IMG/VR virus record: IMGVR_UViG_3300042549_004104 | Location: 263,353-327,352 of that record | Source: a virus | Lineage: Duplodnaviria > Heunggongvirae > Uroviricota > Caudoviricetes | Direction: 5' to 3' (one strand) | DNA length: 64,000 bases | Part shown: piece after piece, positions 1-64,000 of the stretch | How the letters are laid out: each line of letters starts with the position of its first letter | How positions within the stretch are numbered: the stretch's first letter is position 1 | Program-made: the position numbers and the translations under genes | The notes under the pieces: model-generated | Seen by the model: the letters and a program-made list of their open reading frames with translations, nothing else | The model's database searches: none | Told to the model about the DNA's origin: nothing

Positions 1-6
1 GGTAAC

Positions 7-273
7 ATGCGCTATAACACTAAGTTACAAAAAATGGAAGTGTTTGATGGTGCGAATTGGATTATATTGAATTCAACTATTGCTAGTGTTGGGCTTACTG
101 ATGAGGCTGAATCATTGCTTGACTGGGCTAGACAAAAACGTAATGAAGAATTAGAACTTGAAATCCTTGCACAAACTAATCCTACTATCAAAGATTTAGT
201 AGAACAACTTAAAGAAAAACAACATCAAATCAAAATGGTTCAAACACTAATCAAAAAAGAAACAACAGTTTAA
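7..273 (+). CDS. hypothetical protein; reading frame is open to the window edge, so possibly 5'-partial
   Basis: ORF in the same orientation as neighbours; its stop overlaps the next start (TAATG). No recognisable motif. Confidence 0.4.
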   Translation: MRYNTKLQKMEVFDGANWIILNSTIASVGLTDEAESLLDWARQKRNEELELEILAQTNPTIKDLVEQLKEKQHQIKMVQTLIKKETTV

Positions 274-1853
274 TGGAACAAGATAACTTAACGCAAAAAC
301 AAAACCCAGAGTGGGCATTGTTCTTGCCCGCAGTCAGCAGTTTTTATATTAGTGGTTTAGGTAAACAACGTGAAGGTGAAAACTATTTTGACCAAGCACG
401 TATACCCACCGGCTTTAATGGTGATGTAGAGAAACTTAATTTTCTTAATAAGAAAGAGGGACTTTATTATTACAAATGGGGATTGTATAGTGCAGGTCAT
501 GCGAACTTAGACGTTACTAAAGATGACCATAATGAAAGTATCATTCGTAAACGTGATCCAGATACATTCATGTTAGGTGATTCAGGTGGTTTCCAGATTT
601 TAAAGGCACAATGGCCTGCTGACTGGAAAGATCCTAATTGTCCTCGCGCCATGAAGAAGCGTCAACAAGTTTTAACTTGGATGGATACGTATATGGATTA
701 TGGTATGTGTTTAGATATTCCAAGTCAATCATTGACTACGTTTCATATCAAAGACCCAAAGACAGGTACGAGTGCTCATGGCATCAGTACTATTGAAGAA
801 GCTATCGCTGCCACACATATTAACAATGAATATTTCATTAAGCATAGAAACGGTGAATGTAAATTCTTAAATGTATTGCAAGGTCGTAATCATACTCAAA
901 GTGATGATTGGTATGCTGAGATGAAAAAATATTGCGATCCAAACATCTATCCAGACAATCATTTTAATGGTTGGGCTTTCGGTGGTCAAAATAAAATTGA
1001 TATCGAATTGATGTTAACACGTATGATAGATATCATACACGATGGATTATTACAAGAAGGTAAACATGATTTGATTCATTGTTTGGGCACAAGCATTTTA
1101 GAGTATGCAGTATTGTTTACTGATATTCAAAAAGCAATACGTAAATATCATAACCCAAAACTACAAATTACATTTGATTGTGCTAGCCCATTCTATGGTG
1201 CGGCTAAAGGTTTAGCATATTTCAATACTAGCATTGCACATAATAAAAAATGGTCATATAGTATGGAAAAAACTGCGGATGACAAAAGGTTTGGTGTACC
1301 TCAACAAGGTATGGCAGGTGGTGACCAACGCAAATTCCGTGATGCTGTATTGGCTGAAGGTGTCCACAAAGTCTTTACAGATAGTCCAATTACTGATAAA
1401 ATGTTACTTAGGGATTTGTGTTATAGAGGTCAAGGCTTCTTAGGACAACATAGTAAAGAAACAAAAACTAGTTGGGATACTTTGAGTTATACATTGATTC
1501 AATCACATAATGTTTGGATGCACATGAACGCAGTTCAGGAAGCTAACAGACAATATGAACAAGGTGTAGTACCTAAAATGATTTATCATAAACTACAAGG
1601 ACCTCAGTTCTTTAGTAACTTAGTAGATGATATTTTTTCAAAGAAAACTAAACAAGAATCACTTGACCTGATTCAATACTATTCAGGTTATTGGACACAA
1701 TTTCAATCAGGTAGTCAAGGTATTAGTGGTAAGAAAACTGTTAATGCTATGACAATGTTTGACAAATTATTTGATGTACAAGAATCTGAGCCAGAAATTG
1801 ATGAAGAAATACTTGATAGTGATGATGCGATATTAGAAGCATTAGGAGAATAA
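273..1853 (+). CDS. dpdA: DpdA-like 7-deazaguanine transglycosylase (tRNA-guanine transglycosylase superfamily)
   Basis: Conserved TGT catalytic motif LGDSGGFQ near the N-terminus. Length and beta/alpha-barrel-like spacing fit. Sits in a cluster with FolE, QueD and QueE. The canonical CxCxxC..H zinc site is not obvious, as in phage DpdA proteins. Confidence 0.7.
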   Translation: MEQDNLTQKQNPEWALFLPAVSSFYISGLGKQREGENYFDQARIPTGFNGDVEKLNFLNKKEGLYYYKWGLYSAGHANLDVTKDDHNESIIRKRDPDTFMLGDSGGFQILKAQWPADWKDPNCPRAMKKRQQVLTWMDTYMDYGMCLDIPSQSLTTFHIKDPKTGTSAHGISTIEEAIAATHINNEYFIKHRNGECKFLNVLQGRNHTQSDDWYAEMKKYCDPNIYPDNHFNGWAFGGQNKIDIELMLTRMIDIIHDGLLQEGKHDLIHCLGTSILEYAVLFTDIQKAIRKYHNPKLQITFDCASPFYGAAKGLAYFNTSIAHNKKWSYSMEKTADDKRFGVPQQGMAGGDQRKFRDAVLAEGVHKVFTDSPITDKMLLRDLCYRGQGFLGQHSKETKTSWDTLSYTLIQSHNVWMHMNAVQEANRQYEQGVVPKMIYHKLQGPQFFSNLVDDIFSKKTKQESLDLIQYYSGYWTQFQSGSQGISGKKTVNAMTMFDKLFDVQESEPEIDEEILDSDDAILEALGE

Positions 1854-1854
1854 T

Positions 1855-2310
1855 ATGGAACAACAAATACAACAAGCACAATTTGAAAAACGAGTACGTA
1901 TTGCAAAACATGCAAGACGTATGATTTTTGTAACATTTCAAAAAGAGGGTATTCACATGTACCCTGCGGCGGCAACAGATCCAAAACTCGCAACGGGTGA
2001 TGAATATGATGTTAGCTTTTTAGGAACTCCACATCGTCACATATTTCATTTTAATGTGGCGATTGAAGTATTTCACAACGATAGGGATATTGAGTTTATT
2101 CAATTCAAACGCTGGTTAGAAAACCTCTATAAAGGTGGCACACTTGAATTGAATTACAAAAGTTGTGAAATGATTAGTGACGATTTGTATAACCAAATCG
2201 CTACTAGATATCCCGACCGTAGTATTGAAATTACTGTCTCCGAAGATGGTGAGAACGGTGCTACGATTTATTATAACACAACAAAACCTTATCAATCAAT
2301 CGCTATTTAA
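1855..2310 (+). CDS. hypothetical protein within the deazaguanine cluster
   Basis: GGAG Shine-Dalgarno (SD) 8 nt upstream; tightly coupled to dpdA. No QueC (SGGxDS) or QueF (E-S/L-K-S/A-h-K-L/Y-Y/F/W) signature found. Confidence 0.5.
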   Translation: MEQQIQQAQFEKRVRIAKHARRMIFVTFQKEGIHMYPAAATDPKLATGDEYDVSFLGTPHRHIFHFNVAIEVFHNDRDIEFIQFKRWLENLYKGGTLELNYKSCEMISDDLYNQIATRYPDRSIEITVSEDGENGATIYYNTTKPYQSIAI

Positions 2311-2324
2311 AAGGAAAATTAAAA

Positions 2325-2531
2325 ATGGCAAAACCTTCATTTCAACCTAATCCTCGTGTACATCAAATTTTTGAAGATTTGGAAAAGTATTTAGAATTTT
2401 GTGTAGACTATGGATATAAGTTTGACGAAACAACATTATATGATATGCGTAGTTTTCCATATCGTCAACATCAAAAACAATTAGCAGGTAAAGATGCAAA
2501 AAATTCTTGGGATGCTGATACAAGAGTATAA
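2325..2531 (+). CDS. hypothetical small protein
   Basis: AAGGA SD; 68 aa. Confidence 0.4.
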   Translation: MAKPSFQPNPRVHQIFEDLEKYLEFCVDYGYKFDETTLYDMRSFPYRQHQKQLAGKDAKNSWDADTRV

Positions 2532-2533
2532 CA

Positions 2534-3706
2534 ATGCGTAAATTATATTACATGGGTCTTGAGCCTTATAAGGCAAGATACACTTTGCAATTACAAGAGT
2601 GGAATCGTGCTGTCTTTGATAAACGGGGAATTGATTATGTCATTGTTCCCGGTGAAACACTAAGTAACGACCAAGCTATTGTTACTGGTCAAGTATTAGA
2701 TGCACATGGTCGCACATATTTTGGCATGTCACAACTTATGAATTTGATTCGTATGATGAAAGCAGGAGAACTGAACAATGAAGATGTTATCTACTTTGAG
2801 GATATGTTTCAACCCGGTATCGAGAGTCTTCCTTATATACTTAATCAAATCGACAGTATTAATCGTCCTCGCATTTTTGTTCGCTGTCTTGCTCAATCCA
2901 TTGATCCTGATGATTTCGTTCATGTATGGGGCATGTCTGACTTTATGGGTCACTATGAAAAGATGGTTGATTCATTCGTAGATGGTGTTCTTGCTACTAA
3001 TGAAGAAATGGTAATGAATATGAAGATTGCAGGTTGGAAAGCACCAATCTACAATATTTCAGGTCTAGCATTTGGCAAAGAAGAAGTACGTAGTCGTGTT
3101 GGTGAGCTAAAGCTATTTGATAAGCGTAAAAAGCGAATTGCATTCTCTGCACGTTGGGATCAGGAGAAACAACCTGACTTCTACATGGATGTGATTGAAG
3201 AATTTCATAAACGTTTTGAAGATGTAGCAGAATTTTGTGTATTCAGTGGCAGTAAATTAAAGAGTAACAATAGTAGCTATATGGAACGCACTAATCAAAT
3301 GCGTAAAGATGGCAAACTTAAAGTATATGAAGATTTAGAAAAGAATGCCTATTATGAATTACTTAACGATACACGAATTGTATTCAACTGTGCATTACAA
3401 GATTGGGTAAGCAATACAGTAAGTGAAGCAGATGCATTGGGATGTAATGTATGCTACCCGGCATATCGTAGCTTTCCCGAAACGTTTGCTAATGACCACA
3501 CAAGACTGTATACTCCATGGAGTGTAGAAGATGCCGCAATTAAGTTATTCAATATGTTACATCAACCGAGCATAAAGCAAGGTCAAATCAGTGATTGGAA
3601 CAATGGTACTATTGACCGTATTTGTGATATCATGGAAGGCAATGGTGAGCAATGGTTAAGAATGAGTACAGATTATCGCAAGCACACAAGAGAAAGCAAA
3701 TATTAA
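2534..3706 (+). CDS. hypothetical protein, possibly a GT-B-fold glycosyltransferase
   Basis: 390 aa. The C-terminal half has a GT-B-like pattern (RIAFSARWDQEKQPDF ... EADALGCNVCYP, E..E-type motif). The similarity is weak. Confidence 0.45.
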   Translation: MRKLYYMGLEPYKARYTLQLQEWNRAVFDKRGIDYVIVPGETLSNDQAIVTGQVLDAHGRTYFGMSQLMNLIRMMKAGELNNEDVIYFEDMFQPGIESLPYILNQIDSINRPRIFVRCLAQSIDPDDFVHVWGMSDFMGHYEKMVDSFVDGVLATNEEMVMNMKIAGWKAPIYNISGLAFGKEEVRSRVGELKLFDKRKKRIAFSARWDQEKQPDFYMDVIEEFHKRFEDVAEFCVFSGSKLKSNNSSYMERTNQMRKDGKLKVYEDLEKNAYYELLNDTRIVFNCALQDWVSNTVSEADALGCNVCYPAYRSFPETFANDHTRLYTPWSVEDAAIKLFNMLHQPSIKQGQISDWNNGTIDRICDIMEGNGEQWLRMSTDYRKHTRESKY

Positions 3707-3845
3707 TGTCTGAACGTAAAATGATTTTTACTAAAGATATGAGTGTAGGTCTTCCTTGGGAAGAAGGATTACTTGAATGGTTACACGAAAATTATCCTTA
3801 TAGTGGATATCATGTTGTAACATTAATTTAAAATAAGGAATAAAC

Positions 3846-4580
3846 ATGGCAACTTGGAAATTATCAACATACTGGAAGAAAAGTTCAATTGAACGACAGA
3901 TTTGGGTAAAGGATGATAAAGTAATTATCCGTGAAGAAGGTTATCGCTGGGGTACATTCTATGTTCAATCTGATGAACGTCCTCTTACTGATGAAGAATT
4001 AATCAATAAGCATGGGTATGAACTTGGTTGTTTAGACAATGATGAGTGTTGGGAACTAGATAACTTAGATGATGGCTGTTGGGCTGATAATGAAGCAGGT
4101 AGAAATTGTACTGAGGAAGACTTAGAGGCATTTGAAGAAGCCTGGGAAGAAAATTCTTATGAAGGTGTTGAAGAATTAGGTTGGTCTAATGATGACACTG
4201 AGTTTGAATTTCAAGGACCATTAGTGTTGACTAATGAAGATACTGGTGAAGAATTTAATGGTGAGACTATTAAAGAGTCAATGCCAGAAAAAGTAGTAGT
4301 TGAACATAAACCACTAAGTACTACGGCAGCTTGGCCCTTTGGTGATTCAACAGATAAACACATTGAACTTGATCCAGCTAAATGGCCCTCTCCAAATGGT
4401 AATTTTGTAGAAACAGCTAAATGGCCCTTTGATAAATCATCAGAAATTTCTAGCATGAAGTGTACAGAATGTGATTGGACTGGTGATTGGACTGAGACAA
4501 ATAGTAAAGAAATTGATGGGGTAGAATTTGATACTTGTCCTGTATGCAATGGAATAGTTGAAGATAAAGAGGAAGAATAA
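3846..4580 (+). CDS. highly acidic protein with internal AKWP repeats and a C-terminal zinc ribbon (CTECDW...CPVCNG); paralog of 32821-33369
   Basis: Strong AAGGA SD. D/E-rich composition. CxxC...CxxC at the C-terminus. Confidence 0.55.
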   Translation: MATWKLSTYWKKSSIERQIWVKDDKVIIREEGYRWGTFYVQSDERPLTDEELINKHGYELGCLDNDECWELDNLDDGCWADNEAGRNCTEEDLEAFEEAWEENSYEGVEELGWSNDDTEFEFQGPLVLTNEDTGEEFNGETIKESMPEKVVVEHKPLSTTAAWPFGDSTDKHIELDPAKWPSPNGNFVETAKWPFDKSSEISSMKCTECDWTGDWTETNSKEIDGVEFDTCPVCNGIVEDKEEE

Positions 4581-4768
4581 TGGCTACTAAGAAAAAAGTA
4601 AGAATTGAACTATACGCAGAAGCACCTTATATGCAAGGCTATGCATCTGGTATAGCAAATGAAAAGTTTTTTAATCCGTACGCAGACATTGAAAATGCAG
4701 AGGCTGATGCTGATGACTATCAACGTGGATTTGAGAATGCTACAGAAACTGTAGAAAGCGTAGAGTAA
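4580..4768 (+). CDS. hypothetical acidic small protein
   Basis: ATGA-type coupling to the upstream gene; 62 aa. Confidence 0.45.
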   Translation: MATKKKVRIELYAEAPYMQGYASGIANEKFFNPYADIENAEADADDYQRGFENATETVESVE

Positions 4769-4788
4769 TTTAACATAAAGGAAATAAA

Positions 4789-4977
4789 ATGAATGCACAT
4801 AACGATATTAAAACACACTTTGATGAATACTTAATGGAGAACGAAAAGTTTGTCAAAGGTAATTCATCAGCAGGCACACGTGCCCGTAAAGCACTAGCAG
4901 AAATGGCTAAAGCTATTAAAGCACGCCGTAATGAAATTACTGCTGAGAAAGCCGCAAGAAAAGAAGCTAAGGCTTAA
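4789..4977 (+). CDS. small basic Lys/Ala-rich protein (histone-like composition)
   Basis: AAGGA SD. C-terminal half reads KALAEMAKAIKARRNEITAEKAARKEAKA. Confidence 0.45.
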   Translation: MNAHNDIKTHFDEYLMENEKFVKGNSSAGTRARKALAEMAKAIKARRNEITAEKAARKEAKA

Positions 4978-4991
4978 TCTGTGATAAATAC

Positions 4992-5015
4992 TTGTGCAAC
5001 ACAAAGGTTGCACAA
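4992..5015. promoter_or_regulatory. perfect 9-bp inverted repeat (ttgtgcaac-acaaag-gttgcacaa) immediately upstream of folE
   Basis: Palindrome read directly in the sequence. No U-tract follows it. It may be an operator or an RNA hairpin. Confidence 0.4.
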
Positions 5016-5050
5016 TGTCAAAACAAAACACTCACAACGGAGGGTTATCT

Positions 5051-5725
5051 ATGAGTTATAATAAGACAAAAACTGATCCTGAATTAGGATTAAAAGTACA
5101 CGAACATCTAGTCAAGATGGGTGTTGAAACGCCAACCAAACCTGATACTAGGGACCGTAAAGACAAAATTGAATTGATTGAAAGTTATTTTGAAGGCATC
5201 ATGATGGCTTTGGGCCTAGACCTAAGTGATGATAGCTTAATGGACACACCCAAGCGTGTTGCTAAAATGTATGTTAACGAAATTTTCTGGGGATTAGATT
5301 ATGAAGCATTTCCAAAGTGTACGACTGTCGATAACAAGATGCATTACAATGAAATGGTCGTTGAACGCAACGTTAACGTCCAAAGTAATTGCGAACATCA
5401 CTTTGTTGTTATTGATGGGTTGGCTACAGTGGCTTATGTTCCGAAACAAAGAGTCCTCGGACTATCAAAAATTAACCGTATTGTTGAGTATTTCAGCAAA
5501 CGCCCTCAAATCCAAGAGCGACTCACAGAACAAATCTTCCACACTCTCCAATTTATACTGGAGACTGAAGATGTTGCGGTAATGATTGATGCACAACATT
5601 ATTGTGTAAAGTCACGTGGTGTAGAAGATACTGGTAGTAGTACAGTTACAAGTCGTTTAGGTGGTGGGTTCAAAAATGACCCAGCGGCACGTGCTGAGTT
5701 CTATCAAATTGCGAGACAGAAATGA
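5051..5725 (+). CDS. folE: GTP cyclohydrolase I (FolE)
   Basis: Near-identical core to E. coli FolE: CEHHFVVIDG, VLGLSKINRIVEYFSKRPQIQERLTEQI, DAQHYCVKSRG. Start chosen at MSYNKTK because it has a GGAGG SD. The ORF track extends to a GTG at 4994 that lies inside the palindrome. Confidence 0.93.
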   Translation: MSYNKTKTDPELGLKVHEHLVKMGVETPTKPDTRDRKDKIELIESYFEGIMMALGLDLSDDSLMDTPKRVAKMYVNEIFWGLDYEAFPKCTTVDNKMHYNEMVVERNVNVQSNCEHHFVVIDGLATVAYVPKQRVLGLSKINRIVEYFSKRPQIQERLTEQIFHTLQFILETEDVAVMIDAQHYCVKSRGVEDTGSSTVTSRLGGGFKNDPAARAEFYQIARQK

Positions 5726-5940
5726 ATCCAAAGATTAAGGCATTAGAACAACAATGCTGGAGTCATCGTGTAGACGGAGTATTAGTAGATGGTCACTTGC
5801 ATTTTGATACGGCAAAGTTTGCTGAATTGATTGTTAAAGAATGTATCCATGCATGTGTTGCTGACATAGCAGATCCTAGAGATACAATCGAATTTAAATG
5901 TGCAAAGAAAATTAAAGAACATTTTGGAGTTAAAGAATGA
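5722..5940 (+). CDS. HFGVEE-family small protein (paralog 1 of 5)
   Basis: MNxKIKALE N-terminus, KFAELIVKEC core and C-terminal KEHFGVKE. ATGA-coupled to folE. Confidence 0.6.
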   Translation: MNPKIKALEQQCWSHRVDGVLVDGHLHFDTAKFAELIVKECIHACVADIADPRDTIEFKCAKKIKEHFGVKE

Positions 5941-6173
5941 ACGAGAAACTTAGAGAATTTGCTTTAGAAGCAGGCGGCAGTCACTATCCTGAAGTAAATC
6001 CAATGCAATTAAAAAAGTTTGCCGAGTTGATTATTCGTGAATGTGCTGATATTATCAATCATCGTGCTGACACATGCAGTGATTGGTTAGATAGTGTCAA
6101 GGCAAATGAAGCAGTCCGTGAAGGACAAAGAGAGTGTGCTAAAACGATCAAAGAACATTTCGGAGTTGAATAA
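5937..6173 (+). CDS. HFGVEE-family small protein (paralog 2 of 5)
   Basis: KFAELIIREC core and C-terminal KEHFGVE. ATGA-coupled. Confidence 0.6.
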   Translation: MNEKLREFALEAGGSHYPEVNPMQLKKFAELIIRECADIINHRADTCSDWLDSVKANEAVREGQRECAKTIKEHFGVE

Positions 6174-6282
6174 TGATCGATATTATCACATTAATTTGTT
6201 TAATAATAGTTGCTTGGTATATAGCGGGCAAGCTACCAAAAAGTAATTGCAACGGTGATTGCCAACAAGGTCGTAACTGCAC

Positions 6283-6558
6283 GTGCAAATGACAAACCGT
6301 TCACCTTTCAGGAATCAAGAAGAAGCGTTTGCCTTTCTAAGAAAGATAGGCATGAAAAATCGCAGAACACTAACTGGAATTGAACGTGAACACATGTTGT
6401 TAGTATTTGCATTGATTGACCCAATTGAATCTAGCAACAATCAACGAACATTTAGTGAAACTTATCATCATGTCGGTAAAGAATATGAAGTTACATATGG
6501 GTTCAGTGACTCGGGTGAACCCGACCCAATAGTAGAAGAATTGACGGAGTTAGAATGA
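6283..6558 (+). CDS. hypothetical protein
   Basis: ORF only; weak ribosome-binding site. Confidence 0.35.
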   Translation: MQMTNRSPFRNQEEAFAFLRKIGMKNRRTLTGIEREHMLLVFALIDPIESSNNQRTFSETYHHVGKEYEVTYGFSDSGEPDPIVEELTELE

Positions 6559-6765
6559 AACTATATAAGCACAGCAACGGTAAGACACATTTTTTCCCAG
6601 AAGTAATTCCTAAGGGATGGGAAGTTATGTTAAGACCAGATACTTTTGAAGTTGTGTGGCGTAAAATTAGGGGCAGAGAATGAAGGGCTATTATTGTGTA
6701 AAGTGTTTTGGACCGTTTGCTCGTTATCGACAAAACGGTTTGTGGCAGACTAATCATAGGTGCGG

Positions 6766-7236
6766 ATGATGATATTCAATAAGATTAAAGAACTTAAAGA
6801 ACGTGGATTGATTATTGGTATTACCTTTAGTCAATTTGACTTGTTACATGCCGGTCATATTGCAATGCTAAGTGAAGCAAAGAATCACTGTGATTATTTG
6901 ATTGCTGGATTGCAAAACAATGCACAATGGGATAGACCAGAAAAGAATGAACCAATTCAAAGTATTGTAGAACGACAAATAAGTTTGTGTGCGGTACGCA
7001 CAGTAGACGAGATTGTTATCTATAACACAGAGAAGGATTTATCTGACATTCTATTAACACTACCCATTGATGTGCGTATACTAGGTGTTGAATACGCAGA
7101 CAAAGATTTCAGTGGTAAAGAAATCTGTGAAAAACGCAACATTAAAATTATCTATAATGGGCGTGACCATAGTTTTAGTAGCAGTAGCCTACGAAAGAGA
7201 ATTTTGGAAGCCGAACAACAAAAACAAAAGTGGTAA
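6766..7236 (+). CDS. cytidylyltransferase-like nucleotidyltransferase (TagD/RfaE-domain-II-like; HxGH motif)
   Basis: FDLLHAGH (HIGH) motif 20 aa from the N-terminus and about 155 aa long, matching glycerol-3-phosphate cytidylyltransferase and ADP-heptose synthase adenylyltransferase domains. The ORF track starts at a GTG at 6760; the ATG at 6766 is more likely. Confidence 0.7.
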   Translation: MMIFNKIKELKERGLIIGITFSQFDLLHAGHIAMLSEAKNHCDYLIAGLQNNAQWDRPEKNEPIQSIVERQISLCAVRTVDEIVIYNTEKDLSDILLTLPIDVRILGVEYADKDFSGKEICEKRNIKIIYNGRDHSFSSSSLRKRILEAEQQKQKW

Positions 7237-7315
7237 ATAAAGATGACCGGCCTTATGGGCTCATCCCGGTATATAAATTCTGCGTCCTATGCTATAATTA
7301 ACATAGGAGAAAATA

Positions 7316-7879
7316 ATGGCAAACTCATCAACAAATGACTTAATACGTCACCTAGAAGAAAACTTTCAGTCACATCGCTGGAATTCAGCAAGACAATATA
7401 AATTCACAAGTACAAAAGAATATCACGATGCATTTCCATGTGCATATCGTCAATGGCGTGCAGACAGTCATTGCAATATGATTCATGGTTATAGTTTCAG
7501 TATGAAATTCTATTTCGGTACAGACAGTTTAGATGTACGTAACTGGGCGGCTGACTATGGTGGATTAAAAGAATTGAAAAAGATTCTTGAGGATCAATTC
7601 GACCACACCTTGTTAGTAGCACAAGATGATCCAGAACTTGAAACATTCAAAATGTTACAAGAAAAGAAATTGGCTAAGTTAACTATTCTACCACGAATCG
7701 GGTGCGAGAGTTTAGCCGACATGCTTTACAAATATGTCAATGGAGTGTATATTCCAGATATGTGGGGTCAAGGTGAGTCTGACCGTCTATGGTGTTATCG
7801 TGTTGAAGTACGTGAGACACAAGCAAACATGGCTTTCAGAGAAGGTCATCGTGAATGGAATGAAGATTTATTTGCATGA
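7316..7879 (+). CDS. queD: 6-carboxytetrahydropterin synthase-like (QueD/PTPS T-fold)
   Basis: AGGAGA SD. CNMIHGYSF resembles the QueD CxxxHGH zinc site, with one His replaced by Tyr. DHTLL and GCESLADML match downstream QueD/PTPS blocks. Confidence 0.7.
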   Translation: MANSSTNDLIRHLEENFQSHRWNSARQYKFTSTKEYHDAFPCAYRQWRADSHCNMIHGYSFSMKFYFGTDSLDVRNWAADYGGLKELKKILEDQFDHTLLVAQDDPELETFKMLQEKKLAKLTILPRIGCESLADMLYKYVNGVYIPDMWGQGESDRLWCYRVEVRETQANMAFREGHREWNEDLFA

Positions 7880-8112
7880 GTCCTGAACAACGAATCAAAG
7901 CTGCCGAAGAATGGGCTCAACTAAGAGTAGAGGCCGCAGAGCGTGAGCGTGATGAGGCATTGGGCTTAGTTAGTGCGGCACACTTAGAATTGATACATAG
8001 CATCAAGTATGGATTCAATCCTGGTACTGCACATAGCACACTAATTAGTGTGGGTAGATTAAGCCCAATGTTACAAGCAAGAATGAAACGAATGTTAGAA
8101 GAAAAAGAATGA
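7876..8112 (+). CDS. hypothetical protein
   Basis: ATGA-coupled ORF. Confidence 0.4.
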   Translation: MSPEQRIKAAEEWAQLRVEAAERERDEALGLVSAAHLELIHSIKYGFNPGTAHSTLISVGRLSPMLQARMKRMLEEKE

Positions 8113-8621
8113 GTAGCATAGAAAAGAATGATTTGTTTATGATTACATGTAATAATGTATTGCCTTCGTACGGTGAATTTAAAAAAATTATTGACTATGA
8201 AATAGAATATCACCTATATCAAACTGTTCCAAAATATCAATCTTATCCATTCATGCACGAAAAATATTATCATAATGAACTGTTAACTACGTTAATAAAT
8301 TTTACTTTAGACACCTTAAGAAAAAATAATAAATCAGATTTATTTCTAAAATTTTGTTGGTTTAATGTTTGTAAACAAGATTCAGAGTTTCAATGGCATA
8401 CTCATCCAACATCAAACGTATCCGCTATTTATTTTATGGATGGTTGTGAAGATAATGGTACCATACTTGACTATAACGGGACTATATTTCAAATTTTACC
8501 AAAAGAAAATAGTTTATTTATTTTTAATTCAACCATTTCTCATACTATACCAACTTGGAAAAATAAAAATAGATATTCTATTGCCTTAGAATTTCTACCA
8601 AATAAAACAATTAATAATTAA
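8109..8621 (+). CDS. hypothetical protein; possibly a double-stranded beta-helix or oxygenase-like protein
   Basis: ATGA-coupled. His-rich patches (WHTHPTS, ISHTIP). Assignment is weak. Confidence 0.45.
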   Translation: MSSIEKNDLFMITCNNVLPSYGEFKKIIDYEIEYHLYQTVPKYQSYPFMHEKYYHNELLTTLINFTLDTLRKNNKSDLFLKFCWFNVCKQDSEFQWHTHPTSNVSAIYFMDGCEDNGTILDYNGTIFQILPKENSLFIFNSTISHTIPTWKNKNRYSIALEFLPNKTINN

Positions 8622-8804
8622 GAAAAAATATGGTCAAACCAATTAAATTATGGCGTATATGGGCAAAAGCCTTAGGTGAAAAAACGGGAGCTACAAACAC
8701 AGAAGCTGACCACATCGCTTGCATCCGTACAGCAATAGTGATATCATATATTATAACAAACTGTTTTATTATAGCAGGCGTTATACGACATTGGTAATAA
8801 AATT

Positions 8805-9647
8805 ATGAATAAACTAAAAATATCAGAACTGTTTTACAGTGTACAAGGTGAAGGAAGATACATGGGTGTGCCAAGCGTGTTCTTACGCACGTTTGGTTGT
8901 AACTTTAAATGTGCTGGCTTCGGTATGTCTAAAGGAATGGAAAGTACAGAAAGGTTTAAAATAAATGCAGAAACTATTAAATCTTATAAATCACTACCAC
9001 TTGTTAGTACTGGATGTGATAGCTATGCGAGTTGGGATCCACGCTTCAAACATCTCAGTCCTTATTACGACATTGATACTATTGCCGATAATATTGTCAA
9101 TTTACTTCCTCATGGTCGTTGGAAAGATGAGCACTTGGTTATTACGGGTGGTGAGCCGCTCTTAGGCTGGCAACGTGAATATCCAGAGTTGTTATCACAT
9201 GATAATATGCGTGGATTACAAGAAATAACATTTGAAACTAATGGTACACAAATGTTATATCCTGAATTAGTTAATTATTTAAATGAATGGAAGAAACACC
9301 GCTATTTACATTGTCTAACATTCAGCGTAAGTCCTAAACTAAGTATCAGTGGTGAAAATTGGGAAGATGCTATTTGTCCCGATGTTGTTCAACAATATTA
9401 CAATACTGGTTATACTTATTTGAAATTTGTTGTAGCAACTAAAGAAGATGCAGAAGAAGCTGAACAAGCAGTTAATGAATATCGCAAACGTGGATTTAAA
9501 GGTCCTGTGTATCTTATGCCTTGCGGTGGTGTTACAGAACTTTATAATCTTAATAACAGAAAAGTTGCAGAACTTGCAATGCAAAAGGGTTGGCGCTATA
9601 GTGACAGACTACAAGTCCCGTTGTTCAAAAACGAATGGGGAACTTGA
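8805..9647 (+). CDS. queE: 7-carboxy-7-deazaguanine synthase-like radical-SAM protein (QueE family)
   Basis: The N-terminal ELFYSVQGEGRYMGVPSVFLRTFGCNFKC aligns with QueE (E.F.S.QGEG..G.P..F.R..GC...C), and VITGGEPLL matches the SAM-binding GGEP block. The third Cys of the canonical Cx3Cx2C is not in the usual place, so this is a divergent QueE. Confidence 0.7.
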   Translation: MNKLKISELFYSVQGEGRYMGVPSVFLRTFGCNFKCAGFGMSKGMESTERFKINAETIKSYKSLPLVSTGCDSYASWDPRFKHLSPYYDIDTIADNIVNLLPHGRWKDEHLVITGGEPLLGWQREYPELLSHDNMRGLQEITFETNGTQMLYPELVNYLNEWKKHRYLHCLTFSVSPKLSISGENWEDAICPDVVQQYYNTGYTYLKFVVATKEDAEEAEQAVNEYRKRGFKGPVYLMPCGGVTELYNLNNRKVAELAMQKGWRYSDRLQVPLFKNEWGT

Positions 9648-9916
9648 TGTTCGGAAGTAATTACAACGACTATAGAACAAAGTTAGGATATAATCCTAAA
9701 TTATCAACTGAAGCTGAATGGACATTTTACAAAACAGCAACATGGACAAAACAGTTTGCATGGTTGCCTCATCGGTGTAATCTTACTAAAAAATATATTT
9801 GGTTAGAAAATGCGTATAAAGGAACAGCAGAATATAGAGTTGATGATAATCATTTTATAAGTGAACATACATGGCATAATTATGACGAACACATTATTTG
9901 GGAATTACAAAGATGA
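9635..9916 (+). CDS. hypothetical protein
   Basis: ORF overlapping the queE stop. Confidence 0.4.
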   Translation: MGNLMFGSNYNDYRTKLGYNPKLSTEAEWTFYKTATWTKQFAWLPHRCNLTKKYIWLENAYKGTAEYRVDDNHFISEHTWHNYDEHIIWELQR

Positions 9917-10101
9917 TTGAACTACGCTGGTTAATACAAGCTGGGTGGGACGGACCCGAACAAGTATTGCAATATAGACAAAATCGTGATATAATAGACT
10001 ATAGCAGAAAAGATAGTAATGGTTCTTTTCTAAAGACAACTGAAATAACAGAGTGGATCACAGTACCCACAGTAGATGAGGTATGGAATGCAGATTTATG
10101 A
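9898..10101 (+). CDS. hypothetical protein
   Basis: Overlapping, coupled ORF. Confidence 0.35.
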   Translation: MGITKMIELRWLIQAGWDGPEQVLQYRQNRDIIDYSRKDSNGSFLKTTEITEWITVPTVDEVWNADL

Positions 10102-10820
10102 CAACTAAATCAATTAAAATAGCAGTTTTAATAGTAGGAGAATATCGTACATTTGCACAATGTAGGAGAACTATGACTTTCCTAAATGATCCTAAGGTAG
10201 ATGTATATTTTAGTACATGGGATACAACCAATACCCTTAATCCATTAATTAATAAGATAGGACCGTATGCAATTAAACCAAGAAAAGTATCATTTGAGGA
10301 AATACAACGAGCATTGAATATACCACATGCTACTATAAAAATTCACAAAAAACCAGAACACAATGATACTTTTTTAATAATGCGAGAGGGTTGGTTTTTA
10401 GGAATGCAAATGGTTATAGATTCAGGTAAAGATTATGATTTTATTTATGTTATGAGACCTGATTTATATTATGAGAATAAATTTGTGTTTAAAGATATTA
10501 ATTACAATGAGTATGAGAACAATATAGGTCTTTTATATATTCCCGATGAAAATAATAATGCTGACGATACTTCATTCTTTTCAACATATTCTAACATTAA
10601 AAAATTATTAAATACAGATGTGTTAAAAATACATCAAACCCCGGAAGAAGGAAATTTACACGTTGTATGGTTTAAATATATATCTGATAAAGGATTCTCC
10701 TTTACTAAAATGCCGTACAGTTCAAGTTATGTTATTGGTAGATATCCAATAACAAATAACACTACTTGGGAAGAGGCATTCACACAGTATTGGAATTTAT
10801 TTCATAACAGACCAATATGA
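10083..10820 (+). CDS. hypothetical protein (245 aa)
   Basis: Coupled to the neighbouring sugar-module genes. Confidence 0.45.
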   Translation: MECRFMTTKSIKIAVLIVGEYRTFAQCRRTMTFLNDPKVDVYFSTWDTTNTLNPLINKIGPYAIKPRKVSFEEIQRALNIPHATIKIHKKPEHNDTFLIMREGWFLGMQMVIDSGKDYDFIYVMRPDLYYENKFVFKDINYNEYENNIGLLYIPDENNNADDTSFFSTYSNIKKLLNTDVLKIHQTPEEGNLHVVWFKYISDKGFSFTKMPYSSSYVIGRYPITNNTTWEEAFTQYWNLFHNRPI

Positions 10821-12193
10821 ACTATAATAAACTAGTTATATTTGATTTAGATGGGGTATTGATAGAAAGTAAGGAACTGCATTATGATTCCTTGAATTTA
10901 TCATTAAGTAAATTAAGTCCTAAGCATATAATTTCCAGGGAAGAGCATTTAAGTGTATATGATGGATTGACCACTACTAACAAACTTGAATTACTAGCTC
11001 ATAAAAAAGGATTGAATAGGGGACTGTTTGATACTATCTGGCAAGAAAAACAAAAAGCAACAATAGATTTATTATTGCAGACTAGTGAAAATTTATTATT
11101 AAAAAGTATTTTTCGTACCCTATCTGAGCATGGAATAAAAATAGCAGTTGCTAGTAACAGTATAAGAAAATCATTACAAATATCTCTTTTAAAATTAGGT
11201 ATTTTAGAATATATTGATTTCTATGTTTCTAATCAAGATGTGAGTAAAGCTAAACCATTTCCAGAAATGTATTGGAAATGCATGACACAATTAAATGCTA
11301 TCCCAAAAACAACTATAATTATAGAAGATAGTCATATTGGTAGACAGGCTGCATTAGATTCTGGTGCACAATTATTACCTGTTAATACACCTGAAGATGT
11401 GAACGAAGAATTATTAAAACAAATACTGTCAGCATTCGATGGTAAATATATAACAAAAGTACCCTGGAGAAATAATAAAATGAATGTTTTGATTCCAATG
11501 GCAGGTGCAGGTAGTAGATTTGCACAAGCAGGATATTCGTTTCCTAAACCATTAATTGAAGTTAATAGAAAACCGATGATTCAGGTGGTGATAGAAAATT
11601 TGAATATTGAAGCACGTTATATATTCTTAGTTCAAAAAGAACACTATGAAAAATATAATTTAAAACAATTATTAAATATACTCACTCCAAACTGTGAGAT
11701 TGTTCAAGTAGATGGTGTGACAGAAGGCGCCGCAGTAACTACTTTATTAGCAAAAGAATATATTAATAACAATGAGCCATTATTAATAGCAAATTCAGAC
11801 CAATACGTAGAGTGGAATAGTAATGAATGTTTATATAGTTTTACTACCGATCAAATTGACGGTGGAATCGTAACATTTAAATCAACACATCCTAAATGGT
11901 CTTTTGCTAAATTAGGAGAAGATGGGTTTGTTGCTGAAGTAGCAGAAAAAAATCCAATAAGTGATAATGCAACAGTTGGGATATATTATTGGAAACATGG
12001 TAAAGATTATGTCAAGTATGCAGAACAAATGATACAAAACAATACTAGAGTGAATAATGAATTTTATGTTTGCCCAGTGTTCAATGAAGCAATAAAAGAT
12101 AATAAGAAAATCAAAATCAAAGAAATAGAAAAAATGTGGGGCATCGGTACTCCTGAAGATTTATTATATTTTTTGAATAATCACAAAGAATGA
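10817..12193 (+). CDS. bifunctional HAD-superfamily phosphatase / sugar-phosphate nucleotidyltransferase
   Basis: N-terminal HAD motif I VIFDLDGVLIES with a beta-PGM-like layout. The C-terminal half has VLIPMAGAGSRFAQAGYSFPKPLIEV, typical of GT-A-fold NDP-sugar pyrophosphorylases and cytidylyltransferases. Confidence 0.7.
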   Translation: MNYNKLVIFDLDGVLIESKELHYDSLNLSLSKLSPKHIISREEHLSVYDGLTTTNKLELLAHKKGLNRGLFDTIWQEKQKATIDLLLQTSENLLLKSIFRTLSEHGIKIAVASNSIRKSLQISLLKLGILEYIDFYVSNQDVSKAKPFPEMYWKCMTQLNAIPKTTIIIEDSHIGRQAALDSGAQLLPVNTPEDVNEELLKQILSAFDGKYITKVPWRNNKMNVLIPMAGAGSRFAQAGYSFPKPLIEVNRKPMIQVVIENLNIEARYIFLVQKEHYEKYNLKQLLNILTPNCEIVQVDGVTEGAAVTTLLAKEYINNNEPLLIANSDQYVEWNSNECLYSFTTDQIDGGIVTFKSTHPKWSFAKLGEDGFVAEVAEKNPISDNATVGIYYWKHGKDYVKYAEQMIQNNTRVNNEFYVCPVFNEAIKDNKKIKIKEIEKMWGIGTPEDLLYFLNNHKE

Positions 12194-12660
12194 AATTAAT
12201 AGCACATAGGGGACTGGTAAAAGGTCCTGACAAAATATTAGAAAACACTCCTAAGCAAATTGAGTTCGCAATAAAGGAAGGATTTGACTGTGAGGTTGAT
12301 ATATGGTCTATCGATAATGTTTATTATTTAGGTCATGACGATCCTGAATATAGAATAGATAAAGATTTTTTATCCAATCCTCATTTATGGTTACATGCTA
12401 AAAACATAGAAGCACTGGACAAATTATCATTGACTAGCTTTAATTTTTTCTGGCACCAAAATGACGATTACACATTAACTAGTCATAGATATATTTGGAC
12501 ATATCCAGGTAAATCAATGTCACGACATAGTATTATGGTTATGCCAGAATGGCAAAATAGTTCTTTTAGTAACTTATATGACCAAAATTGCTATGGTATT
12601 TGTAGTGATTACGTGTATAATATAAGAGAACAAATGAGAACAAATGAGAACATACGATAA
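12190..12660 (+). CDS. glycerophosphodiester phosphodiesterase (GDPD)-like protein, short form
   Basis: N-terminal IAHRGL..PENT...EFAIKEGFDCEVDIW....LGHDD matches the GDPD HR(G)...E.D...HD signature. At 156 aa it is truncated relative to canonical GDPD. Confidence 0.5.
   Translation: MKLIAHRGLVKGPDKILENTPKQIEFAIKEGFDCEVDIWSIDNVYYLGHDDPEYRIDKDFLSNPHLWLHAKNIEALDKLSLTSFNFFWHQNDDYTLTSHRYIWTYPGKSMSRHSIMVMPEWQNSSFSNLYDQNCYGICSDYVYNIREQMRTNENIR
12622..12651. repeat. short tandem repeat gagaacaaat x2 followed by gagaacatac at a gene junction
   Basis: Read directly in the sequence. It duplicates the ATGAGAACA start context of the next gene. Confidence 0.6.
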
Positions 12661-14005
12661 ACGAATTGGCTTCTTAGTAAGCTATCAAACACTTATACCC
12701 CACGGTGGTATCGGTCAATTCACTAAGAGTTTTATTGAACTAATGGATCAGCATAACATAAAAGTTGATATCATTACTGACAAGGAATTAAATCCTGAGA
12801 ATCAAGACTTCATCAACGAGCTAGGTCTAGGTAAGTTTCAACCACCTACAGTTATTACCCCTGAGAAGTCTCTACCATACACCACACATAGCAACATCTT
12901 TATGTATGGTGATACTTTTAACTATGAGCGTATGGCTAACTTCCGTAATAGTATTATTAAGGCACTTGAAAATAATTTGTATGATGCACTCATTTGTAAT
13001 ACATACGAAACAGTGCAGGTTGCGAGTACAATGGGGTTAGAAGATTGCATCCAAATCATTGCATATACTCATTTAGAAAGTCAAATCTTTAAGGATACAA
13101 AGAATCCTTTCTTAAACAATACCAATGTAATGATGCGTCAGCAACTTACTACACCAGGTATATCTGTTGGAACACAAAGCAAATACAATTGGCTTAACCT
13201 AGATGAATCATCTTATCATTTACCTATCCCAATTACTGAACGAGGATTACTAGAAGAACATCACAACCCACGTGAAGGCGTATTGTTTGTTGGTCGCTGG
13301 GAAGAAGGTAAGAATCCAGAATTGTTTTGTGATTTGATTGAACAAACAAAACTCCCAGCTAAAGTAATGACTAGTGCAAATGGTGCTAAGAAATTCGAAG
13401 GACGATTAAAGAAGATTGGGGTACCCTATGAAATCAAAGTGGGTATCATTGGTCAAGAAAAGGTAAACTTTATCACAAGTGCTAGAGTTGCATTCAATCC
13501 TAGCACAGTAGAGAGTTATGGTATGGCATTCTATGAGCAAACAACTCAATTACCAACATTCTGTTTAGAGAATCAACGCTGGACTAATAACTTTAAAGGA
13601 CAATTCTTTTTTGAAACTAATAAAAAGAACATGGCAGTAGATGTTAAGGGTGCATACGATACATTCTCAACTGCAAAAGAATGGTACAGTCATGGGTCAC
13701 TACTACACACTATACAATTAGAAAAAAATGTATTTCATAAATGGAATGAATGTTTTAATGAGTTTAAACCAAAACAATCTAATAGCAACACTGCTAAGAT
13801 TTTAGAAAACACTACAGTCAAACACAGTGATTACATCAAAGATTTGAATCGCAGTTTAATTTGTATTGATGATATCCGTAGCGTCTTGACCAATAAACAC
13901 AAGTATCGTGTAATCTATACAGACAACGAAACTTATCTGACTAAGGATCCAAGTTACGAACCAATAGAAGAGGCAATAGGTATAAACCTATTTGATTTTG
14001 CATGA
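12644..14005 (+). CDS. GT-B-fold glycosyltransferase (GT4-like)
   Basis: The LFVGRWEEGKNPELF block resembles the GT4 donor-binding region. 453 aa. Confidence 0.5.
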   Translation: MRTYDKRIGFLVSYQTLIPHGGIGQFTKSFIELMDQHNIKVDIITDKELNPENQDFINELGLGKFQPPTVITPEKSLPYTTHSNIFMYGDTFNYERMANFRNSIIKALENNLYDALICNTYETVQVASTMGLEDCIQIIAYTHLESQIFKDTKNPFLNNTNVMMRQQLTTPGISVGTQSKYNWLNLDESSYHLPIPITERGLLEEHHNPREGVLFVGRWEEGKNPELFCDLIEQTKLPAKVMTSANGAKKFEGRLKKIGVPYEIKVGIIGQEKVNFITSARVAFNPSTVESYGMAFYEQTTQLPTFCLENQRWTNNFKGQFFFETNKKNMAVDVKGAYDTFSTAKEWYSHGSLLHTIQLEKNVFHKWNECFNEFKPKQSNSNTAKILENTTVKHSDYIKDLNRSLICIDDIRSVLTNKHKYRVIYTDNETYLTKDPSYEPIEEAIGINLFDFA

Positions 14006-14826
14006 AGAAAATTTTAATCACAGGTAACTCAGGCTACATCGGCAGTCATTTAAGTAAGATGTTGAATGACGAATACGAAGTCTATGGATTAGACAAAGTA
14101 GGTCCTCAATTCAAAGTTAAGAAACATTATAATCTTGACATTAAAAGCCAGCTTAAAGTCAATGAAGAATTTGATTGTATCATTCATTTAGCCGCACTAG
14201 TCAATGTAGGCGAGAGTGAACTACAGCCTACAGACTACTACATGACTAATTTGTTTGGGACATTGAATATCCTACAACATATTAAAACAAAGAACTTTAT
14301 ATTTGCTAGTACTGGTGCAGCCGAAAAGTGTGAAAGTGCTTATGGTGTTAGTAAACGGGCAACAGAAGATTGTGTAAGAGAATTCTGTCAAGTAAACAAA
14401 GTTCCATTTACTACATTTAGATTTTACAACGTAATTGGCAGTGATGGATTCAAACCTACCAATCCTGATGGCTTGATGTATAATATAATGAGAGCTCCTA
14501 AACTAGGATATTTTAATATCTTTGGTAACGATTATGCAACTAAAGACGGTACTTGCGTTAGAGATTATGTACATGTTAATGAAATTTGTAACAGTATCAA
14601 GTTAGCGATTGAAACACCTAGTAATAGTTTAGAGAACTTAGGTCATGGGGTAGGAAATACTGTTAAAGAAATGGTCGAATTGTTCAAACAGGTTAACCAA
14701 ACTGATTTTGAAATACGATATACTAACCGAAGAGAAGGTGATATTGAATACAGTGTGCTTAATAATCCAAGTTCATATATGAGAAAAGTATACACTATCG
14801 AGGATTTGCTAAAAGTTGACAATTAA
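14002..14826 (+). CDS. NAD-dependent epimerase/dehydratase (SDR family, UDP-sugar 4-epimerase-like)
   Basis: N-terminal ILITGNSGYIGSHL Rossmann GxxGxxG. YxxxK-type region (AYGVSKRA). ATGA-coupled. Confidence 0.8.
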   Translation: MKKILITGNSGYIGSHLSKMLNDEYEVYGLDKVGPQFKVKKHYNLDIKSQLKVNEEFDCIIHLAALVNVGESELQPTDYYMTNLFGTLNILQHIKTKNFIFASTGAAEKCESAYGVSKRATEDCVREFCQVNKVPFTTFRFYNVIGSDGFKPTNPDGLMYNIMRAPKLGYFNIFGNDYATKDGTCVRDYVHVNEICNSIKLAIETPSNSLENLGHGVGNTVKEMVELFKQVNQTDFEIRYTNRREGDIEYSVLNNPSSYMRKVYTIEDLLKVDN

Positions 14827-14850
14827 TCGTATTACTGTTACACTTAAGCC

Positions 14851-15870
14851 ATGACTAATCAAAACATTAAACGTATTGGCTTTGCTTGCAAGTGGGCAGA
14901 GATTAACAAAAAAGGTGAAATAGTCAGTACTCAGGGACTGAATACTGGCGGCACTACTATGGCATGGGCCAAACGCAATAAGCGTTCTACAGTGGAGGAA
15001 AAAATTATTGATGTTGCTAAAACTAATATCAATAATACTCATGCACTGATTAAGAAAGTTGCAGAATTACCCCCTGAACTACGTATGTTGCGATTAACTA
15101 GTGACATGTTGTCATTCTACACACATGAGGACTACTCATACTTTTGGCAAGATACTAATACACAAGATAGTCTAGCACGTTGGTTTGCACCCTTAGGTGA
15201 GACTGCACGTAAGCATGATATCCGACTAAGTTTTCATCCCGATCAATTTGTTGTATTAGCAAGCGACCGTGACGAGGTAGTAAATAAGAGTATAACTGAA
15301 TTTGAATATCACTGTGACATGGTGCGTTGGTTAGGCTATGGCAAAACATTTCAAGACTTCAAAGTTAACGTACACATTAGTGGCCGTAAAGGCCCTCAAG
15401 GCATCAGGGATGTGTATGGTAGGTTATCACCTGAAGCACGAAACACACTTACATTAGAAAACGAGGAATATACACATGGAGTCATTGACTGCCTTTCATT
15501 ATCTGATCTTGTCCCAACTGTTCTTGACATTCATCACCATTGGATTAGGGAGGGCGAATATATTAGCCCCGATTCGGAGATTGTTAACCGTGTTGTTGAT
15601 AGTTGGAGGAATGTCCGTTCTACTTTACATTATTCCGTCAGTCGGGAAGATGTACTTGGAGAACATGACCGATCTGTCGCACCCAATCATGGTGCGTTGA
15701 TTGAATCAGGACACAGTAAACAAAAATTACGTGCCCATTCAGATTACTATTGGAATGATGCAGTGAACGATTGGGCATTGACATTCCTTGATAAATTTGA
15801 TATAATGTGCGAAAGCAAAGCTAAGAACTTAGCCAGCTTTAAATTATACGAGAGAGTAAAAAATGTTTGA
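14851..15870 (+). CDS. uvdE: UV DNA damage endonuclease (UvdE/UVDE family)
   Basis: Blocks RLSFHPDQFVVLAS, TLENEEYTH, LDIHHHW and HSDYYW match UvdE TIM-barrel motifs (RTSFHPNQF, TLENDDKTYT, FDFHHF, HADYV). Confidence 0.8.
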   Translation: MTNQNIKRIGFACKWAEINKKGEIVSTQGLNTGGTTMAWAKRNKRSTVEEKIIDVAKTNINNTHALIKKVAELPPELRMLRLTSDMLSFYTHEDYSYFWQDTNTQDSLARWFAPLGETARKHDIRLSFHPDQFVVLASDRDEVVNKSITEFEYHCDMVRWLGYGKTFQDFKVNVHISGRKGPQGIRDVYGRLSPEARNTLTLENEEYTHGVIDCLSLSDLVPTVLDIHHHWIREGEYISPDSEIVNRVVDSWRNVRSTLHYSVSREDVLGEHDRSVAPNHGALIESGHSKQKLRAHSDYYWNDAVNDWALTFLDKFDIMCESKAKNLASFKLYERVKNV

Positions 15871-16276
15871 CAAATTAAAGAACTTATTCAAGAAAACAGA
15901 AAAGCCTGTTGAATCTAAGAAGCCAACTAAAGCAAAAACTAAGGCTCCAACTAAAGAATTAAGTCTTAAAGAAAAAGCAACACAAGCCGGGGAACCCTAC
16001 ATCAATATTTTAAGTTTAGATATTGATCCCAAAGATATCAACAGCGGTGCATTTGATTTAGACTTTAATGAAATTTTTGTAGCAAGATTAGTCAAAGCTG
16101 GTTACATGATGAGTAAGGATGACAAGGATACTGATATCGTAGATAGATGGTTCCAGCAAGTTTGTAGAAATGTAGTACTTGAGATGTATGAGCAAGTACA
16201 AGCGGATCCCATGAACCGTGACATTCGCCCTATCCAATCACGTGACCTTGGCAATGGACGTACAGAGGTGAGTTAA
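15863..16276 (+). CDS. hypothetical protein with a Lys-rich N-terminus
   Basis: ORF overlapping the uvdE stop. Confidence 0.45.
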   Translation: MFDKLKNLFKKTEKPVESKKPTKAKTKAPTKELSLKEKATQAGEPYINILSLDIDPKDINSGAFDLDFNEIFVARLVKAGYMMSKDDKDTDIVDRWFQQVCRNVVLEMYEQVQADPMNRDIRPIQSRDLGNGRTEVS

Positions 16277-17640
16277 TGATTGGATGGCCAGTACCTCCTA
16301 CTAATTTAAAATATTCTAAATGGTATGACTCGCTAATTAACAAGGCTTTACAAAGAAGCCTACCATTAACTATGTATACAGAACAACACCATATTGTTCC
16401 TAGAAGTTTTGGTGGCAGTGATGACATATCTAATCTAGTTAAACTTACAGCAAGAGAACATTATGTAGCGCATTTATTATTATGGAAGATACGCTTTCCT
16501 AGTGTATACGGTAGTAAAATGTCTTTTGCTTTTGGAACATTTGTTAACAGATTTAAACAAGAATATCATTCCTCATATAAGATAACAAGTAGGATTTATG
16601 CACAATTTAAAAAAGAATATTCTCTGTTGATGAGTGAGCGAATGTCAGGAGAAGGTAATCACTTCTTTGGCAAGACACATTCAGAAGAAACAAGACGAAT
16701 CATAGGTGAAAAGAGCAAGCAAAAGATTTTTAAAAAGGGACCAGAGAATCCAAATTGGGGTAAAAAACAAAATCTTTCTGATGAACAACGTAAAAAGAGA
16801 AGTGAAGGATCCAAAACTAGATGGGGGAACGATGAGTTCCGCAAAAAGATATTAACATCAAGAAAGCTATATTGGGAATCCGAAGAAGGTAGAGTAAGAG
16901 CTAACATATGGGCTGAAGGGCTTCGAGGAGTTAAACTTGATCCAGAACGTGTTGAAAAATCTGCAAGTAAAAAACGAGGGAAAAAAGGCACTGAAATATT
17001 TTCAGAACAAGCATTAGCTAATATACGTGAGGCTAACAAACATAGGATATATTCTGAAGAAGGTTTGGCAAAAATACGAGAGAGTTCAAGAAAAGTTGGA
17101 CAACGCCTCAAGTCAGAAGAACATAAGAAAAGAATTTCAGAATCAAATAAAGGCAAACACAATAATAAAGGTGAAAAAAATCCTATGTTTGGTAAGAAAC
17201 ATTCACCTGAAACAATAGCTAAAATAAAGGAAACAAAAAGAATATCTGCATTGAAAAATGCAAAGCCTAAATTTGTAGGTCCTTTGAAACCCAAAAACAT
17301 GATTACTTTTAGAGGAGTAAATTATGCTAGTATCAAAAAAGCAAGTTCGCATTTCGGTATACCAGTTGGAAAAATAAAAACACAGATAAAACATTGGGGG
17401 GAGAATCCAGACGCAGAAACAATCGCAAAGATTGATTCCGGAAAACTGAAACCACCTATGACAGCCTGGAATAAAGGTAGTATTGGATTGCAAGTTAGTT
17501 GGAATAAAGGTATGGAGGCACCTAAGTTTACATGTGAACATTGTGGTAAGATAGTAGGTGGAAAAACCAATTATATTAGGTATCACCATGATAATTGTAA
17601 ACTAAAAGTATTCACTTTATTGTCAACAAAAAAAGGTTGA
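16276..17640 (+). CDS. HNH homing endonuclease with repeated NUMOD3-like DNA-binding modules
   Basis: HHIVPRSFGGSDDISNLVKLTAREHYVAH HNH motif. At least 6 repeats of the GxxNPxxGKKHSxETxxKI type follow, as in T4 Mob and I-Hmu-type homing endonucleases. Confidence 0.8.
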   Translation: MIGWPVPPTNLKYSKWYDSLINKALQRSLPLTMYTEQHHIVPRSFGGSDDISNLVKLTAREHYVAHLLLWKIRFPSVYGSKMSFAFGTFVNRFKQEYHSSYKITSRIYAQFKKEYSLLMSERMSGEGNHFFGKTHSEETRRIIGEKSKQKIFKKGPENPNWGKKQNLSDEQRKKRSEGSKTRWGNDEFRKKILTSRKLYWESEEGRVRANIWAEGLRGVKLDPERVEKSASKKRGKKGTEIFSEQALANIREANKHRIYSEEGLAKIRESSRKVGQRLKSEEHKKRISESNKGKHNNKGEKNPMFGKKHSPETIAKIKETKRISALKNAKPKFVGPLKPKNMITFRGVNYASIKKASSHFGIPVGKIKTQIKHWGENPDAETIAKIDSGKLKPPMTAWNKGSIGLQVSWNKGMEAPKFTCEHCGKIVGGKTNYIRYHHDNCKLKVFTLLSTKKG

Positions 17641-17665
17641 CAAATATTGTATACGGGTATACAAT
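17637..17665 (+). promoter_or_regulatory. sigma70-type promoter (TTGACA-17-TACAAT) for the downstream large gene
   Basis: ggTTGACAaatattgtatacgggtaTACAATat. The ORF-track start at 17637 is the TTG of the -35 box. Confidence 0.65.
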
Positions 17666-17696
17666 ATACACATATCAACAACTCTTTGGAGTAAAC

Positions 17697-19505
17697 ATGC
17701 TTATGAAAACAAACCGTGAATTTACATGTAAATATCCAATGGATAAAGACCAACATGTATTTCTGCATGACAACATTTTGAATCATGCTGAATTGATGCT
17801 TACTACAGGCAACCCTCATATGCTGTTAGGTGTTGCAAACACAAATGCAGGCAAGACTTTTGTAATTAGTAACTACTTGATTCCCAGCCTTGTTCGTTTA
17901 CAAATTCCAGGTGTTACATCTTTACGTAATTTTCTAATCATTGCGCCACCGCGTGAAGTACGTGATGACATTTGGGAAACATTAGAAAATTTAGACTATA
18001 AAACTATCGACGGTCTTACTGTTTGCGTCTATGAAGAAAAAGACTTGCTAGATGTAACGAATGGTAAGAAAAGTCTTAAAGGTGATGTTAACGTTTTAGT
18101 TGTCACCAATGCATGGTTCAATAAGAATCACAAGAATATTCACAAAAATTTAAATATTAATTTTGACTGTATTATCAATGACGAAGCACATTATGCAACC
18201 GGTGTGCCTCATCATGATGATATGAAGATTTCTACTGGTGCGAAGAACAATCAAGCAAAGCTGACAACATTTAAAAATCTTGAAGCAATGCGTGAAAATG
18301 GTTCGTTGGTGATTCAGTTTACTGCTACACCTACTGTCAGTCAAACAGGTGTTACCTATCATGGTGGCATGGCTTACTATCAATTACCAGTGATGCCGGT
18401 TGACCCATTGAAGATGCCGTTTGTGCATTTCTTGCCATCAACATTAGACAACAGTTATAGTACTATTTTTTCTTGGTATAAGAATCACGTAAGTGTGATT
18501 ACAGATTTGCAAAATGCAATCACACAAGAAACATGGGACTTAGTTACTGCAAACAGTCCGATTCGCAAGATGATGCCAGCGTGTGCTATTCGGGTTGGTG
18601 CAGTTAATGCAAAAGAGGACCGAGCATGGACTTGGGATGACTTGGAACCTATAGTTCGCAATGATTGTGCAATAGAAAATTGGGACTTAGTTGACTTGAT
18701 TGATACGTTAGAGTATGATGGTGTTTACACTAAAGATACGCTTGATGCAATTAAAATGGCTAATAGTCCTGCAAAAGAAAATCGCCCAACTATGGTTGTT
18801 GTAAAAAATAAATTGCTAATGGGTGCAAACATCCCGCGCTTGGCAGTGTCAGGTGTTGTTCGTAACCCTAGTCAACAATTAGTTGAGAACAATTGGGTTC
18901 AGTTCTATGCACGTACAAGTCGTTTGCCGTACTTCCGTAATCATGAAGATGCACGTAATTACATTTATAGTTTGCCAATTGACTATCAACAAAAATATTT
19001 CTTGTGTTTGTTGTATGTATATATGAGTAGTGCTGTGTGTATTGTATTGGCTGAAAGTGCATTGTTATCTCAAAAAGTTGTCAAGGCATATAGTGACGGT
19101 AAGTGGACGGTTGAAGAAGGACTTGGTTATTTCTTGGATAACTTGAAAACTGGCTATTACAAAACTGAGCAATTTGGAAGCAGTATTCGTTCAAATCGTA
19201 TGTTCGATGACTATATTAAATCTGAGTATTGTACAGGGTGTCCTACTGGAACAAATGGATTACCTAATTGCTTAATGAATCATTATGCAGTTTATTGTCA
19301 AAATTACGGTGACATAGACTTTGAAACATTTTTAACCGGACAATGTAACATGATTGACGGTGAGCATAAAGATGGTAACCGTAACAATAACTCAGTAGAA
19401 AATAGAGTTGGGGTTTGTTCTAATGTTCATCGTATTAAAACTTTTTTACACAAAGACCACTTGACTAGATATGTAAATGGTCAGCCAGCGGTTGACAAAT
19501 TCTAA
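17697..19505 (+). CDS. large protein (602 aa) with a DEAH box; possible SF2-like ATPase or helicase
   Basis: Start taken at the ATG with a GGAG SD (MLMKTNREF). Contains INDEAHYATG. Cys-rich C-terminus (CTGCPTGTNGLPNC). Functional assignment is weak. Confidence 0.5.
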   Translation: MLMKTNREFTCKYPMDKDQHVFLHDNILNHAELMLTTGNPHMLLGVANTNAGKTFVISNYLIPSLVRLQIPGVTSLRNFLIIAPPREVRDDIWETLENLDYKTIDGLTVCVYEEKDLLDVTNGKKSLKGDVNVLVVTNAWFNKNHKNIHKNLNINFDCIINDEAHYATGVPHHDDMKISTGAKNNQAKLTTFKNLEAMRENGSLVIQFTATPTVSQTGVTYHGGMAYYQLPVMPVDPLKMPFVHFLPSTLDNSYSTIFSWYKNHVSVITDLQNAITQETWDLVTANSPIRKMMPACAIRVGAVNAKEDRAWTWDDLEPIVRNDCAIENWDLVDLIDTLEYDGVYTKDTLDAIKMANSPAKENRPTMVVVKNKLLMGANIPRLAVSGVVRNPSQQLVENNWVQFYARTSRLPYFRNHEDARNYIYSLPIDYQQKYFLCLLYVYMSSAVCIVLAESALLSQKVVKAYSDGKWTVEEGLGYFLDNLKTGYYKTEQFGSSIRSNRMFDDYIKSEYCTGCPTGTNGLPNCLMNHYAVYCQNYGDIDFETFLTGQCNMIDGEHKDGNRNNNSVENRVGVCSNVHRIKTFLHKDHLTRYVNGQPAVDKF

Positions 19506-19520
19506 ATATACGTATATAAT
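19492..19520 (+). promoter_or_regulatory. sigma70-type promoter (TTGACA-17-TATAAT) upstream of rnh
   Basis: gTTGACAaattctaaatatacgtaTATAATacacatATG. Confidence 0.6.
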
Positions 19521-19526
19521 ACACAT

Positions 19527-20528
19527 ATGAAATACGCACTCATAGACACTGCAAATACCTTCTTTCGTGCCCGACATGTTGCTAGTTACAACAGCGATAC
19601 ATGGGAGAAGATCGGCATGGCACTACACTTGACACTTGCTAGTGTTAATCAAGCAGTAAGACGCTATGGAATTGACCACGTTGTGTTTTGTTTAGAAGGC
19701 CGTAGCTTCCGCAAAGATATCTACGAGCCCTACAAAAAGAATCGCATTGTTGATGCCATGTCAGTTACTGAGGCTGAAAAAGAAGAAAACGATATGTTTT
19801 GGGATACGTATGAAAAATTCACTACGTACATCAGAGAGAAAACTAACGTTAGCGTACTCAGGCATGAGCGGGCTGAGGCTGACGATTTGATTGCCCGCTT
19901 TATTCACTTACATCCAGATGACACGCATTATATTATTAGCACTGATTCCGATTATGTTCAGCTTATTACTGATAAAGTGTTCCAGTACAATGGAGTCACA
20001 AATGAACTTATCACACTTGACGGATACTTTAAGGATACAGGCAAACCGATATTAGACAAGAAAACTAAAGAACCTAAACTGTTGGAAGATCCAGAATATT
20101 TGCTCTTTAAGAAAATTATTCGCGGTGACGCAGGTGACAACGTATTCACCGCATATCCTAGAGCACCCGAGAAAGGTAGTAAGAATCGTGTAGGTATTCG
20201 TGAGGCATTTGAGGATCGTGACAAGCAAGGCTTTAAATGGAATAATTTCATGTTGCAACGTTGGGTAGACCACAATGGTGTAGAACAGGTTGTACGTGAT
20301 TGTTATTTACGTAATAAAATATTGATTGACTTGAAATCACAACCCGATGAAATCAAACAATTAGTTGATGATGCTATTCGGAATGGTGTTCGCACTACAG
20401 TTACTCCTCAAGTAGGTGTTCATTTAATGAAATTTTGTGGCAAATATGAACTTAATAAAATATCTGAAAATGCTGAGACTTATGCTAAGTGGCTTAATAC
20501 CCCGTATAAAGGGTCGTTGCATGAGTAA
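19527..20528 (+). CDS. rnh: T4 RNase H-like 5'-3' exonuclease / flap endonuclease
   Basis: Collinear blocks with T4 RNase H: ALIDTANTFF, VVFCLEGRSFRKDIYEPYKKNR, AEADDLIARF, YIISTDSDYVQL, KIIRGDAGDNV. Confidence 0.88.
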   Translation: MKYALIDTANTFFRARHVASYNSDTWEKIGMALHLTLASVNQAVRRYGIDHVVFCLEGRSFRKDIYEPYKKNRIVDAMSVTEAEKEENDMFWDTYEKFTTYIREKTNVSVLRHERAEADDLIARFIHLHPDDTHYIISTDSDYVQLITDKVFQYNGVTNELITLDGYFKDTGKPILDKKTKEPKLLEDPEYLLFKKIIRGDAGDNVFTAYPRAPEKGSKNRVGIREAFEDRDKQGFKWNNFMLQRWVDHNGVEQVVRDCYLRNKILIDLKSQPDEIKQLVDDAIRNGVRTTVTPQVGVHLMKFCGKYELNKISENAETYAKWLNTPYKGSLHE

Positions 20529-20751
20529 TATACTAGAAAAACAGTTGTATGCAGGTATCTTAGCAGTATTGAATGACAAAAATAGTTATTACAATAGTTC
20601 TGTAGGTCCTCATCATTCTAAGTTTGAAAAAAATGGTGAACAGGCTGTTATGGATTTTATCAAACAGTTTGCTCCGCTAATGCTTAAAAAACAAAATGAA
20701 GATTTGGATGAACGTGCTAAGAAATTAATGTGGGAAGAGTTGAAAAAATAA
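20521..20751 (+). CDS. hypothetical protein
   Basis: Start taken at an ATG overlapping the rnh stop (ATGAGTAA). Confidence 0.4.
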   Translation: MSNILEKQLYAGILAVLNDKNSYYNSSVGPHHSKFEKNGEQAVMDFIKQFAPLMLKKQNEDLDERAKKLMWEELKK

Positions 20752-20939
20752 TGTCTGATAATCTTTCGTTGTATCAAAAAATTGTTGATTATTATTATGA
20801 TAATATTCATTGGGAGTCTGAGTTGTCAATCAATGACTGGTTGACTAAGGATTATGGTGCATTTTATAATAGATATAGTAAAACATTTTCATTTGAGTCA
20901 GATGCAAAGAAGGCGTGGTTTTTGTTGAGGTGGGCATGA
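20751..20939 (+). CDS. hypothetical protein
   Basis: ORF only. Confidence 0.35.
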   Translation: MSDNLSLYQKIVDYYYDNIHWESELSINDWLTKDYGAFYNRYSKTFSFESDAKKAWFLLRWA

Positions 20940-21289
20940 ATAGACCTAACTTAGAACATGATTTAAAGAACTGTGATTGGATTATTGCTAAAGCAAAAGC
21001 TAATAAATCCTATGCACAAAACATCTATGCGGCATTATGTAATATGGAATGGCAAAAGCGTGAGATCTGGCCTATTCTTAAAGAAGAAACTTGGGGTTGC
21101 ACTTGGCGTTACGCAGGTGGACTTGTAGCGGAACTTCTTGATGAAGGTGATTACCTAGATTGGTACTGTTCTGGTATTAGAGATGAAAGCTCAGGATATG
21201 CACCTGAAGGTGTTGTCACTGACGAGATTGAAGAAGATTTTTTAAAACTTGGCTGGGTGCCAATTCCGTATGAAGATGATGGTATATAA
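20936..21289 (+). CDS. hypothetical acidic protein
   Basis: GAGGTGGG SD precedes the ATG at 20936. Confidence 0.4.
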   Translation: MNRPNLEHDLKNCDWIIAKAKANKSYAQNIYAALCNMEWQKREIWPILKEETWGCTWRYAGGLVAELLDEGDYLDWYCSGIRDESSGYAPEGVVTDEIEEDFLKLGWVPIPYEDDGI

Positions 21290-21430
21290 TGAAACTACTA
21301 CACGATGATTATAATTTAGTTTATGTTTGGGTTGATGATATGAACGAAGATATTGAACTAAGTCCACATTTTGATTATGAAGATGATGCTTTTCAATGGT
21401 TTGAACGAATGAAAAAAGAGGTAACAAAAA

Positions 21431-21658
21431 ATGAACGATGATGAATACGAAAATTTTAAAAACTATACTTTGAACATCAAAGGTCTTGATTGTTTAGATG
21501 AAAAGATGCTCGGTATGCTTATTGACAGCTTAGTAGAGTTTTATATCGACAAGTATGGTATTGATTCATTGGCAGACAGTGAACCAGAAAAACCAGACTT
21601 CCAAGTTGAAAACTTGAATATCGCAAATGATTATTTGAAAAAATTTAAATTACAATGA
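21431..21658 (+). CDS. hypothetical protein
   Basis: ORF only; a 50-aa ORF at 21289-21441 precedes it. Confidence 0.4.
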   Translation: MNDDEYENFKNYTLNIKGLDCLDEKMLGMLIDSLVEFYIDKYGIDSLADSEPEKPDFQVENLNIANDYLKKFKLQ

Positions 21659-22137
21659 GTGAAAAAGAAATCTTTTATAAAAAAGTAGGTCGTAGATACG
21701 TACCCGTGCGTGAATATGATGATAAACTTATGGATGCGTTTCCTAAGGGCGCACATCTTGTAATATGCTATCCCGGTGGACAAAGCACAAGGTATAATGT
21801 AGATCCAGCATACGCTCCTATGATTGCGGCTGGGCGTGTTGCAGAAGATAAGATTAGTGAGGCAATTAGAAAAGCAACTGACTTGCGTCCTGCTAAGAAA
21901 GAAAGAAAATTAACAGAAGAACAACTACGTTGCTGGAAAGCATTGAGCAAAGCGTTCGGAGAAGAGAATCATGCATTAGAATGGCCTAGTGCAAGAGAGG
22001 CTTGTGAAGAAGCAGTTAAAGCAATGAGTGTTGAGGCAGAAAAATTATTATCTGTCCCATCAGTAAGAAAAGCCTACGAACATTTCTTGTTAGTAGCAAA
22101 ATTAACCAAGGATAAAAATGATGAACCTAATCGCTAA
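21655..22137 (+). CDS. hypothetical protein
   Basis: ATGA-coupled ORF. Confidence 0.45.
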   Translation: MSEKEIFYKKVGRRYVPVREYDDKLMDAFPKGAHLVICYPGGQSTRYNVDPAYAPMIAAGRVAEDKISEAIRKATDLRPAKKERKLTEEQLRCWKALSKAFGEENHALEWPSAREACEEAVKAMSVEAEKLLSVPSVRKAYEHFLLVAKLTKDKNDEPNR

Positions 22138-22570
22138 ACCAATTGTAAAGAACCAATACTGGGTAGTCACTGACGGTGACAAAAAAGTAGGTAACGTAAT
22201 TCAAGAAGGTACTGAGTATAAGGTAAAAATTGACAATAAAATTGAAAGTTATACTAGTACTAAACAAATTGAAAAGAAAAAACGTATTCAATTTGAAACT
22301 ATAAAACCTAGCAAAGTTAAAGAGCAAATGCCATCATTTGCAGTATACCCAACTACTTCAAATCGAATTTACAATAGTTATTATGATGTAAAGCGTAAAC
22401 TGCATATCTATACAAAAACTCCAAAAAGTAAATGCTATCATGTTGCGGGATGGTTCGCAATCAAACAAAACGATGGTTTTGTGAATATCTTTTGCCCCAA
22501 ATACATCTTTGTACAACGTTACGAATATCGCGGACCATTTAAGACTGAAAACGATATTACTTTAGACTAA
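22118..22570 (+). CDS. hypothetical protein
   Basis: ORF only. Confidence 0.45.
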   Translation: MMNLIAKPIVKNQYWVVTDGDKKVGNVIQEGTEYKVKIDNKIESYTSTKQIEKKKRIQFETIKPSKVKEQMPSFAVYPTTSNRIYNSYYDVKRKLHIYTKTPKSKCYHVAGWFAIKQNDGFVNIFCPKYIFVQRYEYRGPFKTENDITLD

Positions 22571-22577
22571 ATACTAT

Positions 22578-22766
22578 ATGAGCCAAATTAAAAAGTTTAT
22601 TGATAGAGTTGCTAATGCAGAAGGACGTCAGATGCGTGAATTTCTAATGCCTATATCTGACGCCAAAGAACTACGTGACGAGATTATGAAACTAGTTTTA
22701 GACAAGAAAGACCAGACAAATAGCACAGAACCTATTCAAGTTGTTATGAGTGGTGGTAAATGGTAA
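22578..22766 (+). CDS. hypothetical protein
   Basis: ORF only. Confidence 0.4.
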   Translation: MSQIKKFIDRVANAEGRQMREFLMPISDAKELRDEIMKLVLDKKDQTNSTEPIQVVMSGGKW

Positions 22767-22770
22767 ACTA

Positions 22771-23064
22771 ATGAGTAGAACACAAGCCAAAGTTATTATA
22801 GAACTTGTTGATAAAAAAACATACAAATGCGACCAAATTGTAGAGGCTGCTGGTATATGGGCTGTGTTTTATGACGGACAACCAATCAATCTAAAAAGTC
22901 AACATTACCTTGACAGTAACATAGTTCCTAAATATAAAAAGACCAGTTTTAGTAATCCTGGCCATGCTAGAAACTTATGCCGCAAATTAAACACACAATT
23001 TAAGACAGATAAATTTTCAGTAGTGTTTATGAATAATGGTACAAAAGTGTACCCGGATGAATAA
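22771..23064 (+). CDS. hypothetical protein
   Basis: ATG just after the upstream stop. Confidence 0.4.
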   Translation: MSRTQAKVIIELVDKKTYKCDQIVEAAGIWAVFYDGQPINLKSQHYLDSNIVPKYKKTSFSNPGHARNLCRKLNTQFKTDKFSVVFMNNGTKVYPDE

Positions 23065-23464
23065 ATTAAAAGTCGTGATAACCGAAGCAGTATGTAAGCA
23101 ATTGCCATTTATTACGACTTCGGAAAATTGGAACTTTGACGATGCTATTAAAAGATGGTGGGTTACAGGAGCCAGTAGTGAAGTATTACGATTAACTGAT
23201 ACAGGAGACATGTGTTTCCAACTAGCAGAAATAGAATGTTATAAATATGACTTCATGCCTAAAATGCCGGTACAAGGTAGTTACTATAATTACATGTCAA
23301 CATTAGGTAAAAAAATCAAATGTCCTTATTACTTAGGGGTAAATAAAATTGACGATGAAAGAAAAAAACCATATATAAAATTATATGATAGTAAAATTGC
23401 TATGATGGTAAGTTTGTATGGTGACATAGATAGTTATTTAAAATCAGTAAAGGTAAAAAAATGA
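23057..23464 (+). CDS. hypothetical protein
   Basis: ATGA overlap with the upstream gene. Confidence 0.4.
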   Translation: MNKLKVVITEAVCKQLPFITTSENWNFDDAIKRWWVTGASSEVLRLTDTGDMCFQLAEIECYKYDFMPKMPVQGSYYNYMSTLGKKIKCPYYLGVNKIDDERKKPYIKLYDSKIAMMVSLYGDIDSYLKSVKVKK

Positions 23465-23656
23465 CAGAAGAAAAGAAAAGTAATAACCCATTTATCAATA
23501 TGGCCAATGATGCTAAAAAAGCAAACAACATCACAAAGCAATATGGTAAAGCACCTAAACAACAGGGTCCAAAACCTAATACAAAAGGTTTTGGTGGTGC
23601 AAGCGTAGTAAGACGAACAGGCCGGGGCGGCTGATAAATAATTAAAAGGAAACATC

Positions 23657-23842
23657 ATGAAAAAACTAGCATATATTCTACTAACTTCATTTGCATTAAT
23701 TTTCACAAGTTATGCGGCTGAACCAATCAAGTCACCAAATGGCATGAAACTTGCTAAGAAGAAAGACCATAGCAAGGACAAGAAGGCTAAAAAACCAGAA
23801 AAATCAGCTAAAAAAGAACAAAAAGAACAGAAATCAAAGTAA
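23657..23842 (+). CDS. secreted small Lys-rich protein
   Basis: N-terminal signal peptide (MKKLAYILLTSFALIFTSYAA) followed by a KKDHSKDKKAKKPEK tail. Confidence 0.5.
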   Translation: MKKLAYILLTSFALIFTSYAAEPIKSPNGMKLAKKKDHSKDKKAKKPEKSAKKEQKEQKSK

Positions 23843-23913
23843 CTGATAAATAAATTAGCAGTTTCGGGGTCTGTCACAAAACCCGAATTTAAACACACAC
23901 ATAGGAGAATAAA

Positions 23914-24189
23914 ATGTTTAATACAATCACACATACTGCCATCGATGCAGTTCAAACAGGTAAAAAGCAAATCGTTAGCTCAGTCGTAAAACACGAAACT
24001 CTTGCTAACACAATCAACAAATTTGTAGATGCAGAAACAGCATACACCAAAGCATTGTTTGACAACACTGTCAATACAGTCACTGGTTTCTATTCTTTGT
24101 TGACTAGTAAAGATTTTGCTAAAGAAGTTACTGAAACTTTTGTTCCTTCTTTTACAAGCACAAAAGCCGCAAGCAAAAAAACTAATTAA
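23914..24189 (+). CDS. hypothetical protein
   Basis: Strong AGGAGA SD. Confidence 0.45.
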   Translation: MFNTITHTAIDAVQTGKKQIVSSVVKHETLANTINKFVDAETAYTKALFDNTVNTVTGFYSLLTSKDFAKEVTETFVPSFTSTKAASKKTN

Positions 24190-24368
24190 TTTATGTGGAT
24201 CCTCAAACAAATTGAGAAATGCTTTAGTAAATTTAGTAACAGTTATTCAAGCAGACTAGAAGAATACATCGTCAGTCGCAATCCACAGAGCGAGGCTGAC
24301 GTTGAACGTCTTACTATTGAATTTCACCGACGAATGTCCTACTATTAGTATCCAAATAAATACTAATT

Positions 24369-24950
24369 ATGACATTAGTTTATATCCACGGTGCAAGTGC
24401 TACTGGTGAAAGTTTTAATCATATTCGTGAACATTTAGGTGGTAACGACATTGTAGTTAATTACGACAGTAGGAACGGTTTTGAAAACAATCTAAAAACT
24501 ATGACTGAACAATTAGCATCAGTTAATAAAATGTTTTTTATTGGTCATAGTTTGGGTGGAATATATGCTATTCACTTAGCCAATTCATTACCCAAGCAAA
24601 CACTTGGTGCAGTAACACTTAGCACTCCTTACGGTGGGGCTGAGGTTGCTGATTATGCTAAGTATTTTCTACCATTCAGCAGATTGATGAAAGATATTGG
24701 ACCAAGTAGTTGGGCAATGAAACGGGCAAATCGAATTAAGATACAGCATCCATGGACTAATGTAGTAACTGTAAAAGGACAAAGTCCTTTTATGGTTCAG
24801 CCTAATGATGGGGTAGTAACTATTGCAAGTCAAAAACACCATGATGATATGGAATTGATTGAAATAGATTACAATCATTATGAGGTGGTTCTTAGTGAAA
24901 AAGTCATTAATATTATTAAAGACCGAATTAAAAAGATCCAAAATAATTGA
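24369..24950 (+). CDS. alpha/beta-hydrolase (lipase/esterase-like)
   Basis: FIGHSLGG nucleophile elbow (GxSxG); N-terminal YIHGA. Confidence 0.65.
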   Translation: MTLVYIHGASATGESFNHIREHLGGNDIVVNYDSRNGFENNLKTMTEQLASVNKMFFIGHSLGGIYAIHLANSLPKQTLGAVTLSTPYGGAEVADYAKYFLPFSRLMKDIGPSSWAMKRANRIKIQHPWTNVVTVKGQSPFMVQPNDGVVTIASQKHHDDMELIEIDYNHYEVVLSEKVINIIKDRIKKIQNN

Positions 24951-25025
24951 TAGTGTATCATAACAATGATATACTTCAATCGTGTTCACGGTGAACACAA
25001 CAGACATACACACAAGGAGAAAATT

Positions 25026-25295
25026 ATGTCAGATTTTACACCAAAACTTCCAGAAGTTAAGTTTAACAAAAATGGTTACGAGATTCGCAGTGACGTTCTA
25101 GCAATGGCTAAGGATATTGTCATGCAAGACTATAACCTTAAGGTTGCGGGTTGGCAATTGACTACCCAAAAGGATGAAAAGACCGGACAACTTGTTAGCA
25201 CCGTAGCAATGCCCGAGTTTCCCGGAATGGAAAAGATTTTAGAAGCCGCTGAAAAGATGTACGGTTTTGTTAATCAAAGCACTACTAAAAAGTAA
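25026..25295 (+). CDS. hypothetical protein
   Basis: AAGGAGA SD. Followed by an intrinsic terminator. Confidence 0.5.
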   Translation: MSDFTPKLPEVKFNKNGYEIRSDVLAMAKDIVMQDYNLKVAGWQLTTQKDEKTGQLVSTVAMPEFPGMEKILEAAEKMYGFVNQSTTKK

Positions 25296-25314
25296 TACTT
25301 TTAGTTCTCAAAAA

Positions 25315-25340
25315 GGCTCCGCTAGTCGGGGCTTTTTTTT
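25315..25340 (+). terminator. rho-independent terminator
   Basis: ggctccg-ctagt-cggggc stem followed by T8. Confidence 0.75.
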
Positions 25341-25349
25341 GCCCAAAAT

Positions 25350-25378
25350 TTGACAATAAATGGATACTCTGCTATACT
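25350..25378 (+). promoter_or_regulatory. early-type sigma70 promoter, cassette copy 1 (TTGACA-17-TATACT), leader class A
   Basis: tTTGACAataaatggatactctgcTATACT, then the leader gtattgattaattaaaggagct. Confidence 0.7.
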
Positions 25379-25408
25379 ACGTGTATTGATTAATTAAAGG
25401 AGCTTGCA

Positions 25409-25681
25409 ATGACCCAAGTTTATGATGCACTGACAGACAAACAAAAACGTGAAATTCGCATGTATGGCGTTACCGAAGCCGAGATGAAAGAGGCTGTAGA
25501 ACAAAGTATTACTTTTCGTCATAGTGGTCCTGCTATGATGGCAGCTAGTCTGATGAGTGATTGTCAGGAAATGATTGCTTACGACAACGGTGGTTCTTAC
25601 GATTTCATGGTTATCGAAGATGTTCGCCAAGCACTGAATCGTGCTAAGTGGATCCTCTTTGAGTACTGTGACCAAAAGTAA
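25409..25681 (+). CDS. small early-cassette protein
   Basis: Driven by promoter copy 1; AAGGAG SD. Confidence 0.55.
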   Translation: MTQVYDALTDKQKREIRMYGVTEAEMKEAVEQSITFRHSGPAMMAASLMSDCQEMIAYDNGGSYDFMVIEDVRQALNRAKWILFEYCDQK

Positions 25682-25705
25682 TACTTTATGTTACATACCC
25701 AAAAT

Positions 25706-25734
25706 TTGACAATAAATCGTTTTGGGTATATAAT
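25706..25734 (+). promoter_or_regulatory. early-type sigma70 promoter, cassette copy 2 (TTGACAATAAAT..GGGTATATAAT), leader class A
   Basis: Near-identical to copies 1 and 6, including the downstream leader cttgtattgattgattaaaggagct. Confidence 0.75.
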
Positions 25735-25764
25735 ACTTGTATTGATTGATTAAAGGAGCTAGTT

Positions 25765-26001
25765 ATGAAGGTAAAACTTTTTGTTACAGGTAGTCAGAAT
25801 TACATGTATTTCAAAAACAAACTTCCTACTAGGCGTTGGGATTACTGTGAGACACCCCGTACAGTGACCATTATCCAAGATCCGGTCAACGTCTATCAAG
25901 ACGGTGAGTATGGTTTTGTGAAGGTTTTTGGTCGTAAGATTTTTGTCAAATGTGACGGAAGTCATTGGGAAATTGTTGGTGCTGAGAAATCCAAAACTTG
26001 A
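25765..26001 (+). CDS. small early-cassette protein
   Basis: Driven by promoter copy 2. Its stop codon lies inside the -35 box of copy 3. Confidence 0.55.
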   Translation: MKVKLFVTGSQNYMYFKNKLPTRRWDYCETPRTVTIIQDPVNVYQDGEYGFVKVFGRKIFVKCDGSHWEIVGAEKSKT

Positions 26002-26026
26002 CAATAAATCAGTTTGGGTATATAAT
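25998..26026 (+). promoter_or_regulatory. early-type sigma70 promoter, cassette copy 3, leader class B
   Basis: cTTGACAataaatcagtttgggtaTATAATag, then the leader ctcttagacagtaaagaaaaggaaacaaaATG. Confidence 0.75.
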
Positions 26027-26058
26027 AGACTCTTAGACAGTAAAGAAAAGGAAACAAA

Positions 26059-26436
26059 ATGTCAAACGAATTCAAATCTTGGGAACAAATGTCTGAGTTA
26101 GAGCAGGCCCAATGTACATATTGGGATATGTACAAGGATGCGTATGGCGTTCGTCCTCGAGGCGTTGACACTTCTAGTTGGACTTTGGAACAGTTTGAAG
26201 CAGAGTTTGCTTCACTGGCTACTGCTATTGAACAAGAAGATGCCCAGCGCAAAACTGCTGAGGCAGAAGCCATCACTAAGTTTGAACAGCATGTGACCAA
26301 CATTACATGCATGGGTGCCCGCAATCGTGAGACCGCACTTAAGTGGATTATGGATGCTAGCAACGCCAATGGCGACTGGGAGTACTTTTGTTTTACTCAG
26401 GGTTTGCCTTATAATTACTTCAGAAAAGCAGCCTAA
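26059..26436 (+). CDS. acidic early-cassette protein (125 aa)
   Basis: Driven by promoter copy 3. Rich in D/E/Q with aromatic patches. Confidence 0.6.
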   Translation: MSNEFKSWEQMSELEQAQCTYWDMYKDAYGVRPRGVDTSSWTLEQFEAEFASLATAIEQEDAQRKTAEAEAITKFEQHVTNITCMGARNRETALKWIMDASNANGDWEYFCFTQGLPYNYFRKAA

Positions 26437-26438
26437 GG

Positions 26439-26467
26439 TTGACAATAAATGGATTTGGGTATATAAT
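26439..26467 (+). promoter_or_regulatory. early-type sigma70 promoter, cassette copy 4, leader class B
   Basis: gTTGACAataaatggatttgggtaTATAATag with the same leader as copies 3 and 7. Confidence 0.75.
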
Positions 26468-26499
26468 AGAATCTTAAACAGTAAAGAAAAGGAAACAAA

Positions 26500-26772
26500 A
26501 TGTCTGCACTAGTTGAATACACATTGGAATTGTACAAATCTGACAAACGTGTTAAAGGCGGTAAGCGTCTTGTTACCAAACAAGAATTTGCCCCAGTCAC
26601 TAAAGCCTACATCAAGGCTGTGATTGAATCAAAAACTAAGTTGGGTTTTATTGTGGAAGCACATGAGACTTTTGTTACCAAACGCAACATGATGACTGGT
26701 AAGACATACCAAGAGCGTTATGATACCCCGTATTTCTGCTCACCCTCTAGCGAAACTTTTTGGAGCATGTAA
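26500..26772 (+). CDS. small early-cassette protein
   Basis: Driven by promoter copy 4. Confidence 0.55.
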   Translation: MSALVEYTLELYKSDKRVKGGKRLVTKQEFAPVTKAYIKAVIESKTKLGFIVEAHETFVTKRNMMTGKTYQERYDTPYFCSPSSETFWSM

Positions 26773-27428
26773 TGCCTAAATATCAAAAGCCTGTACTAAA
26801 TTTTAATGCTGATGATGTTTGGTCCGCGGCTTGTCAGGCCCAACGAGTCAATGGTGCGTATGTTAAACTGAGTGTGTTGTCCGAATCTGATCCTAGTATG
26901 GATCGAAAATCTAATCGCCAATTGGTAGAATCATTATTGTCAGACACTACACAAATTACCGACGAAAATCGTGAACAGGGTAAAAAGGTTCGTAAGTACT
27001 ATCAAGCATTCACTTTCAAAATTCTTAAAGGAATTAAATTAAGTGAATTTGATAACACTGCAATGCTTATTAGTAATCGTGATGTTATTAATGATAACTA
27101 TGATGTTGCCGTTATTGCTAGTCTACCTAGTTGTTACGAGCGTGGTGTAAAGCGTGATAATGTTGACCAAAGAGTTAAGTTTGCTACCGGTGGATACATA
27201 GGTAATATTAGTGACAAGGTTACAGTAACTATTGAGGTACTGAAAACTGTTTACAGCCAAAAGTGGAATACAAATTATTTTACAGGTATCACAAGTGATG
27301 ACCAAGTAGTATTTTTTGCATACAACGGTACCGGTAAGCTAGATATTGGTGACACCTATACAATTCAGGGTACTGTTAAATCACACCGTGACAACAGTAC
27401 TCAACTGAATCGGGTAAAGTTTATTTGA
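26772..27428 (+). CDS. hypothetical protein (218 aa)
   Basis: ATG overlapping the upstream stop (TAATG). Confidence 0.5.
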   Translation: MPKYQKPVLNFNADDVWSAACQAQRVNGAYVKLSVLSESDPSMDRKSNRQLVESLLSDTTQITDENREQGKKVRKYYQAFTFKILKGIKLSEFDNTAMLISNRDVINDNYDVAVIASLPSCYERGVKRDNVDQRVKFATGGYIGNISDKVTVTIEVLKTVYSQKWNTNYFTGITSDDQVVFFAYNGTGKLDIGDTYTIQGTVKSHRDNSTQLNRVKFI

Positions 27429-27619
27429 CAACATATCCGTTCTATACTATAATACAATCATTCTTTCACACACAGGAGTTTTTTATGCGTAATTTTATCC
27501 TCGGCACATTGTTTGGTATTGTAATTGCTACAGTGGGTTTCACTGGTATTGCTAAATTACTTGACAATGGCGTCAATAAAACTAAGGCAATCGTACAAGA
27601 GCAAGCCAAGGAACAGTAA
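27425..27619 (+). CDS. small membrane protein (1 TM)
   Basis: Hydrophobic core FILGTLFGIVIATVGFTGIA. Confidence 0.45.
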   Translation: MTTYPFYTIIQSFFHTQEFFMRNFILGTLFGIVIATVGFTGIAKLLDNGVNKTKAIVQEQAKEQ

Positions 27620-27711
27620 TGGCTTGGCTTGCTGTACTACTGTTAATATTCTCAGGTCATATTGTCTTTGCATTTATGTTGGCATTTATTATTTTAATTA
27701 TTGAAAGTTGA

Positions 27712-28266
27712 GTGATGAGTTTGTTTATTGTGGTTATTATTTTAACATTCTTAAGCCTTGCTATCACAGCCCTTTGCGGTATAAAGTATATTCATCCTAG
27801 TGCCCATCTTGGATTTAACGTTACTGAAAAATCAAAATTAGTACATCTTGCAAGATTCTGGTGGTGGTTAGTAACAGGATTAAATTTAAAAGAATATTCA
27901 GCCATACATAGACACAATCACGCACATTCTATGACAAAATGGGAAGATGGGATTCCACCTGATAGTGTTTTAGTACGTGCTAAAATGTTTATAGAACAAC
28001 GGCGTAATAAAAATCTTATAGAAGATTATGGTATTGAATCTCCGAACACATGGATAGATATTAACCTATATCAACGATATCATTACTTGGGTCCTGTAGT
28101 TTATTTGTTGTTATTACTATCAGTCTTAGGCACACCGGGATTTATTGTATGGATAGCACAATCAATATTCATTGTATTTTTATGTTCAGAATCTGTCAAT
28201 GCAGATAGAGATTTTTGTAGTAGTGAATTGTTAATGTTTTTGAAAACCAAAAAATATTACGAATAA
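27712..28266 (+). CDS. integral membrane protein (at least 3 TM)
   Basis: Multiple hydrophobic helices. Preceded by a 30-aa hydrophobic mini-ORF at 27619-27711. Confidence 0.5.
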   Translation: MMSLFIVVIILTFLSLAITALCGIKYIHPSAHLGFNVTEKSKLVHLARFWWWLVTGLNLKEYSAIHRHNHAHSMTKWEDGIPPDSVLVRAKMFIEQRRNKNLIEDYGIESPNTWIDINLYQRYHYLGPVVYLLLLLSVLGTPGFIVWIAQSIFIVFLCSESVNADRDFCSSELLMFLKTKKYYE

Positions 28267-28281
28267 TTTAGGAGTTAAAGA

Positions 28282-29619
28282 ATGAGTGCAAGTTGGATTA
28301 ATAAATTAAACGAGAGCGATAGCCGCCTCCACAAAGAAGATGTAATTTTGCAGGCGCTTGAGGCAAGTGTCCTAGGTAGTCGTAATAGTCAGATTTTCTT
28401 GGGCTTTACCAAAGCCTGTTACAACCCTTATGTTACGTTTGGTATTCGTCAAGTGCCCGATACAGTAGGTATAACTGATGCAGAGAATCCTTGGGACGAT
28501 TTTAATGAGTTGATGGTACAACTTAGTCAGCGTAGGTTGACAGGTCATGCCGCACGTGATGCTGTACAAAATATATCTGAACGATTTGATAGTATAGAAT
28601 GGAACACATTTTTAGCTCCAGTATTGCGTAGAGACTTACGTGCCGGTATCAGTGACAAGACAATCAATAAAATTTGTAAAGGTACTGACTATGAAGTGCC
28701 AATCTTTGGTTGTCAACTAGCAACTAATAGTGAAGGTCGCCCTGAGATGAAAGGTATCAAACGTCTTGAACCTAAACTTGATGGCGTTCGTGTATTGTTG
28801 ATGGTTATCCCTGATGAAGAAGGTAACGTTGTTACTATTTGCTTTAGTCGCAATGGTAAACAGTTTGACAACTTTGGTCATATTGAAAATCAAATACGTG
28901 ATAACTTTGTAAAACTTACACACAAAGCCGCAACAAGTAATCTGAGTATGGGCTTTGTAATGGATGGTGAAGTGATTGGTAATACATTCCAAGAACTTAT
29001 GCGTCAAGCACGCCGTAAGACTGATGTGCAAGCAGAGGATAGTGTGTTCAATGTATTTGACATTCTACCACTTGATGCTTTCCGTGAAGGTCATTGGAAT
29101 GCACAACTACACAAACGCATTACTATTTTAGAAGATATGCGTAGTATTATTGATAACATGCCTAACGTTGAATTGTTACCACATATCATGGTTGACTTGG
29201 ATACAGCGGCAGGTAAGGATCAATTAGAGCGATATGCTAAGGATCAAGTTAATCTTGGATTCGAAGGCATTATGATTAAAAACGTAGAAGCCCCATATGT
29301 CTGCAAACGCAGTACAGATTGGATGAAATGGAAACCCACTATCACAGTTGACTTAACTGTTGTTGGTCTTGAAGAAGGTACTGGAAGAAATGCCGGTCGG
29401 CTTGGTGCTCTTGTTTGTGAGGGTGAAGATGACGGTAAAATCATTCAAGTGAATGTGGGTAGTGGATATAGTGATGAGGATCGTAGTGATTATTGGATTA
29501 ACTCTAATAGCATCATTGGTCGTACTGCTGAAATCATGTGTGACGTAATTACTCAAAATCGTGATGGTACTTATAGTTTGCGTTTCCCCCGTTTTGTTAG
29601 ATTTAGGGATGATAAATGA
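28282..29619 (+). CDS. ATP-dependent DNA ligase
   Basis: Nucleotidyltransferase motif I EPKLDGVRVL (KxDGxR), motif IV EGIMIK and motif V DWMKWK. 445 aa, as in phage T4/T7-type ligases. Confidence 0.88.
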   Translation: MSASWINKLNESDSRLHKEDVILQALEASVLGSRNSQIFLGFTKACYNPYVTFGIRQVPDTVGITDAENPWDDFNELMVQLSQRRLTGHAARDAVQNISERFDSIEWNTFLAPVLRRDLRAGISDKTINKICKGTDYEVPIFGCQLATNSEGRPEMKGIKRLEPKLDGVRVLLMVIPDEEGNVVTICFSRNGKQFDNFGHIENQIRDNFVKLTHKAATSNLSMGFVMDGEVIGNTFQELMRQARRKTDVQAEDSVFNVFDILPLDAFREGHWNAQLHKRITILEDMRSIIDNMPNVELLPHIMVDLDTAAGKDQLERYAKDQVNLGFEGIMIKNVEAPYVCKRSTDWMKWKPTITVDLTVVGLEEGTGRNAGRLGALVCEGEDDGKIIQVNVGSGYSDEDRSDYWINSNSIIGRTAEIMCDVITQNRDGTYSLRFPRFVRFRDDK

Positions 29620-29855
29620 ACGATAAATTTAAAATACTGGCTCTGCAGGCCAAAATGGGCACTGCTGACTTTGATGCAGGTAGTTACTATGTTGCCACAC
29701 CAGACCAGATGCAAAAATTCTGCGAGTTGATTATTGCTAAGTGTATCGAGGAAGCAGGTGATCCAGCCGATGGGTTAATTCTAGGCGATACCTGGCACGA
29801 TGGTGTTCGTGCTAGTGTTTGGAGTATTCGACAACATTTCGGAGTTGAAGAATGA
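29616..29855 (+). CDS. HFGVEE-family small protein (paralog 3 of 5)
   Basis: KFCELIIAKC core and C-terminal RQHFGVEE. ATGA-coupled to the ligase gene. Confidence 0.6.
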   Translation: MNDKFKILALQAKMGTADFDAGSYYVATPDQMQKFCELIIAKCIEEAGDPADGLILGDTWHDGVRASVWSIRQHFGVEE

Positions 29856-30061
29856 ACGAAAGAATTAAAGAACTTATTAATGAATCCACCTGCTTCAAAG
29901 AAGGTGATACCGAAGGGAAATACGATATTGAAGTGTTTGACAAAGAAAAGTTCGCCGAGTTGATTGTACGGGACTGTATGCTTATCTGTGAAGATGTTAT
30001 GAAAAAAGATAATTCTGCGCTTGGTTGTTGGAGTGAAATCAAAAGAACATTTCGGAGTTGA
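29852..30061 (+). CDS. HFGVEE-family small protein (paralog 4 of 5); its C-terminus is out of frame relative to the family
   Basis: KFAELIVRDC core. Ends ...EIKRTFRS*, whereas the +1 frame reads KEHFGVEE* up to 30067. There is one extra A in the run atcaaaaga compared with the paralogs. Confidence 0.5.
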   Translation: MNERIKELINESTCFKEGDTEGKYDIEVFDKEKFAELIVRDCMLICEDVMKKDNSALGCWSEIKRTFRS

Positions 30062-30064
30062 AGA

Positions 30065-30364
30065 ATGAATGAACGAATTCGAGAACTTGCTGAACAGGCT
30101 GGAACATACTTTGGAGGAGGAACGACTGATTATTTCGGTGATTATTTGCCTCCGTATGTGTCAATAACTGATCTAGATTTAGAAAAGTTCGCCGAGTTGA
30201 TTGTGCGAGAATTTGTCAGTATCGTGGAAGAAGAAATTAAATTGGTAGAAGAATTCAAATCCACTGCTGTGAAAGCTGATGTGATTAAATGTCATACAAG
30301 TAAAATTTATCATTTTCATAAATTGATTGATAAGAGTAAGAAACATTTCGGAGTTGAAGAATGA
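30065..30364 (+). CDS. HFGVEE-family small protein (paralog 5 of 5)
   Basis: MNERIRELAEQAG N-terminus, KFAELIVREF core and C-terminal KKHFGVEE. Confidence 0.6.
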   Translation: MNERIRELAEQAGTYFGGGTTDYFGDYLPPYVSITDLDLEKFAELIVREFVSIVEEEIKLVEEFKSTAVKADVIKCHTSKIYHFHKLIDKSKKHFGVEE

Positions 30365-30555
30365 TACATTTTAGAACTGATGGTGATACCCTGTACAACG
30401 GTTTAAATATCTATAAATTTTATAAAAGCACTGCGTGGGGATTTGTGTTTAGGTATGGTCCTAGAAACACTCACAATTTAGGAAAAAAGATTTTCATTGT
30501 GCGCTATGATAGAATCAGTCGATTGTTCAACTTGGCCACGTTAGGAGTGGATTGA
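30361..30555 (+). CDS. hypothetical protein
   Basis: ATGA-coupled ORF. Confidence 0.35.
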   Translation: MIHFRTDGDTLYNGLNIYKFYKSTAWGFVFRYGPRNTHNLGKKIFIVRYDRISRLFNLATLGVD

Positions 30556-30776
30556 TGTCTGAATTAGAAATTGCACTGCAAGCACATGACTGGAGCCTAG
30601 ATGGTTGGCGCACACGACCTCAAGTGGATCAGTTGATGAAAGGTCATCCAGATTCTGCAGAGGCCCAGACACTGTGGCAACAGTATTGTCCTTGGAGCAA
30701 CAGCAATGGTGGCTATGTTACATGGTCAAAAAAATTCACCCAAGACAGTGCCACAATGATATGGAGTTATCAATGA
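30552..30776 (+). CDS. hypothetical protein
   Basis: ATGA-coupled ORF. Confidence 0.4.
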   Translation: MMSELEIALQAHDWSLDGWRTRPQVDQLMKGHPDSAEAQTLWQQYCPWSNSNGGYVTWSKKFTQDSATMIWSYQ

Positions 30777-31084
30777 TACCAGATTACAATTTACTGTGCC
30801 AAACAAGGCCCTTGTACAACGAACCATACCACACTGTGAGACCATTGTTGCCAATAAGAATGCAACACGGAGCAGACATGATTGAGTGGGCTGAACAAGA
30901 ATTTGGTCCAGCAGGAAAAAGAGTTCGGGGCATTGTGGGACAAACTGTAAAAGTTACAGAACCTGGGCTACGATACTATGTGGATCCCACTGCATTTTGG
31001 TTTAGACACAGCGAAGACCGCGACTGTTTTGTCGCACATTGGACCAAAGAATTAGAAAATAGCAATGGTTTAAAGATTAAATAA
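30773..31084 (+). CDS. hypothetical protein
   Basis: ATG overlaps the upstream TGA. Preferred over the longer alternative-frame ORF 30605-31084. Confidence 0.4.
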   Translation: MIPDYNLLCQTRPLYNEPYHTVRPLLPIRMQHGADMIEWAEQEFGPAGKRVRGIVGQTVKVTEPGLRYYVDPTAFWFRHSEDRDCFVAHWTKELENSNGLKIK

Positions 31085-31111
31085 TATTACATTTATTAAA
31101 GGAAAAAGTAT

Positions 31112-31414
31112 ATGAAAATTTCAATTGTGTTATTAGCATTATTGTGTAGTTTATCTGCCAATGTACAGGCGCAGGATGCAGTGTCAGGCAAGATCAAATA
31201 TACGAGTTGCAGTGCATGTCACGGTGCTCAAGGTCAAGGCGGAGTAGGTCCAAAACTTCAAGGCCAAAAAGCCGAAGCAATTGTGAAAAAACTCACTGCA
31301 TACAAAAACAAACAAAAAGTTGGACCACAGAGTGAATTGATGTGGGGCATGGCCGGTGCACTATCGTCTGATGATATTAAGAATATTGCCGCATACACAG
31401 CCACGCTCAAATAA
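31112..31414 (+). CDS. class I c-type cytochrome (c552/c553-like), secreted
   Basis: Signal peptide MKISIVLLALLCSLSANVQA. A single CSACHG heme-binding CxxCH motif. Downstream Met-containing LMWGMAG is a candidate sixth ligand. 100 aa. Confidence 0.75.
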   Translation: MKISIVLLALLCSLSANVQAQDAVSGKIKYTSCSACHGAQGQGGVGPKLQGQKAEAIVKKLTAYKNKQKVGPQSELMWGMAGALSSDDIKNIAAYTATLK

Positions 31415-31609
31415 GATTATACAATGATTAAAATCATATTAGCTTTTGTAGTTATTTTTGGTCTATTCTTTTTTGGTATAAAAACCGTTAGAGAAATGAC
31501 CGAAAAAGAACTTTGGTCGGTGACTAAACTATTGACATATAGTGCTATCTGTGCTATACTCACACTTGTATTTTTAATCACTCTTGTAGTTTTATTTTAA
31601 AGGAAAAAC

Positions 31610-32404
31610 ATGAAACGTATTTTTACTCTCTCTATTATCGCCGTAGCAATTTTGGCTACTGGTTGTACACGTATTGAAACCGGCGAGGTTGGTGTGCGTA
31701 TTGGCTTTGACCGACAAATCAAGTCCGGTGAATTATTGCCCGGTTCATTCAATCAAACTATGATTGGTGATGTATTAACATTCCCCATCAAGGACGTCAA
31801 TGTGGTGCTTGAAAACATGACACCTGTTGCTAAAGACAATTCAACAATGAAAGACTTTGATGCTGTGGTGGTTTACAACATCAACCCACAACAAGTAAGT
31901 GAGTTGTACGCAACCAAGAACAAGAGTTTCCACGCTGATTTCAAGGGAGACACTTATGTGATGTACAACTACATTGTACAAAATGCTCGAAATGCTATTT
32001 ACAAATCAGCCCGCAAGTATGAAGCATTGGACATGGCAGACAATCGCACTGACATGGAAAACTTTATCAAAGAAGAAATTGCTCGAAATCTTGGTGAAGA
32101 AAAACTAGATGGATCAATCACAATCAGTCAAGTGATGATTCGTAATGTGTTGCCCAGTGACACAGTAGTTGAATCTGCAAACGCATTGGTTCGTAGCAAA
32201 AACGAATTGAAACAGAAAGAAGTTGAAGTTAAAACTGCCGAAGCAGAAAGTCGCAGAATGGCAGCATTGGCTAATAACTCGGGTGCTAGTATTGCATTCA
32301 TGCAAGCACAAGCTATGTTGAATATCTCAGAAGGTATCAAGAACGGTCAAGTACAGACTATTGTAGTTCCTAGCAACTTCAATGCATTAATGATGCCTAA
32401 ATAA
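31610..32404 (+). CDS. lipoprotein (lipobox LATGC), possibly SPFH/band-7-like
   Basis: AAGGAAA SD. Signal peptide with a lipobox. The fold assignment is weak. Confidence 0.55.
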   Translation: MKRIFTLSIIAVAILATGCTRIETGEVGVRIGFDRQIKSGELLPGSFNQTMIGDVLTFPIKDVNVVLENMTPVAKDNSTMKDFDAVVVYNINPQQVSELYATKNKSFHADFKGDTYVMYNYIVQNARNAIYKSARKYEALDMADNRTDMENFIKEEIARNLGEEKLDGSITISQVMIRNVLPSDTVVESANALVRSKNELKQKEVEVKTAEAESRRMAALANNSGASIAFMQAQAMLNISEGIKNGQVQTIVVPSNFNALMMPK

Positions 32405-32567
32405 CATGTGGGCGTTGATTATTGCACTGATGATGGATACAACGCCCGCCGAGACAAAGTTCACTCGGTTGGCTGAGGTTAAAACATATCAAGAATGTCG
32501 AGACCTTGCCAAGGTGTTGCGGGATCGTGGATTGAAAGCACATTTGTTTTGTGTGGAGCAACAATAA

Positions 32568-32819
32568 ATGGGCAATCAGACCGAATACTTTGAACGCACA
32601 GGATACAAACCTAAGTACTTCATAGGCGACCGAGTATTTGGTAAATATAACAAAATTCCATTTGTAGGTACTGTAGGTAATGATAGGTTGATTAATGAAT
32701 TAGTTGGACCAGAGATTACAATACATCTGGATTTACCAATTAAGATTGACAAAGATATTAAAACCTTTATAATTGTCAAACACAAAGATGTCAAATTATT
32801 AAAAGAAATTAAGGAATAA
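32568..32819 (+). CDS. hypothetical protein
   Basis: ORF only. Confidence 0.4.
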   Translation: MGNQTEYFERTGYKPKYFIGDRVFGKYNKIPFVGTVGNDRLINELVGPEITIHLDLPIKIDKDIKTFIIVKHKDVKLLKEIKE

Positions 32820-32820
32820 T

Positions 32821-33369
32821 ATGGTAACTCTAGTTAAACATGAATGGCATAGCACAGACCGTCAATATACGTATGAACTTGATGAAGATACATTAAGTGA
32901 GATTTATCCAGATATGGATGAAGATGAAATTGCCAATTTAATAGAACAACTTGAAAACGGTGAAGCCGATATTGAAGATATTATCAATGAGGCATGGAAC
33001 AATGATATTGAACTTGATTGGGAGTTTCAATATGATGATTGTTGGACTGACCGCAAAGGTGGTTATGAAGTTACATATGAGTATGGTGATGAGAGTAGTT
33101 ATCATCACGAACCTCCTCCACCAGAGCCAACACACAAGTGTACTAAGTGTAAATGGGTTGGTCAAAATTATGATGCTAATTGGATATGGCCAGAAGATGA
33201 TGAAACTGGTACAAAAGAAGCCAAGAAAGTTTGCCCAATGTGTGATAGTGATACTGAACTAACCGAAGTTGGTCTTAAAGAAGAACAAGAACGTGCTGAA
33301 CGAAAAGCACGATGGGCAAAAGAAGAGGCTGACGAAGGTGCACACTCTGAAAAGATGAATGATGAATGA
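32821..33369 (+). CDS. highly acidic protein with a C-terminal zinc ribbon (CTKCKW...CPMCDS); paralog of 3846-4580
   Basis: D/E-rich. The CxxC..W..G...CPxC(D/N) arrangement is shared with 3846-4580. Confidence 0.55.
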   Translation: MVTLVKHEWHSTDRQYTYELDEDTLSEIYPDMDEDEIANLIEQLENGEADIEDIINEAWNNDIELDWEFQYDDCWTDRKGGYEVTYEYGDESSYHHEPPPPEPTHKCTKCKWVGQNYDANWIWPEDDETGTKEAKKVCPMCDSDTELTEVGLKEEQERAERKARWAKEEADEGAHSEKMNDE

Positions 33370-33577
33370 TGATTTAGCTGGTAAGAAACATGTGTTTGAA
33401 GATGGATCAGTTATTGAAGTGCTTCAAATCAAAATGAGAGACAATAGTATAGAAACTGTACCTATTGTAACTTATACTGTGCAACAAGGTAGAAGTTTGC
33501 CTAGAAAATTAGTTTTGCCATTGAACGAATTTATTAATACATTTGGTCACTTATTTGGAGAAGATAATGGCTTATAA
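33359..33577 (+). CDS. hypothetical protein
   Basis: ORF only. Confidence 0.35.
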   Translation: MMNDDLAGKKHVFEDGSVIEVLQIKMRDNSIETVPIVTYTVQQGRSLPRKLVLPLNEFINTFGHLFGEDNGL

Positions 33578-33794
33578 AACAATTTATACTGAGGTTGAGG
33601 TTGATGTTGACCTTGCAGATTTTGATACTGAGGATTTGCTTGACGAATTAGCAAGTCGTAGTTCACTACCAATGGAAGAAGATTCTCATAGTAAAGAAAT
33701 ACTTGAAGTCATTTATCTAAAACGTAGGTTAGGTAAAGACTATCAATCAGAGTTAGACCAATTGATTTATACAGGATTAGGTAAAGTGTTATAA
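33567..33794 (+). CDS. hypothetical acidic protein
   Basis: GGAG SD before the ATG at 33567. Confidence 0.4.
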   Translation: MAYKTIYTEVEVDVDLADFDTEDLLDELASRSSLPMEEDSHSKEILEVIYLKRRLGKDYQSELDQLIYTGLGKVL

Positions 33795-33826
33795 TACTTT
33801 GACACTTAAACCGAATAAATACACAG

Positions 33827-35449
33827 ATGTTTTCACGTTTCTTATCAATTTTCACATTTAGTAATGCCACACTATTAGTGGCATTAGCACTTAGTACTAT
33901 CGCCGCATGGTATAGTATTGTCGGTTTAACTGCTATCTTTGCCGCGGCAGTTATACCCATTATCATCATGGGTTCAGCACTTGAACTTGCAAAAATTATA
34001 ACAACTGTTTGGTTGCGTAAGTATTGGCAACGTTGCACATGGATAATGAAAGTTTATCTTGTGCCTGCTGTTGTTGCGCTTGCATTATTGACAAGCATGG
34101 GCATCTTTGGTTTCTTAAGTAAAGCACATTTAGACCAAGCTGTTCCATCTAGTGATATTGCTGCCAAAGTCTCTTTACTAGATGAAAAAATTAAAACTGA
34201 ACGTGATAACATTGATGCGGCTAAAAGAGCACTAACACAAATGGATTCACAAGTTGACCAAATGTTAGGTCGTACTGACAGTGATAGGGGTGCAGAACGT
34301 GCTGTTCAAATTCGTAGACAACAGGCTAAAGAACGTAATGCATTACAAAATGATATTGCCAAATCACAAGCCGTTATAGCTAAGTTAAATGAAGAACGAG
34401 CACCAATCGCAAGCGAACTACGTAAAGTAGAGGCAGAAGTTGGTCCTATAAAATACATTGCCGCATTCATCTATGGTGATAATCCAGACGCTAATTTATT
34501 AGAACGTGCAGTACGTTGGGTAATTATTTTACTTGTTATTGTTTTTGATCCATTAGCAATTATGTTAGTGATTGCGGCTAATCAAAGTAAAGATTGGGAC
34601 AAGGAAGAATTAATTGAAGATGATAAAAATATTATGGCTATCATTCCTCCTAAAGAAGAGGATATAGACCTTTTTACCGAAGAAGAAATACCGGCATTAG
34701 ATACTGAACCTATTGCTACATGGCCCTTTCCCTCTGAAAAAACATCCAGTGTAAAAGAAGAACCTATAACTGAATTTCAAATAGCCAAACAAAATGAAAC
34801 TTTTACAGACAATCAACTTACACAATTAAAAGAATTAATTGCATCATTGTCAAAACCTGAGAAACCAGATTATAGTGATATTGAAATTGTACCAGTACAT
34901 ACAAAGTATGAAGAACCTGTTGTTGAAGTACAACCAGAAGAAATAATTGATGTAATAGAACCAGAAGAAGTTATCAGTGATGACACCCCAAACTACGAAG
35001 GTTTTAAAGATCCTAATACCGGAAAGTGGACACAAACAGGTCCTGATTTTGTTCCAATAACATCACAACCATCATTCGTTAAATTTGACGGGGACTATGC
35101 TGAATACAAAGGTAAACATGTACACAAACGTGTTTTATACGATCAGTTTCCTGAATTAAAATTAGAAGAAGATAAACGCCGTTCATCTAATACAAGATTT
35201 GGTACAGATTTTCCAAACACTAAGATGTTAGGTGATGTATTTGTACGTGTTGATGTAACTCCTAATAGAGTATACAAATACAATGGTGCAAAATGGATAG
35301 AAACAAGTAAAAACATAAGTAGTACATATTTGGCTAATCCAGAATATGTTCAATTTTTAATCGGTAAACTTGCGTCAGGTGAATATGATATGGACCTATT
35401 AACCGTTGACGAACAGGATGCAGTTGAAAAGCATTTAAAAACTGGGTAA
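33827..35449 (+). CDS. membrane protein with N-terminal TM helices, a central coiled coil and an acidic linker
   Basis: Three to four hydrophobic helices in the first 100 aa, a heptad-like region (aa 100-200), another TM around aa 215-240, then an E/P-rich segment. Confidence 0.55.
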   Translation: MFSRFLSIFTFSNATLLVALALSTIAAWYSIVGLTAIFAAAVIPIIIMGSALELAKIITTVWLRKYWQRCTWIMKVYLVPAVVALALLTSMGIFGFLSKAHLDQAVPSSDIAAKVSLLDEKIKTERDNIDAAKRALTQMDSQVDQMLGRTDSDRGAERAVQIRRQQAKERNALQNDIAKSQAVIAKLNEERAPIASELRKVEAEVGPIKYIAAFIYGDNPDANLLERAVRWVIILLVIVFDPLAIMLVIAANQSKDWDKEELIEDDKNIMAIIPPKEEDIDLFTEEEIPALDTEPIATWPFPSEKTSSVKEEPITEFQIAKQNETFTDNQLTQLKELIASLSKPEKPDYSDIEIVPVHTKYEEPVVEVQPEEIIDVIEPEEVISDDTPNYEGFKDPNTGKWTQTGPDFVPITSQPSFVKFDGDYAEYKGKHVHKRVLYDQFPELKLEEDKRRSSNTRFGTDFPNTKMLGDVFVRVDVTPNRVYKYNGAKWIETSKNISSTYLANPEYVQFLIGKLASGEYDMDLLTVDEQDAVEKHLKTG

Positions 35450-35527
35450 ATTGTTACCCAAAATCTCTTGACCAATAAGAGATTCTCTGTTATACTATCA
35501 TCATTGTTTAACTTATTAAAGGTTTTT

Positions 35528-36148
35528 ATGAAACACACACTCACTTTTGTCGCAGTCGTTGCTATTCTAGCAGGTTGCTCCTCAACTAAGACCGCAGTAA
35601 ACCCTGATGAACCTATCAGAAATCAAAAGTTGTCCACAACATTTACAGAGGATAATGTAAAGATTACAACAAATTGTGCATGGTATAAGCCATTTAAATC
35701 TGAATGCGATATAGTTTCTATTGAAGCTACTGCAACTGCATGGACTAATGGTGCAAGTATTGTACAAGTTAATGAAGGTCGTAAGGTTGCTAAAAGCCAA
35801 GCACTAGCAAACGTTAGTCATTTTATCAATACCCAAATCTCAAGTTCACGGATTACAAATGTTATAGCCAAACACGTTGAAAAGGCTAAAGATGAGATGA
35901 AAAATGGTTCAGAAGAATCACAGATGACTGATAAAGAAGCCAAAACAAATAGTACATCGGTTCGTGAAAATTCAAATGATACTGCACGTACAGTAACTAA
36001 TACTATCCGTGAAAATTCTGAATCTATCTTGCGTGGATTTAGAACTGTCAAGGAAGAAAAAGTAGGACAACAAGAAGTTTCAGTTACCGTTCGTTGGGAC
36101 CGCGAAAGTGAGCGAGTTGCTAATGAATTGCGTAAAAGCATGAATTAA
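35528..36148 (+). CDS. lipoprotein (lipobox LAGC)
   Basis: Start taken at MKHTLTFVAVVAILAGCSS with an upstream AAAGG SD. Confidence 0.55.
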   Translation: MKHTLTFVAVVAILAGCSSTKTAVNPDEPIRNQKLSTTFTEDNVKITTNCAWYKPFKSECDIVSIEATATAWTNGASIVQVNEGRKVAKSQALANVSHFINTQISSSRITNVIAKHVEKAKDEMKNGSEESQMTDKEAKTNSTSVRENSNDTARTVTNTIRENSESILRGFRTVKEEKVGQQEVSVTVRWDRESERVANELRKSMN

Positions 36149-36153
36149 TAATC

Positions 36154-37134
36154 ATGCGTTTAATTTTAGCATTGGCAGTTACCCTGTTAACTGCCTGTGC
36201 TACTACGGTAGCACAAAATAAAACTATCCCAATCAGCGTGATAGGTGAAGGAACTACTATCAACGATGCAAAAAACAATGGCTTTCAAAAAGCCATTGAG
36301 CAAGAAGTTGGTGTAGTTCTTTTATCACAAAAACAAATCAAAAATGACAAGCTAAGTAAGGACGAAATTGTATTACATAGTGCAGGTTATATTGACCATT
36401 ATACAGTACTTGATACAGAAAAGGTAAACAACACTTATTACCTAACAATGGATGTTTATGTCAAATCCAGTTCTATCGCAGAAAGAGTGTTAGGGGTATC
36501 AAATAAATCCAAATCTGTCAATGGTGAAAAAATACACGACCAATTTGAAGTATATTCAAAGTACAGAAAAACCGGTGATGAATTGATGAAGGCAGTGTTG
36601 GAAGAATATCCGCATTCTGCATTTATTGTTAAAAATCAAAGAATTGATAGTTCAGGAGTTGTGACAGCAATAGATAAAAATAGAAATCCTGTGTTTATTG
36701 TACCCTTTGAAGTAAGTTATAATTATAACTTTCTAAAATCGTTTAATGAGGCTTTAAAAGCTACAAGCGATAAAGAAATAAAAGGTCATGTCCAACAACG
36801 TAAAATTAGGGTGATTAGTAAAAAACCCGGTAGTGTTTGGGGTAGTACTGATTCATATTTTATCAACGATATACAACGTGATGAATTGATTAAGCAACAT
36901 TTTGTTGGTAAATTATATGTAAAATTAATTGCATTAGACGGAGCAGGGAAGAGATTATTTCATACATGCCAAACCTTTGCCGGGGAAGAAGATACAATTT
37001 ATTTGAACAAAGAATTTACAATTAATGGTAATGACGTTTTTGAAAATGAATTGGCATTTACATTTAAGAAAAATCACCCCATAATGAAAGAAGTCAGTTC
37101 TTATGTATTGACTGTTCATAAAGGAAAATGTTAG
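36154..37134 (+). CDS. lipoprotein (lipobox LTAC)
   Basis: Starts MRLILALAVTLLTACATT. Confidence 0.55.
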   Translation: MRLILALAVTLLTACATTVAQNKTIPISVIGEGTTINDAKNNGFQKAIEQEVGVVLLSQKQIKNDKLSKDEIVLHSAGYIDHYTVLDTEKVNNTYYLTMDVYVKSSSIAERVLGVSNKSKSVNGEKIHDQFEVYSKYRKTGDELMKAVLEEYPHSAFIVKNQRIDSSGVVTAIDKNRNPVFIVPFEVSYNYNFLKSFNEALKATSDKEIKGHVQQRKIRVISKKPGSVWGSTDSYFINDIQRDELIKQHFVGKLYVKLIALDGAGKRLFHTCQTFAGEEDTIYLNKEFTINGNDVFENELAFTFKKNHPIMKEVSSYVLTVHKGKC

Positions 37135-37184
37135 AATTTATAATGCTGTACAAACAATGATAAGTAATAGTATTAAAATCAAAC

Positions 37185-38387
37185 ATGTCCGAAGAAAATA
37201 AACCAATAAATTATTGTAGCTTTTGCAACAACCACAAAGATGCTGTTAAAAAACTAGTAGTCGGTGGTTCTGTTGCTATATGTAGTGATTGCGTTGAATT
37301 ATGCCAAGAACTCATAACTGATGGAGTTGTTGAACCTACAACAAAAGAATCCAATCCAGATTACGATCCAGAGTCCATAAAAGAATACCTAGATCAACAT
37401 GTCATTGGACAAGATGATGCTAAAAAGGTTCTCAGCGTAGCCATTGCTAATCACTATAAACGGATAAATAATCCTCCTAAAGATTTAGAAATACAAAAAG
37501 GCAATGTACTTATTGTAGGTCCGACAGGTAGTGGCAAAACCTTACTTGCAAAGACTGCGGCTAAATATCTTAAAGTGCCCTTCGTTGTAGCTGATGCAAC
37601 TAGTTTAACCGAAGCAGGTTATGTAGGTGATGATGTTGAATCAATGATTAACATGTTGCTCAATGCGGCTAACGGTGATAAAGACTTAGCCGAGCGTGGT
37701 ATCGTATTTGTTGATGAAATTGACAAAATTGCCCGAAAGAGTGAGAGTGTTAGTATAACACGTGATGTATCAGGTGAGGGAGTACAACAAGCATTACTCA
37801 AATTAGTTGAAGGTACAGTATGTCGCATAGCAGGAAGCGGTGGCAGAAAACATCCTGGTGCCGACATGCTTGAAATAAACACAAAAAACATATTATTCAT
37901 TGCAGGCGGGGCTTTTGTTGGATTGAAGGAAGTAATAGGAAATAGATTAAATGGAACAAGTATCGGGTTTCAAGCGGCTATCAAAGATAATAAAAAAGAG
38001 GGTGAACTAAGCAAAGTTACCCCTGATGATTTAACAAAGTACGGAATGATTCCAGAATTCATAGGTAGATTTACTACTACAGTTAGTATTGATGAATTAG
38101 ATAAAGAACAGTTGATTCATATCTTAACCGATGTTAAAAATAATTATATCAGCCAATACAAATATTTGCTTAAATTAGATAATATCGAACTTACATTTAC
38201 CCAAGATGCATTGGAACAAATGGCAGAAAATTCATTAACTCTGAAAACAGGGGCTCGTGGATTGCATACAGAAATTGAGCGAGTATTAATGCCGCATATG
38301 TTCCTCACCAAATCATACCGTCAAAATAACATAAAATTGCTAAATATTAACAAGGAGCAGATTTTAAATCCAAAATCTTTGTTATGA
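37185..38387 (+). CDS. clpX: ClpX AAA+ unfoldase
   Basis: N-terminal C4 zinc-binding domain (CSFCNN...CSDCVELC). Walker A GPTGSGKT. GYVG pore-1 loop. Walker B IVFVDEIDKI. IGF ClpP-docking loop (SIGFQAA). Confidence 0.93.
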   Translation: MSEENKPINYCSFCNNHKDAVKKLVVGGSVAICSDCVELCQELITDGVVEPTTKESNPDYDPESIKEYLDQHVIGQDDAKKVLSVAIANHYKRINNPPKDLEIQKGNVLIVGPTGSGKTLLAKTAAKYLKVPFVVADATSLTEAGYVGDDVESMINMLLNAANGDKDLAERGIVFVDEIDKIARKSESVSITRDVSGEGVQQALLKLVEGTVCRIAGSGGRKHPGADMLEINTKNILFIAGGAFVGLKEVIGNRLNGTSIGFQAAIKDNKKEGELSKVTPDDLTKYGMIPEFIGRFTTTVSIDELDKEQLIHILTDVKNNYISQYKYLLKLDNIELTFTQDALEQMAENSLTLKTGARGLHTEIERVLMPHMFLTKSYRQNNIKLLNINKEQILNPKSLL

Positions 38388-38596
38388 GTAAGAAAATTCC
38401 AGTATTTGACAACAATGTAGAGAAAGCATTACGTAAACTTAAAAAAAAGTTAACCGAATCCGGTTTACTACAAGAGGTCAGAGAACGTCAGGAATTTGTC
38501 AAACCAACCATAAAAAAGAAGATTGCCAAAAGTCAAGCAAAAAGACGTTGGAAGAAACACTTGCGTGACCAACAATTGCCCCCTAAAATGTACTAA
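38384..38596 (+). CDS. rpsU: ribosomal protein bS21
   Basis: 70 aa, basic. FDNNVEKALRKLKKKLTESGLLQEVRERQEFVKPTIKKKIAKSQAKRRW aligns with E. coli S21 ([44 protein letters not shown]). ATGA-coupled to clpX. Confidence 0.85.
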   Translation: MSKKIPVFDNNVEKALRKLKKKLTESGLLQEVRERQEFVKPTIKKKIAKSQAKRRWKKHLRDQQLPPKMY

Positions 38597-38703
38597 CCCA
38601 ATTATATACAAATATTTTACGTAATCATATAAAATAGATATATACATGTAGATGCTGTAAAGGTCTACAGTTTTAAAAATCTTGCTTAACAAAGGAGAAC
38701 ATT

Positions 38704-40593
38704 ATGAGCAAAGTCATCGGTATCGATTTGGGTACCACAAATTCATGCGTAGCCGTTATTGAGAACGGAATCCCCAAAGTAATTGAAAACAGTGAAGGTG
38801 CTAGAACAACACCAAGTATTGTCGCCTATACAGACGAAATTCTTGTTGGTGCTAGTGCTAAACGTCAAGCAGTTACTAATCCAAAAAACACAATTTATGC
38901 AGCCAAGCGTTTGATCGGTCGTAAATTTACCGAAGAAGCTGTACAAAAAGATATCAACTTGATGCCTTACAAAATTGTTGCTAATGACAACGGTGATGCA
39001 TGGGTTCAAGTAAATGAAGATAAACTAGCACCTCCACAAATCAGTGCAGAAGTCTTACGCAAAATGAAAAAGACTGCGGAAGATTATCTCGGTGAAGAAG
39101 TTACACAAGCAGTTATTACTGTTCCCGCATATTTCAATGATAGTCAAAGACAAGCAACCAAAGACGCAGGACGTATTGCCGGTCTAGAAGTATTGCGTAT
39201 CATTAACGAACCTACAGCAGCCGCATTGGCGTATGGTGTAGATAAACAAGACAAGCGTGACCGTAAAGTTGCAGTGTACGACTTAGGTGGTGGTACATTT
39301 GATGTATCTATCATTGAATTGGCAGATGTTGATGGTGACAAACAAATTGAAGTATTGTCCACAAACGGAGACACATTCTTAGGTGGTGAAGACTTTGACC
39401 AACGAATCATGGATTTCTTGGTTGACGAATTCAAAAAGGATCAAGGCGTTGATTTGACTAAAGATGTGTTAGCATTGCAACGACTTAAAGAAGCCGCAGA
39501 AAAGGCTAAGATTGAGTTGAGTAGTTCAGTACAAACAGATGTTAACTTACCGTACATCACCGCAGATGCAAATGGCCCTAAACATTTGAACGTTAAGTTG
39601 ACACGTAGCAAACTAGAACAACTAGTTGAAGAACTTATCAAACGTAGTATCGAGCCTTGCAAGACAGCAATGAAAGATGCCGGTGTAAGTGCTAGTGACA
39701 TTGACGAAATTATCTTAGTTGGCGGCATGACACGTATGCCTAAGGTACAAGAAGAAGTTGAAAAACTATTCGGCAAAGCACCACGCAAAGATGTTAACCC
39801 TGATGAAGCAGTAGCAGTTGGTGCCGCAGTTCAAGGCGCAGTACTAAGTGGTGAGCGCAAAGACGTATTGTTGCTTGACGTTACTCCATTGAGTTTGGGT
39901 ATTGAAACAATGGGCGGTGTAATGAGCAAATTGATTGCTAAGAACACAACAATTCCAACTAAACAAAGTCAAACATTCAGTACAGCCGAAGATAATCAAC
40001 AAGCAGTTACAATCAAAGTGTTCCAAGGTGAGCGTGAGATTGCAAAATACAATAAAGGTCTAGGTGAATTTAACTTAGATGGTATTGCACCAGCACCCCG
40101 CGGAGTACCTCAGATTGAAGTTACTTTTGATATTGACGCAAATGGTATCATGCATATCAGTGCTAAAGACAAAGGTACGGGCAAAGAAAACAAAATCACT
40201 ATTAAGAGTAATAGTGGTTTGAGCGAAAGTGAAATTCAGCAAATGGTTAAAGATGCTGAGGACAATGCAGAAACAGACAAGAAAGCACGTGAATTGATTG
40301 AAGCACGTAATGGAGCAGAATCAACATTGAATGGCTTCCGTAATGACTTTGAAAAGTACAAAGACCAAGTTACAGAAGAAGAACGTACTAAAGCAGAAGA
40401 AGCATTAAAAGCAGTTGAATATGCGATTCTAGGTGATGACGCAACAGTTATCCAAGAATCTATTCCTAAACTATATGAAGCAATTGGTCCTATCACTAAG
40501 GTTAAACACGATGCTGAAGAAGCAGAGAAGAAACAATCACAAGAAGCAGATGTGGTTGATGCAGAAGTTAAAGAGTCCGCAGAGACTGTTTAA
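38704..40593 (+). CDS. dnaK: DnaK (Hsp70) chaperone
   Basis: [22 protein letters not shown] and [11 protein letters not shown] signatures. Full-length 629 aa with the C-terminal substrate-binding domain. Confidence 0.97.
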
Positions 40594-40662
40594 CTAAATT
40601 AGTCGGGTGCCATATAGGATGGACCCGACATGTCATAACTTGCTTAATAAAGGAGAAACAAA

Positions 40663-41106
40663 ATGACAAGAGAATTAACGTTACGTTCAATAGATATTCC
40701 ATCTATCCATAGATTCGGAATAGGATTTGATTCAATGCTTGATGAACTACTGAGAACAACAAGTCAACCACAAGGTAACTATCCACCGCACAATGTAATT
40801 AAGACAGGAGATGAAACTGTATTAATTGAGGTTGCAATTGCAGGATTTGATGAAGGTGAAATTTCTATCACAGTAGAAAACAATACATTATTGATTTCCG
40901 GTCAACAAAATAAAAATGATCCAATCAATTATGAATATCTACATCGTGGATTGAGTAGCAGAAACTTTATCCAAAAGTTCAAATTGGCTGAACATGTTGA
41001 AGTTATTGACGCATCTATTAAAAACGGAGTTCTTTCTGTCTTACTAGAGCGTAAAATGCCAGAAGATAAGAAACCCAAGAACATTGCAATAAACTACAAT
41101 AAATAA
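40663..41106 (+). CDS. ibpA: small heat-shock protein IbpA/Hsp20 (alpha-crystallin domain)
   Basis: Collinear with E. coli IbpA: GNYPPHNV, AIAGFDEGEISI, NFIQKFKLAEHV, KKPKNIAIN. Confidence 0.92.
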   Translation: MTRELTLRSIDIPSIHRFGIGFDSMLDELLRTTSQPQGNYPPHNVIKTGDETVLIEVAIAGFDEGEISITVENNTLLISGQQNKNDPINYEYLHRGLSSRNFIQKFKLAEHVEVIDASIKNGVLSVLLERKMPEDKKPKNIAINYNK

Positions 41107-41168
41107 TATAATAGCATATCGTAAATAAAAGTGTGCGGGAAACTGCACACTTTCAATGAAAGCACAAC

Positions 41169-41477
41169 ATGGCACAAACTGAAACAAGAATTAGAATTAG
41201 ACCCAATTTGAAAGTACCTGAACCCCCAATGTTCAAGGTAATTTATATGAACGATAATCACACTTCAATAGAGTTTGTCGTTAAAAGTTTGATTGACCAT
41301 TTTAATTATACAGAGGATACTGCATCATCTATTACTACAGGAATTCATGAATCCGGTAGTGCAGTTGTTGCTGTGTTGCCCTTTGAAATTGCAGAACAAA
41401 AGGGAATTGAAGTTACACTTGATGCCAGAAACCAAGGGTATCCACTTCAAGTTAAAATAGAAGCCGACGCAACTTAA
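41169..41477 (+). CDS. clpS: ClpS N-degron adaptor protein
   Basis: EPPMFKVIYMNDNHTSIEFVVKSL aligns with E. coli ClpS [24 protein letters not shown]. About 100 aa. Confidence 0.85.
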   Translation: MAQTETRIRIRPNLKVPEPPMFKVIYMNDNHTSIEFVVKSLIDHFNYTEDTASSITTGIHESGSAVVAVLPFEIAEQKGIEVTLDARNQGYPLQVKIEADAT

Positions 41478-42169
41478 AGATTTATTTCAATGCGTTTTGC
41501 AAAGTATGGTTCAACATCATACTTTGCGTTATTCACATAGTTGATGTTATTAATTTTAGTGTCAACAAACTTATCATAAGTTCCATATATCCACTTAGTT
41601 ACTTTGTGTTCTGTGTCTTTGTATAGAACATATCCGGGGAAGATATCCTCATCATTCACATCGTTCTCACCGAAGTACAATTCTCTGAGTGGAACGCAAC
41701 TACTGATAATGACTACCTTTTTAACGTCAACATGTAGTTGTAATTTTTCAAGTGTTTTCTCAAGGTATGCAATATCGTCATATCTAAAACATTTTAAATG
41801 AAAATCATCTAGGATGCTGTTTTCTATCTTTTTATTGCTCCAACCGTTTAAACCTAATAATGCGATTCCGTCAACTACAACTACGTTATTGTGTAAGTAA
41901 ATGACGTTTCTAAAACTACTACACAGTTTAGCTATTTCATTGGATCTAGTATCTCTATCAACGATACCTTGATTTTCTAATGTTCCGTCAATAAAAAACA
42001 CCCCGTGATATAAACCACTGAGGTGTTTCAAAGTTTTATGTAAAACAGTTATATCGGTTGTGATGTTTCCAGCAACTATACAGAATAAACTAGTAGGTTT
42101 ACCCTCCCAATTGAATTCATCGTTTGGGGTTAAATTTAAGTCACTGATAACATCAAAACCATATATCAT
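41474..42169 (-). CDS. hypothetical protein; possibly a degenerate calcineurin-like phosphoesterase
   Basis: Minus-strand ORF. Motif-like blocks ISDLNL, AGNITTD and IDGTLENQ resemble metallophosphoesterase (MPE) motifs I-III, but the key His residues are replaced. Confidence 0.5.
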   Translation of the reverse strand: MIYGFDVISDLNLTPNDEFNWEGKPTSLFCIVAGNITTDITVLHKTLKHLSGLYHGVFFIDGTLENQGIVDRDTRSNEIAKLCSSFRNVIYLHNNVVVVDGIALLGLNGWSNKKIENSILDDFHLKCFRYDDIAYLEKTLEKLQLHVDVKKVVIISSCVPLRELYFGENDVNDEDIFPGYVLYKDTEHKVTKWIYGTYDKFVDTKINNINYVNNAKYDVEPYFAKRIEINL

Positions 42170-42468
42170 GACGCTTTTGGTTTAGCTTTAGTGACTTTAG
42201 CTTTTACAGCCTTAGCCCCATCAACTGCATCTTTCAAATTAACCTTGCCATCTTGATTAACATCCAGTGCTTTTTTGGCACGGGCAGTAGTCTTTTTAGC
42301 AACTTCTTTGACTGCGGTTACTTCGGCCTTAACTTCAGCAATAACCTCTTTAGCAACTTCCTCAACCTTAGCAACTTCTTGTTGCACAGCTGGGTTTTTG
42401 CTTCCGTATTGATTGTATAACACATAACCAATCACTATAATAATAGCAATAATGATAATAACTTCCAT
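42166..42468 (-). CDS. membrane-anchored Lys/Ala-rich helical protein
   Basis: N-terminal TM (VIIIIAIIIVIGYVLY) followed by EVAKEV-type repeats and a KAKVTKAKPK tail. Confidence 0.5.
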   Translation of the reverse strand: MEVIIIIAIIIVIGYVLYNQYGSKNPAVQQEVAKVEEVAKEVIAEVKAEVTAVKEVAKKTTARAKKALDVNQDGKVNLKDAVDGAKAVKAKVTKAKPKAS

Positions 42469-42536
42469 AGTAAATCTCCTTCAATTAATATTTATGATCC
42501 GTAGTCCCAAAGAAGATTTTTTTCATAAATACATAT

Positions 42537-43028
42537 ATGAACCTATCTAATTATTCACTCATAGATATGATGGATCTTCCCTTGCCCCCGATCCATGTTC
42601 AGAAAAAATTAGCATATAGGCCAACTGCAAAAGACGTAAAACATGTTTATAAACAACTAAACGAGTACGTATTCGAAAATCAATTAGTAATACCGTCAAT
42701 ACACCTAGTACCTAGATGTAGAAAATACTGGGGTATGTGTATGGGTGAAATAGAAATTTATAAGACCGGAAGCTATTGTGAGATTAAACTTATGGATAAA
42801 TGGTTTTGCCCTCAATGGTTTGTGACCACATTAGCGCATGAAATGGTTCACCAATATCAATGGGACATATTAGGCCCCGAACGTGAAAAGAACGGAAAAG
42901 ATTGGTTAATGAGTCACGGACCATCTTTCTTTCGATTTCGTGAAAATTTAGAACAGTATGGAATAAGTCTCAAAACTGCACATAGTCAAAGACGCTGGTT
43001 TAAACATCAAAATCTGTTCAGGGCATAA
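42537..43028 (+). CDS. HExxH zinc metallopeptidase-like protein (SprT-like)
   Basis: HEMVHQYQWD motif with size and placement typical of SprT/WLM-like proteins. Confidence 0.45.
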   Translation: MNLSNYSLIDMMDLPLPPIHVQKKLAYRPTAKDVKHVYKQLNEYVFENQLVIPSIHLVPRCRKYWGMCMGEIEIYKTGSYCEIKLMDKWFCPQWFVTTLAHEMVHQYQWDILGPEREKNGKDWLMSHGPSFFRFRENLEQYGISLKTAHSQRRWFKHQNLFRA

Positions 43029-43037
43029 ATACGTATT

Positions 43038-44567
43038 ATGCGTGATTTAATAGACTTAATAAAACTACTCGAAGGTGACGGTGCTACTGAAGGAACAGAC
43101 GGCGTAAAGGCTAAAGGTTTGTATCCCGATGAATTAAAAAAGCGTGACAACTTTAACATCTTTATAGGTAAAATAAATAAAGGCCTTCCTTTTATATACC
43201 ACCCAACAGGTGAAGAGGTTTATATCAAACGTAGCGAAGCAAATAAAATAAAGCAACTGTTTGATACTGGACAGTTGATTGGTAAAAAAATTACCATTAT
43301 GACTAATGATGGCAATCAAATTAACTTAGGTGAATTAAGAAAGACTGAGGAGTTTGGCGGAAGCTCTAAGGAAAACTTAAAATTAAAACCATCAACAATA
43401 GGCATAACTGATAGAGACATTGCTGCCACTGACTTGTATAATGAGATAAAAAATAACAGTGTATTAAACAGCACTGACTATGGAAAAATTGTAATTCAAT
43501 TAGCAGAATACATTGTTGCAGGTGAGTATGTTCAATTACCACCTGAAATGTTGGAAAAAGATAAAGAATCAGAACGTAAGGCTATTGTTGATTATGCAGG
43601 TGAATATTTGGGTGTATTAGCATTATTATATCAACGTACAAGATTCCCAAGAAAGCAACAATTTACGCAATGGTTAGGTGGTGATTTGGGTGATTTAATT
43701 TTAAATTTCCCTAGTAAAGCAAATAACAATATTGCAGATAGTTATGCTACGATTACTAACCCTAACACAAGTCATAGTTTAAACATTTCTAGTAAAGGTA
43801 CTGGAGGTGGGGCAGCACCGGCTGTTAGTGGATTGAAATTAAGTGATGATGTTAAGCGTAATGCTAAACTTAAAGATGCAGTAAAACTTATTGAACTATG
43901 TCAAGTAAAATCAACATCCGGGCCAAGTACTATCATCCAAGCATTTAAAGTAGCAGACTTAGTTTACATGAATAAGCCTGATAGCTTTCCAAAAGAATTT
44001 CAAAAGATAATGCCAACATCATCTAAAGCTCCTAAATTGATAGACCAATGTATTGAAAGCATTAATAGTGGAATGATGTTACCCAAATTATATCAACCAC
44101 TTATCAATGATATCGCTAGTGAAAAAGCTACTGACGGCGGTAAAATGGTTTATAAGTTGAAAAAAATTGTTGCCCATGCAATTAACGAAGGTGGTGCAAT
44201 ACCTGAATTTAGAGATACTATTCTTCAAGTATTAGAAATGAATTTCATACAACAATACACTGATTATAATCCAAACGGTGAATTGACATTTGCCACACAA
44301 TGGCCATCTAAACTAGACGGTGTAGTTACTTTAGAAAATAAATCTAGTGCTGTTGAGCCAAGTAGTGCTGGTTTTAGTTTTAAACTAGGTAGAAACGCTA
44401 GTGACTACGCTGATCCAGGACCAGACGGAGAAGTTGGTGCACCAACAATATCAGCTAACGATGATGTTGAGCAACAGGCACAAGATATCGTTGAACCAAG
44501 AGTCATCAAAAAACAAAACAATGATGAGATTGGTGTAGGTCGTGAAAAGAGACCAAAAAGTAGATAA
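43038..44567 (+). CDS. hypothetical protein (509 aa)
   Basis: Long ORF between the SprT-like gene and clpP. Confidence 0.5.
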   Translation: MRDLIDLIKLLEGDGATEGTDGVKAKGLYPDELKKRDNFNIFIGKINKGLPFIYHPTGEEVYIKRSEANKIKQLFDTGQLIGKKITIMTNDGNQINLGELRKTEEFGGSSKENLKLKPSTIGITDRDIAATDLYNEIKNNSVLNSTDYGKIVIQLAEYIVAGEYVQLPPEMLEKDKESERKAIVDYAGEYLGVLALLYQRTRFPRKQQFTQWLGGDLGDLILNFPSKANNNIADSYATITNPNTSHSLNISSKGTGGGAAPAVSGLKLSDDVKRNAKLKDAVKLIELCQVKSTSGPSTIIQAFKVADLVYMNKPDSFPKEFQKIMPTSSKAPKLIDQCIESINSGMMLPKLYQPLINDIASEKATDGGKMVYKLKKIVAHAINEGGAIPEFRDTILQVLEMNFIQQYTDYNPNGELTFATQWPSKLDGVVTLENKSSAVEPSSAGFSFKLGRNASDYADPGPDGEVGAPTISANDDVEQQAQDIVEPRVIKKQNNDEIGVGREKRPKSR

Positions 44568-44572
44568 CCATA

Positions 44573-44620
44573 ATGCTTGACCTAATAAGAAATTACATAT
44601 ATAATGTAGTTTTATAATAA
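44573..44620 (+). promoter_or_regulatory. candidate sigma70-like promoter upstream of clpP (cTTGACCtaataagaaattacataTATAAT)
   Basis: Read from the sequence; -35 TTGACC, 17-nt spacer, TATAAT. Confidence 0.5.
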
Positions 44621-44632
44621 GGAAAGTATAGT

Positions 44633-45220
44633 ATGAGTTTAGTCCCAATCGTTATCGAACAAACAAGCAAAGGTGAGCGTAGTTATGATATCTACAGCCG
44701 CTTATTGCGTGACCGTGTAATTTTGCTTGAGGGCGAAGTACATGACCAAATGGCAAATCTTATCGTTGCCCAATTACTATTTTTAGAATCAGAAGGTGAT
44801 AAAGATATTTCAATGTATATCAATAGTCCTGGTGGTAGTGTAACTGCTGGCATGGCAATCTATGATGCAATGCAATTTGTCAAACCAGAGATTCACACAA
44901 TCGTTATGGGTCAAGCATGTAGTATGGGTAGTTTGCTTGCACAAGCAGGCTCATCTGGCAAACGTTTTATGTTGCCAAATGCACGGCACATGATTCATCA
45001 GCCTTCAGGTGGCGCACGTGGACAAGCAACTGATATGCTGATTCAGGTCAATGAAATTCTTGAAATGAAAAAGAACCTCACAGAAATCTATGTTAAGCAT
45101 AATTCAAAAGGTAAAACTTTTGACGTACTTCATGCTGATATGGAACGAGATAATTTTATGAGTAGCCAACAAGCACTTGATTATGGTCTTGTAGACGAAA
45201 TAGTTACAAAACGCGGTTGA
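44633..45220 (+). CDS. clpP: ClpP serine protease
   Basis: Nearly collinear with E. coli ClpP: [48 protein letters not shown] (catalytic Ser), HQP (His). Confidence 0.96.
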
Positions 45221-45245
45221 CAATAAATCACTTTGGGTATACAAT
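45217..45245 (+). promoter_or_regulatory. early-type sigma70 promoter, cassette copy 5 (TTGACAATAAATCACTTTGGGTATACAAT), leader class C
   Basis: The -35 box overlaps the clpP TGA stop. Confidence 0.7.
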
Positions 45246-45274
45246 AGAGGCTTCTGTAGTGAAAAGGAGTTTTT

Positions 45275-45475
45275 ATGTCTTACGTTGTTTTCAAGCACAA
45301 TAAAGAGTACGGTCCTCGCAAGGGTCTCGAGGGTCCGTTTCACTATCCCAATGGTCAGGTTCTGTATTACGATCCTAAAGAAGGTGAGTACTACGATCCT
45401 CGTACCGACTTCTACGTTGACCGTGACGAGGTCGCCCTTCTGCAAAATTCAATTTTTGAAGTACTCAAAAAGTAG
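45275..45475 (+). CDS. small early-cassette protein
   Basis: AAGGAG SD; 66 aa. Confidence 0.5.
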   Translation: MSYVVFKHNKEYGPRKGLEGPFHYPNGQVLYYDPKEGEYYDPRTDFYVDRDEVALLQNSIFEVLKK

Positions 45476-45498
45476 TACTTTTATCTTATACCCAAAGG

Positions 45499-45527
45499 TT
45501 GACAATAAATCACTTTGGGTATATAAT
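45499..45527 (+). promoter_or_regulatory. early-type sigma70 promoter, cassette copy 6, leader class A
   Basis: gTTGACAataaatcactttgggtaTATAATacttgtattgattgattaaaggagct. Confidence 0.75.
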
Positions 45528-45558
45528 ACTTGTATTGATTGATTAAAGGAGCTTACAG

Positions 45559-45831
45559 ATGCGTACAAAAACAGTGATTGAAGGTTTCAAGAATTCACAA
45601 AAATTTCGTGTGATTTTCAAAGGTGATGGATCCGAAAACGAAATCGGTTTGTACATGACAATCAGCCAAATGACTGAAATGTTTGCTACCACTCTTGCAC
45701 GTACACTGGTTTGGGAAGCATTGATTCAGTTGTCTTACGAGCGTAGAATGGCTGAGGCAACTCGCAACCCTGTCCCAACAGGTCTCGGTACTACAATTCG
45801 CAACAAGCAAATTCAATTAGATTTGGTTTAA
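45559..45831 (+). CDS. small early-cassette protein
   Basis: Driven by promoter copy 6. Confidence 0.5.
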   Translation: MRTKTVIEGFKNSQKFRVIFKGDGSENEIGLYMTISQMTEMFATTLARTLVWEALIQLSYERRMAEATRNPVPTGLGTTIRNKQIQLDLV

Positions 45832-45840
45832 GGAGTTAAC

Positions 45841-46008
45841 ATGAAATTAGAAACCGCTCTCAACGTGATTAACAAGGAAGCTAAGTTTTTGGGCTTGACC
45901 TCTTTTGCAATGATGCAATTTATTGCAAAGAATCCCTTGGCACAACCAAAAAAGACATTAGAAGCCTTTAAGGTTGTGAAAGATAGTACTACCAATACAT
46001 TTGCGTAA
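45841..46008 (+). CDS. small protein (55 aa)
   Basis: AGGAG SD 6 nt upstream. Below the ORF-track size cut-off. Confidence 0.4.
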   Translation: MKLETALNVINKEAKFLGLTSFAMMQFIAKNPLAQPKKTLEAFKVVKDSTTNTFA

Positions 46009-46019
46009 CAGGAAACAAA

Positions 46020-46391
46020 ATGAAAAAAATATTTGGTATTATGATATTGATTGGTTGTATTTCTGCCCGGGCAGAGGTAGAATTCATTACAGTAGCACAG
46101 GATCCATCTGTTTCAATTACGGTTGTAAGTGCTGACGGGATACGACCTTATCTTATTGAAACCGGAACACCCAATATCAAAAGAGTTATTAAAACATTCA
46201 GGTTTACTAAATTTTTAAAGGATCAAATAGTCATTAGTCATACTGAATACGCATGTGCTGAGGGTTTAGAACGTTCATTATGGGCACGTGATGGTAGCAC
46301 TAATGAATTATTATCTGCTATACAACCATGGACTAAGGTTAGTGGTAAAGCCTCATTAAAAATTTATGATATGGTTTGTATTAAAGGTTGA
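46020..46391 (+). CDS. secreted protein (signal peptide)
   Basis: MKKIFGIMILIGCISARA signal peptide. Confidence 0.5.
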   Translation: MKKIFGIMILIGCISARAEVEFITVAQDPSVSITVVSADGIRPYLIETGTPNIKRVIKTFRFTKFLKDQIVISHTEYACAEGLERSLWARDGSTNELLSAIQPWTKVSGKASLKIYDMVCIKG

Positions 46392-46416
46392 CAATAAATC
46401 ACTTTGGGTATATAAT
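46388..46416 (+). promoter_or_regulatory. early-type sigma70 promoter, cassette copy 7, leader class B
   Basis: gTTGACAataaatcactttgggtaTATAATagaatcttaaacagtaaacaacaggag. The -35 box overlaps the upstream TGA. Confidence 0.75.
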
Positions 46417-46444
46417 AGAATCTTAAACAGTAAACAACAGGAGT

Positions 46445-46909
46445 TTGCAAATGGGAACACGTTCACTTATCGCAGTTGTTCATGGCAATAACTACAAAAC
46501 TGTTTATTGTCATTGGGATGGTTATCTGTCACACAATGGTCGTATTTTGCAAGAACACTATGATTCACCTAAAGCAAACAACCTTATTGCACTAGGTAAT
46601 ATTTCTAGTTTGCAACGCAACATTGGCGAAAAGCATCCCTTCAGTCAATTTGACACTGACATATCTGCAAAAGAATTTGAAGAAAAGTATTGCAACATGA
46701 CTACATTCTATGGTCGTGACCGTGATGAAACAGGTCAAGAGTTTATCACGCACACTAGCAAAGAATCATTGATTGAACAATTCAACGATAGTTGGTGTGA
46801 GTTTGCATATATCATGCAAGACGGTGTTTGGTATGTTATGTTTCAAGGTGACAGTGAATTCTATTTGTTGTCAGAAGAATTGGTCAAAGATAAAGAAACA
46901 CAGGAGTAA
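46445..46909 (+). CDS. hypothetical protein (154 aa)
   Basis: Driven by promoter copy 7. Confidence 0.55.
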   Translation: MQMGTRSLIAVVHGNNYKTVYCHWDGYLSHNGRILQEHYDSPKANNLIALGNISSLQRNIGEKHPFSQFDTDISAKEFEEKYCNMTTFYGRDRDETGQEFITHTSKESLIEQFNDSWCEFAYIMQDGVWYVMFQGDSEFYLLSEELVKDKETQE

Positions 46910-46911
46910 AT

Positions 46912-47241
46912 ATGGAAGCAGTGGTAGAGACTACAGTCTGGAACGATAGCAACAAAGCTAATCATACCTATCTACTAGATGGATCTAAAATGATTGCATA
47001 CATCAAAGTAGGCGCCACTGCTCCCTTCTATTTTAACAAACCGATTACAATAGACAAACGAGGTCGTAAATTTCAAACACTTAGGGTTAACCCTTTTAAA
47101 AAGATCAAGGAAAAATCTACAGTAATTAAAATTACCGGTAGTAAAGGAAATATATATAGTATTGATACAGAAGAAAAAACATGCACGTGTCCTGGATTCA
47201 TGTATCGTGGTAGTTGTAAACACATAACGGAGTTGGTATGA
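46912..47241 (+). CDS. small protein with a C-terminal SWIM-type zinc finger (CTCPGFMYRGSCKH)
   Basis: CxCx(9)CxH spacing. Confidence 0.5.
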   Translation: MEAVVETTVWNDSNKANHTYLLDGSKMIAYIKVGATAPFYFNKPITIDKRGRKFQTLRVNPFKKIKEKSTVIKITGSKGNIYSIDTEEKTCTCPGFMYRGSCKHITELV

Positions 47242-47378
47242 ATAAATTTACTTTGCAAAAAAATAGTTGGATTTCATTTGAAATGTTGCTAGTGTGTATT
47301 GCACTAGTAGGATTTCCCTTTATGATATTTTGTTTAGCAACAGGGATAAAATTAGCAGAATTAATGTTTGGATAAGTA

Positions 47379-48220
47379 TGAAAATAGCAGTATGCAGTGA
47401 CCTTCATTTAGAGTTTATGGACATTATCCTCAAGAACGAGGAAGATGCAGAGGTCCTCATCCTGTCCGGCGACATTATGATTGCCGAAGATTTACACAAT
47501 CATCCACCCGTACATCCCAATGATCCTGTTAATATCCCGAACTTAGGTCGTAGACAAGAAACTGCATTACGATTCCGTGACTTCCTAAGTCGTTGTAGTT
47601 TTCAATTTCCGCATGTTTTATATATAGCGGGTAATCATGAATTCTATCATGGTCGTTGGAGTGCTAGTATCCAACACTTGCGTGACGAGTGTGCAAGATA
47701 TCCTAATGTTTATTTCCTTGAAAATGATATCAAGGTTATCAATGATATAACATTCATTGGTGCAACACTATGGACAGACTGTAACAAAGCTGATCCATTA
47801 ACATTGCATGCCTTGCAAGACATGATGAATGACTTTAGAGTGATTCGGAATGATGAACTTGGATACACTAAATTGCGTCCTGCTCATATTGCTATGCGCC
47901 ACAAGAAAACTTTAGAATACTTCAAAATTGTACTAAGTAACTTGAAGGAAGATAAAGTAGTTATCGTTGGTCATCACAGTCCTAGTCATTTGAGTATCCA
48001 TGAAAAATACAAAGGTCAAGACTTGATGAACGGTGGATATCACAGTGACTTGAGTGAATTCATTTTGGATCATCCCCAAATTAAAGTATGGACTCATGGT
48101 CATACACATGATCCATTTGACTATATGATTGGTGAAACACGAATCGTATGTAATCCGAGAGGTTACAGTGGTTGGGACGAAAATGCGGATAAATTCCAAT
48201 TAAAATATATAGAATTATGA
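47379..48220 (+). CDS. calcineurin-like metallophosphoesterase
   Basis: The MPE motifs are present in order: VCSDLH, GDIM, GNHEF, GHHSP, GHTHD. Start taken at MKIAVCSDLH; the ORF track begins at 47294. Confidence 0.75.
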
Positions 48221-48933
48221 AAAAACATTTATTTATTATTACAAGTGCTATTAACACAAAGTTTGGAAGTTATGATCCAGATCAAAGGTTGTTACAGACC
48301 TTTGATACCTTTAATACAATCAGAGAACGAGTACCTGATGCTAAAATTATAATCGTAGAATCGTCTGGTTATAAATTAGAACAGGAAAAGTTAGACATAT
48401 TGAGTAGTAAAACAAACGGTGTTATCAACATGAGTGGTGATCCGGCCATACAAAGGTATTATAATGGCACTGATAATTGGGATATCGTAAAGAATATGTG
48501 TGAGATTATGTGCTTTGGTTCAGCGTTGCAGGTTATTGAAGACAACACCAATTTCTTAAAAGAATGTGATGTTGTGCATAAGTTGTCCGGACGTTATGTA
48601 CTGACTGATGATTTTAATTTAGAAAATTATGAGAAGTACCCGGATAAAATTATTTACCATGAAAAAATACAAAGCCAATTTGATCCGGCATTTGTAGGTA
48701 TACCATATCAATATCCATCTATGTTATATTCTTGGGCTATTTCACAACACAATGTTATAAAAGATTTTTATAAAAAAGCAACAACTGAATTGTCAACCAG
48801 ATTATCACAGGGAAAATATGCAGATATAGAACACCTTATGTGGTCCATAATTCCTGAGGAATGTGTACAAGAAGTGCCTATGATAGGTGTTATGGGACGT
48901 TTAGGTCAAAATCGTGTACAAGTGTTTAGATAA
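48217..48933 (+). CDS. hypothetical protein (238 aa)
   Basis: ATGA-coupled ORF. Confidence 0.5.
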   Translation: MKKHLFIITSAINTKFGSYDPDQRLLQTFDTFNTIRERVPDAKIIIVESSGYKLEQEKLDILSSKTNGVINMSGDPAIQRYYNGTDNWDIVKNMCEIMCFGSALQVIEDNTNFLKECDVVHKLSGRYVLTDDFNLENYEKYPDKIIYHEKIQSQFDPAFVGIPYQYPSMLYSWAISQHNVIKDFYKKATTELSTRLSQGKYADIEHLMWSIIPEECVQEVPMIGVMGRLGQNRVQVFR

Positions 48934-48979
48934 TTGGAAAAAGAAATATAAATTTTGGGTACCTGAATGTCCAAATATA

Positions 48980-49008
48980 TTGCTTATCAGAAAAAATTCG
49001 TATATAAT
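48980..49008 (+). promoter_or_regulatory. sigma70-like promoter (TTGCTT-17-TATAAT)
   Basis: tTTGCTTatcagaaaaaattcgtaTATAATc. Confidence 0.5.
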
Positions 49009-49055
49009 CTATGTACGTTGTGAGAGCAACGAATCATTATTAGAAGGAAATTAAC

Positions 49056-49307
49056 ATGATGACAAAAAGTGAACGCCTATTAGAGGCACTACGTAAAGGT
49101 GAAGAACTCACTGCAAAGCAAATCACACACCGTTTTGATATTGCTAATCCAACTGCATCCGTAAGCGCATTGCGTTTCAATGGTTATGCAATTTACGCTA
49201 ACAAGCGTACTAACAAACTTGGTCAGACTTTCACCAAGTATCGTTTGGGTACTCCTAGTCGTGCAGTTATAGCCGCAGGCTATCGTGCATTGGCATTGGG
49301 CGTATAA
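49056..49307 (+). CDS. small protein, possibly DNA-binding
   Basis: GGAAA SD; 83 aa. Followed by a terminator. Confidence 0.45.
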   Translation: MMTKSERLLEALRKGEELTAKQITHRFDIANPTASVSALRFNGYAIYANKRTNKLGQTFTKYRLGTPSRAVIAAGYRALALGV

Positions 49308-49333
49308 TCTTAGGATTGTAGTTGTTTCATATA

Positions 49334-49363
49334 AAGGGTGATTCGTCACCCTTTTCTGTTTTC
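49334..49363 (+). terminator. rho-independent terminator
   Basis: aagggtga-ttcg-tcaccctt stem followed by a T-rich tract. Confidence 0.7.
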
Positions 49364-49406
49364 TATAAATCAATTTTGTGCTATAATAGACAAAAGGAGA
49401 ATTTGA

Positions 49407-49934
49407 ATGGGTTTGTTTCACAAGGTTATGAATAAATTAGGTCGTTATCGTTTGATTCCAGACCGTCGAACTGGTGCCGATTATATGCATCGTTACTATA
49501 TCTTTTTAAAAGATAGAAAATGGTTTCCATTCAATGTCACACTACACAAGATTGTGAAAAGTGATGATCCAATCTTTCATGACCATCCTTGGCCTTATAT
49601 GACTATCATCCTTAAAGGTGGTTATTGGGAACATACTCCTGTATTTAATTCAGAAGGTAAAATATTCGCAGAGTTTCAAACATGGCGTGGTCCAGGTAGT
49701 ATCATCTTGCGTGGTTCTAAAGAATTTCATTGGTTGGAACTTGATGAAGAAAAAGGTCCTGCAACTACATTATTTTTCATGGGTCCTCAAGTACGTGATT
49801 GGGGATTTTTAATAAACAAATCAAAGTCAAAGCATCAATGGATTCAACACCAAAACTATTTGGATAACTATCAAGAATATCATAAAAAGTATATTGAACC
49901 AAAAATTGCAATAGCAAACAGAAAGAAAGTATAA
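49407..49934 (+). CDS. hypothetical protein
   Basis: AAGGAGA SD. Confidence 0.5.
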   Translation: MGLFHKVMNKLGRYRLIPDRRTGADYMHRYYIFLKDRKWFPFNVTLHKIVKSDDPIFHDHPWPYMTIILKGGYWEHTPVFNSEGKIFAEFQTWRGPGSIILRGSKEFHWLELDEEKGPATTLFFMGPQVRDWGFLINKSKSKHQWIQHQNYLDNYQEYHKKYIEPKIAIANRKKV

Positions 49935-50164
49935 TGTATATCACACTAACAAACGCCGCACTGTCACATAAAGGAAATAAAATATCAATTAATACAGATA
50001 TCATTGCTACCGTATATCAAACACAAAACTTAGCAAAGATGGAAGATGGTATTATTGAGAATATTACTTATGTATTTTGTCCCCCACATGGCACATGGGA
50101 AGTAGAAGAATCACTTGAAGAAGTAGTTAAAATTTTAAATGATTATGAATGGAATAATAAATGA
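49934..50164 (+). CDS. hypothetical protein
   Basis: Coupled ORF. Confidence 0.4.
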   Translation: MYITLTNAALSHKGNKISINTDIIATVYQTQNLAKMEDGIIENITYVFCPPHGTWEVEESLEEVVKILNDYEWNNK

Positions 50165-50442
50165 ATGAAGATTTGAGAGAAGTAATGCTAATCCTGCAAG
50201 AAGAATGTGCAGAGGTTACCCAAGCAATTAGTAAATGTTTTAGATTTGGTCCTGACCAAATGAAGCCTGGTAAGGATCGTACTAACATCAATATGCTTGA
50301 AGAAGAAATTGGAGACTTGTTTGCTATGGTTGAATTACTTACTGACCTAGATGTTGGTGTAACAGTTGAAGGTATTCAACAAGCTAAAATGAAAAAATTT
50401 GAAAAACTTAAGATTTGGTCTGATTTAAAAATCAATAAATAA
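50161..50442 (+). CDS. MazG-like nucleotide pyrophosphohydrolase (single-domain)
   Basis: LQEECAEV....EEEIGDLFAMV EExxE/D metal-binding pattern in a 93-aa all-alpha protein. Confidence 0.6.
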   Translation: MNEDLREVMLILQEECAEVTQAISKCFRFGPDQMKPGKDRTNINMLEEEIGDLFAMVELLTDLDVGVTVEGIQQAKMKKFEKLKIWSDLKINK

Positions 50443-50446
50443 TATC

Positions 50447-50821
50447 ATGGAATTATTTACTGTTTTTATTGCCTTTATAGCTGGTTTCATAATCGGCGAA
50501 GGATTTGTTTTATTCAAATTACGCAATGTACTAAAGACTTTGGCGAGTGTTCAAGGAATAGATGTTGAAAAAGAATTAGAAAAAGCAAAAGAAGAACAAG
50601 AAATTATCATATATAACATACAACGACTTGAAATTGAGCAAGTAAATGATACATTATACCTTTATGATAGGTTAAATCATATCTTTATCTGTCAAGCAAC
50701 CAGCATTGAAGAACTCGCAAAATTATGTAAATCCTATAATAACATAGTGTCAGCTACAGTTATATATCAAGATAAAGTCTTTATATTTGACGATGGTACA
50801 GTACAGGAATATACGCAATGA
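50447..50821 (+). CDS. hypothetical protein with an N-terminal TM helix
   Basis: ORF only. Confidence 0.45.
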   Translation: MELFTVFIAFIAGFIIGEGFVLFKLRNVLKTLASVQGIDVEKELEKAKEEQEIIIYNIQRLEIEQVNDTLYLYDRLNHIFICQATSIEELAKLCKSYNNIVSATVIYQDKVFIFDDGTVQEYTQ

Positions 50822-51357
50822 AAATTAAAATAAATAACTGGACTAAAACCACAAATCGCAGAAAAGTCAATATTCAAATAGACAGCTGGGATACATGGAA
50901 TATGGATAGAACTCTTGCATTAATTATTCATCCTATGCTTATTCAATTACGTGATACCAAACATGGAGTTCCCGGTGAATTAGTGAATGATGTAGGAGGT
51001 GAAGATTATTCGGAACAAGAAAGTTTTGACTTTTACAAAGAAACACACAAAGAAACATGGGAGATTGCGGCAAAACGTTGGGATGAAATACTTGACAAGA
51101 TGATTTGGAGTTTTGGACAACTTGCATATGAAGATTATGATGAAAAATACCATCATGGCAAGGGTGAATATGATTGGATTAAGACTGATAAAACTTTTCC
51201 TAATCCAATTACAGGTAAAATAGAAGCAACATTTCAAATGGTTGACAAAAATCCAAATGGACACTGGTATGATTATGTTGGACACCAAAAACATGAAGAA
51301 CGTATTCAAGAAGGTCTTGATTTGTTTGGTCAGTACTTTAGAAATCTTTGGGACTAA
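50818..51357 (+). CDS. hypothetical protein
   Basis: ATGA-coupled ORF. Confidence 0.5.
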   Translation: MKIKINNWTKTTNRRKVNIQIDSWDTWNMDRTLALIIHPMLIQLRDTKHGVPGELVNDVGGEDYSEQESFDFYKETHKETWEIAAKRWDEILDKMIWSFGQLAYEDYDEKYHHGKGEYDWIKTDKTFPNPITGKIEATFQMVDKNPNGHWYDYVGHQKHEERIQEGLDLFGQYFRNLWD

Positions 51358-51884
51358 TGAAAGAAAAATTTATTAAATATTTTATGGATGTTGCTGAACG
51401 TACCAGTCAGTTAAGTCATGCAATACGATTGAAAGTTGGTGCTATCATTGTTAAAGATGATAGAATAGTTAGTATAGGATACAACGGCATGCCTTCTGGT
51501 TGGGAAAACAATTGTGAACATATTGAGTATATGAGTAGTGATGCAGGAGGTTGGCTAGATCCTGATGAGATTAAAGAACAATGGCCTTTTGAGGAAGATG
51601 ATTTTCATCCTGATCTAGGTTATGCAAGAAGATATAAATTAATAACCAAACCAGAAGTACTACATGCAGAATCTAATGCACTTGCTAAGTTGGCTAAATC
51701 TAACGAGTCGGGTATGGGTGCTACCTTGTTTATTACCCATGCGCCATGTTTAGATTGTGCCAAACTTATATACCAGAGTGGTATTAATAACGTCTTATAC
51801 CGTAACACTTATCGCAGTGATGATGGTATAAATTTCTTAAACAAAAGTGGAGTCAATGTCACCAGACACTCAATACAAAACTGA
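51348..51884 (+). CDS. dCMP deaminase (cytidine/deoxycytidylate deaminase zinc-binding family)
   Basis: HAESNAL and PCLDCAK zinc-ligand motifs with spacing typical of phage and bacterial dCMP deaminases. Confidence 0.85.
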   Translation: MGLMKEKFIKYFMDVAERTSQLSHAIRLKVGAIIVKDDRIVSIGYNGMPSGWENNCEHIEYMSSDAGGWLDPDEIKEQWPFEEDDFHPDLGYARRYKLITKPEVLHAESNALAKLAKSNESGMGATLFITHAPCLDCAKLIYQSGINNVLYRNTYRSDDGINFLNKSGVNVTRHSIQN

Positions 51885-52056
51885 AATTGACATTAAGTTT
51901 GGGCAGCTTGCACCCGTCATGCATTGGTGTCAAACTCAATGTGTTGCAGATTGGGGATATGATATAAAAGGTATGGCTGGATTTCATCCCGGTAAATACA
52001 CATTTTACTTTGAATCAGAAACAGATTACATCAACTTTATACTTTGGAAAAAATGA
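51856..52056 (+). CDS. hypothetical protein
   Basis: GGAG SD before the ATG at 51856. Confidence 0.4.
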   Translation: MSPDTQYKTEIDIKFGQLAPVMHWCQTQCVADWGYDIKGMAGFHPGKYTFYFESETDYINFILWKK

Positions 52057-52298
52057 AATATTTTAAATTTTATCGTGAGTCAAATAAATTTAATGATATT
52101 CTTACTGATAAGAATATAAAAAAATATGTTGACGAGGTTGTAACTTGGAAAAACTATTGCCTATTAGGCATACCTAGACATTTCGTTGATGACATTGCTA
52201 GTTACATTATATTGAAATACGGTGATGATCTACGTGATAGTTTTACTAAAGACTATTCACCTATACCAAATGTAGACTATACACCTATCAGACGTTAG
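52044..52298 (+). CDS. hypothetical protein
   Basis: ORF only. Confidence 0.4.
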   Translation: MEKMKYFKFYRESNKFNDILTDKNIKKYVDEVVTWKNYCLLGIPRHFVDDIASYIILKYGDDLRDSFTKDYSPIPNVDYTPIRR

Positions 52299-52590
52299 GT
52301 TTTGTTTTATATTCAATTAATTTAAAATCTTTACCGTAACCGATTACGCATGTAATCTTATCTTTAGTTGCCAATATAGTCCAAGAATTTTCTTTTGGAT
52401 TAATCCACATTGTCATTACAGTTCCTGACACATCACTAGTCAAACCCCTAATGATGGGCACTTCACCAAACGAGTTGAATAGTCTTTTTGTAACGATTTG
52501 TGTATCATCGCATACTGCTTCTAATGGGGCAGTGAAAGTTTCTGCGTAGCTGTTTGTGCAGAACGCTAGTATTAATAAAAGTTTTCTCAT
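52288..52590 (-). CDS. secreted small protein
   Basis: Signal peptide MRKLLLILAFCTNSYA. Confidence 0.5.
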   Translation of the reverse strand: MRKLLLILAFCTNSYAETFTAPLEAVCDDTQIVTKRLFNSFGEVPIIRGLTSDVSGTVMTMWINPKENSWTILATKDKITCVIGYGKDFKLIEYKTKPNV

Positions 52591-52697
52591 TGGTCAACAG
52601 TAACTATCAAAAGTAAGAATTTTGGGTTAGTAAAGGTTAAGATTGGTATTAAAGACAAGATATATAAATCATTATTCATTGTATAGTATTTAATTTA

Positions 52698-53450
52698 TTA
52701 GAAAGGAACTACACTACTTGTAGCAGTAACTGAGCCTGAAGTTGTTAGGGTTAAACTATTAGTAGAACCATCAGCCGTTACAGTACCTGTTGTGAAGGCT
52801 AATAATTTTACAGTGCTACTACTGACTGTCCCTGTTACACCAGCCCCAGTTGATCCCGGGCTAGAAATTGTCAATGTAGCAGTACTAGGAGTAAAGGTTC
52901 CTGTATATAATGCAGTGCCGCTTAAGATTCGCATATTACTTATATACCCATTTACATGGAAACTACCACCACCTGCGTAATTGCCTATATGCATAGATGA
53001 TGTCACTGGCGAAGCCTGCCACCCAGTAGTTGTTCCGCTTAAGCCTTGTGCTACACCATTTCTATAAATTGATAGTGTGCCACTATTGATTACACATGCA
53101 ACATGATACCATGTATCTGCACTCAATGTTGAAGTAGTCTGACAAGTAAGGCCGCTACCAACCGGAGTAAATCCTGGGCCAACACCTATTGCATTATTAC
53201 TTAATATTGATATAAATTGAAACGGGTTACCTGTATTACCATAACTCAATATTGAATAGATTTTAGCATGTGCGCCAGGAAGTATTCTAATCCAAAACTC
53301 AATCGTAGATGTTGAAGTCAATGCCAGCGCCGAATTACTAGTAACGGATATACTTCCGGTTAGGGAAGTAAAATCAGCAGAAAAAGAAGTAGGAACAACT
53401 GGCACTACCGCGCTCAATCCTCCACCAAATGTTATTCCACTAAATTCCAT
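52698..53450 (-). CDS. Ser/Thr/Gly-rich protein with a LamG/concanavalin-A-like lectin domain
   Basis: LSADTWYHVACVINSGTLSIYRNGV is a LamG-like signature. An S/T/G-rich beta region follows. Confidence 0.5.
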   Translation of the reverse strand: MEFSGITFGGGLSAVVPVVPTSFSADFTSLTGSISVTSNSALALTSTSTIEFWIRILPGAHAKIYSILSYGNTGNPFQFISILSNNAIGVGPGFTPVGSGLTCQTTSTLSADTWYHVACVINSGTLSIYRNGVAQGLSGTTTGWQASPVTSSMHIGNYAGGGSFHVNGYISNMRILSGTALYTGTFTPSTATLTISSPGSTGAGVTGTVSSSTVKLLAFTTGTVTADGSTNSLTLTTSGSVTATSSVVPF

Positions 53451-53453
53451 ATT

Positions 53454-53609
53454 TTATTTATCAACTTTTGATTTGTTATTTTTTGTTTTATCAGGACCCT
53501 TAGTTTTTGCCTCTTCCATCATTTTATTAGATGATGGACTGGCACGACGGGGTGTCGCATGATGTTTTTCGGGTTCATTTTTTCTTGGACTACGATTAAA
53601 CCAACTCAT
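53454..53609 (-). CDS. small basic protein (51 aa)
   Basis: AGGAGA SD. Below the ORF-track size cut-off. Confidence 0.35.
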   Translation of the reverse strand: MSWFNRSPRKNEPEKHHATPRRASPSSNKMMEEAKTKGPDKTKNNKSKVDK

Positions 53610-53610
53610 A

Positions 53611-53850
53611 TTATTCTCCTTGTTTTTCTTTTTGTTTTATTCCATATTGAACTTGTCGTTGTTTTTCTATAACCATTCTCATACATTGAGTTCTACGTTC
53701 ATAACTTTTAATTTTATCACAAAATGATGCACTACCACTGTAAGTTGCCATACAATAATTCTTTTCGTTTGGATCGGTTAATTTTACACAATCATTCATG
53801 TCAGCATATGCTGATATTGAAAATAAAAATAAAAATACAAAATTTTGCAT
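53611..53850 (-). CDS. secreted Cys-containing small protein
   Basis: Signal peptide. Cysteines at conserved spacing. Confidence 0.45.
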   Translation of the reverse strand: MQNFVFLFLFSISAYADMNDCVKLTDPNEKNYCMATYSGSASFCDKIKSYERRTQCMRMVIEKQRQVQYGIKQKEKQGE

Positions 53851-53875
53851 ATAAAAAAACCCCTTACGGGGTTGG

Positions 53876-54091
53876 TTATTGTTGTTGTTTTTCTAAATAC
53901 TCATTTATGCGTTGCTCTGCTTCTTCCTTAGATACAGCATAAATTTTAAATCTGCCCTTACTACCATTAATGTTAGCGTCAAATGGCATGACACCATTTA
54001 ATTGAAACCCTTCAGGTATATCTACGTTGACAATATATTCTCTCATATTTTTCATCCTATGTATTACTTGATTAATCGTTTCTGATGCCAT
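53876..54091 (-). CDS. hypothetical protein
   Basis: GGAGTAAAA SD. Confidence 0.45.
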   Translation of the reverse strand: MASETINQVIHRMKNMREYIVNVDIPEGFQLNGVMPFDANINGSKGRFKIYAVSKEEAEQRINEYLEKQQQ

Positions 54092-54143
54092 TTTTACTCC
54101 AATATGTTAAGATTATTCTCATATATTTATTCTAAATATTTAT

Positions 54144-54290
54144 ATGGAAAAAGAATCATTATCGGATCAATTAAGAACTTACCTTGAAGGTGTAGAAAGC
54201 TATTGGCTTACATTTATGGTAATTATGATAACTCTTAGTATTATTGCTGGGTTAACATTGTTTGGTGTATACCTTTATACCCGTCGTTAA
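54144..54290 (+). CDS. possible 48-aa single-TM peptide on the + strand inside the minus-strand island
   Basis: ATG..TAA ORF with a hydrophobic C-terminus (WLTFMVIMITLSIIAGLTLFGVYLY). The ribosome-binding site is weak. Confidence 0.25.
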   Translation: MEKESLSDQLRTYLEGVESYWLTFMVIMITLSIIAGLTLFGVYLYTRR

Positions 54291-54622
54291 TGCTTTAGAG
54301 GATGATTTTCTAACCATTTTTGTAAGCCTTCTGCACTTATTTTTCCGTCAAAATATTTTTTAAACCCTTTGTAAAAACGTATCTTTTCAGGGTCACCGTG
54401 AAAACTACGAAAGATTTCTTCTTCCTCTAATTGTTTTGCTATTATTATTTGGTAGCATTCAATATATGCATAGTATGTAAATAAACCAAAACAAGAAATA
54501 AACAACATTATACAAAGTATAGCTAACAAGTAATCACGCAATAATATTAATATTGCAGGAACTATAAACATGCTAAAAATTGAACCTAATAATATTAGCA
54601 ATGTTTTAGTTACTGGATTCAT
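54287..54622 (-). CDS. membrane protein (2-3 TM)
   Basis: Hydrophobic N-terminal two-thirds. Confidence 0.45.
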   Translation of the reverse strand: MNPVTKTLLILLGSIFSMFIVPAILILLRDYLLAILCIMLFISCFGLFTYYAYIECYQIIIAKQLEEEEIFRSFHGDPEKIRFYKGFKKYFDGKISAEGLQKWLENHPLKH

Positions 54623-55445
54623 TTTCTTTTTTCTTTCTTTCTTTTTCTGCTAAAAATTCTTCATAATCTTTTAATTTCTTTTGTCTCTCAAACCATTCTT
54701 GTTTACGCATTTCTGCTAGGCGAGTTTGATATGGCTTATCTTTTATAATGCTTCCCCATCTTTTTTGAGCATCATGTGCCACCCAAGCCATCATACCACT
54801 AAGTGCAAGAATTACTAAAAGACAGCCAACACCAATCGCAAATTCAAATTGATATCTAGCCATTCTTTCTTTACGTCTTTTAAGTCTAATAGCCTCTTGT
54901 TGCATTTGTTTGGTAATCAAATCCTTTTGCTGTTTGCCTAACTCTTTGGTCATTGCTTCAACTTCAGTGAATAATGCCCCAAGTTCAGGTGGACTTTGAT
55001 ATATCATTAACTCACGCAATTCTTTACCCATTTGCTCAAGTTGTTTCATCATCAATATACGTTGTAATGCACGTTTGGCTAAACTAGCATCTCCGGTATA
55101 TACTTCTGTTTTACTACGCTTTTCTTCTTCCTCTAATACTGCTAAACATTTGAAATAGCTGTCATAGTACTGTCCAAGATAATCTCCTATTTCTTGGTAT
55201 ATATTGCTGGTTTCCTGACTGCGTTTGTTTAAGTCTTTAACACGGGTTTTTTCTTCTGCAAGTTGTTTGGCTGCAGCCTCGGGAACAGGCTTGCCGTCAT
55301 ATTTTTTATGAAACTGGTCGTCAAGGTCCTTGATTACAGCTTTGATATCACCTGTGGCTGATTTGATGTCCTTGTATAGTTGACATCCTTTTTTTACAGC
55401 TTGTACGGCTCCGTTTGCTAGTGCAAACAGTGTAAATGGATCCAT
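54606..55445 (-). CDS. coiled-coil protein with a C-terminal TM anchor
   Basis: Long heptad-like charged region. TM segment FAIGVGCLLVILALSGMMAWV. Confidence 0.5.
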   Translation of the reverse strand: MDPFTLFALANGAVQAVKKGCQLYKDIKSATGDIKAVIKDLDDQFHKKYDGKPVPEAAAKQLAEEKTRVKDLNKRSQETSNIYQEIGDYLGQYYDSYFKCLAVLEEEEKRSKTEVYTGDASLAKRALQRILMMKQLEQMGKELRELMIYQSPPELGALFTEVEAMTKELGKQQKDLITKQMQQEAIRLKRRKERMARYQFEFAIGVGCLLVILALSGMMAWVAHDAQKRWGSIIKDKPYQTRLAEMRKQEWFERQKKLKDYEEFLAEKERKKKENESSN

Positions 55446-55455
55446 TGTTATTATA

Positions 55456-55500
55456 CCTCACGCTCCTACGCTGGGAGCTATCTAGTATTTAATGGATTTG
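55456..55500. repeat. intergenic conserved hairpin element, copy 1 (gctcc-tacgctg-ggagc ... agtatttaatggat)
   Basis: Read directly in the sequence; pairs with copy 2. Confidence 0.55.
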
Positions 55501-55563
55501 AAAATTTAATTTGGTTTTGAGTAAAAAGTAACCACCTACAATTAACGTATTAAACAGTTTTAA

Positions 55564-55605
55564 CTCATGCCCCTACGCTGGGGCTTGAGTATTTAACGGA
55601 TCTTG
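55564..55605. repeat. intergenic conserved hairpin element, copy 2 (gcccc-tacgctg-gggc ... agtatttaacggat)
   Basis: Same loop and flanking sequence as copy 1, with compensatory stem changes. Confidence 0.55.
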
Positions 55606-55639
55606 ACGCTAGATTAACAAGTGGTTAATTAGAACGGTA

Positions 55640-56338
55640 TTACGCTGTGAACGATATAGTTTTTACAAATCCATCTAGAGGATTCTCTGGAGTAGGAGTA
55701 AGTGATGTATAAGTTGCTTCATACCAGTCTTGCCCCGAATTGTAGGTAAAAGCAGAAGTCAATGTTAATTCATAACTAGTAGTATAATATACAATATCTA
55801 TTACTGTGCTAGTAGGCAACGCCAGTATAGTTGCAGTACTTGTGATCCAATTATTTGAATTGATTATCAGCTTGTTCGATCCAATCTGTGTTATTATCAC
55901 ACCCCCTGAATTATAATTAGCCCCACCACTTGTGTAAGATATCGGAGAACCTGATGTGAACGAGATAGTAGTTACGAATCCATCTAGAGGATTCTCTGGA
56001 GTAGGAGTAAGTGATGTATAAGTTGCTTCATACCAGTCTTGCTCCGAATTGTAGGTAAAAGCAGAAGTCAGTGTTAATTCATAATTAGTACTTCCAAAAT
56101 ATACAACATCTATTACTGTGCTAGAAGGCAACGCTAGTATAGTTGCAGTACTTGTGGTCCAAGCACCTGGATTGATTATCAGCTTGTTCCCTCCAATCTG
56201 TGTTATTATCACACCTCCTGAATTATAATTAGTCCCCTGACTTGTGTAAGATGTTGTCCCACCGCCCCCGCCTGCCGGTGCGTCTGCTTGAATGCCTGCT
56301 CCAATTGTAATTCCTGACCCTATTGTTATAACTCCCAT
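55640..56338 (-). CDS. beta-rich protein made of two tandem copies of a ~100-aa domain
   Basis: Nucleotide blocks ~55664-55965 and ~55966-56275 are about 85-90% identical. Protein repeats read GANYNSGGVIITQIG.NKLIIN...STATILALP.STVID.VY....YELTLTSAFTYNS.QDWYEATYTSLTPTPENPLDGFV.TISFT. Confidence 0.55.
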   Translation of the reverse strand: MGVITIGSGITIGAGIQADAPAGGGGGTTSYTSQGTNYNSGGVIITQIGGNKLIINPGAWTTSTATILALPSSTVIDVVYFGSTNYELTLTSAFTYNSEQDWYEATYTSLTPTPENPLDGFVTTISFTSGSPISYTSGGANYNSGGVIITQIGSNKLIINSNNWITSTATILALPTSTVIDIVYYTTSYELTLTSAFTYNSGQDWYEATYTSLTPTPENPLDGFVKTISFTA

Positions 56339-56369
56339 AATTTATCCCTTTATATAAAATTTTCTACTA

Positions 56370-56915
56370 TTAAAACCAAAGCCACAATGCTTGGCTCATT
56401 AATACGATTGCTACACCACCTACATACAAACTTGCTGTATATAATCTATTGTTAACTGCTAAAATACTGGCTGAAAGTAAAACAATAGCAATTTGAAATA
56501 AGCTACCTGCAAATGTATACCAAGGGCTACGAGTTTTCGCTACTGCACGTTCATCTTCTAGTTTACGTGCTTTAGCCATTAATTCTTTCTTACCTTCACC
56601 TGAATCAGGATCACTTTCATAACGGTCAATTTTAGCTTGTAATCTTGCAACTTTTTCTTTGTCACCTTTGGCCGCGGCATCATCACGTGCCATTTCTGCT
56701 AGTGTACCCTTGATACTTTTAGCTTGATAAAAGCTCCAGGTGTTGTTAGCGTCAATAGTATTGTTCAATACTTTGCTACTGTTGCTACCACCCATGTAAG
56801 TGTTGATAGCAAGTAATGCCGCAAATACGACAATTACCCATCCTGCTTTATCTTTAATTAATGCCTCACGCTCTGAACGAGATAAGGGCTTTGTTTCTGG
56901 TTTAGCTTCTACCAT
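56370..56915 (-). CDS. membrane protein (N-terminal TM plus two C-terminal TMs) with a charged central helix
   Basis: Hydropathy pattern read from the translation. Confidence 0.5.
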   Translation of the reverse strand: MVEAKPETKPLSRSEREALIKDKAGWVIVVFAALLAINTYMGGSNSSKVLNNTIDANNTWSFYQAKSIKGTLAEMARDDAAAKGDKEKVARLQAKIDRYESDPDSGEGKKELMAKARKLEDERAVAKTRSPWYTFAGSLFQIAIVLLSASILAVNNRLYTASLYVGGVAIVLMSQALWLWF

Positions 56916-56955
56916 GATACATTCCTTTTAGTTATATTAGTATTTATGAAAATTT

Positions 56956-57543
56956 ATGGTAATGTCCCTGGAGTTGATAAATATATGCATGAAAATCAAA
57001 GATTTAGCAGATAATCAGATGCCTCATCTGTATTTAGACATGGATGGAGTGCAGGCAGACTTATTTCATAGAGTAGCAGAACTAGAGAATGTTCCCCACT
57101 GGGACGATATTGCAGACCAGAATGAAGCGATTACACGATTAAGTCTTAAAGGCCCCGAAAGTGTTTATGAATTGTTTCGTAATCTGAAACCATTACCCGG
57201 TGGGCAAATTATCATTAAATGGTTACATGATAATAGTATCCCATTCACTGTATTAAGTGCCCCGTTACGTAATGAGCAGGAAGCTAGTAAGCAAGGTAAA
57301 CGTGATTGGTTAGACCAATATAATCCCGGAACTAGTCAGGATGCCATCTTTACTAAAAGTAAGTTTAAATATGCTACTATTAACGGTAGACCAAACGTAT
57401 TAGTAGATGATTTCAACTATTATTTAAACAGTTGGGCAGACGCCGGTGGCATTGCAGTTAAACACAGTGATGCGAGCACTGACCACACTATTAAACAACT
57501 AAAGAAAATATACGAACCCTATCTTGGGCAAATTGATACTTGA
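56956..57543 (+). CDS. HAD-superfamily 5'(3')-deoxyribonucleotidase-like protein
   Basis: LYLDMDGV motif I (DxDG) near the N-terminus. About 190 aa. An alternative start lies at 56989. Confidence 0.6.
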   Translation: MVMSLELINICMKIKDLADNQMPHLYLDMDGVQADLFHRVAELENVPHWDDIADQNEAITRLSLKGPESVYELFRNLKPLPGGQIIIKWLHDNSIPFTVLSAPLRNEQEASKQGKRDWLDQYNPGTSQDAIFTKSKFKYATINGRPNVLVDDFNYYLNSWADAGGIAVKHSDASTDHTIKQLKKIYEPYLGQIDT

Positions 57544-57566
57544 AAAAATAACTAATTTATATTATA

Positions 57567-57749
57567 ATGAAAAAACATAATTCAAGCTATACATCATATG
57601 AAGTTATCACACAACAAGATGGTAATGAAGATTTGTTAATACCAATACCTCCCGATCTATTGAAAGCATTGGATTGGAAAGATGGAGATAATGTAGAAAT
57701 AAATCTTGATGATAAGGGGAATTTTGTTTTTAAGAAAGCAAATAAATGA
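57567..57749 (+). CDS. small AbrB/MazE-fold-like protein
   Basis: LLIPIPPDLLKALDWKDGDNVEINLDDKGNFVFKK resembles the swapped-hairpin SpoVT/AbrB domain. Confidence 0.4.
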   Translation: MKKHNSSYTSYEVITQQDGNEDLLIPIPPDLLKALDWKDGDNVEINLDDKGNFVFKKANK

Positions 57750-58129
57750 GTTACGTTTACACTACTACCGGAACTACAGGCGCTGTATACACTACCCCGA
57801 ATACAGGTACTGGTATTAATTGGAATGGTACTGTGTCTAGTGGTGGTACTTACACCATTGCAACTGATCCCAATCTTAAAGGTAATACATTGCACGTTAA
57901 GGGCAATGCTGAGTTTGAGGGTGATGTTACTTTTGAGGGTGATATTGCTATTAAAGGTAAGTCAATCAAAGAGTCACTATTATCTATTGAAGAACGATTA
58001 GCTATATTACGCCCAAATGAAAACCTAGAAAAGAAATGGGATAACTTGCGAGAACTACGCAAGCAATACATGGAACTTGAAGCCGAAATCATAGAGAAAG
58101 AAAAGATGTGGGATATACTGAAAAAGTAG
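57746..58129 (+). CDS. hypothetical protein (T/G-rich N-terminus, coiled-coil C-terminus)
   Basis: ATGA-coupled ORF. Confidence 0.45.
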   Translation: MSYVYTTTGTTGAVYTTPNTGTGINWNGTVSSGGTYTIATDPNLKGNTLHVKGNAEFEGDVTFEGDIAIKGKSIKESLLSIEERLAILRPNENLEKKWDNLRELRKQYMELEAEIIEKEKMWDILKK

Positions 58130-58132
58130 TAC

Positions 58133-58161
58133 TTGACAGATATTCCGTTTTCGTCTATAAT
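58133..58161 (+). promoter_or_regulatory. sigma70-type promoter (TTGACA-17-TATAAT)
   Basis: cTTGACAgatattccgttttcgtcTATAATatg. Confidence 0.6.
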
Positions 58162-58193
58162 ATGTACATGTTTAACACTATGACCTACGTATT

Positions 58194-58583
58194 ATGACTA
58201 TGCATCTTGAAGGCCCTTGGCTCAGTCTCGGCGGCAAACGCAAAGGTAAAGTTAAGTTTCGCAATGCTGAGGAAGCTAAACGTGCCCGTGAACTAGAACA
58301 ATCATGGAAAGAATTGTGTAAACGTCAGGGCGTTGAGGCAGAAGAAAAGAAACGTATTAAGGCACTCAAAGCTCCTACACTACAATATTCATTGTCTGCA
58401 CCTCCAGGTCGTGAGACACAAAAAATCAAAAGTTTAACTACACCCGGCGGTTCTACTGCTCCAGTACATAAAGTGTACACTGGTGACAAAATCATTGGTA
58501 TCGCTACCATGCATAAAAGTAATGCTGTGCCTGTGTTTAGCGATGAGCAAGCAGTAGAAATTTCAAGGATGCGCCGTGGCTAA
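58194..58583 (+). CDS. hypothetical basic protein
   Basis: ORF downstream of the promoter. Confidence 0.45.
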   Translation: MTMHLEGPWLSLGGKRKGKVKFRNAEEAKRARELEQSWKELCKRQGVEAEEKKRIKALKAPTLQYSLSAPPGRETQKIKSLTTPGGSTAPVHKVYTGDKIIGIATMHKSNAVPVFSDEQAVEISRMRRG

Positions 58584-58878
58584 AATTAATCGTTGCACTT
58601 ATTATTTTGAACTGCTGAAAAACCGTAGTGATGGTATCAATTCTTGGAAAGCCGGTGCATACTCAGCCGCAGGTTATATGGGTGCATGGTACGGCGGGCA
58701 AGGTAGATTGTCTATGAACAGTGATAGAATATGGTGTCAAGGTCCTAAAGGTGGTGTTAAGATTGTAAAAGATAGAATAACCTATCCAGGAGGCATGTAT
58801 GGATATGTTACACACAATGAAAAAGCAATGAAGGAATTCATGTGGATCAAGTTAAAAGCAAAGGAGTTGCGATTTTAA
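58576..58878 (+). CDS. hypothetical protein
   Basis: Coupled ORF. Confidence 0.45.
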   Translation: MAKINRCTYYFELLKNRSDGINSWKAGAYSAAGYMGAWYGGQGRLSMNSDRIWCQGPKGGVKIVKDRITYPGGMYGYVTHNEKAMKEFMWIKLKAKELRF

Positions 58879-59094
58879 ATGGCAAAAGAAGAGGGCATTA
58901 AGATGGACGGCAAGGTAATAGATGTATTACCAAATGCCGTTTTTAAAGTACAAATGGAAGCTGGACCTACAATAACAGGATACATCAGCGGCCGCATGCG
59001 TAAGCATGATATTAAAATATTATTGGGTGACACTGTAGAAGTAGAATTTAGTCCATATGACCTAACCAAAGGTCGCATTACTCGCCGCAGATAA
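58879..59094 (+). CDS. infA: translation initiation factor IF-1
   Basis: 71 aa. Collinear with E. coli IF1: [67 protein letters not shown] versus [67 protein letters not shown]. Confidence 0.92.
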
Positions 59095-59119
59095 TAAATA
59101 CTATTCAAGGAGGTGGGCT

Positions 59120-59278
59120 ATGAAACAAAGTAAATTAGTTACTGAGTTATATAAGGCTTGCTTCGACCACGATGCGGAAAAGATTGCAAAACTACGTAAA
59201 AAAGAATTTTGCAAGATTGCTAAACACCGAGCCGAAGGTAAGCCATTTAACACTAAGTGGGTTTTGGTAAGGATATAG
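59120..59278 (+). CDS. small protein (52 aa)
   Basis: Very strong AAGGAGGTGGG SD. Below the ORF-track size cut-off. Confidence 0.4.
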   Translation: MKQSKLVTELYKACFDHDAEKIAKLRKKEFCKIAKHRAEGKPFNTKWVLVRI

Positions 59279-59322
59279 TATTGTAACAATACTGTCACAG
59301 ATAGGGCGATAAATATTAGCTT

Positions 59323-60207
59323 ATGCTAAAGACTTATCGCTCTATTTTCATTAGTGACGTACATTTAGGTACAAAAGATTGTCAAGCAGGGAAGTTAAAC
59401 AACTTCCTCAAGCACAATTCGTGCGATACCCTGTATCTTGTAGGTGATATAATTGATGCATGGAAAATACAACAAAACAAATGGCGTTGGAAACAATCGC
59501 ACACTAATGTAGTACGCAGAGTATTAGGTCATGCCAAGCGTGGCACTAAAGTAATATTCATTGCAGGCAATCACGATGAATTCTTAAGACCAATGATACC
59601 ATATGGTTTCAGTTTTGGTCTAATAGAAATACATAATCAAATAGAACATATAGGTGCTGATGGTAAACACTATCTAGTTGTACACGGTGACTTGTTCGAT
59701 GGCATTACAAGATTAGCGCCCTGGTTATCATTTTTAGGAGATAAAGCATATGATTTCATACTTAGCCTCAACAATAAATTTAATTGGATTCGTCGCCGCA
59801 TGGGTTTTGGGTACTTTAGCCTTAGCAAGTATCTTAAGCACCGAGTCAAAAAAGCAGTAGATTTTATTTTTAAGTTTGAAGAAAACTTAGCCAAATATTG
59901 TAAGAAACGTGGCTTTGATGGAGTCATATGTGGACACATACATCATGCAGAGATAAAAGAAATAGATGGTGTAGTATACATGAACGACGGTGATTGGGTA
60001 GAGAGTTGCACGGCATTAGTAGAACATCACGACGGACGTTGGGAAATAGTTACTTGGACTAAGGAGAGTGACAATGTGGATAATGATATTGATAGCAGTA
60101 CACACGACCAATCCACAGGATCAACCAGGAAGAATAGAACTCTTGTTCAACGACCAAAAGAGTTGCGAACAAGTATTGTCAACAATGAAGTACGAATTAA
60201 AATTTAA
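59323..60207 (+). CDS. calcineurin-like metallophosphoesterase, LpxH-like
   Basis: IFISDVHLG ... LYLVGDIIDAW ... GNHDEF ... GHIHH. The N-terminal block resembles the LpxH ADLHL...LYILGDLFEAW block. Confidence 0.65.
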   Translation: MLKTYRSIFISDVHLGTKDCQAGKLNNFLKHNSCDTLYLVGDIIDAWKIQQNKWRWKQSHTNVVRRVLGHAKRGTKVIFIAGNHDEFLRPMIPYGFSFGLIEIHNQIEHIGADGKHYLVVHGDLFDGITRLAPWLSFLGDKAYDFILSLNNKFNWIRRRMGFGYFSLSKYLKHRVKKAVDFIFKFEENLAKYCKKRGFDGVICGHIHHAEIKEIDGVVYMNDGDWVESCTALVEHHDGRWEIVTWTKESDNVDNDIDSSTHDQSTGSTRKNRTLVQRPKELRTSIVNNEVRIKI

Positions 60208-60228
60208 AACTTTTAAGGTAATAGGCGA

Positions 60229-60948
60229 ATGCAAAAAACAATATTAAGCGAAAAAATTACAATCGTAGTACCTTGCAAGAATGAGCAAGACTATATTCCA
60301 CATCTGTTATTGCATTTGCGACGCCAAATGCTAGGAAGCACCAGGATCATCATTGCAGATTGTTCTACAGACAACACACGAAAAGTTATAGAAGCAATGA
60401 AGGGCCGATTGAATGTAGAAGTCATTGATGGTGGTCCTGTCAGCATTGCTAAGAACCGTGGCGCCGCGTTGGTTACTACACCCTATATTCTATTCATTGA
60501 TGCTGATGTACGTTTCTTCAATGACATGGTTATCCGCGATGCAGTTGATGAAATGGAATCAAAGAACTTGGATCTATTAGGCTTAAACATCAAATGCTAT
60601 GATAGTGACAAACGTGCTACTATTGGGTTTGCTGTGTTCAACGGCATTAACCGAATCCTAAAGCACTTTAGTCCATTTGCAGTCGGTGCATTTATGCTAA
60701 CACGCAGAGACAGATTTGAAGAATTTGGGGGGTTTCCTGAAAAGTTTGCAACCTCAGAGGACTATTTCTTATCCAGAAAATACAGTCCTAAAAAGTTTAG
60801 AATTGTCAAACATTATTTTGGTCAAGATAGTCGTAGATTCAAAAAGATGGGGTATTTTGGGATGGCTACATATCTTGTTAAGAACTTTGTTAACCGCAAT
60901 AATAAGAAATACTGGGATAGTTTAGATTCATCTAAGTATTGGAGCTAA
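60229..60948 (+). CDS. family-2 (GT-A) glycosyltransferase
   Basis: ITIVVPCKNEQDYI N-terminus and FIDADV DxD motif. Confidence 0.65.
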   Translation: MQKTILSEKITIVVPCKNEQDYIPHLLLHLRRQMLGSTRIIIADCSTDNTRKVIEAMKGRLNVEVIDGGPVSIAKNRGAALVTTPYILFIDADVRFFNDMVIRDAVDEMESKNLDLLGLNIKCYDSDKRATIGFAVFNGINRILKHFSPFAVGAFMLTRRDRFEEFGGFPEKFATSEDYFLSRKYSPKKFRIVKHYFGQDSRRFKKMGYFGMATYLVKNFVNRNNKKYWDSLDSSKYWS

Positions 60949-60973
60949 TGTAAATTGCGATAAATACTCTACT

Positions 60974-61525
60974 ATGTACGATATTGTAGAGAAAATCAAC
61001 GAATCCCGAACAAAAAAAATAGAGATAGTTAATCTGTCCTACGATCTTTCCGACCTCAATCCAGTACTTAGCAAGAAAACACTAGACTATCACTATGGTG
61101 ATTTAGCCCATGGATACACTACCCGATACAACAAGGGTGAAGGCGACAAAGATTTCAACTATGCAGGCGCTTTTCTGCACAACATTTACTTTCCACAGTT
61201 TCGCAAGATACAAGAAGATAACACTCCTAATGGTCCTGTACTAGGAATCATCAAGCGCAAATACGATTGGTGGAGAGACTTTAAAGAACAATTCAAAATA
61301 GAAGCCATGAAGATACAGGGCAGTGGTTGGATTTATATGAGTTATGACGGTGAGATAAAGACTATTGCTAACCACGAGGTTCGTGATGATATTCTTATTC
61401 TTGTAGACTGGTGGGAACATGCCTGGGCCTTAGACTACCAAGCAGATAAAAAAAGTTACCTAGAAAACACTTGGAAGATAATGAACTGGAGCCACATTAA
61501 CACTAGGTGGGGGAAGAATTTATGA
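60974..61525 (+). CDS. sod: Fe/Mn superoxide dismutase family protein
   Basis: DYHYGDLAHGYTTRYN aligns with EYHYGKHHQTYVTNLN. AGAFLHNIYF aligns with NHTFYW. QGSGWIYM aligns with FGSGWTWL. LILVDWWEHAWALDYQADKKSYLENTWKIMNW aligns with [32 protein letters not shown]. The metal ligands H, H, D and H are all present. Confidence 0.85.
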   Translation: MYDIVEKINESRTKKIEIVNLSYDLSDLNPVLSKKTLDYHYGDLAHGYTTRYNKGEGDKDFNYAGAFLHNIYFPQFRKIQEDNTPNGPVLGIIKRKYDWWRDFKEQFKIEAMKIQGSGWIYMSYDGEIKTIANHEVRDDILILVDWWEHAWALDYQADKKSYLENTWKIMNWSHINTRWGKNL

Positions 61526-63159
61526 GAGCAAGAGAATTTATTGTAGAGGACAATGAAAGTCGTACGGAAGAGTTCCATGGCGTTCATATGAAACTAAGAG
61601 ATGACGGTTATGAAGTAGTTGCATCAGCACTTGATGATTGGGGTCGTGAAATGGGGTCAGTCGTCTTTAATAAAGGTGACGGTAATGAATTAGACCCTCA
61701 AGATTTGTTAGTAATAGACAAATACAGAGGTCAAGGCATAGCCAAAGTAATGTATGACTATGTAAAAAGCAAAGGGTATGAGATACATAAAAGTTATGAT
61801 GTGACAAAGATAGCTGACCAGGGAAAAGAATCGGGTGAGTATTTTTGGCAAAAGAATCGCGGAGAAGAACGTATTTGGGAAAGTGCTGACGATGAAACAA
61901 AAGAACTTGTAACAAATGCAATATTAGATTTCTATCAGAACGTAGGTGATATTGAAAAACAACCAGTTGACAATTATGTTAGCACAGCAAAAGAGATACT
62001 AGGACAAGTTGATGATCCTACATTAAAGTCAAAACTGTTAGACATTTTTAGACAAGCAAAACAAAACCCATATGTACAAGGTGGAGTTGTTACGACAATT
62101 GGTGCATTGCTTGCAGGTGGTGTATTAAGTTCGGCACAGAAAATGGGATTAAGTCCATCACAAACTAACTTAGTATTACAAGCAATATTGAATACTGTAA
62201 TTCCTACTGTAGTGTCCAGGATCAATGGAAAAAGTTGGAGTGACACAATCAAATATACACTAGCAAGCGCAGGCATTGGTACTGGCATTGCTGGTATGAT
62301 GGAAGAAGATGCATTAGATGAAGATTGGAAATCTGCACTAGCAACAGGTGCTATGGCAGGTGCTATGGCTATGGGCGCTAATGCAAAGGCTCCTGAAATG
62401 GTTTATCAAACAGTTGAGCCCGGCGATACAGTTTATAGCATAGCAAGACAAAATAATGTAAATCCACTAGAGATATTCAAACTCAACAAGATGGATCGTA
62501 ATACTAAATTAGAAATAGGACAAAAAGTTCTAGTACCGGATTATTCAAAACCTGTTAAATATGCACAACCAATTGCACAACCAACGACTTCATTTAAAGA
62601 TAAACTCACATCAATGATACCAAAGTTTTCACGTGATAAAGAAGAGGAAGAAGGCGTTACATTACTGAGTGACAATGGCGATGCTGAAGCCGTATTACAA
62701 ACTGCTGCCAAAAATGCCGGACTCAAGGGTGCAGAACTAGCACAGTTCATGGCTCAGACCAGACATGAAAGCTGGGATTTTGGTCAGATGAAAGAAGTAG
62801 GAAATAAAAAAAGATTTGCCAAATATGAAACTCCCCGTAAGGCAAAACAATTAGGTAATAAAATAAAAGGCGACGGAGAAAGATTTAAAGGTCGTGGATT
62901 TATTCAGTTGACCGGACGAGATAACTACACCAGAGCAAGTCAACAAATATTTGGTGATGATAGATTAGTTAAAAATCCTGACTTGGCTAGTAGACCAGAT
63001 ATAGGTGCTCAAATTGCATTATGGTTCTGGGAAAATCGAGTTAGACCCAATGTTAACAATTTTAACAATACAAAAGAAGTAACTAATGCAATCAATCCAG
63101 GACTTAGTGGACTACAAGATAGACATAATAAATTTAAAGAATATTTGGCAGTACTATGA
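61522..63159 (+). CDS. multidomain lysin: N-terminal GNAT-like region, hydrophobic G/A-rich segments, LysM domain, C-terminal GH19-type (chitinase-like) peptidoglycan hydrolase domain
   Basis: LysM: YQTVEPGDTVYSIARQNNVNPLEIFKLN...GQKVLVP. GH19-like catalytic block: AQTRHESWDFGQMKE...FKGRGFIQLTGRDNY...IGAQIALWFW. Start taken at MRAREFI, overlapping the upstream TGA. Confidence 0.75.
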   Translation: MRAREFIVEDNESRTEEFHGVHMKLRDDGYEVVASALDDWGREMGSVVFNKGDGNELDPQDLLVIDKYRGQGIAKVMYDYVKSKGYEIHKSYDVTKIADQGKESGEYFWQKNRGEERIWESADDETKELVTNAILDFYQNVGDIEKQPVDNYVSTAKEILGQVDDPTLKSKLLDIFRQAKQNPYVQGGVVTTIGALLAGGVLSSAQKMGLSPSQTNLVLQAILNTVIPTVVSRINGKSWSDTIKYTLASAGIGTGIAGMMEEDALDEDWKSALATGAMAGAMAMGANAKAPEMVYQTVEPGDTVYSIARQNNVNPLEIFKLNKMDRNTKLEIGQKVLVPDYSKPVKYAQPIAQPTTSFKDKLTSMIPKFSRDKEEEEGVTLLSDNGDAEAVLQTAAKNAGLKGAELAQFMAQTRHESWDFGQMKEVGNKKRFAKYETPRKAKQLGNKIKGDGERFKGRGFIQLTGRDNYTRASQQIFGDDRLVKNPDLASRPDIGAQIALWFWENRVRPNVNNFNNTKEVTNAINPGLSGLQDRHNKFKEYLAVL

Positions 63160-64000
63160 GAGCAAACGAATTTATAACGGAAGCCTTTGACCAACCCTAT
63201 AAAGGCAAATGGGAAAAAAGCGAATACGGTGACGTTGACCTAAACACAAAATTACCCGACGGAACAAATTTAAGCATCATGTTCAACAATCAACAAGATG
63301 ACGAGGGCAATGAAGTGGTGCAGGTTGAATTTTATAGAAACAACAGCCAAGAAGTCACAGGTGAAGGTGATGCACAGCGAATCTTTGCCACGGTGTTAAA
63401 CGCTATACAAAAATACATCAAAAAATACAAACCTTCAAAATTGAGTTTTTCAGCTAGTAAAGCAACTGATCCAACAATATATTATGAGCCTGACCAGCCT
63501 CAACCAAATCCAGAAAGTCGTGCCAAGTTGTATGACAGACTGGTTCAACGTTATGCTCGGGCCTGGGGTTATAGAGCTTTTCGTGCAGACACCGGTGATT
63601 TAGTTATATATGAATTGAGTAGATTAAAGCAACAAGGTGTGGCGGAAGGCGAAAGCAATGATACTGCTATAAGTTTATCCAAGTTGGGTAAATTTCATCC
63701 CGGCGCAGATACACTTGCAGAGTTTGTTCCAGAAAGAGCAACTGCACAATATGCCTTGCATCCGGATAAGTGGGAATCAACCTTTTACAGTTTGACCAAC
63801 AAAGATTCTGACAAATTAAAATACTATGGGCCAAAAAAGATTTCCATTCCACCAGGGACTTTGGTGGGCGATATGGCCATTGCCAATAAGTTTTACAGAG
63901 CCAAGACACCCGAAGAACAAGAACAATATGCTGAATTGTATAAAGCATCACTACAGCCGTATCCAGTGGACGTCAGTGAGTATCGCATGCCTGAATTGTT
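63156..64000 (+). CDS. hypothetical protein, 3'-truncated by the window end; its N-terminus (MRANEFITEAF) is paralogous to the start of the preceding lysin gene
   Basis: ATGA-coupled. The ORF runs to the window end. Confidence 0.5.
   Translation, partial: MRANEFITEAFDQPYKGKWEKSEYGDVDLNTKLPDGTNLSIMFNNQQDDEGNEVVQVEFYRNNSQEVTGEGDAQRIFATVLNAIQKYIKKYKPSKLSFSASKATDPTIYYEPDQPQPNPESRAKLYDRLVQRYARAWGYRAFRADTGDLVIYELSRLKQQGVAEGESNDTAISLSKLGKFHPGADTLAEFVPERATAQYALHPDKWESTFYSLTNKDSDKLKYYGPKKISIPPGTLVGDMAIANKFYRAKTPEEQEQYAELYKASLQPYPVDVSEYRMPEL

Follow-up and report, generated by a model that had tools for sequence, protein, structure and literature searches.

A QueC-less 7-deazaguanine DNA-modification gene cluster with a long, divergent DpdA and a linked glycosyltransferase-like gene in an uncultured jumbo phage

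Composition and layout of the cluster

Analysis of a 64-kb stretch (hereafter, the window) of the ~359-kb genome of an uncultured jumbo phage supported the presence of a Dpd-type 7-deazaguanine DNA-modification cluster of the QueC-less 'CDG branch' (CDG, 7-carboxy-7-deazaguanine), including a transglycosylase with a TGT fold. Most likely, the phage would swap the guanine of its own DNA for 7-deazaguanine, thereby escaping host restriction enzymes. The grouping of dpdA with folE, queD/PTPS-like and queE-like genes, proposed in the initial annotation of this sequence, was confirmed: the latter three were identified by HMM matches, and all four ORFs lie on the plus strand within 9.4 kb. The same annotation was right about the type of cluster and the absence of QueC, but erred on two sequence motifs and overlooked two plus-strand genes, a dpdL homologue (1855–2310) and a GT4-like (GT-B) glycosyltransferase gene (2534–3706).

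The dpdL homologue directly follows dpdA, and the two adjoin one another in all related IMG/VR loci with room for the dpdA ORF (72 of 72), so this arrangement is not due to chance. In the contig containing the window, in two related loci (L010 and L011) and in Pseudomonas jumbo phage PA5oct, dpdA is located ~1.2 kb downstream of a B-family DNA polymerase gene.

A long DpdA clade with a TGT fold

The ORF at 273–1853 (plus strand) encodes a 526-aa protein with the previously noted DSGGFQ motif at residues 103–108 (nt 579), a catalytic core spanning residues ~98–320 and a disordered acidic tail (residues 479–526). It is a member of a long, divergent and very abundant clade of ~520–540 aa proteins, which was not recognised by any family library. 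Lack of a TGT fold had been named as grounds for rejecting the assignment; an AlphaFold2 model based on a 61-sequence alignment displayed this fold (pLDDT 86.7), and the top ten Foldseek matches in PDB were all TGT, the closest being the DNA enzyme DpdA. The top sequence-profile match was likewise to a DNA-acting enzyme, DpdA2 (hhalign of the family against the DpdA2 alignment, Prob 97.4%, E = 1.4e-11). The DSGGxQ, LD.P, LQG, IHxLG and SxDS motifs were in register both in this alignment and in hmmsearch against the DpdA of Acidovorax phage ACP17. The catalytic aspartates are intact and conserved, and D103 and D302 would be the residues used for base exchange.

Of the related enzymes, DpdA2 of phage VH7D has been validated experimentally (PMC10516641, Table 2): when tested in E. 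coli, it modified DNA with preQ1, preQ0 or CDG. The VH7D and nt-1 DpdA2 proteins and the bacterial DpdA (PDB 7ui4), which additionally requires DpdB, insert preQ0 or preQ1 made via QueC and QueF; compared with these, the protein encoded at 273–1853 has added N- and C-terminal regions and is missing the zinc-binding CxCxxC...H motif of TGT. Foldseek against BFVD returned Vibrio phage nt-1 DpdA2 at 4e-10 and Cellulophaga phage phiST DpdA3 at a weak 5e-3. Pairwise similarity to phiST DpdA3 was undetectable (E = 0.14) and the profile match marginal (E = 0.013).

Precursor synthesis genes and the absence of QueC and QueF

GTP cyclohydrolase I (FolE; 4994–5725, plus strand, with the JGI gene call placing the start at ATG 5015 to give 236 aa) was identified by NF006824 (322 bits, cutoff 202), PF01227 (205 bits) and phrog_2197. 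The QueD-like 6-carboxytetrahydropterin synthase (7316–7879, plus strand) matched PF01242 (59.8 bits, cutoff 22.4) and phrog_2389 (1e-37), with 56% identity to the ACP17 QueD and 34% to that of phiST. Its CxxxHGY motif, described in the initial annotation as atypical, is so only relative to bacterial QueD: all five of the phage QueDs in our comparison carry it, and it is common to those of phiST, ACP17, HD01 and BUCT-ZZ01, placing the protein within the phage type.

The QueE-like radical-SAM CDG synthase (8805–9647, plus strand) matched phrog_2076 (2e-53), while five NCBIfam QueE models aligned at 43–53 bits, below their cutoffs; the only solved relatives found in PDB were QueE structures (6nhl, 4njg and 5tgs). 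The third cysteine of its cluster motif had been reported as lacking, which proved incorrect: alignment with the QueEs of phiST, PA5oct and ACP17 showed C32, C36 and C71 to be invariant (Cx3Cx34C), with C71-D72 representing the usual C-D of the motif, shifted by a 34-residue insertion. Since phage QueDs normally carry this motif and all three QueE cysteines are in place, neither motif provides grounds for the divergent chemistry suggested earlier.

Neither QueC nor QueF was detected in the window, in agreement with the initial annotation. A six-frame scan of the 64 kb (out of ~359 kb) contained no SGGxDS PP-loop, tblastn with phage QueC produced no match, and Pfam scans of the window's other larger ORFs revealed neither protein. 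QueC was also missing from 80 related loci. The absence of QueC in view implies that the pathway branches at CDG.

The DpdL homologue and the predicted base

The product of the 1855–2310 ORF is a QueD paralogue devoid of the catalytic cysteine. It shared 34% identity with phiST DpdL (gp040, CGPG_00067; BLASTP E = 3e-18), matched phrog_17812 (9e-37) and carries L56-GTP-H60-R-H62-I-F64, exactly the published LxxxHRHxF motif. In tblastn it matched three Cellulophaga phages with experimentally shown 2'-deoxy-7-deazaguanosine (dDG). In phiST, where dDG replaces G in the DNA, DpdL has been proposed to decarboxylate CDG; DpdL phages encode FolE, QueD, QueE and DpdA but not QueC, and the DNA of phiST, phi13:1 and phi19:2 contains dDG and no dCDG (PMC10516641). 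By analogy, we propose the 1855–2310 product as a candidate CDG decarboxylase, and its position beside dpdA makes dDG, rather than CDG, the predicted base. The initial annotation named CDG first; its wording 'or a derivative', however, does cover dDG.

With somewhat better than even confidence, we lean towards dDG-containing DNA as the product of a FolE-QueD-QueE-DpdL-DpdA pathway. The individual activities are predicted, as are the placing of decarboxylation before insertion and the extent of replacement. Weighing against this pathway, dpdL and dpdA of phiST and ACP17 yielded no dDG on co-expression in E. coli (PMC10516641), the window's DpdA lacks both pairwise similarity to phiST DpdA3 and the zinc motif, and a QueC gene may lie in the remainder of the ~359-kb genome. 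FolE would convert GTP to dihydroneopterin triphosphate, QueD would then yield 6-carboxytetrahydropterin and QueE, by radical-SAM chemistry, CDG, which the DpdL homologue would decarboxylate to 7-deazaguanine. The 526-aa TGT-fold protein would exchange guanine in phage DNA for 7-deazaguanine after replication, and the resulting dDG DNA, having no N7, would be resistant to G-dependent restriction enzymes.

A GT4-like glycosyltransferase gene linked to dpdL

All six aligned homologues of the 2534–3706 product matched PF00534 (best E = 5.5e-6), while the window protein alone fell below the cutoff (E = 0.0018); its profile matched GT4 structures 6tvp and 6eji. The gene adjoins dpdL or lies within a few kb of it in the window, L010, L011, BUCT-ZZ01, Phosso, ACP17, PA5oct, X1, BUDD and BCSR5, with the two being neighbours in BUCT-ZZ01, Phosso, ACP17, PA5oct and X1. 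Of 55 related loci with room for the gene, 50 carry it. Among 50,697 phage records it was found in just 23, every one of which has deazaguanine genes (DpdL in 18, QueD in 5). Between the window and L010/L011, identity was 58% for the GT4-like protein versus 35% for DpdA. In ACP17 the gene sits between dpdA and dpdL, with stops and starts overlapping or abutting. These observations hint at the GT4-like glycosyltransferase being a candidate for a further step in base modification. Since the gene is tightly linked to dpdL but absent from phiST, the base finally made may be something other than plain dDG.

Several other plus-strand neighbours were characterised. A cytidylyl/adenylyl-transferase-like protein encoded between folE and queD (6760–7236; PF01467 3e-10, phrog_7878 3e-28, TIGR02199 and TIGR01518 below cutoff) has homologues in 28 of 80 related loci and could possibly supply an activated sugar or polyol. 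A 2OG-Fe(II) oxygenase between queD and queE (8109–8621; PF13759 1.5e-8, phrog_81) was not conserved in the other lineages examined, being missing from the gene lists of L010 and L011. The protein at 12644–14005 had no Pfam match and looks GT-B-like from an N-terminal 'GGIGQF' pattern; it aligned at 38% identity (E = 4e-93) to a 447-aa protein of BUCT-ZZ01 whose gene sits between folE and dpdA, inside the deazaguanine operon. Membership of the 6760–7236 and 12644–14005 proteins in the modification system is presumptive.

Comparison with known systems

The gene logic is that of phiST (FolE, QueD, QueE, DpdL and DpdA3; Cui, Hutinet et al., NAR 2023, PMC10516641), which shares with the window the QueD CxxxHGY and DpdL LxxxHRHxF motifs, the lack of QueC and a TGT-superfamily DpdA near replication genes. 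However, phiST is a 78-kb siphovirus, its DpdA is only 259 aa long, and its cluster includes genes for a MazG-like protein and a protein with an ATPase domain, neither of them seen in the window.

Phages ACP17, X1 (Xanthomonas) and BUCT-ZZ01 (Synechococcus) likewise combine DpdL (37–56% identity to the window for ACP17 and BUCT-ZZ01), the GT4-like protein (22–65% across the group), FolE, QueD and QueE, with no QueC in the cluster. Unlike that of the window, their DpdA is of the DpdA2 type (416–437 aa), and the window's DpdA family HMM detected it weakly (E = 2.6e-9 in ACP17, 8e-4 in BUCT-ZZ01 and 0.017 in X1). ACP17 was already named as a dpdL and dpdA phage in 2023 (PMC10516641).

The same long DpdA clade occurs in PA5oct (Wroclawvirus; EST35_0316-0318 and 0322), whose DpdA shares 32% identity with the window's over 80% of the protein and whose DpdL shares 59%, with no overall nucleotide similarity. 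There, dpdA is followed by the GT4-like gene, dpdL and queE, just downstream of the DNA polymerase gene; of these gene products, only QueE carries an annotation other than 'hypothetical'. PA5oct DNA shows G-specific restriction resistance (PMC12191111).

Alternative interpretations

An unlikely, though by no means negligible, alternative is that the base is a hypermodified, glycosylated 7-deazaguanine, the GT4-like enzyme adding a sugar or polyol to the base or its precursor, possibly with help from the second GT-B-like-looking protein and nearby nucleotidyl-transferase and epimerase genes, in or beside the cluster. The linkage of the GT4-like gene to dpdL, its confinement to records with deazaguanine genes and its conservation above that of DpdA all favour such a product, as does the fact that dpdA and dpdL of ACP17 gave no dDG when co-expressed in E. 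coli (PMC10516641), the glycosyltransferase being left out. PA5oct, moreover, is a target of nucleases described as sensing hypermodified DNA. Conversely, phiST makes plain dDG with DpdL and no glycosyltransferase, 7-deazaguanine offers no hydroxyl for O-glycosylation, and literature searches turned up no glycosylated purine in DNA. The glycosyltransferase assignment of the window protein is itself weak, and the sugar genes may instead serve host-surface or virion glycosylation.

Insertion of CDG itself, as first suggested for this sequence, appears improbable. No canonical pathway enzyme beyond QueE is present, CDG is accepted by VH7D DpdA2 when queC is mutated, and a Sulfolobus virus contains dCDG (PMC10516641), but a DpdL homologue lies immediately 3' of dpdA, and phiST with the same gene set has no dCDG. 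A still more doubtful route would convert the base to a nucleotide for incorporation by the phage polymerase, leaving the TGT-like protein another role. Incorporation explains complete replacement more easily, dpdA is beside the DNA polymerase gene, and a xanthine-guanine phosphoribosyltransferase is encoded inside the BUCT-ZZ01 deazaguanine operon; yet the window holds no homologue of it, just one of 80 related loci does, DpdA keeps its catalytic aspartates, and the 2023 study argues for post-replicative modification in all known cases (PMC10516641). Least probable of all, we consider, is an auxiliary metabolic function in which the TGT-like protein modifies tRNA and the pathway boosts queuosine-type modification. 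The fold is indeed common to tRNA-guanine transglycosylases, but the best structural and profile matches are DNA enzymes, synthesis of preQ0 and preQ1 requires QueC and QueF, the window contains no tRNA genes, and the relative PA5oct displays G-specific restriction resistance.

Exchange of guanine for 7-deazaguanine in DNA represents a pathway type already known, the QueC-less concept having been published in 2023. What is new here is a long DpdA clade seen by no family library and a GT4-like gene linked to dpdL.

Gene content of the cluster

Between positions 273 and 9647, ORFs follow one another on a single strand, and the DNA is phage-like with ~35% G+C. The window belongs to a metagenomic contig of 359,425 bp (JGI 3300042868, Ga0453135_0000002), the length of which assigns it to a jumbo phage; on this contig, a B-family DNA polymerase gene lies ~1.2 kb upstream of the first ORF of the cluster (273-1853, + strand, 526 aa, DpdA-like; hereafter ORF1). 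ORF1 is followed on the same strand by a dpdL homologue (1855-2310), starting two bases past the end of dpdA, and by a gene for a GT4-like glycosyltransferase (2534-3706).

The precursor genes are also on the + strand. FolE (GTP cyclohydrolase I, 4994-5725) scored above curated cutoffs when tested against NCBIfam equivalog HMMs (NF006824, 322 bits, cutoff 202; TIGR00063, 238 bits, cutoff 181.6). A QueD/PTPS-family protein (7316-7879) matched PF01242 at 59.8 bits (cutoff 22.4) and phrog_2389 (1e-37), with TIGR03367 below its cutoff. A QueE-like radical-SAM protein (8805-9647) matched phrog_2076 'QueE-like' (2e-53, 182 bits); five NCBIfam QueE models recognised it at 43-53 bits, under their cutoffs of 200-300, and the sole solved relatives found were the QueE structures 6nhl, 4njg and 5tgs.

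Several smaller ORFs are interspersed among these genes. Just upstream of folE lies a 62-aa Lys/Ala-rich ORF (4789-4977), which 29 of the 80 related loci also carry; in the gene calls of the parent contig, the identical gene is listed under PF07432 (Hc1, histone H1-like nucleoid protein). Two overlapping tandem paralogous ORFs (5722-5940 and 5937-6173) share the pattern KFAELI-x-x-EC and end in CAK-x-IKEHFGV. A 2OG-Fe(II) oxygenase (PF13759, 8109-8621) lies between queD and queE and lacked conservation in the other lineages surveyed.

Neither QueC nor QueF was visible in the window, which covers 64 kb of the 359-kb contig, in agreement with the initial annotation: no SGGxDS PP-loop occurred in any frame, tblastn with the QueC of phage HD01 gave no hit, and Pfam scans of 50 larger ORFs detected neither protein. 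QueC was likewise found in 0/80 related IMG/VR loci.

The motifs of QueD and QueE had been considered atypical and suggestive of divergent chemistry. The window QueD keeps its catalytic Cys (C-NMI-H-G-Y), and the H-to-Y change that turns CxxxHGH into CxxxHGY was common to all five phage QueDs compared (window, phiST, ACP17, HD01 and BUCT-ZZ01), including that of HD01, a phage which encodes both QueC and a DpdA. Among the sequences compared, CxxxHGY is what phage QueDs normally carry, and it is no evidence of new chemistry. The third QueE cysteine, thought to be missing from Cx3Cx2C, is present: the three-Cys [4Fe-4S] motif reads C32-x3-C36-x34-C71, with C71-D72 corresponding to the C-D that closes the canonical motif and with all three cysteines invariant in an alignment with the QueEs of phiST, PA5oct and ACP17. 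The spacing Cx3Cx34C reflects 34 inserted residues (37-70) that separate the second cluster cysteine from the third. PA5oct QueE has a similar but longer insertion at this position, whereas neither ACP17 QueE, which has a plain Cx3Cx2C, nor phiST QueE has one. Judged from these alignments, the two chemical clues do not hold.

Further downstream, an HNH/NUMOD3 homing-endonuclease-like ORF (16276-17640) is located between genes for a UvdE UV-endonuclease (14851-15870) and a ResIII-type helicase (17637-19505). Jumbo-phage cargo in the window comprised an SPFH/Band-7 protein (31610-32404), Hsp20 (40663-41106), a ClpP protease (44633-45220, 259 bits), a dCMP deaminase (51348-51884) and a Fe/Mn superoxide dismutase (60974-61525). 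A 629-aa protein (38704-40593) matched phrog_22485 (unknown function) over its full length at 925 bits, and is a strongly conserved phage protein without annotation.

Assignment of ORF1

ORF1 had no Pfam, NCBIfam or PHROG match, PF01702 included, even at E values up to 10, and searches of PDB sequences by phmmer and by profile hmmsearch yielded no meaningful hit. AlphaFold2 modelling from the single sequence reached a pLDDT of 33, and from an alignment of 61 sequences, drawn from two divergent groups of homologues, a pLDDT of 86.7 (pTM 0.86). The latter model is a TGT-type (beta/alpha)8 barrel, the fold that had been expected for this ORF. All ten best Foldseek hits in the PDB were tRNA-guanine transglycosylases (E about 1e-6 to 4e-3); among viral models, hits were obtained to the DpdA2 of Vibrio phage nt-1 (4e-10), a DpdA1-type mycobacteriophage protein (4e-5) and the DpdA3 of Cellulophaga phage phiST (5.4e-3).

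Across the family, D103, D148, H269 and D302 are retained in 99-100% of sequences. D103 opens the DSGGFQ motif (residues 103-108), is kept in 99% of 109 family members and corresponds to the first catalytic Asp, Asp102 in Z. mobilis TGT; the motif aligns with DSGGLQ of DpdA2. D302, present in 100% of members within F-D-C-A-S-P, aligns with S-Y-D-S of DpdA2 and represents the second catalytic Asp, the nucleophile, Asp280 in the 'FDC' of the Z. mobilis enzyme.

Profile comparison (hhalign) of the ORF1 family with a five-member DpdA2 alignment gave a probability of 97.4% (E 1.4e-11), confined to the core (residues 98-320, 188 columns, 18% identity), and the DSGGxQ, LD-IP, LQG, IHxLG and SxDS motifs were in register in both the hhalign and hmmsearch alignments. 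The ORF1-family HMM scored 21.9 bits on the DpdA2 of Vibrio phage VH7D; tblastn with ORF1 reached no DpdA2 phage. The DpdA of Acidovorax phage ACP17 is 34-37% identical to the DpdA2 proteins of nt-1 and VH7D, the latter experimentally validated and inserting preQ1, preQ0 or 7-carboxy-7-deazaguanine (CDG) according to cell supply (PMC10516641 Table 2).

Membership of DpdA3 was considered and rejected, as phiST DpdA3 gave a BLASTP E of 0.14, a family-HMM E of 0.013 (10 bits) and the Foldseek value of 5.4e-3. Two TGT-defining features are absent from ORF1, namely the structural Zn motif (CxCxxC...H; no cysteine is conserved at >=80% across the family) and a match to a curated TGT model. Because both are missing and there is no usable similarity to DpdA3, we placed ORF1 in a separate long clade. 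From profile and model comparisons it is best described as a putative DpdA-family protein, sister to DpdA2 and not DpdA3, which would exchange guanine for deazaguanine on DNA.

The dpdL homologue and the predicted base

ORF 1855-2310, a gene overlooked in the initial annotation, is by its sequence a DpdL homologue. DpdL, reported as a QueD paralogue, is the proposed CDG decarboxylase of phiST (PMC10516641), and the motif L56-G-T-P-H60-R-H62-I-F64 is exactly the published LxxxHRHxF, which replaces the QueD CxxxHGH with loss of the catalytic Cys. L56, H60, H62 and F64 were invariant in a seven-sequence DpdL alignment. BLASTP against phiST DpdL (CGPG_00067) gave 34% identity over 122 residues (E 3e-18), and tblastn reached phages phiST, phi13:1 and phi19:2. 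Our hhalign comparison of DpdL with QueD, made from small alignments, was weak (probability 60%, E 9e-5, 39 columns); the published HHpred match of DpdL to PF01242 was 99.9% (PMC10516641).

In phiST, phi13:1 and phi19:2, dG is replaced by 2'-deoxy-7-deazaguanosine (dDG), and the CDG nucleoside dCDG was not found; phages that carry DpdL encode FolE, QueD, QueE and a DpdA and lack QueC (PMC10516641). Since a dpdL homologue lies beside dpdA, the cluster probably falls into this known QueC-less branch, with dDG rather than CDG as its predicted product. The earlier proposal of CDG or a derivative as the inserted base was thus right on the branch and probably wrong on CDG itself, which the DpdL homologue is proposed to decarboxylate. 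Expression of dpdL and dpdA of ACP17 or phiST in E. coli yielded no dDG, and the authors suggest that unknown enzymes may be needed (PMC10516641). Our literature search found no work on DpdL beyond that paper.

Distribution among phages

Megablast of window positions 1-10,000 against 50,697 phage genomes returned no match. Clustering of the ORF1 homologues gave over 6,400 groups at 90% identity (a lower bound) and 813 at 50%, all without a name and many on contigs of 150-480 kb. The cultured relatives reached by tblastn were a Vibrio jumbo phage, Sinorhizobium phage Phosso and the Pseudomonas jumbo phages of the PA5oct group (32% identity). The PA5oct genes run from DNA polymerase through a structural protein and a small ORF to DpdA-like, GT-like and DpdL, with QueE four genes on; this phage is restricted by a nuclease targeting modified-G phages (PMC12191111). 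More than 580 DpdL relatives were present in IMG/VR. Of 80 loci retrieved through DpdL, the 72 with room for a DpdA-like gene all carried one (72/72), these loci being fairly close relatives and so not independent.

A GT4-like gene linked to dpdL

All six aligned homologues of the GT4-like protein matched PF00534 (best E 5.5e-6), and their profile found the GT4 structures 6tvp and 6eji. Its gene is tightly linked to dpdL across unrelated phage lineages: all those examined carried it next to dpdL or a short way off (the window, L010, L011, BUCT-ZZ01, Phosso, ACP17, PA5oct, X1, BUDD and BCSR5), a linkage that holds with both long-clade and DpdA2-type DpdA; it was absent from phiST. Homologues were located at L004:10804-11832, at L001:11617-12678, at L012:9001-10167 in Synechococcus phage BUCT-ZZ01 (protein 65% identical to that of the window) and at L094:2806-3966 in Xanthomonas phage X1. 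Within the 50,697 phage genomes, the gene was limited to phages with deazaguanine genes, occurring in 23 records, 18 with DpdL and the other five with phage QueD. Literature searches found no mention of a dpdL-linked GT4-like glycosyltransferase and nothing on glycosylated deazaguanine.

A second protein with a GT-B-like appearance (12644-14005, 453 aa) has an N-terminal 'GGIGQF' pattern and no Pfam match, and is 38% identical to a BUCT-ZZ01 protein (L012:6010-7353) encoded between folE and dpdA in the deazaguanine operon. Genes for sugar activation and transfer, which may serve the DNA, the virion or the host surface, are spread in and around the cluster. They encode a cytidylyl/adenylyl-transferase-like protein (6760-7236), a HAD phosphatase-NTP-transferase fusion (10817-12193) and an NAD-dependent epimerase/dehydratase (14002-14826), with a GT2 at 60229-60948.

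The operons of relatives contain additional genes. In X1, an annotated PAPS-reductase-family gene (L094:1197-1730) directly follows folE in the GT-DpdA-DpdL-QueE cluster. In BUCT-ZZ01, an annotated xanthine-guanine phosphoribosyltransferase (L012:4093-4554) lies between queE and queD in the deazaguanine operon and may point to a route at the nucleotide level in some phages; no homologue was found in the window.

Discussion

The best-supported reading, which we favour with some reserve, is a route in which FolE would act on GTP, QueD would form 6-carboxytetrahydropterin, QueE would produce CDG and DpdL would convert it to 7-deazaguanine; the DpdA-type enzyme would then swap G in phage DNA for 7-deazaguanine after replication, and the phage would be shielded from restriction. 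It builds on the protein identities, folds and linkage described here and on the local absence of QueC; we infer what each enzyme does, whether decarboxylation or insertion comes first, and how much of the G is replaced. In kind, this retains the Dpd-type DNA-modification cluster originally proposed, without the chemical clues from QueD and QueE.

The alternatives vary in weight. Further modification of the inserted deazaguanine, dependent on a glycosyltransferase, is a minority prospect of some substance: the GT4-like gene accompanies dpdL in each lineage examined, and phiST, which contains dDG, has no such gene. That dCDG is the end product appears unlikely given the DpdL homologue and the base reported for phiST, phi13:1 and phi19:2, although VH7D DpdA2 is able to insert CDG. 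A pre-replicative nucleotide route is very unlikely; the phosphoribosyltransferase hinting at such a route belongs to BUCT-ZZ01 and has no counterpart in the window. A tRNA-directed role, to which the PDB neighbours of the ORF1 model might point, is more improbable still, the ORF1 profile aligning with DNA-modifying DpdA2.

Alongside the favoured FolE-to-DpdA route, a broader proposal is that the DpdA, DpdL and GT4-like trio of many large phages would yield DNA whose 7-deazaguanine carries a sugar or depends on the GT in some other way, a proposal we regard as doubtful. Partners of the GT4-like protein could be the second GT-like protein nearby and the genes for sugar activation; candidate chemistries are C-glycosylation at the electron-rich carbon of the pyrrole, or glycosyl esterification of CDG. 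If true, a glycosylated purine would be known as a genomic base for the first time, the failed heterologous expression of dpdA and dpdL alone would be explained, and the system would be very abundant in environmental jumbo phages.

The pathway type itself, the QueC-less branch, has already been described in a few cultured phages. Three features extend these cases: a DpdA clade that is divergent, highly abundant and without annotation, the connection of this clade to PA5oct, and the dpdL-linked glycosyltransferase. The window represents a very abundant uncultured jumbo-phage lineage, and annotation pipelines miss its ORF1 clade because no Pfam, NCBIfam or PHROG model covers it. The same clade connects to PA5oct, a therapy-relevant Pseudomonas phage, for which the predicted base is dDG or a derivative. 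The dpdL-linked glycosyltransferase offers a specific, testable lead, and may be either a missing pathway component or an agent of further hypermodification.

Follow-up and report, generated by a model that had tools for sequence, protein, structure and literature searches.

The window, the whole 64,000-nucleotide stretch of viral DNA analysed here, carries near its start a cluster in which genes for making 7-deazaguanine and placing it in DNA are interleaved with genes for glycosyltransferases and sugar-activating enzymes (Table 1). Six sugar-activation and glycosyltransferase ORFs had been predicted here, and a check of the window's reading frames found each of them in place on the plus strand; the ATG at 6766 originally chosen for the cytidylyltransferase-like gene is in frame with the 6760 start used below. 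From QueE to the SDR gene, eight ORFs succeed one another, with neighbours overlapping by 4-19 nt.

Table 1. Genes and features of the deazaguanine and sugar locus (window coordinates)
Feature	Coordinates	Strand	Evidence
DpdA-type DNA guanine transglycosylase, 526 aa, long form	273..1853	+	DSGGFQ, TGT profile match
DpdL, proposed 7-carboxy-7-deazaguanine decarboxylase, QueD paralogue	1855..2310	+	LxxxHRHxF signature, tblastn, phrog_17812
s68, conserved 68-aa protein between DpdL and GTa	2325..2531	+	family n=124
GTa, GT-B (GT4-like, retaining-type) glycosyltransferase, core partner of DpdL	2534..3706	+	AF2/Foldseek
Acidic 244-aa protein with C-terminal Cys pairs, accessory	3846..4580	+	~32-35 related loci
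FolE, GTP cyclohydrolase I	4994..5725	+	Pfam GTP_cyclohydroI E 9e-61
HIGH-superfamily (HxGH) nucleotidyltransferase, RfaE-domain-II/TagD-like (CTase)	6760..7236	+	CTP_transf_like E 3e-10
QueD, 6-carboxytetrahydropterin synthase	7316..7879	+	Pfam PTPS E 3e-16; TIGR03367 E 6e-9
2OG-Fe(II) oxygenase, strain-specific accessory	8109..8621	+	2OG-FeII_Oxy_5 E 1.5e-8
QueE, 7-carboxy-7-deazaguanine synthase (radical SAM)	8805..9647	+	QueE NCBIfam models E ~3e-14
Pair of small conserved ORFs (93 and 67 aa) that link QueE to GTb	9635..10101	+	
p245, uncharacterised family, first cassette gene	10083..10820	+	
HAD (beta-phosphoglucomutase-like) + sugar-1-phosphate nucleotidyltransferase fusion, cassette gene	10817..12193	+	HAD_2 E 2e-27
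p156 (phrog_34507), cassette gene, resembling GDPD in motif alone	12190..12660	+	phrog_34507 E 2e-25
2.54-kb low-GC cassette insertion, boundaries	10105..12642	.	blastn vs L094
GTb, second GT4-like glycosyltransferase	12644..14005	+	weak Glycos_transf_1 match, invariant motifs
GalE-like extended SDR, NDP-hexose 4-epimerase or dehydratase type	14002..14826	+	Epimerase E 1e-30

By homology, DpdA, DpdL, FolE, QueD and QueE make up a predicted phiST-type 7-deazaguanine (dDG) pathway. The DpdA family profile (A5) matches the tRNA-guanine transglycosylase of Z. mobilis (E 7e-4), and the invariant D103 and D302 align with the catalytic D102 and D280 of TGT. DpdA, present in 103 of the 171 related loci, is 32% identical to its PA5oct homologue and has no significant BLASTP match to phiST DpdA3. 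The original prediction recognised DpdA, FolE, QueD and QueE but missed DpdL, whose sequence (L-GTP-HRH-I-F) fits the signature defined for this family (PMC10516641). By tblastn, DpdL is 35% identical to phiST CGPG_00067 and 56% to its ACP17 counterpart, and it matches phrog_17812 at E 9e-37. QueE gives a weak Radical_SAM match and is 49% identical to the annotated QueE of BUCT-ZZ01. Because DpdL is present and QueC is absent from the window, the base to be expected is of the decarboxylated dDG type, not of the dCDG or dPreQ0 type.

Smaller genes lie among these. The s68 family, without a match in a Pfam search, spans a freshwater clade and a second viral clade and is always positioned between DpdL and GTa. 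The 93-aa and 67-aa ORFs, which have no family match, occupy the same position in 82 and 49 related loci, respectively, and profile searches, Pfam included, gave the acidic 244-aa protein no family match above noise; its position is likewise constant in the related loci that have it. The 2OG-Fe(II) oxygenase gene was found, among 171 loci, only in the near-identical relative L094. Elsewhere in the window, a separate GT2 gene lies beside lysis-type genes.

Glycosyltransferases, sugar activation and an inserted cassette

GTa has a weak Pfam Glycos_transf_1 match (E 1.8e-3, under the gathering score). Its AF2 model (pLDDT 80, pTM 0.79) adopts a GT-B fold, bearing out the earlier GT-B reading, and Foldseek matches this model to the retaining GT4 enzymes BshA, PimB' and MshA (E ~1e-10). 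TarM and WaaG are also among its structural neighbours, with T4-type DNA alpha-glucosyltransferases ranking 17th and lower. Thirteen residues are invariant among 58 homologues (E10, R15, Y16, T17, D90, D127, E142, R207, E211, K212, E298, S313 and E316), and with its modelled fold and invariant donor-binding residues GTa looks catalytically competent. Its acidity (pI 5.4-6.2) has no discriminating value, since DpdA is acidic too.

The AF2 model of GTb (pLDDT 50) is unusable; the weak Glycos_transf_1 match and motifs invariant in 30 homologues (GGIGQF, GRWEEGK and E290-x7-E298) agree with its prediction as a GT4-like glycosyltransferase. It occurs in 112 related loci, after QueE in all, and is 38% identical to the BUCT-ZZ01 gene between FolE and DpdA.

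The HxGH nucleotidyltransferase scores above the CTP_transf_like cut-off, carries the motif as HAGH and, as the TagD/RfaE-like call had proposed, comes nearest to RfaE domain II, at E 3e-17, and to TagD, at E 2e-14; neither match reaches its equivalog cut-off. Its PDB matches are ethanolamine-phosphate and glycerol-3-phosphate cytidylyltransferases, and it presumably activates a sugar phosphate or polyol phosphate. Found in 94 related loci, the gene travels with the cluster. The SDR, also as predicted, is an epimerase-family protein nearest to GalE (TIGR01179, E 5e-47, 160 bits where the cut-off is 262). Of the related loci, 136 have it; L051 and L106 keep it at another place within the cluster, and the second clade has it upstream of DpdA.

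The genes directly upstream of GTb have a different distribution. In a blastn alignment, the window and L094 are 97% identical as far as 10104 and 95.8% identical from 12643 onwards; nothing matches in between, and the cleanly inserted segment has a GC content of 29.7%, against 36% for the window. Its first gene, p245, found in none of the 171 related loci, received no assignment from Pfam, PHROG or PDB searches; the family has 190 representatives, including fusions with HAD hydrolase or APH-type kinase domains. The second combines HAD and sugar-1-phosphate nucleotidyltransferase domains, as had been recognised, and is 61-65% identical to proteins of T4-like cyanophages (B3 gp358, S-CAM9), where it lies in GT-rich islands without deazaguanine genes. 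In both cyanophages, the gene right after the fusion is 45-49% identical to p156. Such sugar/GT islands have been interpreted as systems for surface polysaccharides and O-antigen diversification (Iyer et al., PMC7824862). The segment 10083-12660 is a recently inserted cassette that cyanophage glycan islands also carry. p156 resembles GDPD by an HRG..ENT..ExD..HD motif, with no Pfam match even at E<=10 and no PDB match. The GDPD-like call thus finds no HMM support, and neither does the glycerol-phosphate appendage derived from it. Comparison across genomes splits the predicted genes into a conserved core, made up of GTa, the CTase, GTb and the SDR, and those of the recent insertion.

Linkage across viral lineages

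Conservation was assessed in a related set of 171 loci and in a distant set of 79 further viral GTa loci. The order DpdA, DpdL, s68, GTa, FolE, CTase, QueD, QueE, GTb, SDR is fixed in 78 related viral contigs, and a relocated SDR or CTase remains inside the cluster. This conservation partly reflects common descent, as the freshwater and second clades have many other genes in common. At the same locus, relatives carry further sugar enzymes, such as a CTP_transf-PMI cupin fusion, phosphomannomutase, a P-loop kinase-NTase, a DegT aminotransferase and a class II aldolase/epimerase.

In the distant set, GTa is only ~22% identical, and DpdL lies immediately upstream in 75 of the 79 contigs, accompanied by DpdA (67), FolE (61), QueE (53), SDR (33) and CTase (23). 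A search of 185,579 prokaryotic genomes returned only 5 GTa matches, every one on MAG contigs; three have DpdL beside GTa, and two of these three also have FolE, QueD and QueE. Almost all GTa homologues are viral, and DpdL is nearly always the adjoining gene.

Cultured phages show the same association. The T4-like cyanophage BUCT-ZZ01 has an unrelated backbone and carries the genes as one uninterrupted block, in an order different from that of the window (QueE, phosphoribosyltransferase, hypothetical, QueD, FolE, GTb, DpdA, DpdL, GTa); identities are 65% for GTa, 38% for GTb and 37% for DpdL. In ACP17, BUDD/X1, BCSR5, PA5oct and Phosso, GTa sits inside DpdA/DpdL/QueE clusters, between DpdA and DpdL in ACP17 and PA5oct, and these clusters lie in DNA-replication regions beside DNA polymerase, RecA and primase genes. 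PA5oct DNA resists G-containing restriction enzymes, the structure of its modified G not being reported (PMC12191111). With hundreds of viral contigs and unrelated cultured phages displaying it, the co-localisation of glycosyltransferase and deazaguanine genes is not chance, and its persistence across deep divergence supports the prediction that the sugar genes are functionally part of the deazaguanine module.

Candidate products of the module

We consider it probable, though well short of certain, that 273-14826 is a single DNA-hypermodification module giving glycosylated 7-deazaguanine in virion DNA. By homology, FolE, QueD and QueE convert GTP to 7-carboxy-7-deazaguanine, DpdL, a proposed decarboxylase, would yield 7-deazaguanine, and DpdA is the transglycosylase that replaces guanine with this deazapurine in the phage DNA, like its counterpart in phiST. 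The two GT4-type enzymes would then add one or more sugars, the lineage-specific GTb possibly a second. The HxGH nucleotidyltransferase and the GalE-like SDR may make or epimerise the NDP-sugar donor, for which mannose, galactose and heptose types are all compatible with the accessory genes, and the cassette could add a further or different donor supply just upstream of GTb. As dDG lacks the hydroxyl handle of all known DNA glycosylations, the sugar would have to be joined through an unusual N- or C-glycosidic bond. GTa might glycosylate the free base on N2, HuiG-like, for insertion by the enlarged DpdA, or might act on dDG in DNA, at N2 or the electron-rich C7/C8. The Cellulophaga phage phiST has DpdL without GTa, while GTa almost never occurs without DpdL, which fits GTa acting downstream of DpdL.

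Alternatively, the glycosyltransferases and sugar-nucleotide enzymes could serve to remodel glycans of the host surface (LPS, capsule, teichoic acid) or to glycosylate proteins of the virion, being only early or accessory neighbours of the deazaguanine genes. This is the standard annotation for such genes: homologues bear the JGI label 'glycosyltransferase involved in cell wall biosynthesis', the X1 paper interprets phage glycosyltransferases as surface modifiers, the HAD-NTase/p156 cassette comes from islands interpreted as O-antigen diversification, and TarM, WaaG and PimB' are among the structural neighbours of GTa. We nevertheless regard it as unlikely. The GTa-DpdL adjacency persists at 22% identity, through gene-order rearrangement and between unrelated phage backbones, in phages of hosts with very different envelopes (Pseudomonas, Acidovorax, Xanthomonas, Burkholderia, Sinorhizobium, Synechococcus), and further such contigs are binned with gut Bacteroides and Ructibacterium MAGs. 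Moreover, GTa hardly ever occurs without DpdL nearby, and its clusters sit in replication modules, apart from the GT2 gene near lysis-type genes.

More doubtful still is that GTa helps to make or insert plain 7-deazaguanine, for example through a transient glycosylated or carrier-bound intermediate or as a structural partner of long-form DpdA, leaving simple dDG as the final base. In all GTa-encoding phages examined DpdA is long, at 416-541 aa compared with 259 aa for the phiST protein; in two of these phages GTa is placed between DpdA and DpdL; and ACP17 DpdA with DpdL gave no dDG in E. coli. However, the phiST pair failed in E. coli too, so this failure is not specific to GTa-encoding phages, and phiST reaches 100% plain dDG without GTa. 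A helper role would also leave the second glycosyltransferase, the SDR, the nucleotidyltransferase and the varied sugar-tailoring genes unexplained.

Even less probable is that the module makes a deazapurine glycoside or nucleoside in free form, comparable to huimycin, dapiramicin or tubercidin, or a modified nucleotide pool, with the product inhibiting host or competitor functions or serving as a polymerase-incorporated precursor, and the DNA-borne deazaguanine staying undecorated. GTa does resemble small-molecule-acceptor GT4 enzymes, HuiG offers a precedent, and clusters of relatives and BUCT-ZZ01 include a phosphoribosyltransferase and, in some, a GMP-reductase/IMPDH-type gene, families used with CDG in tubercidin biosynthesis. 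Both of these genes are absent from the window, however, whereas DpdA, with both catalytic Asp intact, is in nearly all clusters, and phiST and PA5oct show that such a pathway ends in DNA. Glycosylation of another base, such as a T-even-like hydroxymethylated pyrimidine within a general 'DNA modification island', is very improbable: phage DNA glycosylation has so far been described only on hydroxylated pyrimidines (PMC13326640; bioRxiv 10.1101/2023.12.21.572611), and several modification systems coexist in some phages, but GTa tracks DpdL specifically, the sole 2OG oxygenase in the window is strain-specific, and the scanned ORFs (64 kb of a probably >300 kb genome) include no thymidylate-synthase-like hydroxymethylase, cytosine methyltransferase or TET-type enzyme.

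Sugar on the 7-deazaguanine of virion DNA would be expected to shield this DNA from restriction enzymes and other DNA-targeting defences, and modification-dependent defences would drive sugar diversification among relatives. A literature search found no paper describing a sugar-bearing deazaguanine DNA modification, in keeping with its prediction as undescribed, and the cultured phages with these genes make it testable. The suggested analogy with T4 hydroxymethylcytosine glucosylation holds only loosely, as dDG has no hydroxyl and GTa is at least as similar to GT4 enzymes with small-molecule acceptors as to DNA glucosyltransferases; its nearest structures are generic GT4 enzymes acting on small molecules or polymers. 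A chemical precedent exists in huimycin biosynthesis, in which the GT4-type HuiG N-glycosylates the 2-amino group of the 7-deazaguanine base (PMC7439116; bioRxiv 10.64898/2026.04.15.718813).

The deazaguanine pathway

The genes of the cluster form a single co-directional block of ORFs, and the eight that run from QueE to the SDR epimerase gene each overlap the next by 4-19 nt, in line with the original prediction that they are co-oriented and translationally coupled. As a single sequence, the first of these proteins has no Pfam TGT match. A profile of seven phage DpdA sequences, that of the window among them, does reach TGT structures (E 7e-4), with DSGGxQ aligned on TDSGGFQ of Z. mobilis TGT (D102) and the invariant D302 on D280. 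Because the ORF carries DSGGFQ and its profile matches tRNA-guanine transglycosylase with both catalytic aspartates invariant, we identify it as DpdA; judging by its context and by DNA data for phages phiST and PA5oct, it probably exchanges G for 7-deazaguanine in DNA. Membership of the DpdA3 subfamily was considered and set aside, since BLASTP detects no similarity to phiST DpdA3 (CGPG_00065; E 0.14, no meaningful alignment). The window protein is 526 aa long vs 259 aa in phiST, and DpdA spans 416-541 aa in every GTa-encoding phage examined.

Features of the cluster and of other regions of the window
Feature	Position	Strand	Match or signature
DpdA	273-1853	+	DSGGFQ
DpdL	1855-2310	+	LxxxHRHxF
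s68 (small ORF)	2325-2531	+	
GTa (glycosyltransferase)	2534-3706	+	GT-B fold (model)
ac244	3846-4580	+	no family match
FolE	4994-5725	+	E 9e-61
CTase (HxGH nucleotidyltransferase)	6760-7236	+	HAGH
QueD/PTPS	7316-7879	+	profile search
2OG-Fe(II) oxygenase	8109-8621	+	
QueE	8805-9647	+	profile search
s93 and s67 (two small ORFs)	9635-10101	+	
Inserted cassette	10105-12642		p245, fusion, p156
p245	10083-10820	+	
HAD-nucleotidyltransferase fusion	10817-12193	+	both domains by profile search
p156	12190-12660	+	
GTb (glycosyltransferase)	12644-14005	+	EX7E
SDR (GalE-like)	14002-14826	+	Epimerase Pfam
UvdE UV-damage endonuclease	14851-15870		E 6e-38
137-aa protein	15863-16276		
HNH/NUMOD3 homing endonuclease	16276-17640		
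DnaK/Hsp70 and ClpX-like AAA+ protein	37185-40593		E 2e-259 (DnaK, full-length)
Metallophosphoesterase	59323-60207		
GT2-family glycosyltransferase	60229-60948		E 3e-18
LysM/GH19 chitinase-class-I protein	61507-63159		

The adjoining gene, which the original prediction did not name, encodes FLGTPHRHIFHF (L-GTP-HRH-I-F). This is the signature of DpdL, a QueD paralogue defined by LxxxHRHxF in place of the QueD CxxxHGH and proposed to be a decarboxylase of 7-carboxy-7-deazaguanine (CDG) (Hutinet et al. 2023, PMC10516641). In tblastn comparisons, it is 34.7% identical to phiST CGPG_00067 (E 3e-9) and 56% identical to the DpdL of ACP17 (E 1e-39), and on this homology we propose that it decarboxylates CDG. 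DpdA, FolE, QueD and QueE are all present with it in the window. No PP-loop ORF with SGGxDS, as expected of QueC, occurs anywhere in the 64-kb window, and a PP-loop family of relatives that was examined as a candidate QueC proved to be the TilS-like ATP_bind_3 family instead. With DpdL present and the QueC-type ORF missing, the base pathway is thus of the phiST type; in phiST DNA, dG is completely replaced by the 7-deazaguanine deoxynucleoside (dDG).

Additional proteins accompany DpdL elsewhere. A conserved protein of ~170 aa lies between DpdA and DpdL in many relatives (L002:7216-7701; 84 viral loci, e.g. L250:4780-5298; L numbers denote fetched related viral loci) and, in ACP17, immediately 5' of DpdA; the window, where 1 nt separates the two genes, does not encode it. 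In Vibrio phage Bakedbeans, the DpdL domain is the C-terminal third of gp176 (L010:11221-12372; 383 aa), whose uncharacterised N-terminal ~260 aa could be a fused partner activity.

Glycosyltransferases, sugar-nucleotide genes and an inserted cassette

GTa, originally described as a putative GT-B protein, has a weak Pfam match to Glycos_transf_1 that falls short of the gathering score (E 1.8e-3; 18.2 bits vs a cut-off of 26.4), and PF00534 is precomputed on a few of its close homologues. The GT-B call was borne out by structure: an AF2 model built from 58 sequences, drawn from the window's own freshwater clade and from a second clade of distant relatives, adopts a GT-B fold with two Rossmann domains (pLDDT 80, pTM 0.79). 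Foldseek searches of the PDB returned BshA, PimB', MshA, glycogen synthase and TarM (E 6e-11 to 1e-9, TM 0.55-0.67), and the best matches are retaining GT4 enzymes, LmbT and SenB among them. Among viral models, the ACP17 protein and the 370-aa A0A889IQ48 come out on top (TM 0.74-0.84). Proteins annotated as 'DNA alpha-GT' rank 17 and 25 among the viral models at TM ~0.5, and GTa was not retained as a T4-type DNA glucosyltransferase, being no nearer to these than to generic GT4 proteins.

Residues E10, R15, Y16, T17, D90, D127, E142, R207, E211, K212, E298, S313 and E316 of GTa are invariant in the 58 sequences (19-95% identity), and R207, E211, K212, E298, S313 and E316 probably make up the donor site, with a basic R/K diphosphate site and acids of the EX7E region. 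Fold and invariant donor-site residues together argue for an active NDP-sugar transferase, although they do not reveal the acceptor; several of the top structural matches act on small molecules, which weakly favours a free base. Net charge was discarded as an indicator of DNA binding because GTa and DpdA are both acidic, which makes it uninformative. GTb, predicted to be GT4-like, also has a weak Glycos_transf_1 match (17.9 bits vs a cut-off of 26.4), and the prediction is upheld by an N-terminal glycine-rich loop (GGIGQF), a GRxxxxK motif (GRWEEGK) and an EX7E motif (E290-x7-E298), all invariant in 30 homologues. Its AF2 model, from a shallow alignment, is unusable for the fold (pLDDT 50), and its profile has no PDB match. 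No deazaguanine genes lie near the distant GTb homologues of BUDD and of Erwinia jumbo phages, whose context is uninformative.

The remaining predictions for this part of the cluster were a TagD/RfaE-like cytidylyltransferase with HxGH, an SDR epimerase, a HAD-phosphatase/NDP-sugar pyrophosphorylase fusion and a truncated GDPD-like protein. CTase passes CTP_transf_like (E 3e-10; 40.7 bits vs a cut-off of 21) and is nearest to RfaE domain II, TagD and ethanolamine-phosphate cytidylyltransferase, below the equivalog cut-offs (62.6 vs 181.5 bits for RfaE domain II, 53.5 vs 165.4 bits for TagD). The SDR passes the extended-SDR Epimerase Pfam (107 bits vs a cut-off of 20.9) and is nearest to GalE (TIGR01179, E 5e-47), at 160 bits vs an equivalog cut-off of 262, and with 274 aa is short for that enzyme. 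An ADP-heptose route combining an RfaE-like nucleotidyltransferase with an HldD-like SDR was rejected, as the SDR is much nearer GalE than heptose 6-epimerase (E 9e-17), which leaves room for a heptose link of the nucleotidyltransferase alone. In the fusion, a HAD domain is joined to a sugar-1-P nucleotidyltransferase domain. For p156, the GDPD identity found no profile support: the resemblance is one of motifs seen by eye, and the protein has no Pfam match at E<=10 and no PDB relative.

The fusion and p156 belong, with p245, to a cassette directly upstream of GTb. Alignment with the near-identical locus L094 runs to position 10104 of the window (97% identity) and resumes at 12643 (95.8%), leaving the stretch between unmatched, so the cassette is a clean insertion of 2.54 kb. 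It has 29.7% GC, compared with 36% for the window. Essentially no homologues of p245 or the fusion occur in the 171 loci first examined, and p156 has seven weak matches there (25-33% identity). No Pfam, PHROG, NCBIfam or PDB match was found for p245, which has 190 relatives in 1.84 billion representatives; the 52 scanned yielded no more than an occasional fusion to a HAD or APH-kinase domain. An adjacent gene pair of the T4-like cyanophages B3 and S-CAM9 encodes proteins 61-65% identical to the fusion and 45-49% identical to p156; this pair sits in GT-rich islands without deazaguanine genes. Such cyanophage sugar/GT islands have been read as surface-polysaccharide systems (Iyer et al. 2021, PMC7824862). 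Because it shares this gene pair, we regard the cassette as a mobile sugar-nucleotide supply unit. Between the window and L094 (insertion at 10105-12642 vs L094:5516-5499), QueD, QueE, s93 and the SDR are 98-100% identical in amino acids, GTb 91% and the 67-aa ORF 84%; the divergence of the latter two suggests that recombination may have brought in the cassette along with a different GTb allele.

Other parts of the cluster vary as well. Between QueD and QueE lies a hot spot for redox enzymes. A 2OG-Fe(II) oxygenase occupies it in the window and, among the 171 loci, only in L094; 11 other loci have an FAD-dependent DAO-type oxidoreductase there (L086:16603-17781). These enzymes may be lineage-specific tailoring of base or sugar; the oxygenase was rejected as a general maker of a hydroxyl acceptor, being confined to the window and that one near-identical contig. 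The ac244 protein, which ~35 relatives encode at the same position, is a strongly acidic 244 aa with many D/E, repeated W-P-F/W-E motifs and a C-terminal CxxC...CxxC. Relatives also show gaps of 0.7-3 kb at fixed cluster positions, which suggest frequent insertion of mobile or accessory genes.

Linkage across phages and the predicted product

A megablast search with the 12.3-kb region found no match in 50,697 phage records, and all relatives were recovered at protein level. In IMG/VR, GTa at 74-84% identity occurs in more than 600 loci and GTb in 175. The 78 fetched loci with both keep the order DpdA, DpdL, s68, GTa, (ac244), s62b, FolE, CTase, QueD, QueE, s93, s67, GTb, SDR, and relocations of the SDR or nucleotidyltransferase gene in fetched loci are always within the cluster. 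In the T4-like cyanophage BUCT-ZZ01, a contiguous block in an order unlike that of the window still contains both glycosyltransferases: QueE, a phosphoribosyltransferase, a hypothetical protein, QueD, FolE, a GTb homologue (38%), DpdA (HADSGGLQ), DpdL (37%) and a GTa homologue (65%). Distant GTa homologues, ~22% identical to that of the window and with the invariant residues in common, lie inside DpdA/DpdL/QueE clusters of Acidovorax phage ACP17, Xanthomonas phages BUDD and X1, Burkholderia phage BCSR5, Pseudomonas jumbo phage PA5oct and Sinorhizobium phage Phosso; in all six, the cluster adjoins DNA polymerase, RecA or primase genes.

A scan seeded with the distant GTa yielded 80 further viral loci, 79 of them with a callable GTa, and DpdL is immediately upstream of it in 75 of the 79. 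Within 7 kb of GTa, these 79 loci carry DpdA in 67 cases, FolE in 61, QueE in 53, an SDR in 33 and a nucleotidyltransferase in 23. The family has just five matches in 185,579 prokaryotic genomes, all on MAG contigs; DpdL adjoins GTa in three, two of which also have FolE, QueD and QueE. Clustered at 90% identity, its metagenomic sequences fall into at least 8,000 groups. Conversely, DpdL occurs without GTa in phiST and in RHph_I1_18, Ahp1, Bakedbeans and D479 (12 kb fetched on each side). This asymmetry, in which GTa needs DpdL and not vice versa, would be expected of a GTa whose substrate is made by the DpdL branch. Since the freshwater and second clades have many other gene families in common, conservation is partly inheritance, and the independent evidence for linkage comes from the T4-like phages and the rearrangements.

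Relatives carry different sugar-related genes at equivalent positions. They include a CTP_transf-like and mannose-6-P-isomerase cupin fusion (40 loci), a P-loop kinase with an NTase fragment (42 loci), a eukaryotic-type phosphomannomutase (22 loci), a DegT-family aminotransferase (21 loci) and a class II aldolase/epimerase (16 loci). Diversifying selection on a glycan decoration would be expected to produce just such a pattern, with DpdA, DpdL and GT as a conserved scaffold and the sugar-nucleotide toolkit exchangeable. That the cluster glycosyltransferases instead modify surface glycans or virion proteins is the default annotation of such enzymes and fits the origin of the cassette; we nevertheless consider it unlikely, as GTa tracks DpdL across hosts with unrelated envelopes and is almost never found away from it. 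Some 45 kb from the cluster, beside a metallophosphoesterase and a LysM/GH19 chitinase-class-I protein, the window encodes a GT2-family enzyme that is more plausible than the cluster enzymes as a glycosyltransferase directed at surface or wall.

Our preferred reading, whose prospects we judge to be evenly balanced, is that guanine is replaced by a glycosylated 7-deazaguanine in these phages, including PA5oct, ACP17, X1/BUDD, BCSR5, Phosso and BUCT-ZZ01. It would carry an N- or C-glycosidic link on a base without a hydroxyl, the sugar would vary through swaps of nucleotide-sugar cassettes, and GTa would be both the missing factor of the DpdL pathway and a genomic marker. FolE, QueD and QueE would convert GTP to CDG, DpdL would convert CDG to 7-deazaguanine and DpdA would insert the base into DNA. 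These steps follow from homology to characterised or proposed enzymes; for glycosylation, we infer the step from gene linkage. Since dDG lacks a hydroxyl group, this step would involve unusual chemistry, for which we see two plausible routes. Either the free base is N-glycosylated at its 2-amino group and then inserted by the enlarged DpdA, or the sugar is added once dDG is in DNA, at N2 or at the electron-rich pyrrole carbon freed by decarboxylation. The first route has a precedent in the GT4-type HuiG, which N-glycosylates the 2-amino group of a 7-deazaguanine-derived base in huimycin (PMC7439116; bioRxiv 10.64898/2026.04.15.718813). As to the donor, the accessory genes point to mannose- or galactose-type hexoses, or heptose, with no choice among these.

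Published observations bear on this proposal. DNA of PA5oct resists restriction enzymes with G in their site, its modified G being unidentified (PMC12191111). DpdL and DpdA of ACP17, and likewise of phiST, gave no dDG in E. coli, and the authors considered that further enzymes may be needed (PMC10516641). The literature searched contains no glycosylated deazaguanine in DNA and no glycosyltransferase linked to DpdA or DpdL, and the word 'glycosyl' is absent from the DpdL-defining paper (PMC10516641). That GTa is a helper in making plain dDG seems to us quite unlikely, as this would leave the second glycosyltransferase, the SDR, the nucleotidyltransferase and the varied sugar-tailoring genes unaccounted for.

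A type I phosphoribosyltransferase is found inside the cluster in many relatives (69 loci) and in BUCT-ZZ01, and an IMPDH/GMP-reductase-type gene in 16 loci; examples from the two families taken together are L066:4311-4859, L038:7871-8944 and L001:10081-10542. Both families act on CDG in tubercidin biosynthesis, and by analogy these genes hint at a nucleotide-level deazapurine route parallel to exchange by DpdA. They would also suit a cluster whose product is a free deazapurine glycoside or which works on the nucleotide pool; this we rank lower still in probability, as DpdA is kept with its active site intact. Glycosylation of another DNA base is the least probable reading, and a very remote one, with no supporting gene within the 64-kb window.

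If true, a glycosylated 7-deazaguanine would make these genomes the first with a sugar-bearing purine analogue and would represent a new chemical class of purine hypermodification, joining the deazaguanine and DNA-glycosylation fields. It could account for the failed reconstitution of the DpdL/DpdA pair and bears on the identity of the PA5oct modified G, on recognition of these phages by modification-dependent defences, on sequencing and restriction-resistance artefacts, and on DNA-labelling enzymes. It also cautions against automatic cell-wall or LPS annotation of phage glycosyltransferases. Freshwater and marine viromes contain the module in great abundance, and cultured phages of Pseudomonas aeruginosa, plant pathogens and cyanobacteria have it as well, so mass spectrometry could test the prediction now with no need for new isolates. 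With related contigs of up to 300-524 kb, the phage belongs to a jumbo lineage that is abundant in metagenomes. As to the genome setting, UvdE and a 137-aa protein follow the SDR in ~75-95 related loci; in the window, a homing endonuclease then breaks synteny with L094. A full-length DnaK/Hsp70 and a ClpX-like protein are encoded further downstream.

Comparison with known systems

To our knowledge, all known 7-deazaguanine DNA modifications carry a small C7 substituent (cyano, amido, aminomethyl, methyl- or formyl-aminomethyl, carboxy or hydrogen), and we know of no DNA glycosylation other than on a hydroxylated pyrimidine. What would be new here is the union of these two known kinds, deazaguanine DNA modification and DNA glycosylation, the evidence being purely genomic. 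The T4 alpha- and beta-glucosyltransferases acting on 5hmC, and newer glycosylated 5hmC/5-hydroxycytosine systems, are GT-B enzymes that use NDP-sugars and lie beside modified-base genes, with sugar-supply genes that vary among related phages. The window resembles them in its GT-B-fold enzyme encoded beside modified-base genes and its variable sugar-supply genes; however, their acceptor is a hydroxyl on a modified pyrimidine, whereas the window pathway would yield a deazapurine without one, and none of the window ORFs scanned proved to be a hydroxymethylase. The mannosyl- and galactosyl-queuosine of mammalian tRNA carry a sugar on a 7-deazaguanine derivative, the acceptor being the cyclopentenediol hydroxyl of queuosine. 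The likeness, by description, is a sugar on such a derivative within a nucleic acid, but the nucleic acid is RNA rather than DNA and the cyclopentenediol lies beyond the window pathway.

The huimycin/dapiramicin pathways (FolE, QueD, QueE and QueC with HuiG) likewise cluster a GT4-type (PF13439) glycosyltransferase with deazaguanine genes, HuiG and GTa being alike by description only. Huimycin differs as an actinomycete secondary metabolite, built on preQ0 with O-methylation and released as a free product without DpdA. The cyanophage islands (PMC7824862) share with the window the fusion and p156, whose counterparts in Synechococcus phages B3 and S-CAM9 are 45-65% identical, and common themes include cupin isomerases and nucleotidyltransferases of the HIGH family; they are hypervariable accessory regions without deazaguanine genes, whereas the cassette here lies inside a deazaguanine operon. 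Closest in its base pathway is the phiST-type dDG system (PMC10516641), which has the same five functions (FolE, QueD, QueE, DpdL and DpdA), LxxxHRHxF, the TGT aspartates and no QueC. In contrast to the window, its cluster encodes no glycosyltransferase, SDR or nucleotidyltransferase, and its DNA contains plain dDG.

Follow-up and report, generated by a model that had tools for sequence, protein, structure and literature searches.

Reassortment of half-gene cassettes between nucleotide-conserved linkers in a large family of small proteins from uncultured freshwater phages

Results

Five small genes at two loci

The window is the whole 64,000-nucleotide stretch analysed here (positions 263,353 to 327,352 of IMG/VR virus record IMGVR_UViG_3300042549_004104), and all coordinates refer to it. 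Two groups of small genes lie on its plus strand. A1 (5722..5940, 72 aa) and A2 (5937..6173, 78 aa) directly follow folE (Pfam GTP_cyclohydroI, E 9e-61), and B1 (29616..29855, 79 aa), B2 (29852..30061, 69 aa) and B3 (30065..30364, 99 aa) directly follow a gene for an ATP-dependent DNA ligase (E 5e-16). All five open reading frames, and their placement behind the two enzyme genes, are as the initial annotation described them. A profile built from the five genes and searched against the window's 1,231 six-frame fragments recovered only those five (E 2e-35 to 5e-25), the next fragment scoring E 1.9. With both termini removed, the comparison set in advance as a test of relatedness, leave-one-out profiles recovered each member at E 3e-7 to 2e-3, and the best non-family score was E >=0.28.

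The segments common to the five genes are only three constants, MNERIKEL…, EKFAELIVREC and IKEHFGVEE*. Each gene is laid out as a 5' linker (ATGAACGAACGAATTAAAGAACTTGC…, coding for MNERIKELAEQAG), a variable N cassette, a central linker (GAAAAGTTCGCCGAGTTGATTGTNCGGGAATGT, coding for EKFAELIVREC), a variable C cassette and a 3' linker (ATTAAAGAACATTTCGGAGTTGAAGAATGA, coding for IKEHFGVEE*). These constants are common to the family, as proposed, but the HFGVEE C-terminus is not uniform, A2 ending in HFGVE-TAA and B2 in EIKRTFRS*. The 5' linker of A1 is a diverged form, MNPKIKAL; a homologue (P0035) whose body is otherwise identical to A1 carries the canonical MNERIKEL. The central linkers, all on the plus strand, were placed at 5812..5844 in A1 (AKFAELIVKEC, located from the consensus), 6012..6044 in A2, 29712..29744 in B1 (QKFCELIIAKC), 29945..29977 in B2 and 30182..30214 in B3. 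The B2 copy contains an exact 20-mer, AAGTTCGCCGAGTTGATTGT, that was found on at least 120 IMG/VR stretches, with 8 copies on one contig.

The 3' linker as a DNA-level junction

The 3' linker holds a GGAG Shine-Dalgarno sequence, a 7-nt spacer and ATGA. Its 21-nt core, CATTTCGGAGTTGAAGAATGA, occurs six times in the window at <=3 mismatches, against none expected from shuffled sequence, in agreement with the earlier description of C-terminus, Shine-Dalgarno sequence and start codon as a repeated junction cassette. The copies, again on the plus strand, lie at the ends of A1 (5920..5940, 2 mismatches), A2 (6156..6176, 1 mismatch), B1 (29835..29855), B2 (30048..30068) and B3 (30344..30364), the last three being exact. 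A degenerate sixth copy (28265..28285, 3 mismatches) provides the ribosome-binding site of the DNA ligase gene; it may be the footprint of a former family gene, or the ligase gene may simply use the same type of site. The cassette was said to hold the ATG of the next family member; this is so at the ends of A1, B1 and B2, while A2 and B3 precede non-family ORFs.

The ATGA overlap, thought to be invariable, is found at five of the seven junctions. It joins A1 to the folE stop, A1 to A2, B1 to the ligase stop, B1 to B2, and B3 to the start of a 64-aa non-family ORF, and is missing in two cases because A2 ends in TAATG and B2 is shifted in frame. The A2 stop overlaps a 39-codon non-family ORF (6173-6292), and the B2 stop (30059-30061) lies 3 nt upstream of the B3 ATG. 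B2 reads its cassette outside the HFGVEE frame because of one extra A (AAAAGAACA, near 30041). Since independent samples yielded the exact 69-aa B2 protein on at least 13 contigs, B2 is a real gene and no sequencing error. A programmed frameshift in B2, though still conceivable, is not needed, because unrelated genes use the same alternative frame. Near-identical relatives of the B locus (contigs 99.5-100% identical) contained no indels and differed only in gene calls.

Across 886 kb of sequence we counted 206 unique copies of the 3' cassette, every one on the plus strand, of which 22 follow, in two frames, ORFs outside the family. Non-family genes homologous to one another can end either in ...KKAFGVEE or in ...KETFRS, and the third reading frame is also represented (…ISELKNE). 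An ATG downstream is overlapped by 87% of family gene ends. The genes that follow form no conserved partner: 140 ORFs downstream of family genes fell into 118 clusters, mutually unrelated, and transmembrane peptides were equally common upstream and downstream of family genes (~16%). A conserved two-gene system (toxin/immunity or similar) was rejected on these grounds. The cassette differs from the general ribosome-binding-site consensus of the genome, and promoter- and terminator-like sites occurred at the frequency of shuffled sequence, with none at a junction. A blastn search with the junction hit 114 Rheinheimera Barba phages, where a ribosome-binding-site-like ...EHLGGEE*/ATGA stands behind an unrelated Cys-rich protein; these were set aside as non-family. 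Judged by these sequence comparisons, the 3' cassette is a junction at the DNA level, and HFGVEE or TFRS C-termini on unrelated small proteins are by-products of that junction and no evidence of homology.

Conservation of the linkers at the nucleotide level

Conservation profiles put each linker at ~30-38 nt. Across hundreds of otherwise unrelated genes, the codons of invariant linker residues are nearly fixed on non-preferred synonyms. Relative to background, AAG was used at 92% versus 39%, TTC at 80% versus 33%, GCC (among Ala codons) at 88% versus 20%, GAG at 89% versus 25%, TTG at 94% versus 25%, CGA at 93% versus 13%, CTT at 84% versus 16% and GGA at 100% versus 21%. Codon choice of this kind shows the linkers to be conserved as DNA. 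Constraint on the protein clearly contributes too, because some synonymous variation occurs in the linkers. Selection on the DNA or RNA itself, for instance as the binding site of a regulator, could also keep them constant. An RNA element was considered and rejected: the linkers had no Rfam match, and RNA folding at the junctions and the central linker gave nothing significant (z-scores -0.3 to +1.7).

Reassortment of N and C cassettes

With the constants masked, the N and C modules of the five window genes were no more alike than shuffled sequences (all z<2). The same modules recur elsewhere in other combinations. The proposal of an expanding tandem family, if taken as local duplication, is not supported by these results. 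Sorting of 125 proteins gave 41 N modules and 23 C modules, and four 2x2 combinations were complete; this set was ascertained by similarity to the window genes, so that the sharing of window modules is inflated in it. The C module of A2 is the most frequent C module among the homologues retrieved and is partnered by 34 different N modules, and the N module of B2 pairs with 15 C modules.

In a second set of 228 loci with 483 unique genes, for which only the constants served as the criterion, 67 pairs shared the N half alone at >=80% nucleotide identity, 47 shared the C half alone and 3 shared both. Paralogues within one locus hardly ever had a module in common (2 of 203 pairs). A shared block spans one half of a gene, bounded by the central linker on the inner side and by the 5' or the 3' junction on the outer, and homology stops inside the linkers. 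One syntenic relative, L230, illustrates the pattern. Its positions 3981-4151 match the N half of B3 (window 30045-30215) at 93.0% identity, and 4115-4282 match the C half of A2 (window 6009-6176) at 94.6%, while its flanking backbone is 80-81% identical to the window. The first block has its right edge at the central linker of B3, the second its left edge at that of A2, and the two overlap solely in the 37-nt central linker. As read from this alignment, the L230 gene is the N half of B3 joined to the C half of A2, with the crossover in the central linker. The recombination evidence is comparative throughout and comes from short-read metagenome assemblies; within that frame, it shows that N and C cassettes assort independently.

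Size and distribution of the family

The five genes are members of a very large, unnamed family that comes from freshwater phages and is confined to uncultured ones. Homology searches returned at least 7,960 matches, none with a Pfam domain. Clustering of metagenome proteins at 50% identity gave at least 7,618 clusters at E <=1e-3 and 960 at E <=1e-10, and relatives were found on at least 283 IMG/VR contigs. The relatives found are all on one strand and can be as dense as ~10 members in 12 kb of a single phage contig, and the GC content of their loci ranges from 35 to 49%.

Curated resources gave no counterpart. Scans of the five window proteins against Pfam-A, PHROGs v4 and NCBIfam found nothing better than E 0.04; 72 family members scanned singly against curated libraries gave single stray matches only (E >=0.005); and a PDB sequence profile search reached E >=0.22. 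Among GenBank phages (50,697 records), megablast with 8-kb and 6-kb pieces of the window found no match, and tblastn with three family proteins found no match or E >=3. A literature search on the peptide motifs yielded nothing relevant, and one on themes yielded analogues only. A GTDB scan hit no more than 18 short MAG contigs, which are spread over several phyla and are probably mis-binned phage DNA. No tRNAs that might assist host assignment were found.

Predicted fold and selection on the cassettes

AlphaFold predicts a constant three-helix scaffold, in which a short N helix is followed by a long antiparallel helical hairpin. The AF2 models of A2 and B3 (pLDDT 90.7 and 89.0) have the same helix topology, and their cassettes are unrelated. 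Judged by where they fall in the sequence, all three constants would map to the hairpin base and the variable cassettes to an insert between H1 and H2 and to the hairpin tip. Because of this placement, the models suggest one constant scaffold displaying two variable surfaces. Foldseek against the PDB gave a best E of 1.1, fold searches yielding generic helical hairpins only, and a BFVD structure search matched nothing but uncharacterised proteins from 'uncultured Caudovirales phage'.

N cassettes had a pN/pS ratio of 0.39 and C cassettes one of 0.28. These ratios show, at the level of sequence comparison, that the cassettes are real coding sequence under purifying selection, unrelated though they are between paralogues. 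A zinc or disulphide site formed by conserved Cys/His was rejected, because Cys content varies between C cassettes, 73 of 153 genes having none there, and because the 'REC' Cys is missing from B3. The sole indirect hints at an anti-defence role are that the family proteins are acidic (median pI 4.9) and that small accessory ORFs surround their genes.

The idea of diversifying accessory proteins, put forward in the initial annotation, fits these data. No homology of the family to annotated proteins, known anti-defence inhibitors included, was detected. With low confidence, we propose that family members are diversified proteins that bind or inhibit variable targets in the host or in competitors, serving host takeover or anti-defence; a role in host interaction or anti-defence is a guess.

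Discussion

The reading that we consider likely is that linker-mediated homologous recombination diversifies a repertoire of small proteins of ~70-100 aa encoded by modular genes. Homologous recombination at the ~30-38-nt linkers would swap half-genes and whole genes, both between paralogues of one genome and between co-infecting phages, by means of a phage or host recombinase, and would thereby build arrays and a combinatorial repertoire. A gene placed behind a family member would be translationally coupled to it, because in the 3' linker GGAG is followed, after a 7-nt spacer, by an ATG that overlaps the stop. Such coupling would explain why members are chained behind folE and the ligase gene without promoters of their own. 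A bolder version, possible but doubtful, holds that the linkers evolved as recombination signals for a dedicated system of combinatorial diversification, through which uncultured freshwater phages share a common pool of thousands of half-gene cassettes. The three-helix proteins would then form an 'immune-repertoire-like' binder library against variable host defence or surface-independent targets, and the 3' linker would be a portable translational-coupling plug by which captured genes are expressed at once.

An ordinary paralogous family, arising by local tandem duplication and divergence with termini and core kept for the needs of the protein only, would account for the head-to-tail arrangement at two loci, for constants at comparable places in the predicted fold and for some synonymous differences among the window linkers. 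We regard this account as very improbable and largely refuted: the variable parts of the five genes are alike to no greater degree than shuffled sequences are, linker codons are fixed on non-preferred synonyms in hundreds of otherwise unrelated genes, 114 pairs share a single half against 3 that share both, a relative carries the B3-N/A2-C chimera, and the 3' cassette occurs on unrelated genes and in other frames. In a second rival, the linkers, chiefly the 3' cassette, would act as cis-regulatory RNA or DNA sites co-regulating small early genes, recombination being a by-product. One such case, on the model of T4 RegA and RegB, would be an extended ribosome-binding site that is bound by a phage translational repressor or cut by an RNase that cleaves the Shine-Dalgarno sequence. 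The cassette is frame-independent and precedes many unrelated genes, a similar sequence lies upstream of the ligase gene, it is distinct from the genome's general ribosome-binding-site consensus, and it is unstructured, as expected of an accessible site. A regulatory origin is nevertheless unlikely, since the central linker is equally conserved in nucleotides yet has no start codon after it, the conserved 5' linker downstream of the ATG is left unexplained, no candidate regulator was identified, and there was neither an Rfam match nor significant RNA structure.

Selfish spread was also weighed. Self-propagating mini-genes, carried by gene conversion via their conserved ends into gene junctions and of no benefit to the phage, could reach the very high copy number seen, and the phages concerned range from 35 to 49% GC. 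With ATGA at both gene ends, such a mini-gene could enter an ATGA junction and leave operon translation intact, and cassettes are 93-95% similar between relatives whose backbones are 80-81% identical. We judge this quite improbable: purifying selection acts on the variable cassettes (pN/pS 0.28-0.39), the rarity of module sharing within a locus (2 of 203 pairs) looks like diversity retained and not like copy-and-paste, and no endonuclease or transposase is associated. That the mosaicism is an artefact of short-read assemblers joining different genes at repeated 30-nt linkers is hardly credible, even though the related sequences all come from metagenome assemblies and linkers are repeated many times per genome. 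Linkers of ~30-38 nt would be far shorter than typical reads or than the k=141 implied by several contig names, and exact mosaic proteins recur across many independent samples and assemblies, B2 on at least 13 contigs and another (P0008) on at least 18, of up to 97,864 bp. Cassette pairs also differ by 5-15%, which fits separate lineages and not misjoined identical reads.

The proposed recombination at the linkers invites comparison with known modular systems. In T4-type phages, PeSL cassettes (promoter-early stem-loops; Arbiol et al. 2010, PMC2839356; Comeau et al. 2014, PMC4122927) lie between genes and join a sigma-70-like early promoter to a terminator stem-loop. As in the family studied here, these short conserved motifs recur in many copies among the small, non-essential ORFs of large lytic phages, and serve as homologous exchange points between unrelated sequences ('modular shuffling') in addition to a function in expression. 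Unlike PeSLs, the family motifs lie inside coding sequence (Shine-Dalgarno sequence, start/stop overlap, intragenic linker), and the junctions are coding overlaps without a stem-loop, where promoter- and terminator-like sites are at chance level. The exchanged unit can moreover be half a gene, and PeSL mini-circles have no known counterpart in the family.

The 'VENN' junction of CdiA is another border of this kind, at which polymorphic toxins undergo displacement. C-terminal displacement has been described for Rhs proteins (PMC2935791) and for polymorphic toxin systems (PMC3482391). There too a conserved coding motif borders interchangeable cassettes, and recombination at it yields combinatorial diversity in a conflict-type family; the nucleotide-conserved central linker EKFAELIVREC, as a crossover point, has the same part here. 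Rhs and CdiA are very large secreted bacterial toxins, whereas the family proteins are of ~70-100 aa (69-99 aa for the five in the window), cytoplasmic-type and helical, and vary in both halves. A cognate immunity gene travels with the C-terminal cassette of Rhs/CdiA, but homology in the family ends at the 3' linker and the downstream genes are unrelated.

'Boundary' or linker sequences were reportedly noted at module junctions of lambdoid phages and mycobacteriophages by Juhala (2000) and Clark (2001). The term 'boundary' sequence for phage module junctions appears in PMC3029335 and PMC3233612. Like the linkers, these are short conserved sequences at gene borders, and phage mosaicism has been proposed to stem from homologous recombination directed to them. 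Boundary sequences are sporadic and their role is debated, whereas the family linkers are family-wide, repeated hundreds of times, supported by evidence at the codon level, and in one case intragenic.

Neisseria pilE/pilS and Borrelia vlsE are examples of antigenic variation. In such cassette-based systems (reviewed in PMC2627965), constant segments likewise flank variable mini-cassettes, and gene conversion produces chimeric coding sequences. They rely on one expression site with silent donors in one genome and switch within a clone, unlike the family, whose copies all appear to be expressed and in which exchange would have taken place over evolutionary time scales. Targets of diversity-generating retroelements, which require a reverse transcriptase and have template and variable repeats that differ mainly at adenines, are also dissimilar, the variable modules here differing in length and being unalignable; no reverse transcriptase domain was found among the part of the window ORFs scanned. 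Shufflons and other invertible systems use inverted repeats and a dedicated recombinase, whereas every copy of the linkers has the same orientation, on one strand and as a direct repeat, which argues against inversion. Nor does the family resemble arrays of tandem duplicates, in which paralogues would be similar along their full length and neighbours most similar: all module pairs of the window genes had z<2, and only 2 of 203 within-locus pairs shared a module.

A long-standing dispute about phage mosaicism asks whether short conserved sequences bring it about through homologous exchange, or whether illegitimate recombination strikes at random and selection then sorts the products. The family offers hundreds of natural replicates with defined breakpoints, linkers and exchanged units, so that the question becomes directly testable by crosses and recoding. 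Absent from Pfam, PHROGs and cultured phages, it therefore represents a sizeable piece of viral 'dark matter'. The junction itself is a compact translational-coupling part for engineering. If the proteins are binders on a constant scaffold, the family would be a ready-made natural library; if a dedicated diversification system is at work, it would provide a natural and tractable case of targeted homologous recombination leading to intragenic phage mosaicism.

A family of genes built from three constants and two cassettes

The five small ORFs were confirmed at 5722-5940 and 5937-6173 (A1 and A2) and at 29616-29855, 29852-30061 and 30065-30364 (B1, B2 and B3), with sequences as initially described. 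The upstream genes were confirmed as GTP cyclohydrolase I before A1 (Pfam E 9e-61) and an ATP-dependent DNA ligase before B1. A profile of the five genes, run against 1,231 six-frame fragments of the window, recovered exactly these five (E 2e-35 to 5e-25), the best non-member fragment having an E of 1.9. The encoded proteins share a 5' constant (MNERIKEL), a central constant (EKFAELIVREC) and a 3' constant (IKEHFGVEE); we refer to the DNA of these constants as linkers, and to the variable stretches before and after the central linker as the N and C cassettes.

The likeness extends beyond the termini: when these were removed, leave-one-out profiles still recovered each member at better than random (E 3e-7 to 2e-3, against at least 0.28 for the best non-family fragment). 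When the central EKFAELIVREC was masked too, the N and C stretches aligned like shuffled sequence, with z<2 for every pair. At the sequence level, the five genes have only three constant segments in common and are not diverged tandem duplicates. The initial annotation had described an expanding tandem family, which is wrong given that the likeness is restricted to the three constants; its proposal of a junction cassette uniting C-terminus, SD and start was right. The observation is real and was partly mis-described, and its actual content is considerably more interesting than five paralogs.

The 21-nt 3' sequence CATTTCGGAGTTGAAGAATGA is present in the window in six copies at ≤3 mismatches, with none in 100 shuffles. 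The HFGVEE ending, ascribed to all five proteins, is missing from B2, which ends …KRTFRS*, 3 nt ahead of the B3 ATG; an extra A within a run near 30041 places the cassette in another frame. Since the exact 69-aa B2 protein is encoded by at least 13 contigs from independent samples, it is genuine. At A2 the gene end does overlap a following start, as TAATG after HFGVE-TAA rather than HFGVEE, and the partner is not the next member but a non-family 39-codon ORF (MIDIITLICLIIVAWYIAGKLPKSNCNGDCQQGRNCTCK, 6173-6292, + strand). Its product has a single hydrophobic helix and then a Cys-rich tail, as in a membrane-type peptide.

The sixth cassette copy (AATTTAGGAGTTAAAGAATGA, 28265-28285, + strand) is degenerate, matching at 18/21 positions, and forms the RBS of the DNA ligase gene. 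The ORF upstream of it is not a family member, and the copy may be what remains of a lost family gene or may reflect a common RBS type. Behind B3, a 64-aa ORF (30361-30555, + strand) is ATGA-coupled to it; by eye, an apparent homolog (MIHFRTDGD… vs MIHIREEGED…) lies directly behind a family member on an unrelated IMG/VR contig (L029, 6252-6413), and this ORF may be a recurrent neighbor of family genes. Antisense ORFs across B2 and B3 (29812-30042 and 30142-30264, - strand) both contain …RTINSANFS…; this string is the central linker in reverse complement, a mirror effect that gives no evidence for antisense coding.

Linkers are conserved as DNA

Codon usage at the invariant residues was analyzed in 255 unique family genes, with the same loci as background. 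The codons are nearly fixed, on synonyms that these loci otherwise avoid: AAG for Lys (92% in linkers, 39% in background), TTC for Phe (80%, 33%), GCC for Ala (88%, 20%), GAG for Glu (89%, 25%), TTG and CTT for Leu (94%, 25% and 84%, 16%), CGA for Arg (93%, 13%) and GGA for Gly (100%, 21%). Position-wise conservation defined a 5' linker ATGAACGAACGAATTaaAgAACTtgctgaacAggCtgg, a central linker gAAAAGTTcGCCGAGTTGATTGT.cggGAATGT and a 3' linker aTtaaa.AAcAtttcggaGttGaaGAATGA. The exact 20-mer AAGTTCGCCGAGTTGATTGT is found in at least 120 IMG/VR stretches, with eight copies on one contig. Synonymous sites are more conserved in the linkers than in the cassettes they flank. Pairs sharing a cassette have a pS of ~0.48 and pN/pS of 0.39 (N) and 0.28 (C), which marks the cassettes as genuine coding sequence under constraint.

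Cassettes assort independently, with breakpoints in the linkers

A census of 125 proteins gave 41 N modules and 23 C modules. The N module of B2 is partnered by 15 different C modules and the C module of A2 by 34 N modules, and four complete 2x2 module combinations were found, equivalent to a four-gamete test. Nucleotide comparison of 483 unique genes from 228 loci, chosen through the constants only, identified 67 pairs sharing the N half alone, 47 sharing the C half alone and 3 sharing both (≥80% identity), while only 2/203 pairs of paralogs within one locus share any module. Pairwise BLAST placed N-sharing blocks from about -20 up to the central linker and C-sharing blocks between the central linker and a point a few bases beyond the stop; the flanking genes of half-sharing genes were not in common.

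The clearest case involves genes of the window itself: a chimeric gene was located on L230, a 97,864-bp contig that is a syntenic relative of the window. L230 positions 3981-4151 match window 30045-30215 (93.0% identity), comprising the B3 5' junction, N cassette and central linker, and 4115-4282 match window 6009-6176 (94.6% identity), comprising the A2 central linker, C cassette and 3' junction. Their sole overlap is within the 37-nt central linker, and the backbone beside the chimera, in the Band_7 region, is 80-81% identical to the window. The chimeric protein (P0008) was read on 18 contigs from many samples. Another protein, P0086, carries the C cassette of A2 behind a different N cassette; its longest recorded contig is 359,563 bp, as for B1, A2 and B3, which suggests a position elsewhere on that contig, beyond the window. 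In some family proteins (P0139, P0188) the central linker is present twice, or HFG[IV] occurs internally as well as a second, C-terminal HFGVEE; these resemble neighboring members joined by fusion or read-through, which loss of junction stops would be expected to produce.

The 3' linker is a frame-independent junction

The 3' linker consists of GGAG, 7 nt, and an ATG overlapping the stop codon (ATGA). This overlap is found at 196/225 (87%) unique family gene ends, and in 152 of these 196 cases the downstream ORF lacks a family-like start. Within 886 kb of loci there are 206 unique cassette copies at ≤2 mismatches, all on the + strand, 22 of which end non-family ORFs in two frames, as …HFGVEE* or …TFRS*. 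Homologous non-family genes carry the cassette in different frames: …LDLYKKAFGVEE vs …LDLYKETFRS, …FTQEHFGVEE vs …GVPLFRS, and …KQGRS vs …KNISELKNE…. Small homologous genes of this kind (with ends such as …AFGVEE vs …ETFRS) lie at L004 5544-5765 vs L014 4747-4962, at L082 near 5389 vs L012 near 9839, and at L014 3706-3825, L014 5187-5288 and L059 6240-6362. Because such homologs end in different frames, the HFGVEE motif is largely what the junction DNA encodes, and B2 is one frame variant. The 3' cassette differs from the general RBS consensus of the window; it showed no RNA structure (z -0.3 to +0.5) and no promoter or terminator signal above chance, and the whole window had no Rfam match.

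Predicted structure and gene neighborhood

Confident AlphaFold2 models of A2 (pLDDT 90.7; helices 3-11, 22-46 and 54-75) and B3 (pLDDT 89.0; helix 3-11, short strands 15-33, helices 39-67 and 71-95) have the same topology despite sharing no cassette. In both models, the 5' constant makes up helix 1, helix 2 begins at or close to the central constant and helix 3 finishes with the 3' constant, an arrangement in which the three would pack together; the N cassette is an insert between helices 1 and 2, and the C cassette is the distal tip of the hairpin. In fold searches the models matched nothing more specific than generic or designed helical hairpins. Family proteins are acidic (median pI 4.9), with no conservation of Cys content. 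Downstream genes are mutually unrelated (118 clusters among 140), and small membrane peptides make up ~16% of neighbors both upstream and downstream; neither count points to a fixed partner gene.

The A1-A2 pair is inserted midway in a cluster comprising folE (4994-5725) and genes for cytidylyltransferase-like (6760-7236), PTPS/QueD-like (7316-7879), 2OG-Fe(II) oxygenase (8109-8621) and radical-SAM, QueE-like (8805-9647) proteins, all on the + strand, which by gene content resembles a 7-deazaguanine-type DNA modification cluster, enlarged by additional enzymes. Shortly downstream of the B locus lie genes for a c-type cytochrome with a signal peptide (31112-31414, +; CxxCH, Pfam Cytochrom_C) and a Band_7/SPFH protein (31610-32404, +; region ~81% conserved in L230). 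Chaperone-type genes are also present in this phage: a full-length HSP70/DnaK (38704-40593, +; Pfam E 2e-259) adjoins an ATPase (37185-38387, +) whose PHROG matches include ATP-dependent protease and clamp-loader families. A free-standing HNH-NUMOD3 homing-type endonuclease (16276-17640, +) does not adjoin any family gene, and nothing connecting it with the linkers was found. A probable lysin (61507-63159, +; 550 aa) combines LysM and glycoside hydrolase 19 (chitinase class I) domains. The window also encodes an exonuclease and a ClpX-like ATPase, has a GC of 36% and carries most ORFs on the + strand; overall, it resembles a large phage's region for replication and nucleotide metabolism.

Distribution of the family

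Profile searching across 5.8 billion proteins gave at least 7,960 matches; among those listed there was no Pfam domain, and nearly all were nameless or "hypothetical protein". Exhaustive HMMER search of 1.84 billion 50%-identity cluster representatives gave 7,618 clusters at E ≤1e-3 and 960 at E ≤1e-10. Relatives occur on at least 283 IMG/VR viral contigs of 5 kb to 374 kb, exact B1, A2 and B3 matches being on contigs of up to 359,563 bp, and the GC of family-bearing loci ranges from 35% to 49%. In 80 fetched loci, the members are all on one strand, often in end-to-start chains, with a median of 3 per locus and a maximum of 10 in 12 kb. Among 185,579 GTDB species genomes, only 18 loci were found, every one on a short MAG contig, many named for freshwater lakes; these are most likely mis-binned phage DNA. 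Structural neighbors in BFVD are uncharacterized proteins of "uncultured Caudovirales phage". The family was not found in 50,697 GenBank phage records; matches in Rheinheimera Barba phages were rejected, since the resemblance is confined to an RBS junction that follows an unrelated protein. No family match came from Pfam, PHROGs, NCBIfam or PDB, and the searchable literature yielded no description of the family or its linkers.

Discussion

Sequence comparison reveals three-linker, two-cassette genes in which the linkers are conserved as nucleotides, the cassettes are under purifying selection and assort independently, and the breakpoints fall inside the linkers. We propose as the probable genetic mechanism an exchange of half-genes and of whole genes by homologous recombination at the linkers, both inside one genome and between phages infecting the same cell, which would generate both the arrays and a combinatorial repertoire. 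The linkers, at ~30-38 nt, are within the range usable by recombination systems. The 3' linker would keep any following gene translationally coupled, in keeping with the lack of promoter signals and with members being chained to folE and to the ligase gene.

Plain tandem duplication, in which the genes are diverged copies of one another, is contradicted by the fixed linker codons, the masked modules at z<2, the independent sharing of halves and the L230 chimera. Conservation of the linkers as cis-regulatory sites is plausible for the 3' cassette but leaves the central linker unexplained. A purely selfish mini-gene would not readily account for the purifying selection on the cassettes, or for the near absence of common modules among same-locus paralogs. 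That the mosaics are assembly chimeras is unlikely, as the linkers are short and the same mosaics recur in independent assemblies.

The closest phage analog of linker recombination is provided by the PeSL cassettes of T4-type phages, short motifs repeated among small accessory ORFs with roles in modular shuffling and gene expression (PMC2839356, PMC4122927). Repeated motif and shuffling are alike, but PeSLs are intergenic promoter-terminator stem-loops, a feature that was not found here. The intragenic linker is most closely matched by the C-terminal displacement of Rhs and polymorphic toxins, in which cassettes are exchanged at a conserved coding junction (PMC2935791, PMC3482391), although these differ in protein size and architecture and in a co-varying immunity gene that has no match in the family. 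Lambdoid and mycobacteriophage "boundary sequences" are related in concept, as is cassette-based antigenic variation. Linker-mediated modular shuffling is already known in kind; what we rate as new is its apparent occurrence inside a very large uncharacterized protein family, together with a portable translational-coupling junction.

Our confidence in any specific protein function is low. Speculatively, the proteins could be a constant scaffold with two variable surfaces, used against variable host targets. For the proteins of these phages more generally, a C-terminal "motif" held in common can arise from the junction DNA and does not then indicate protein homology.
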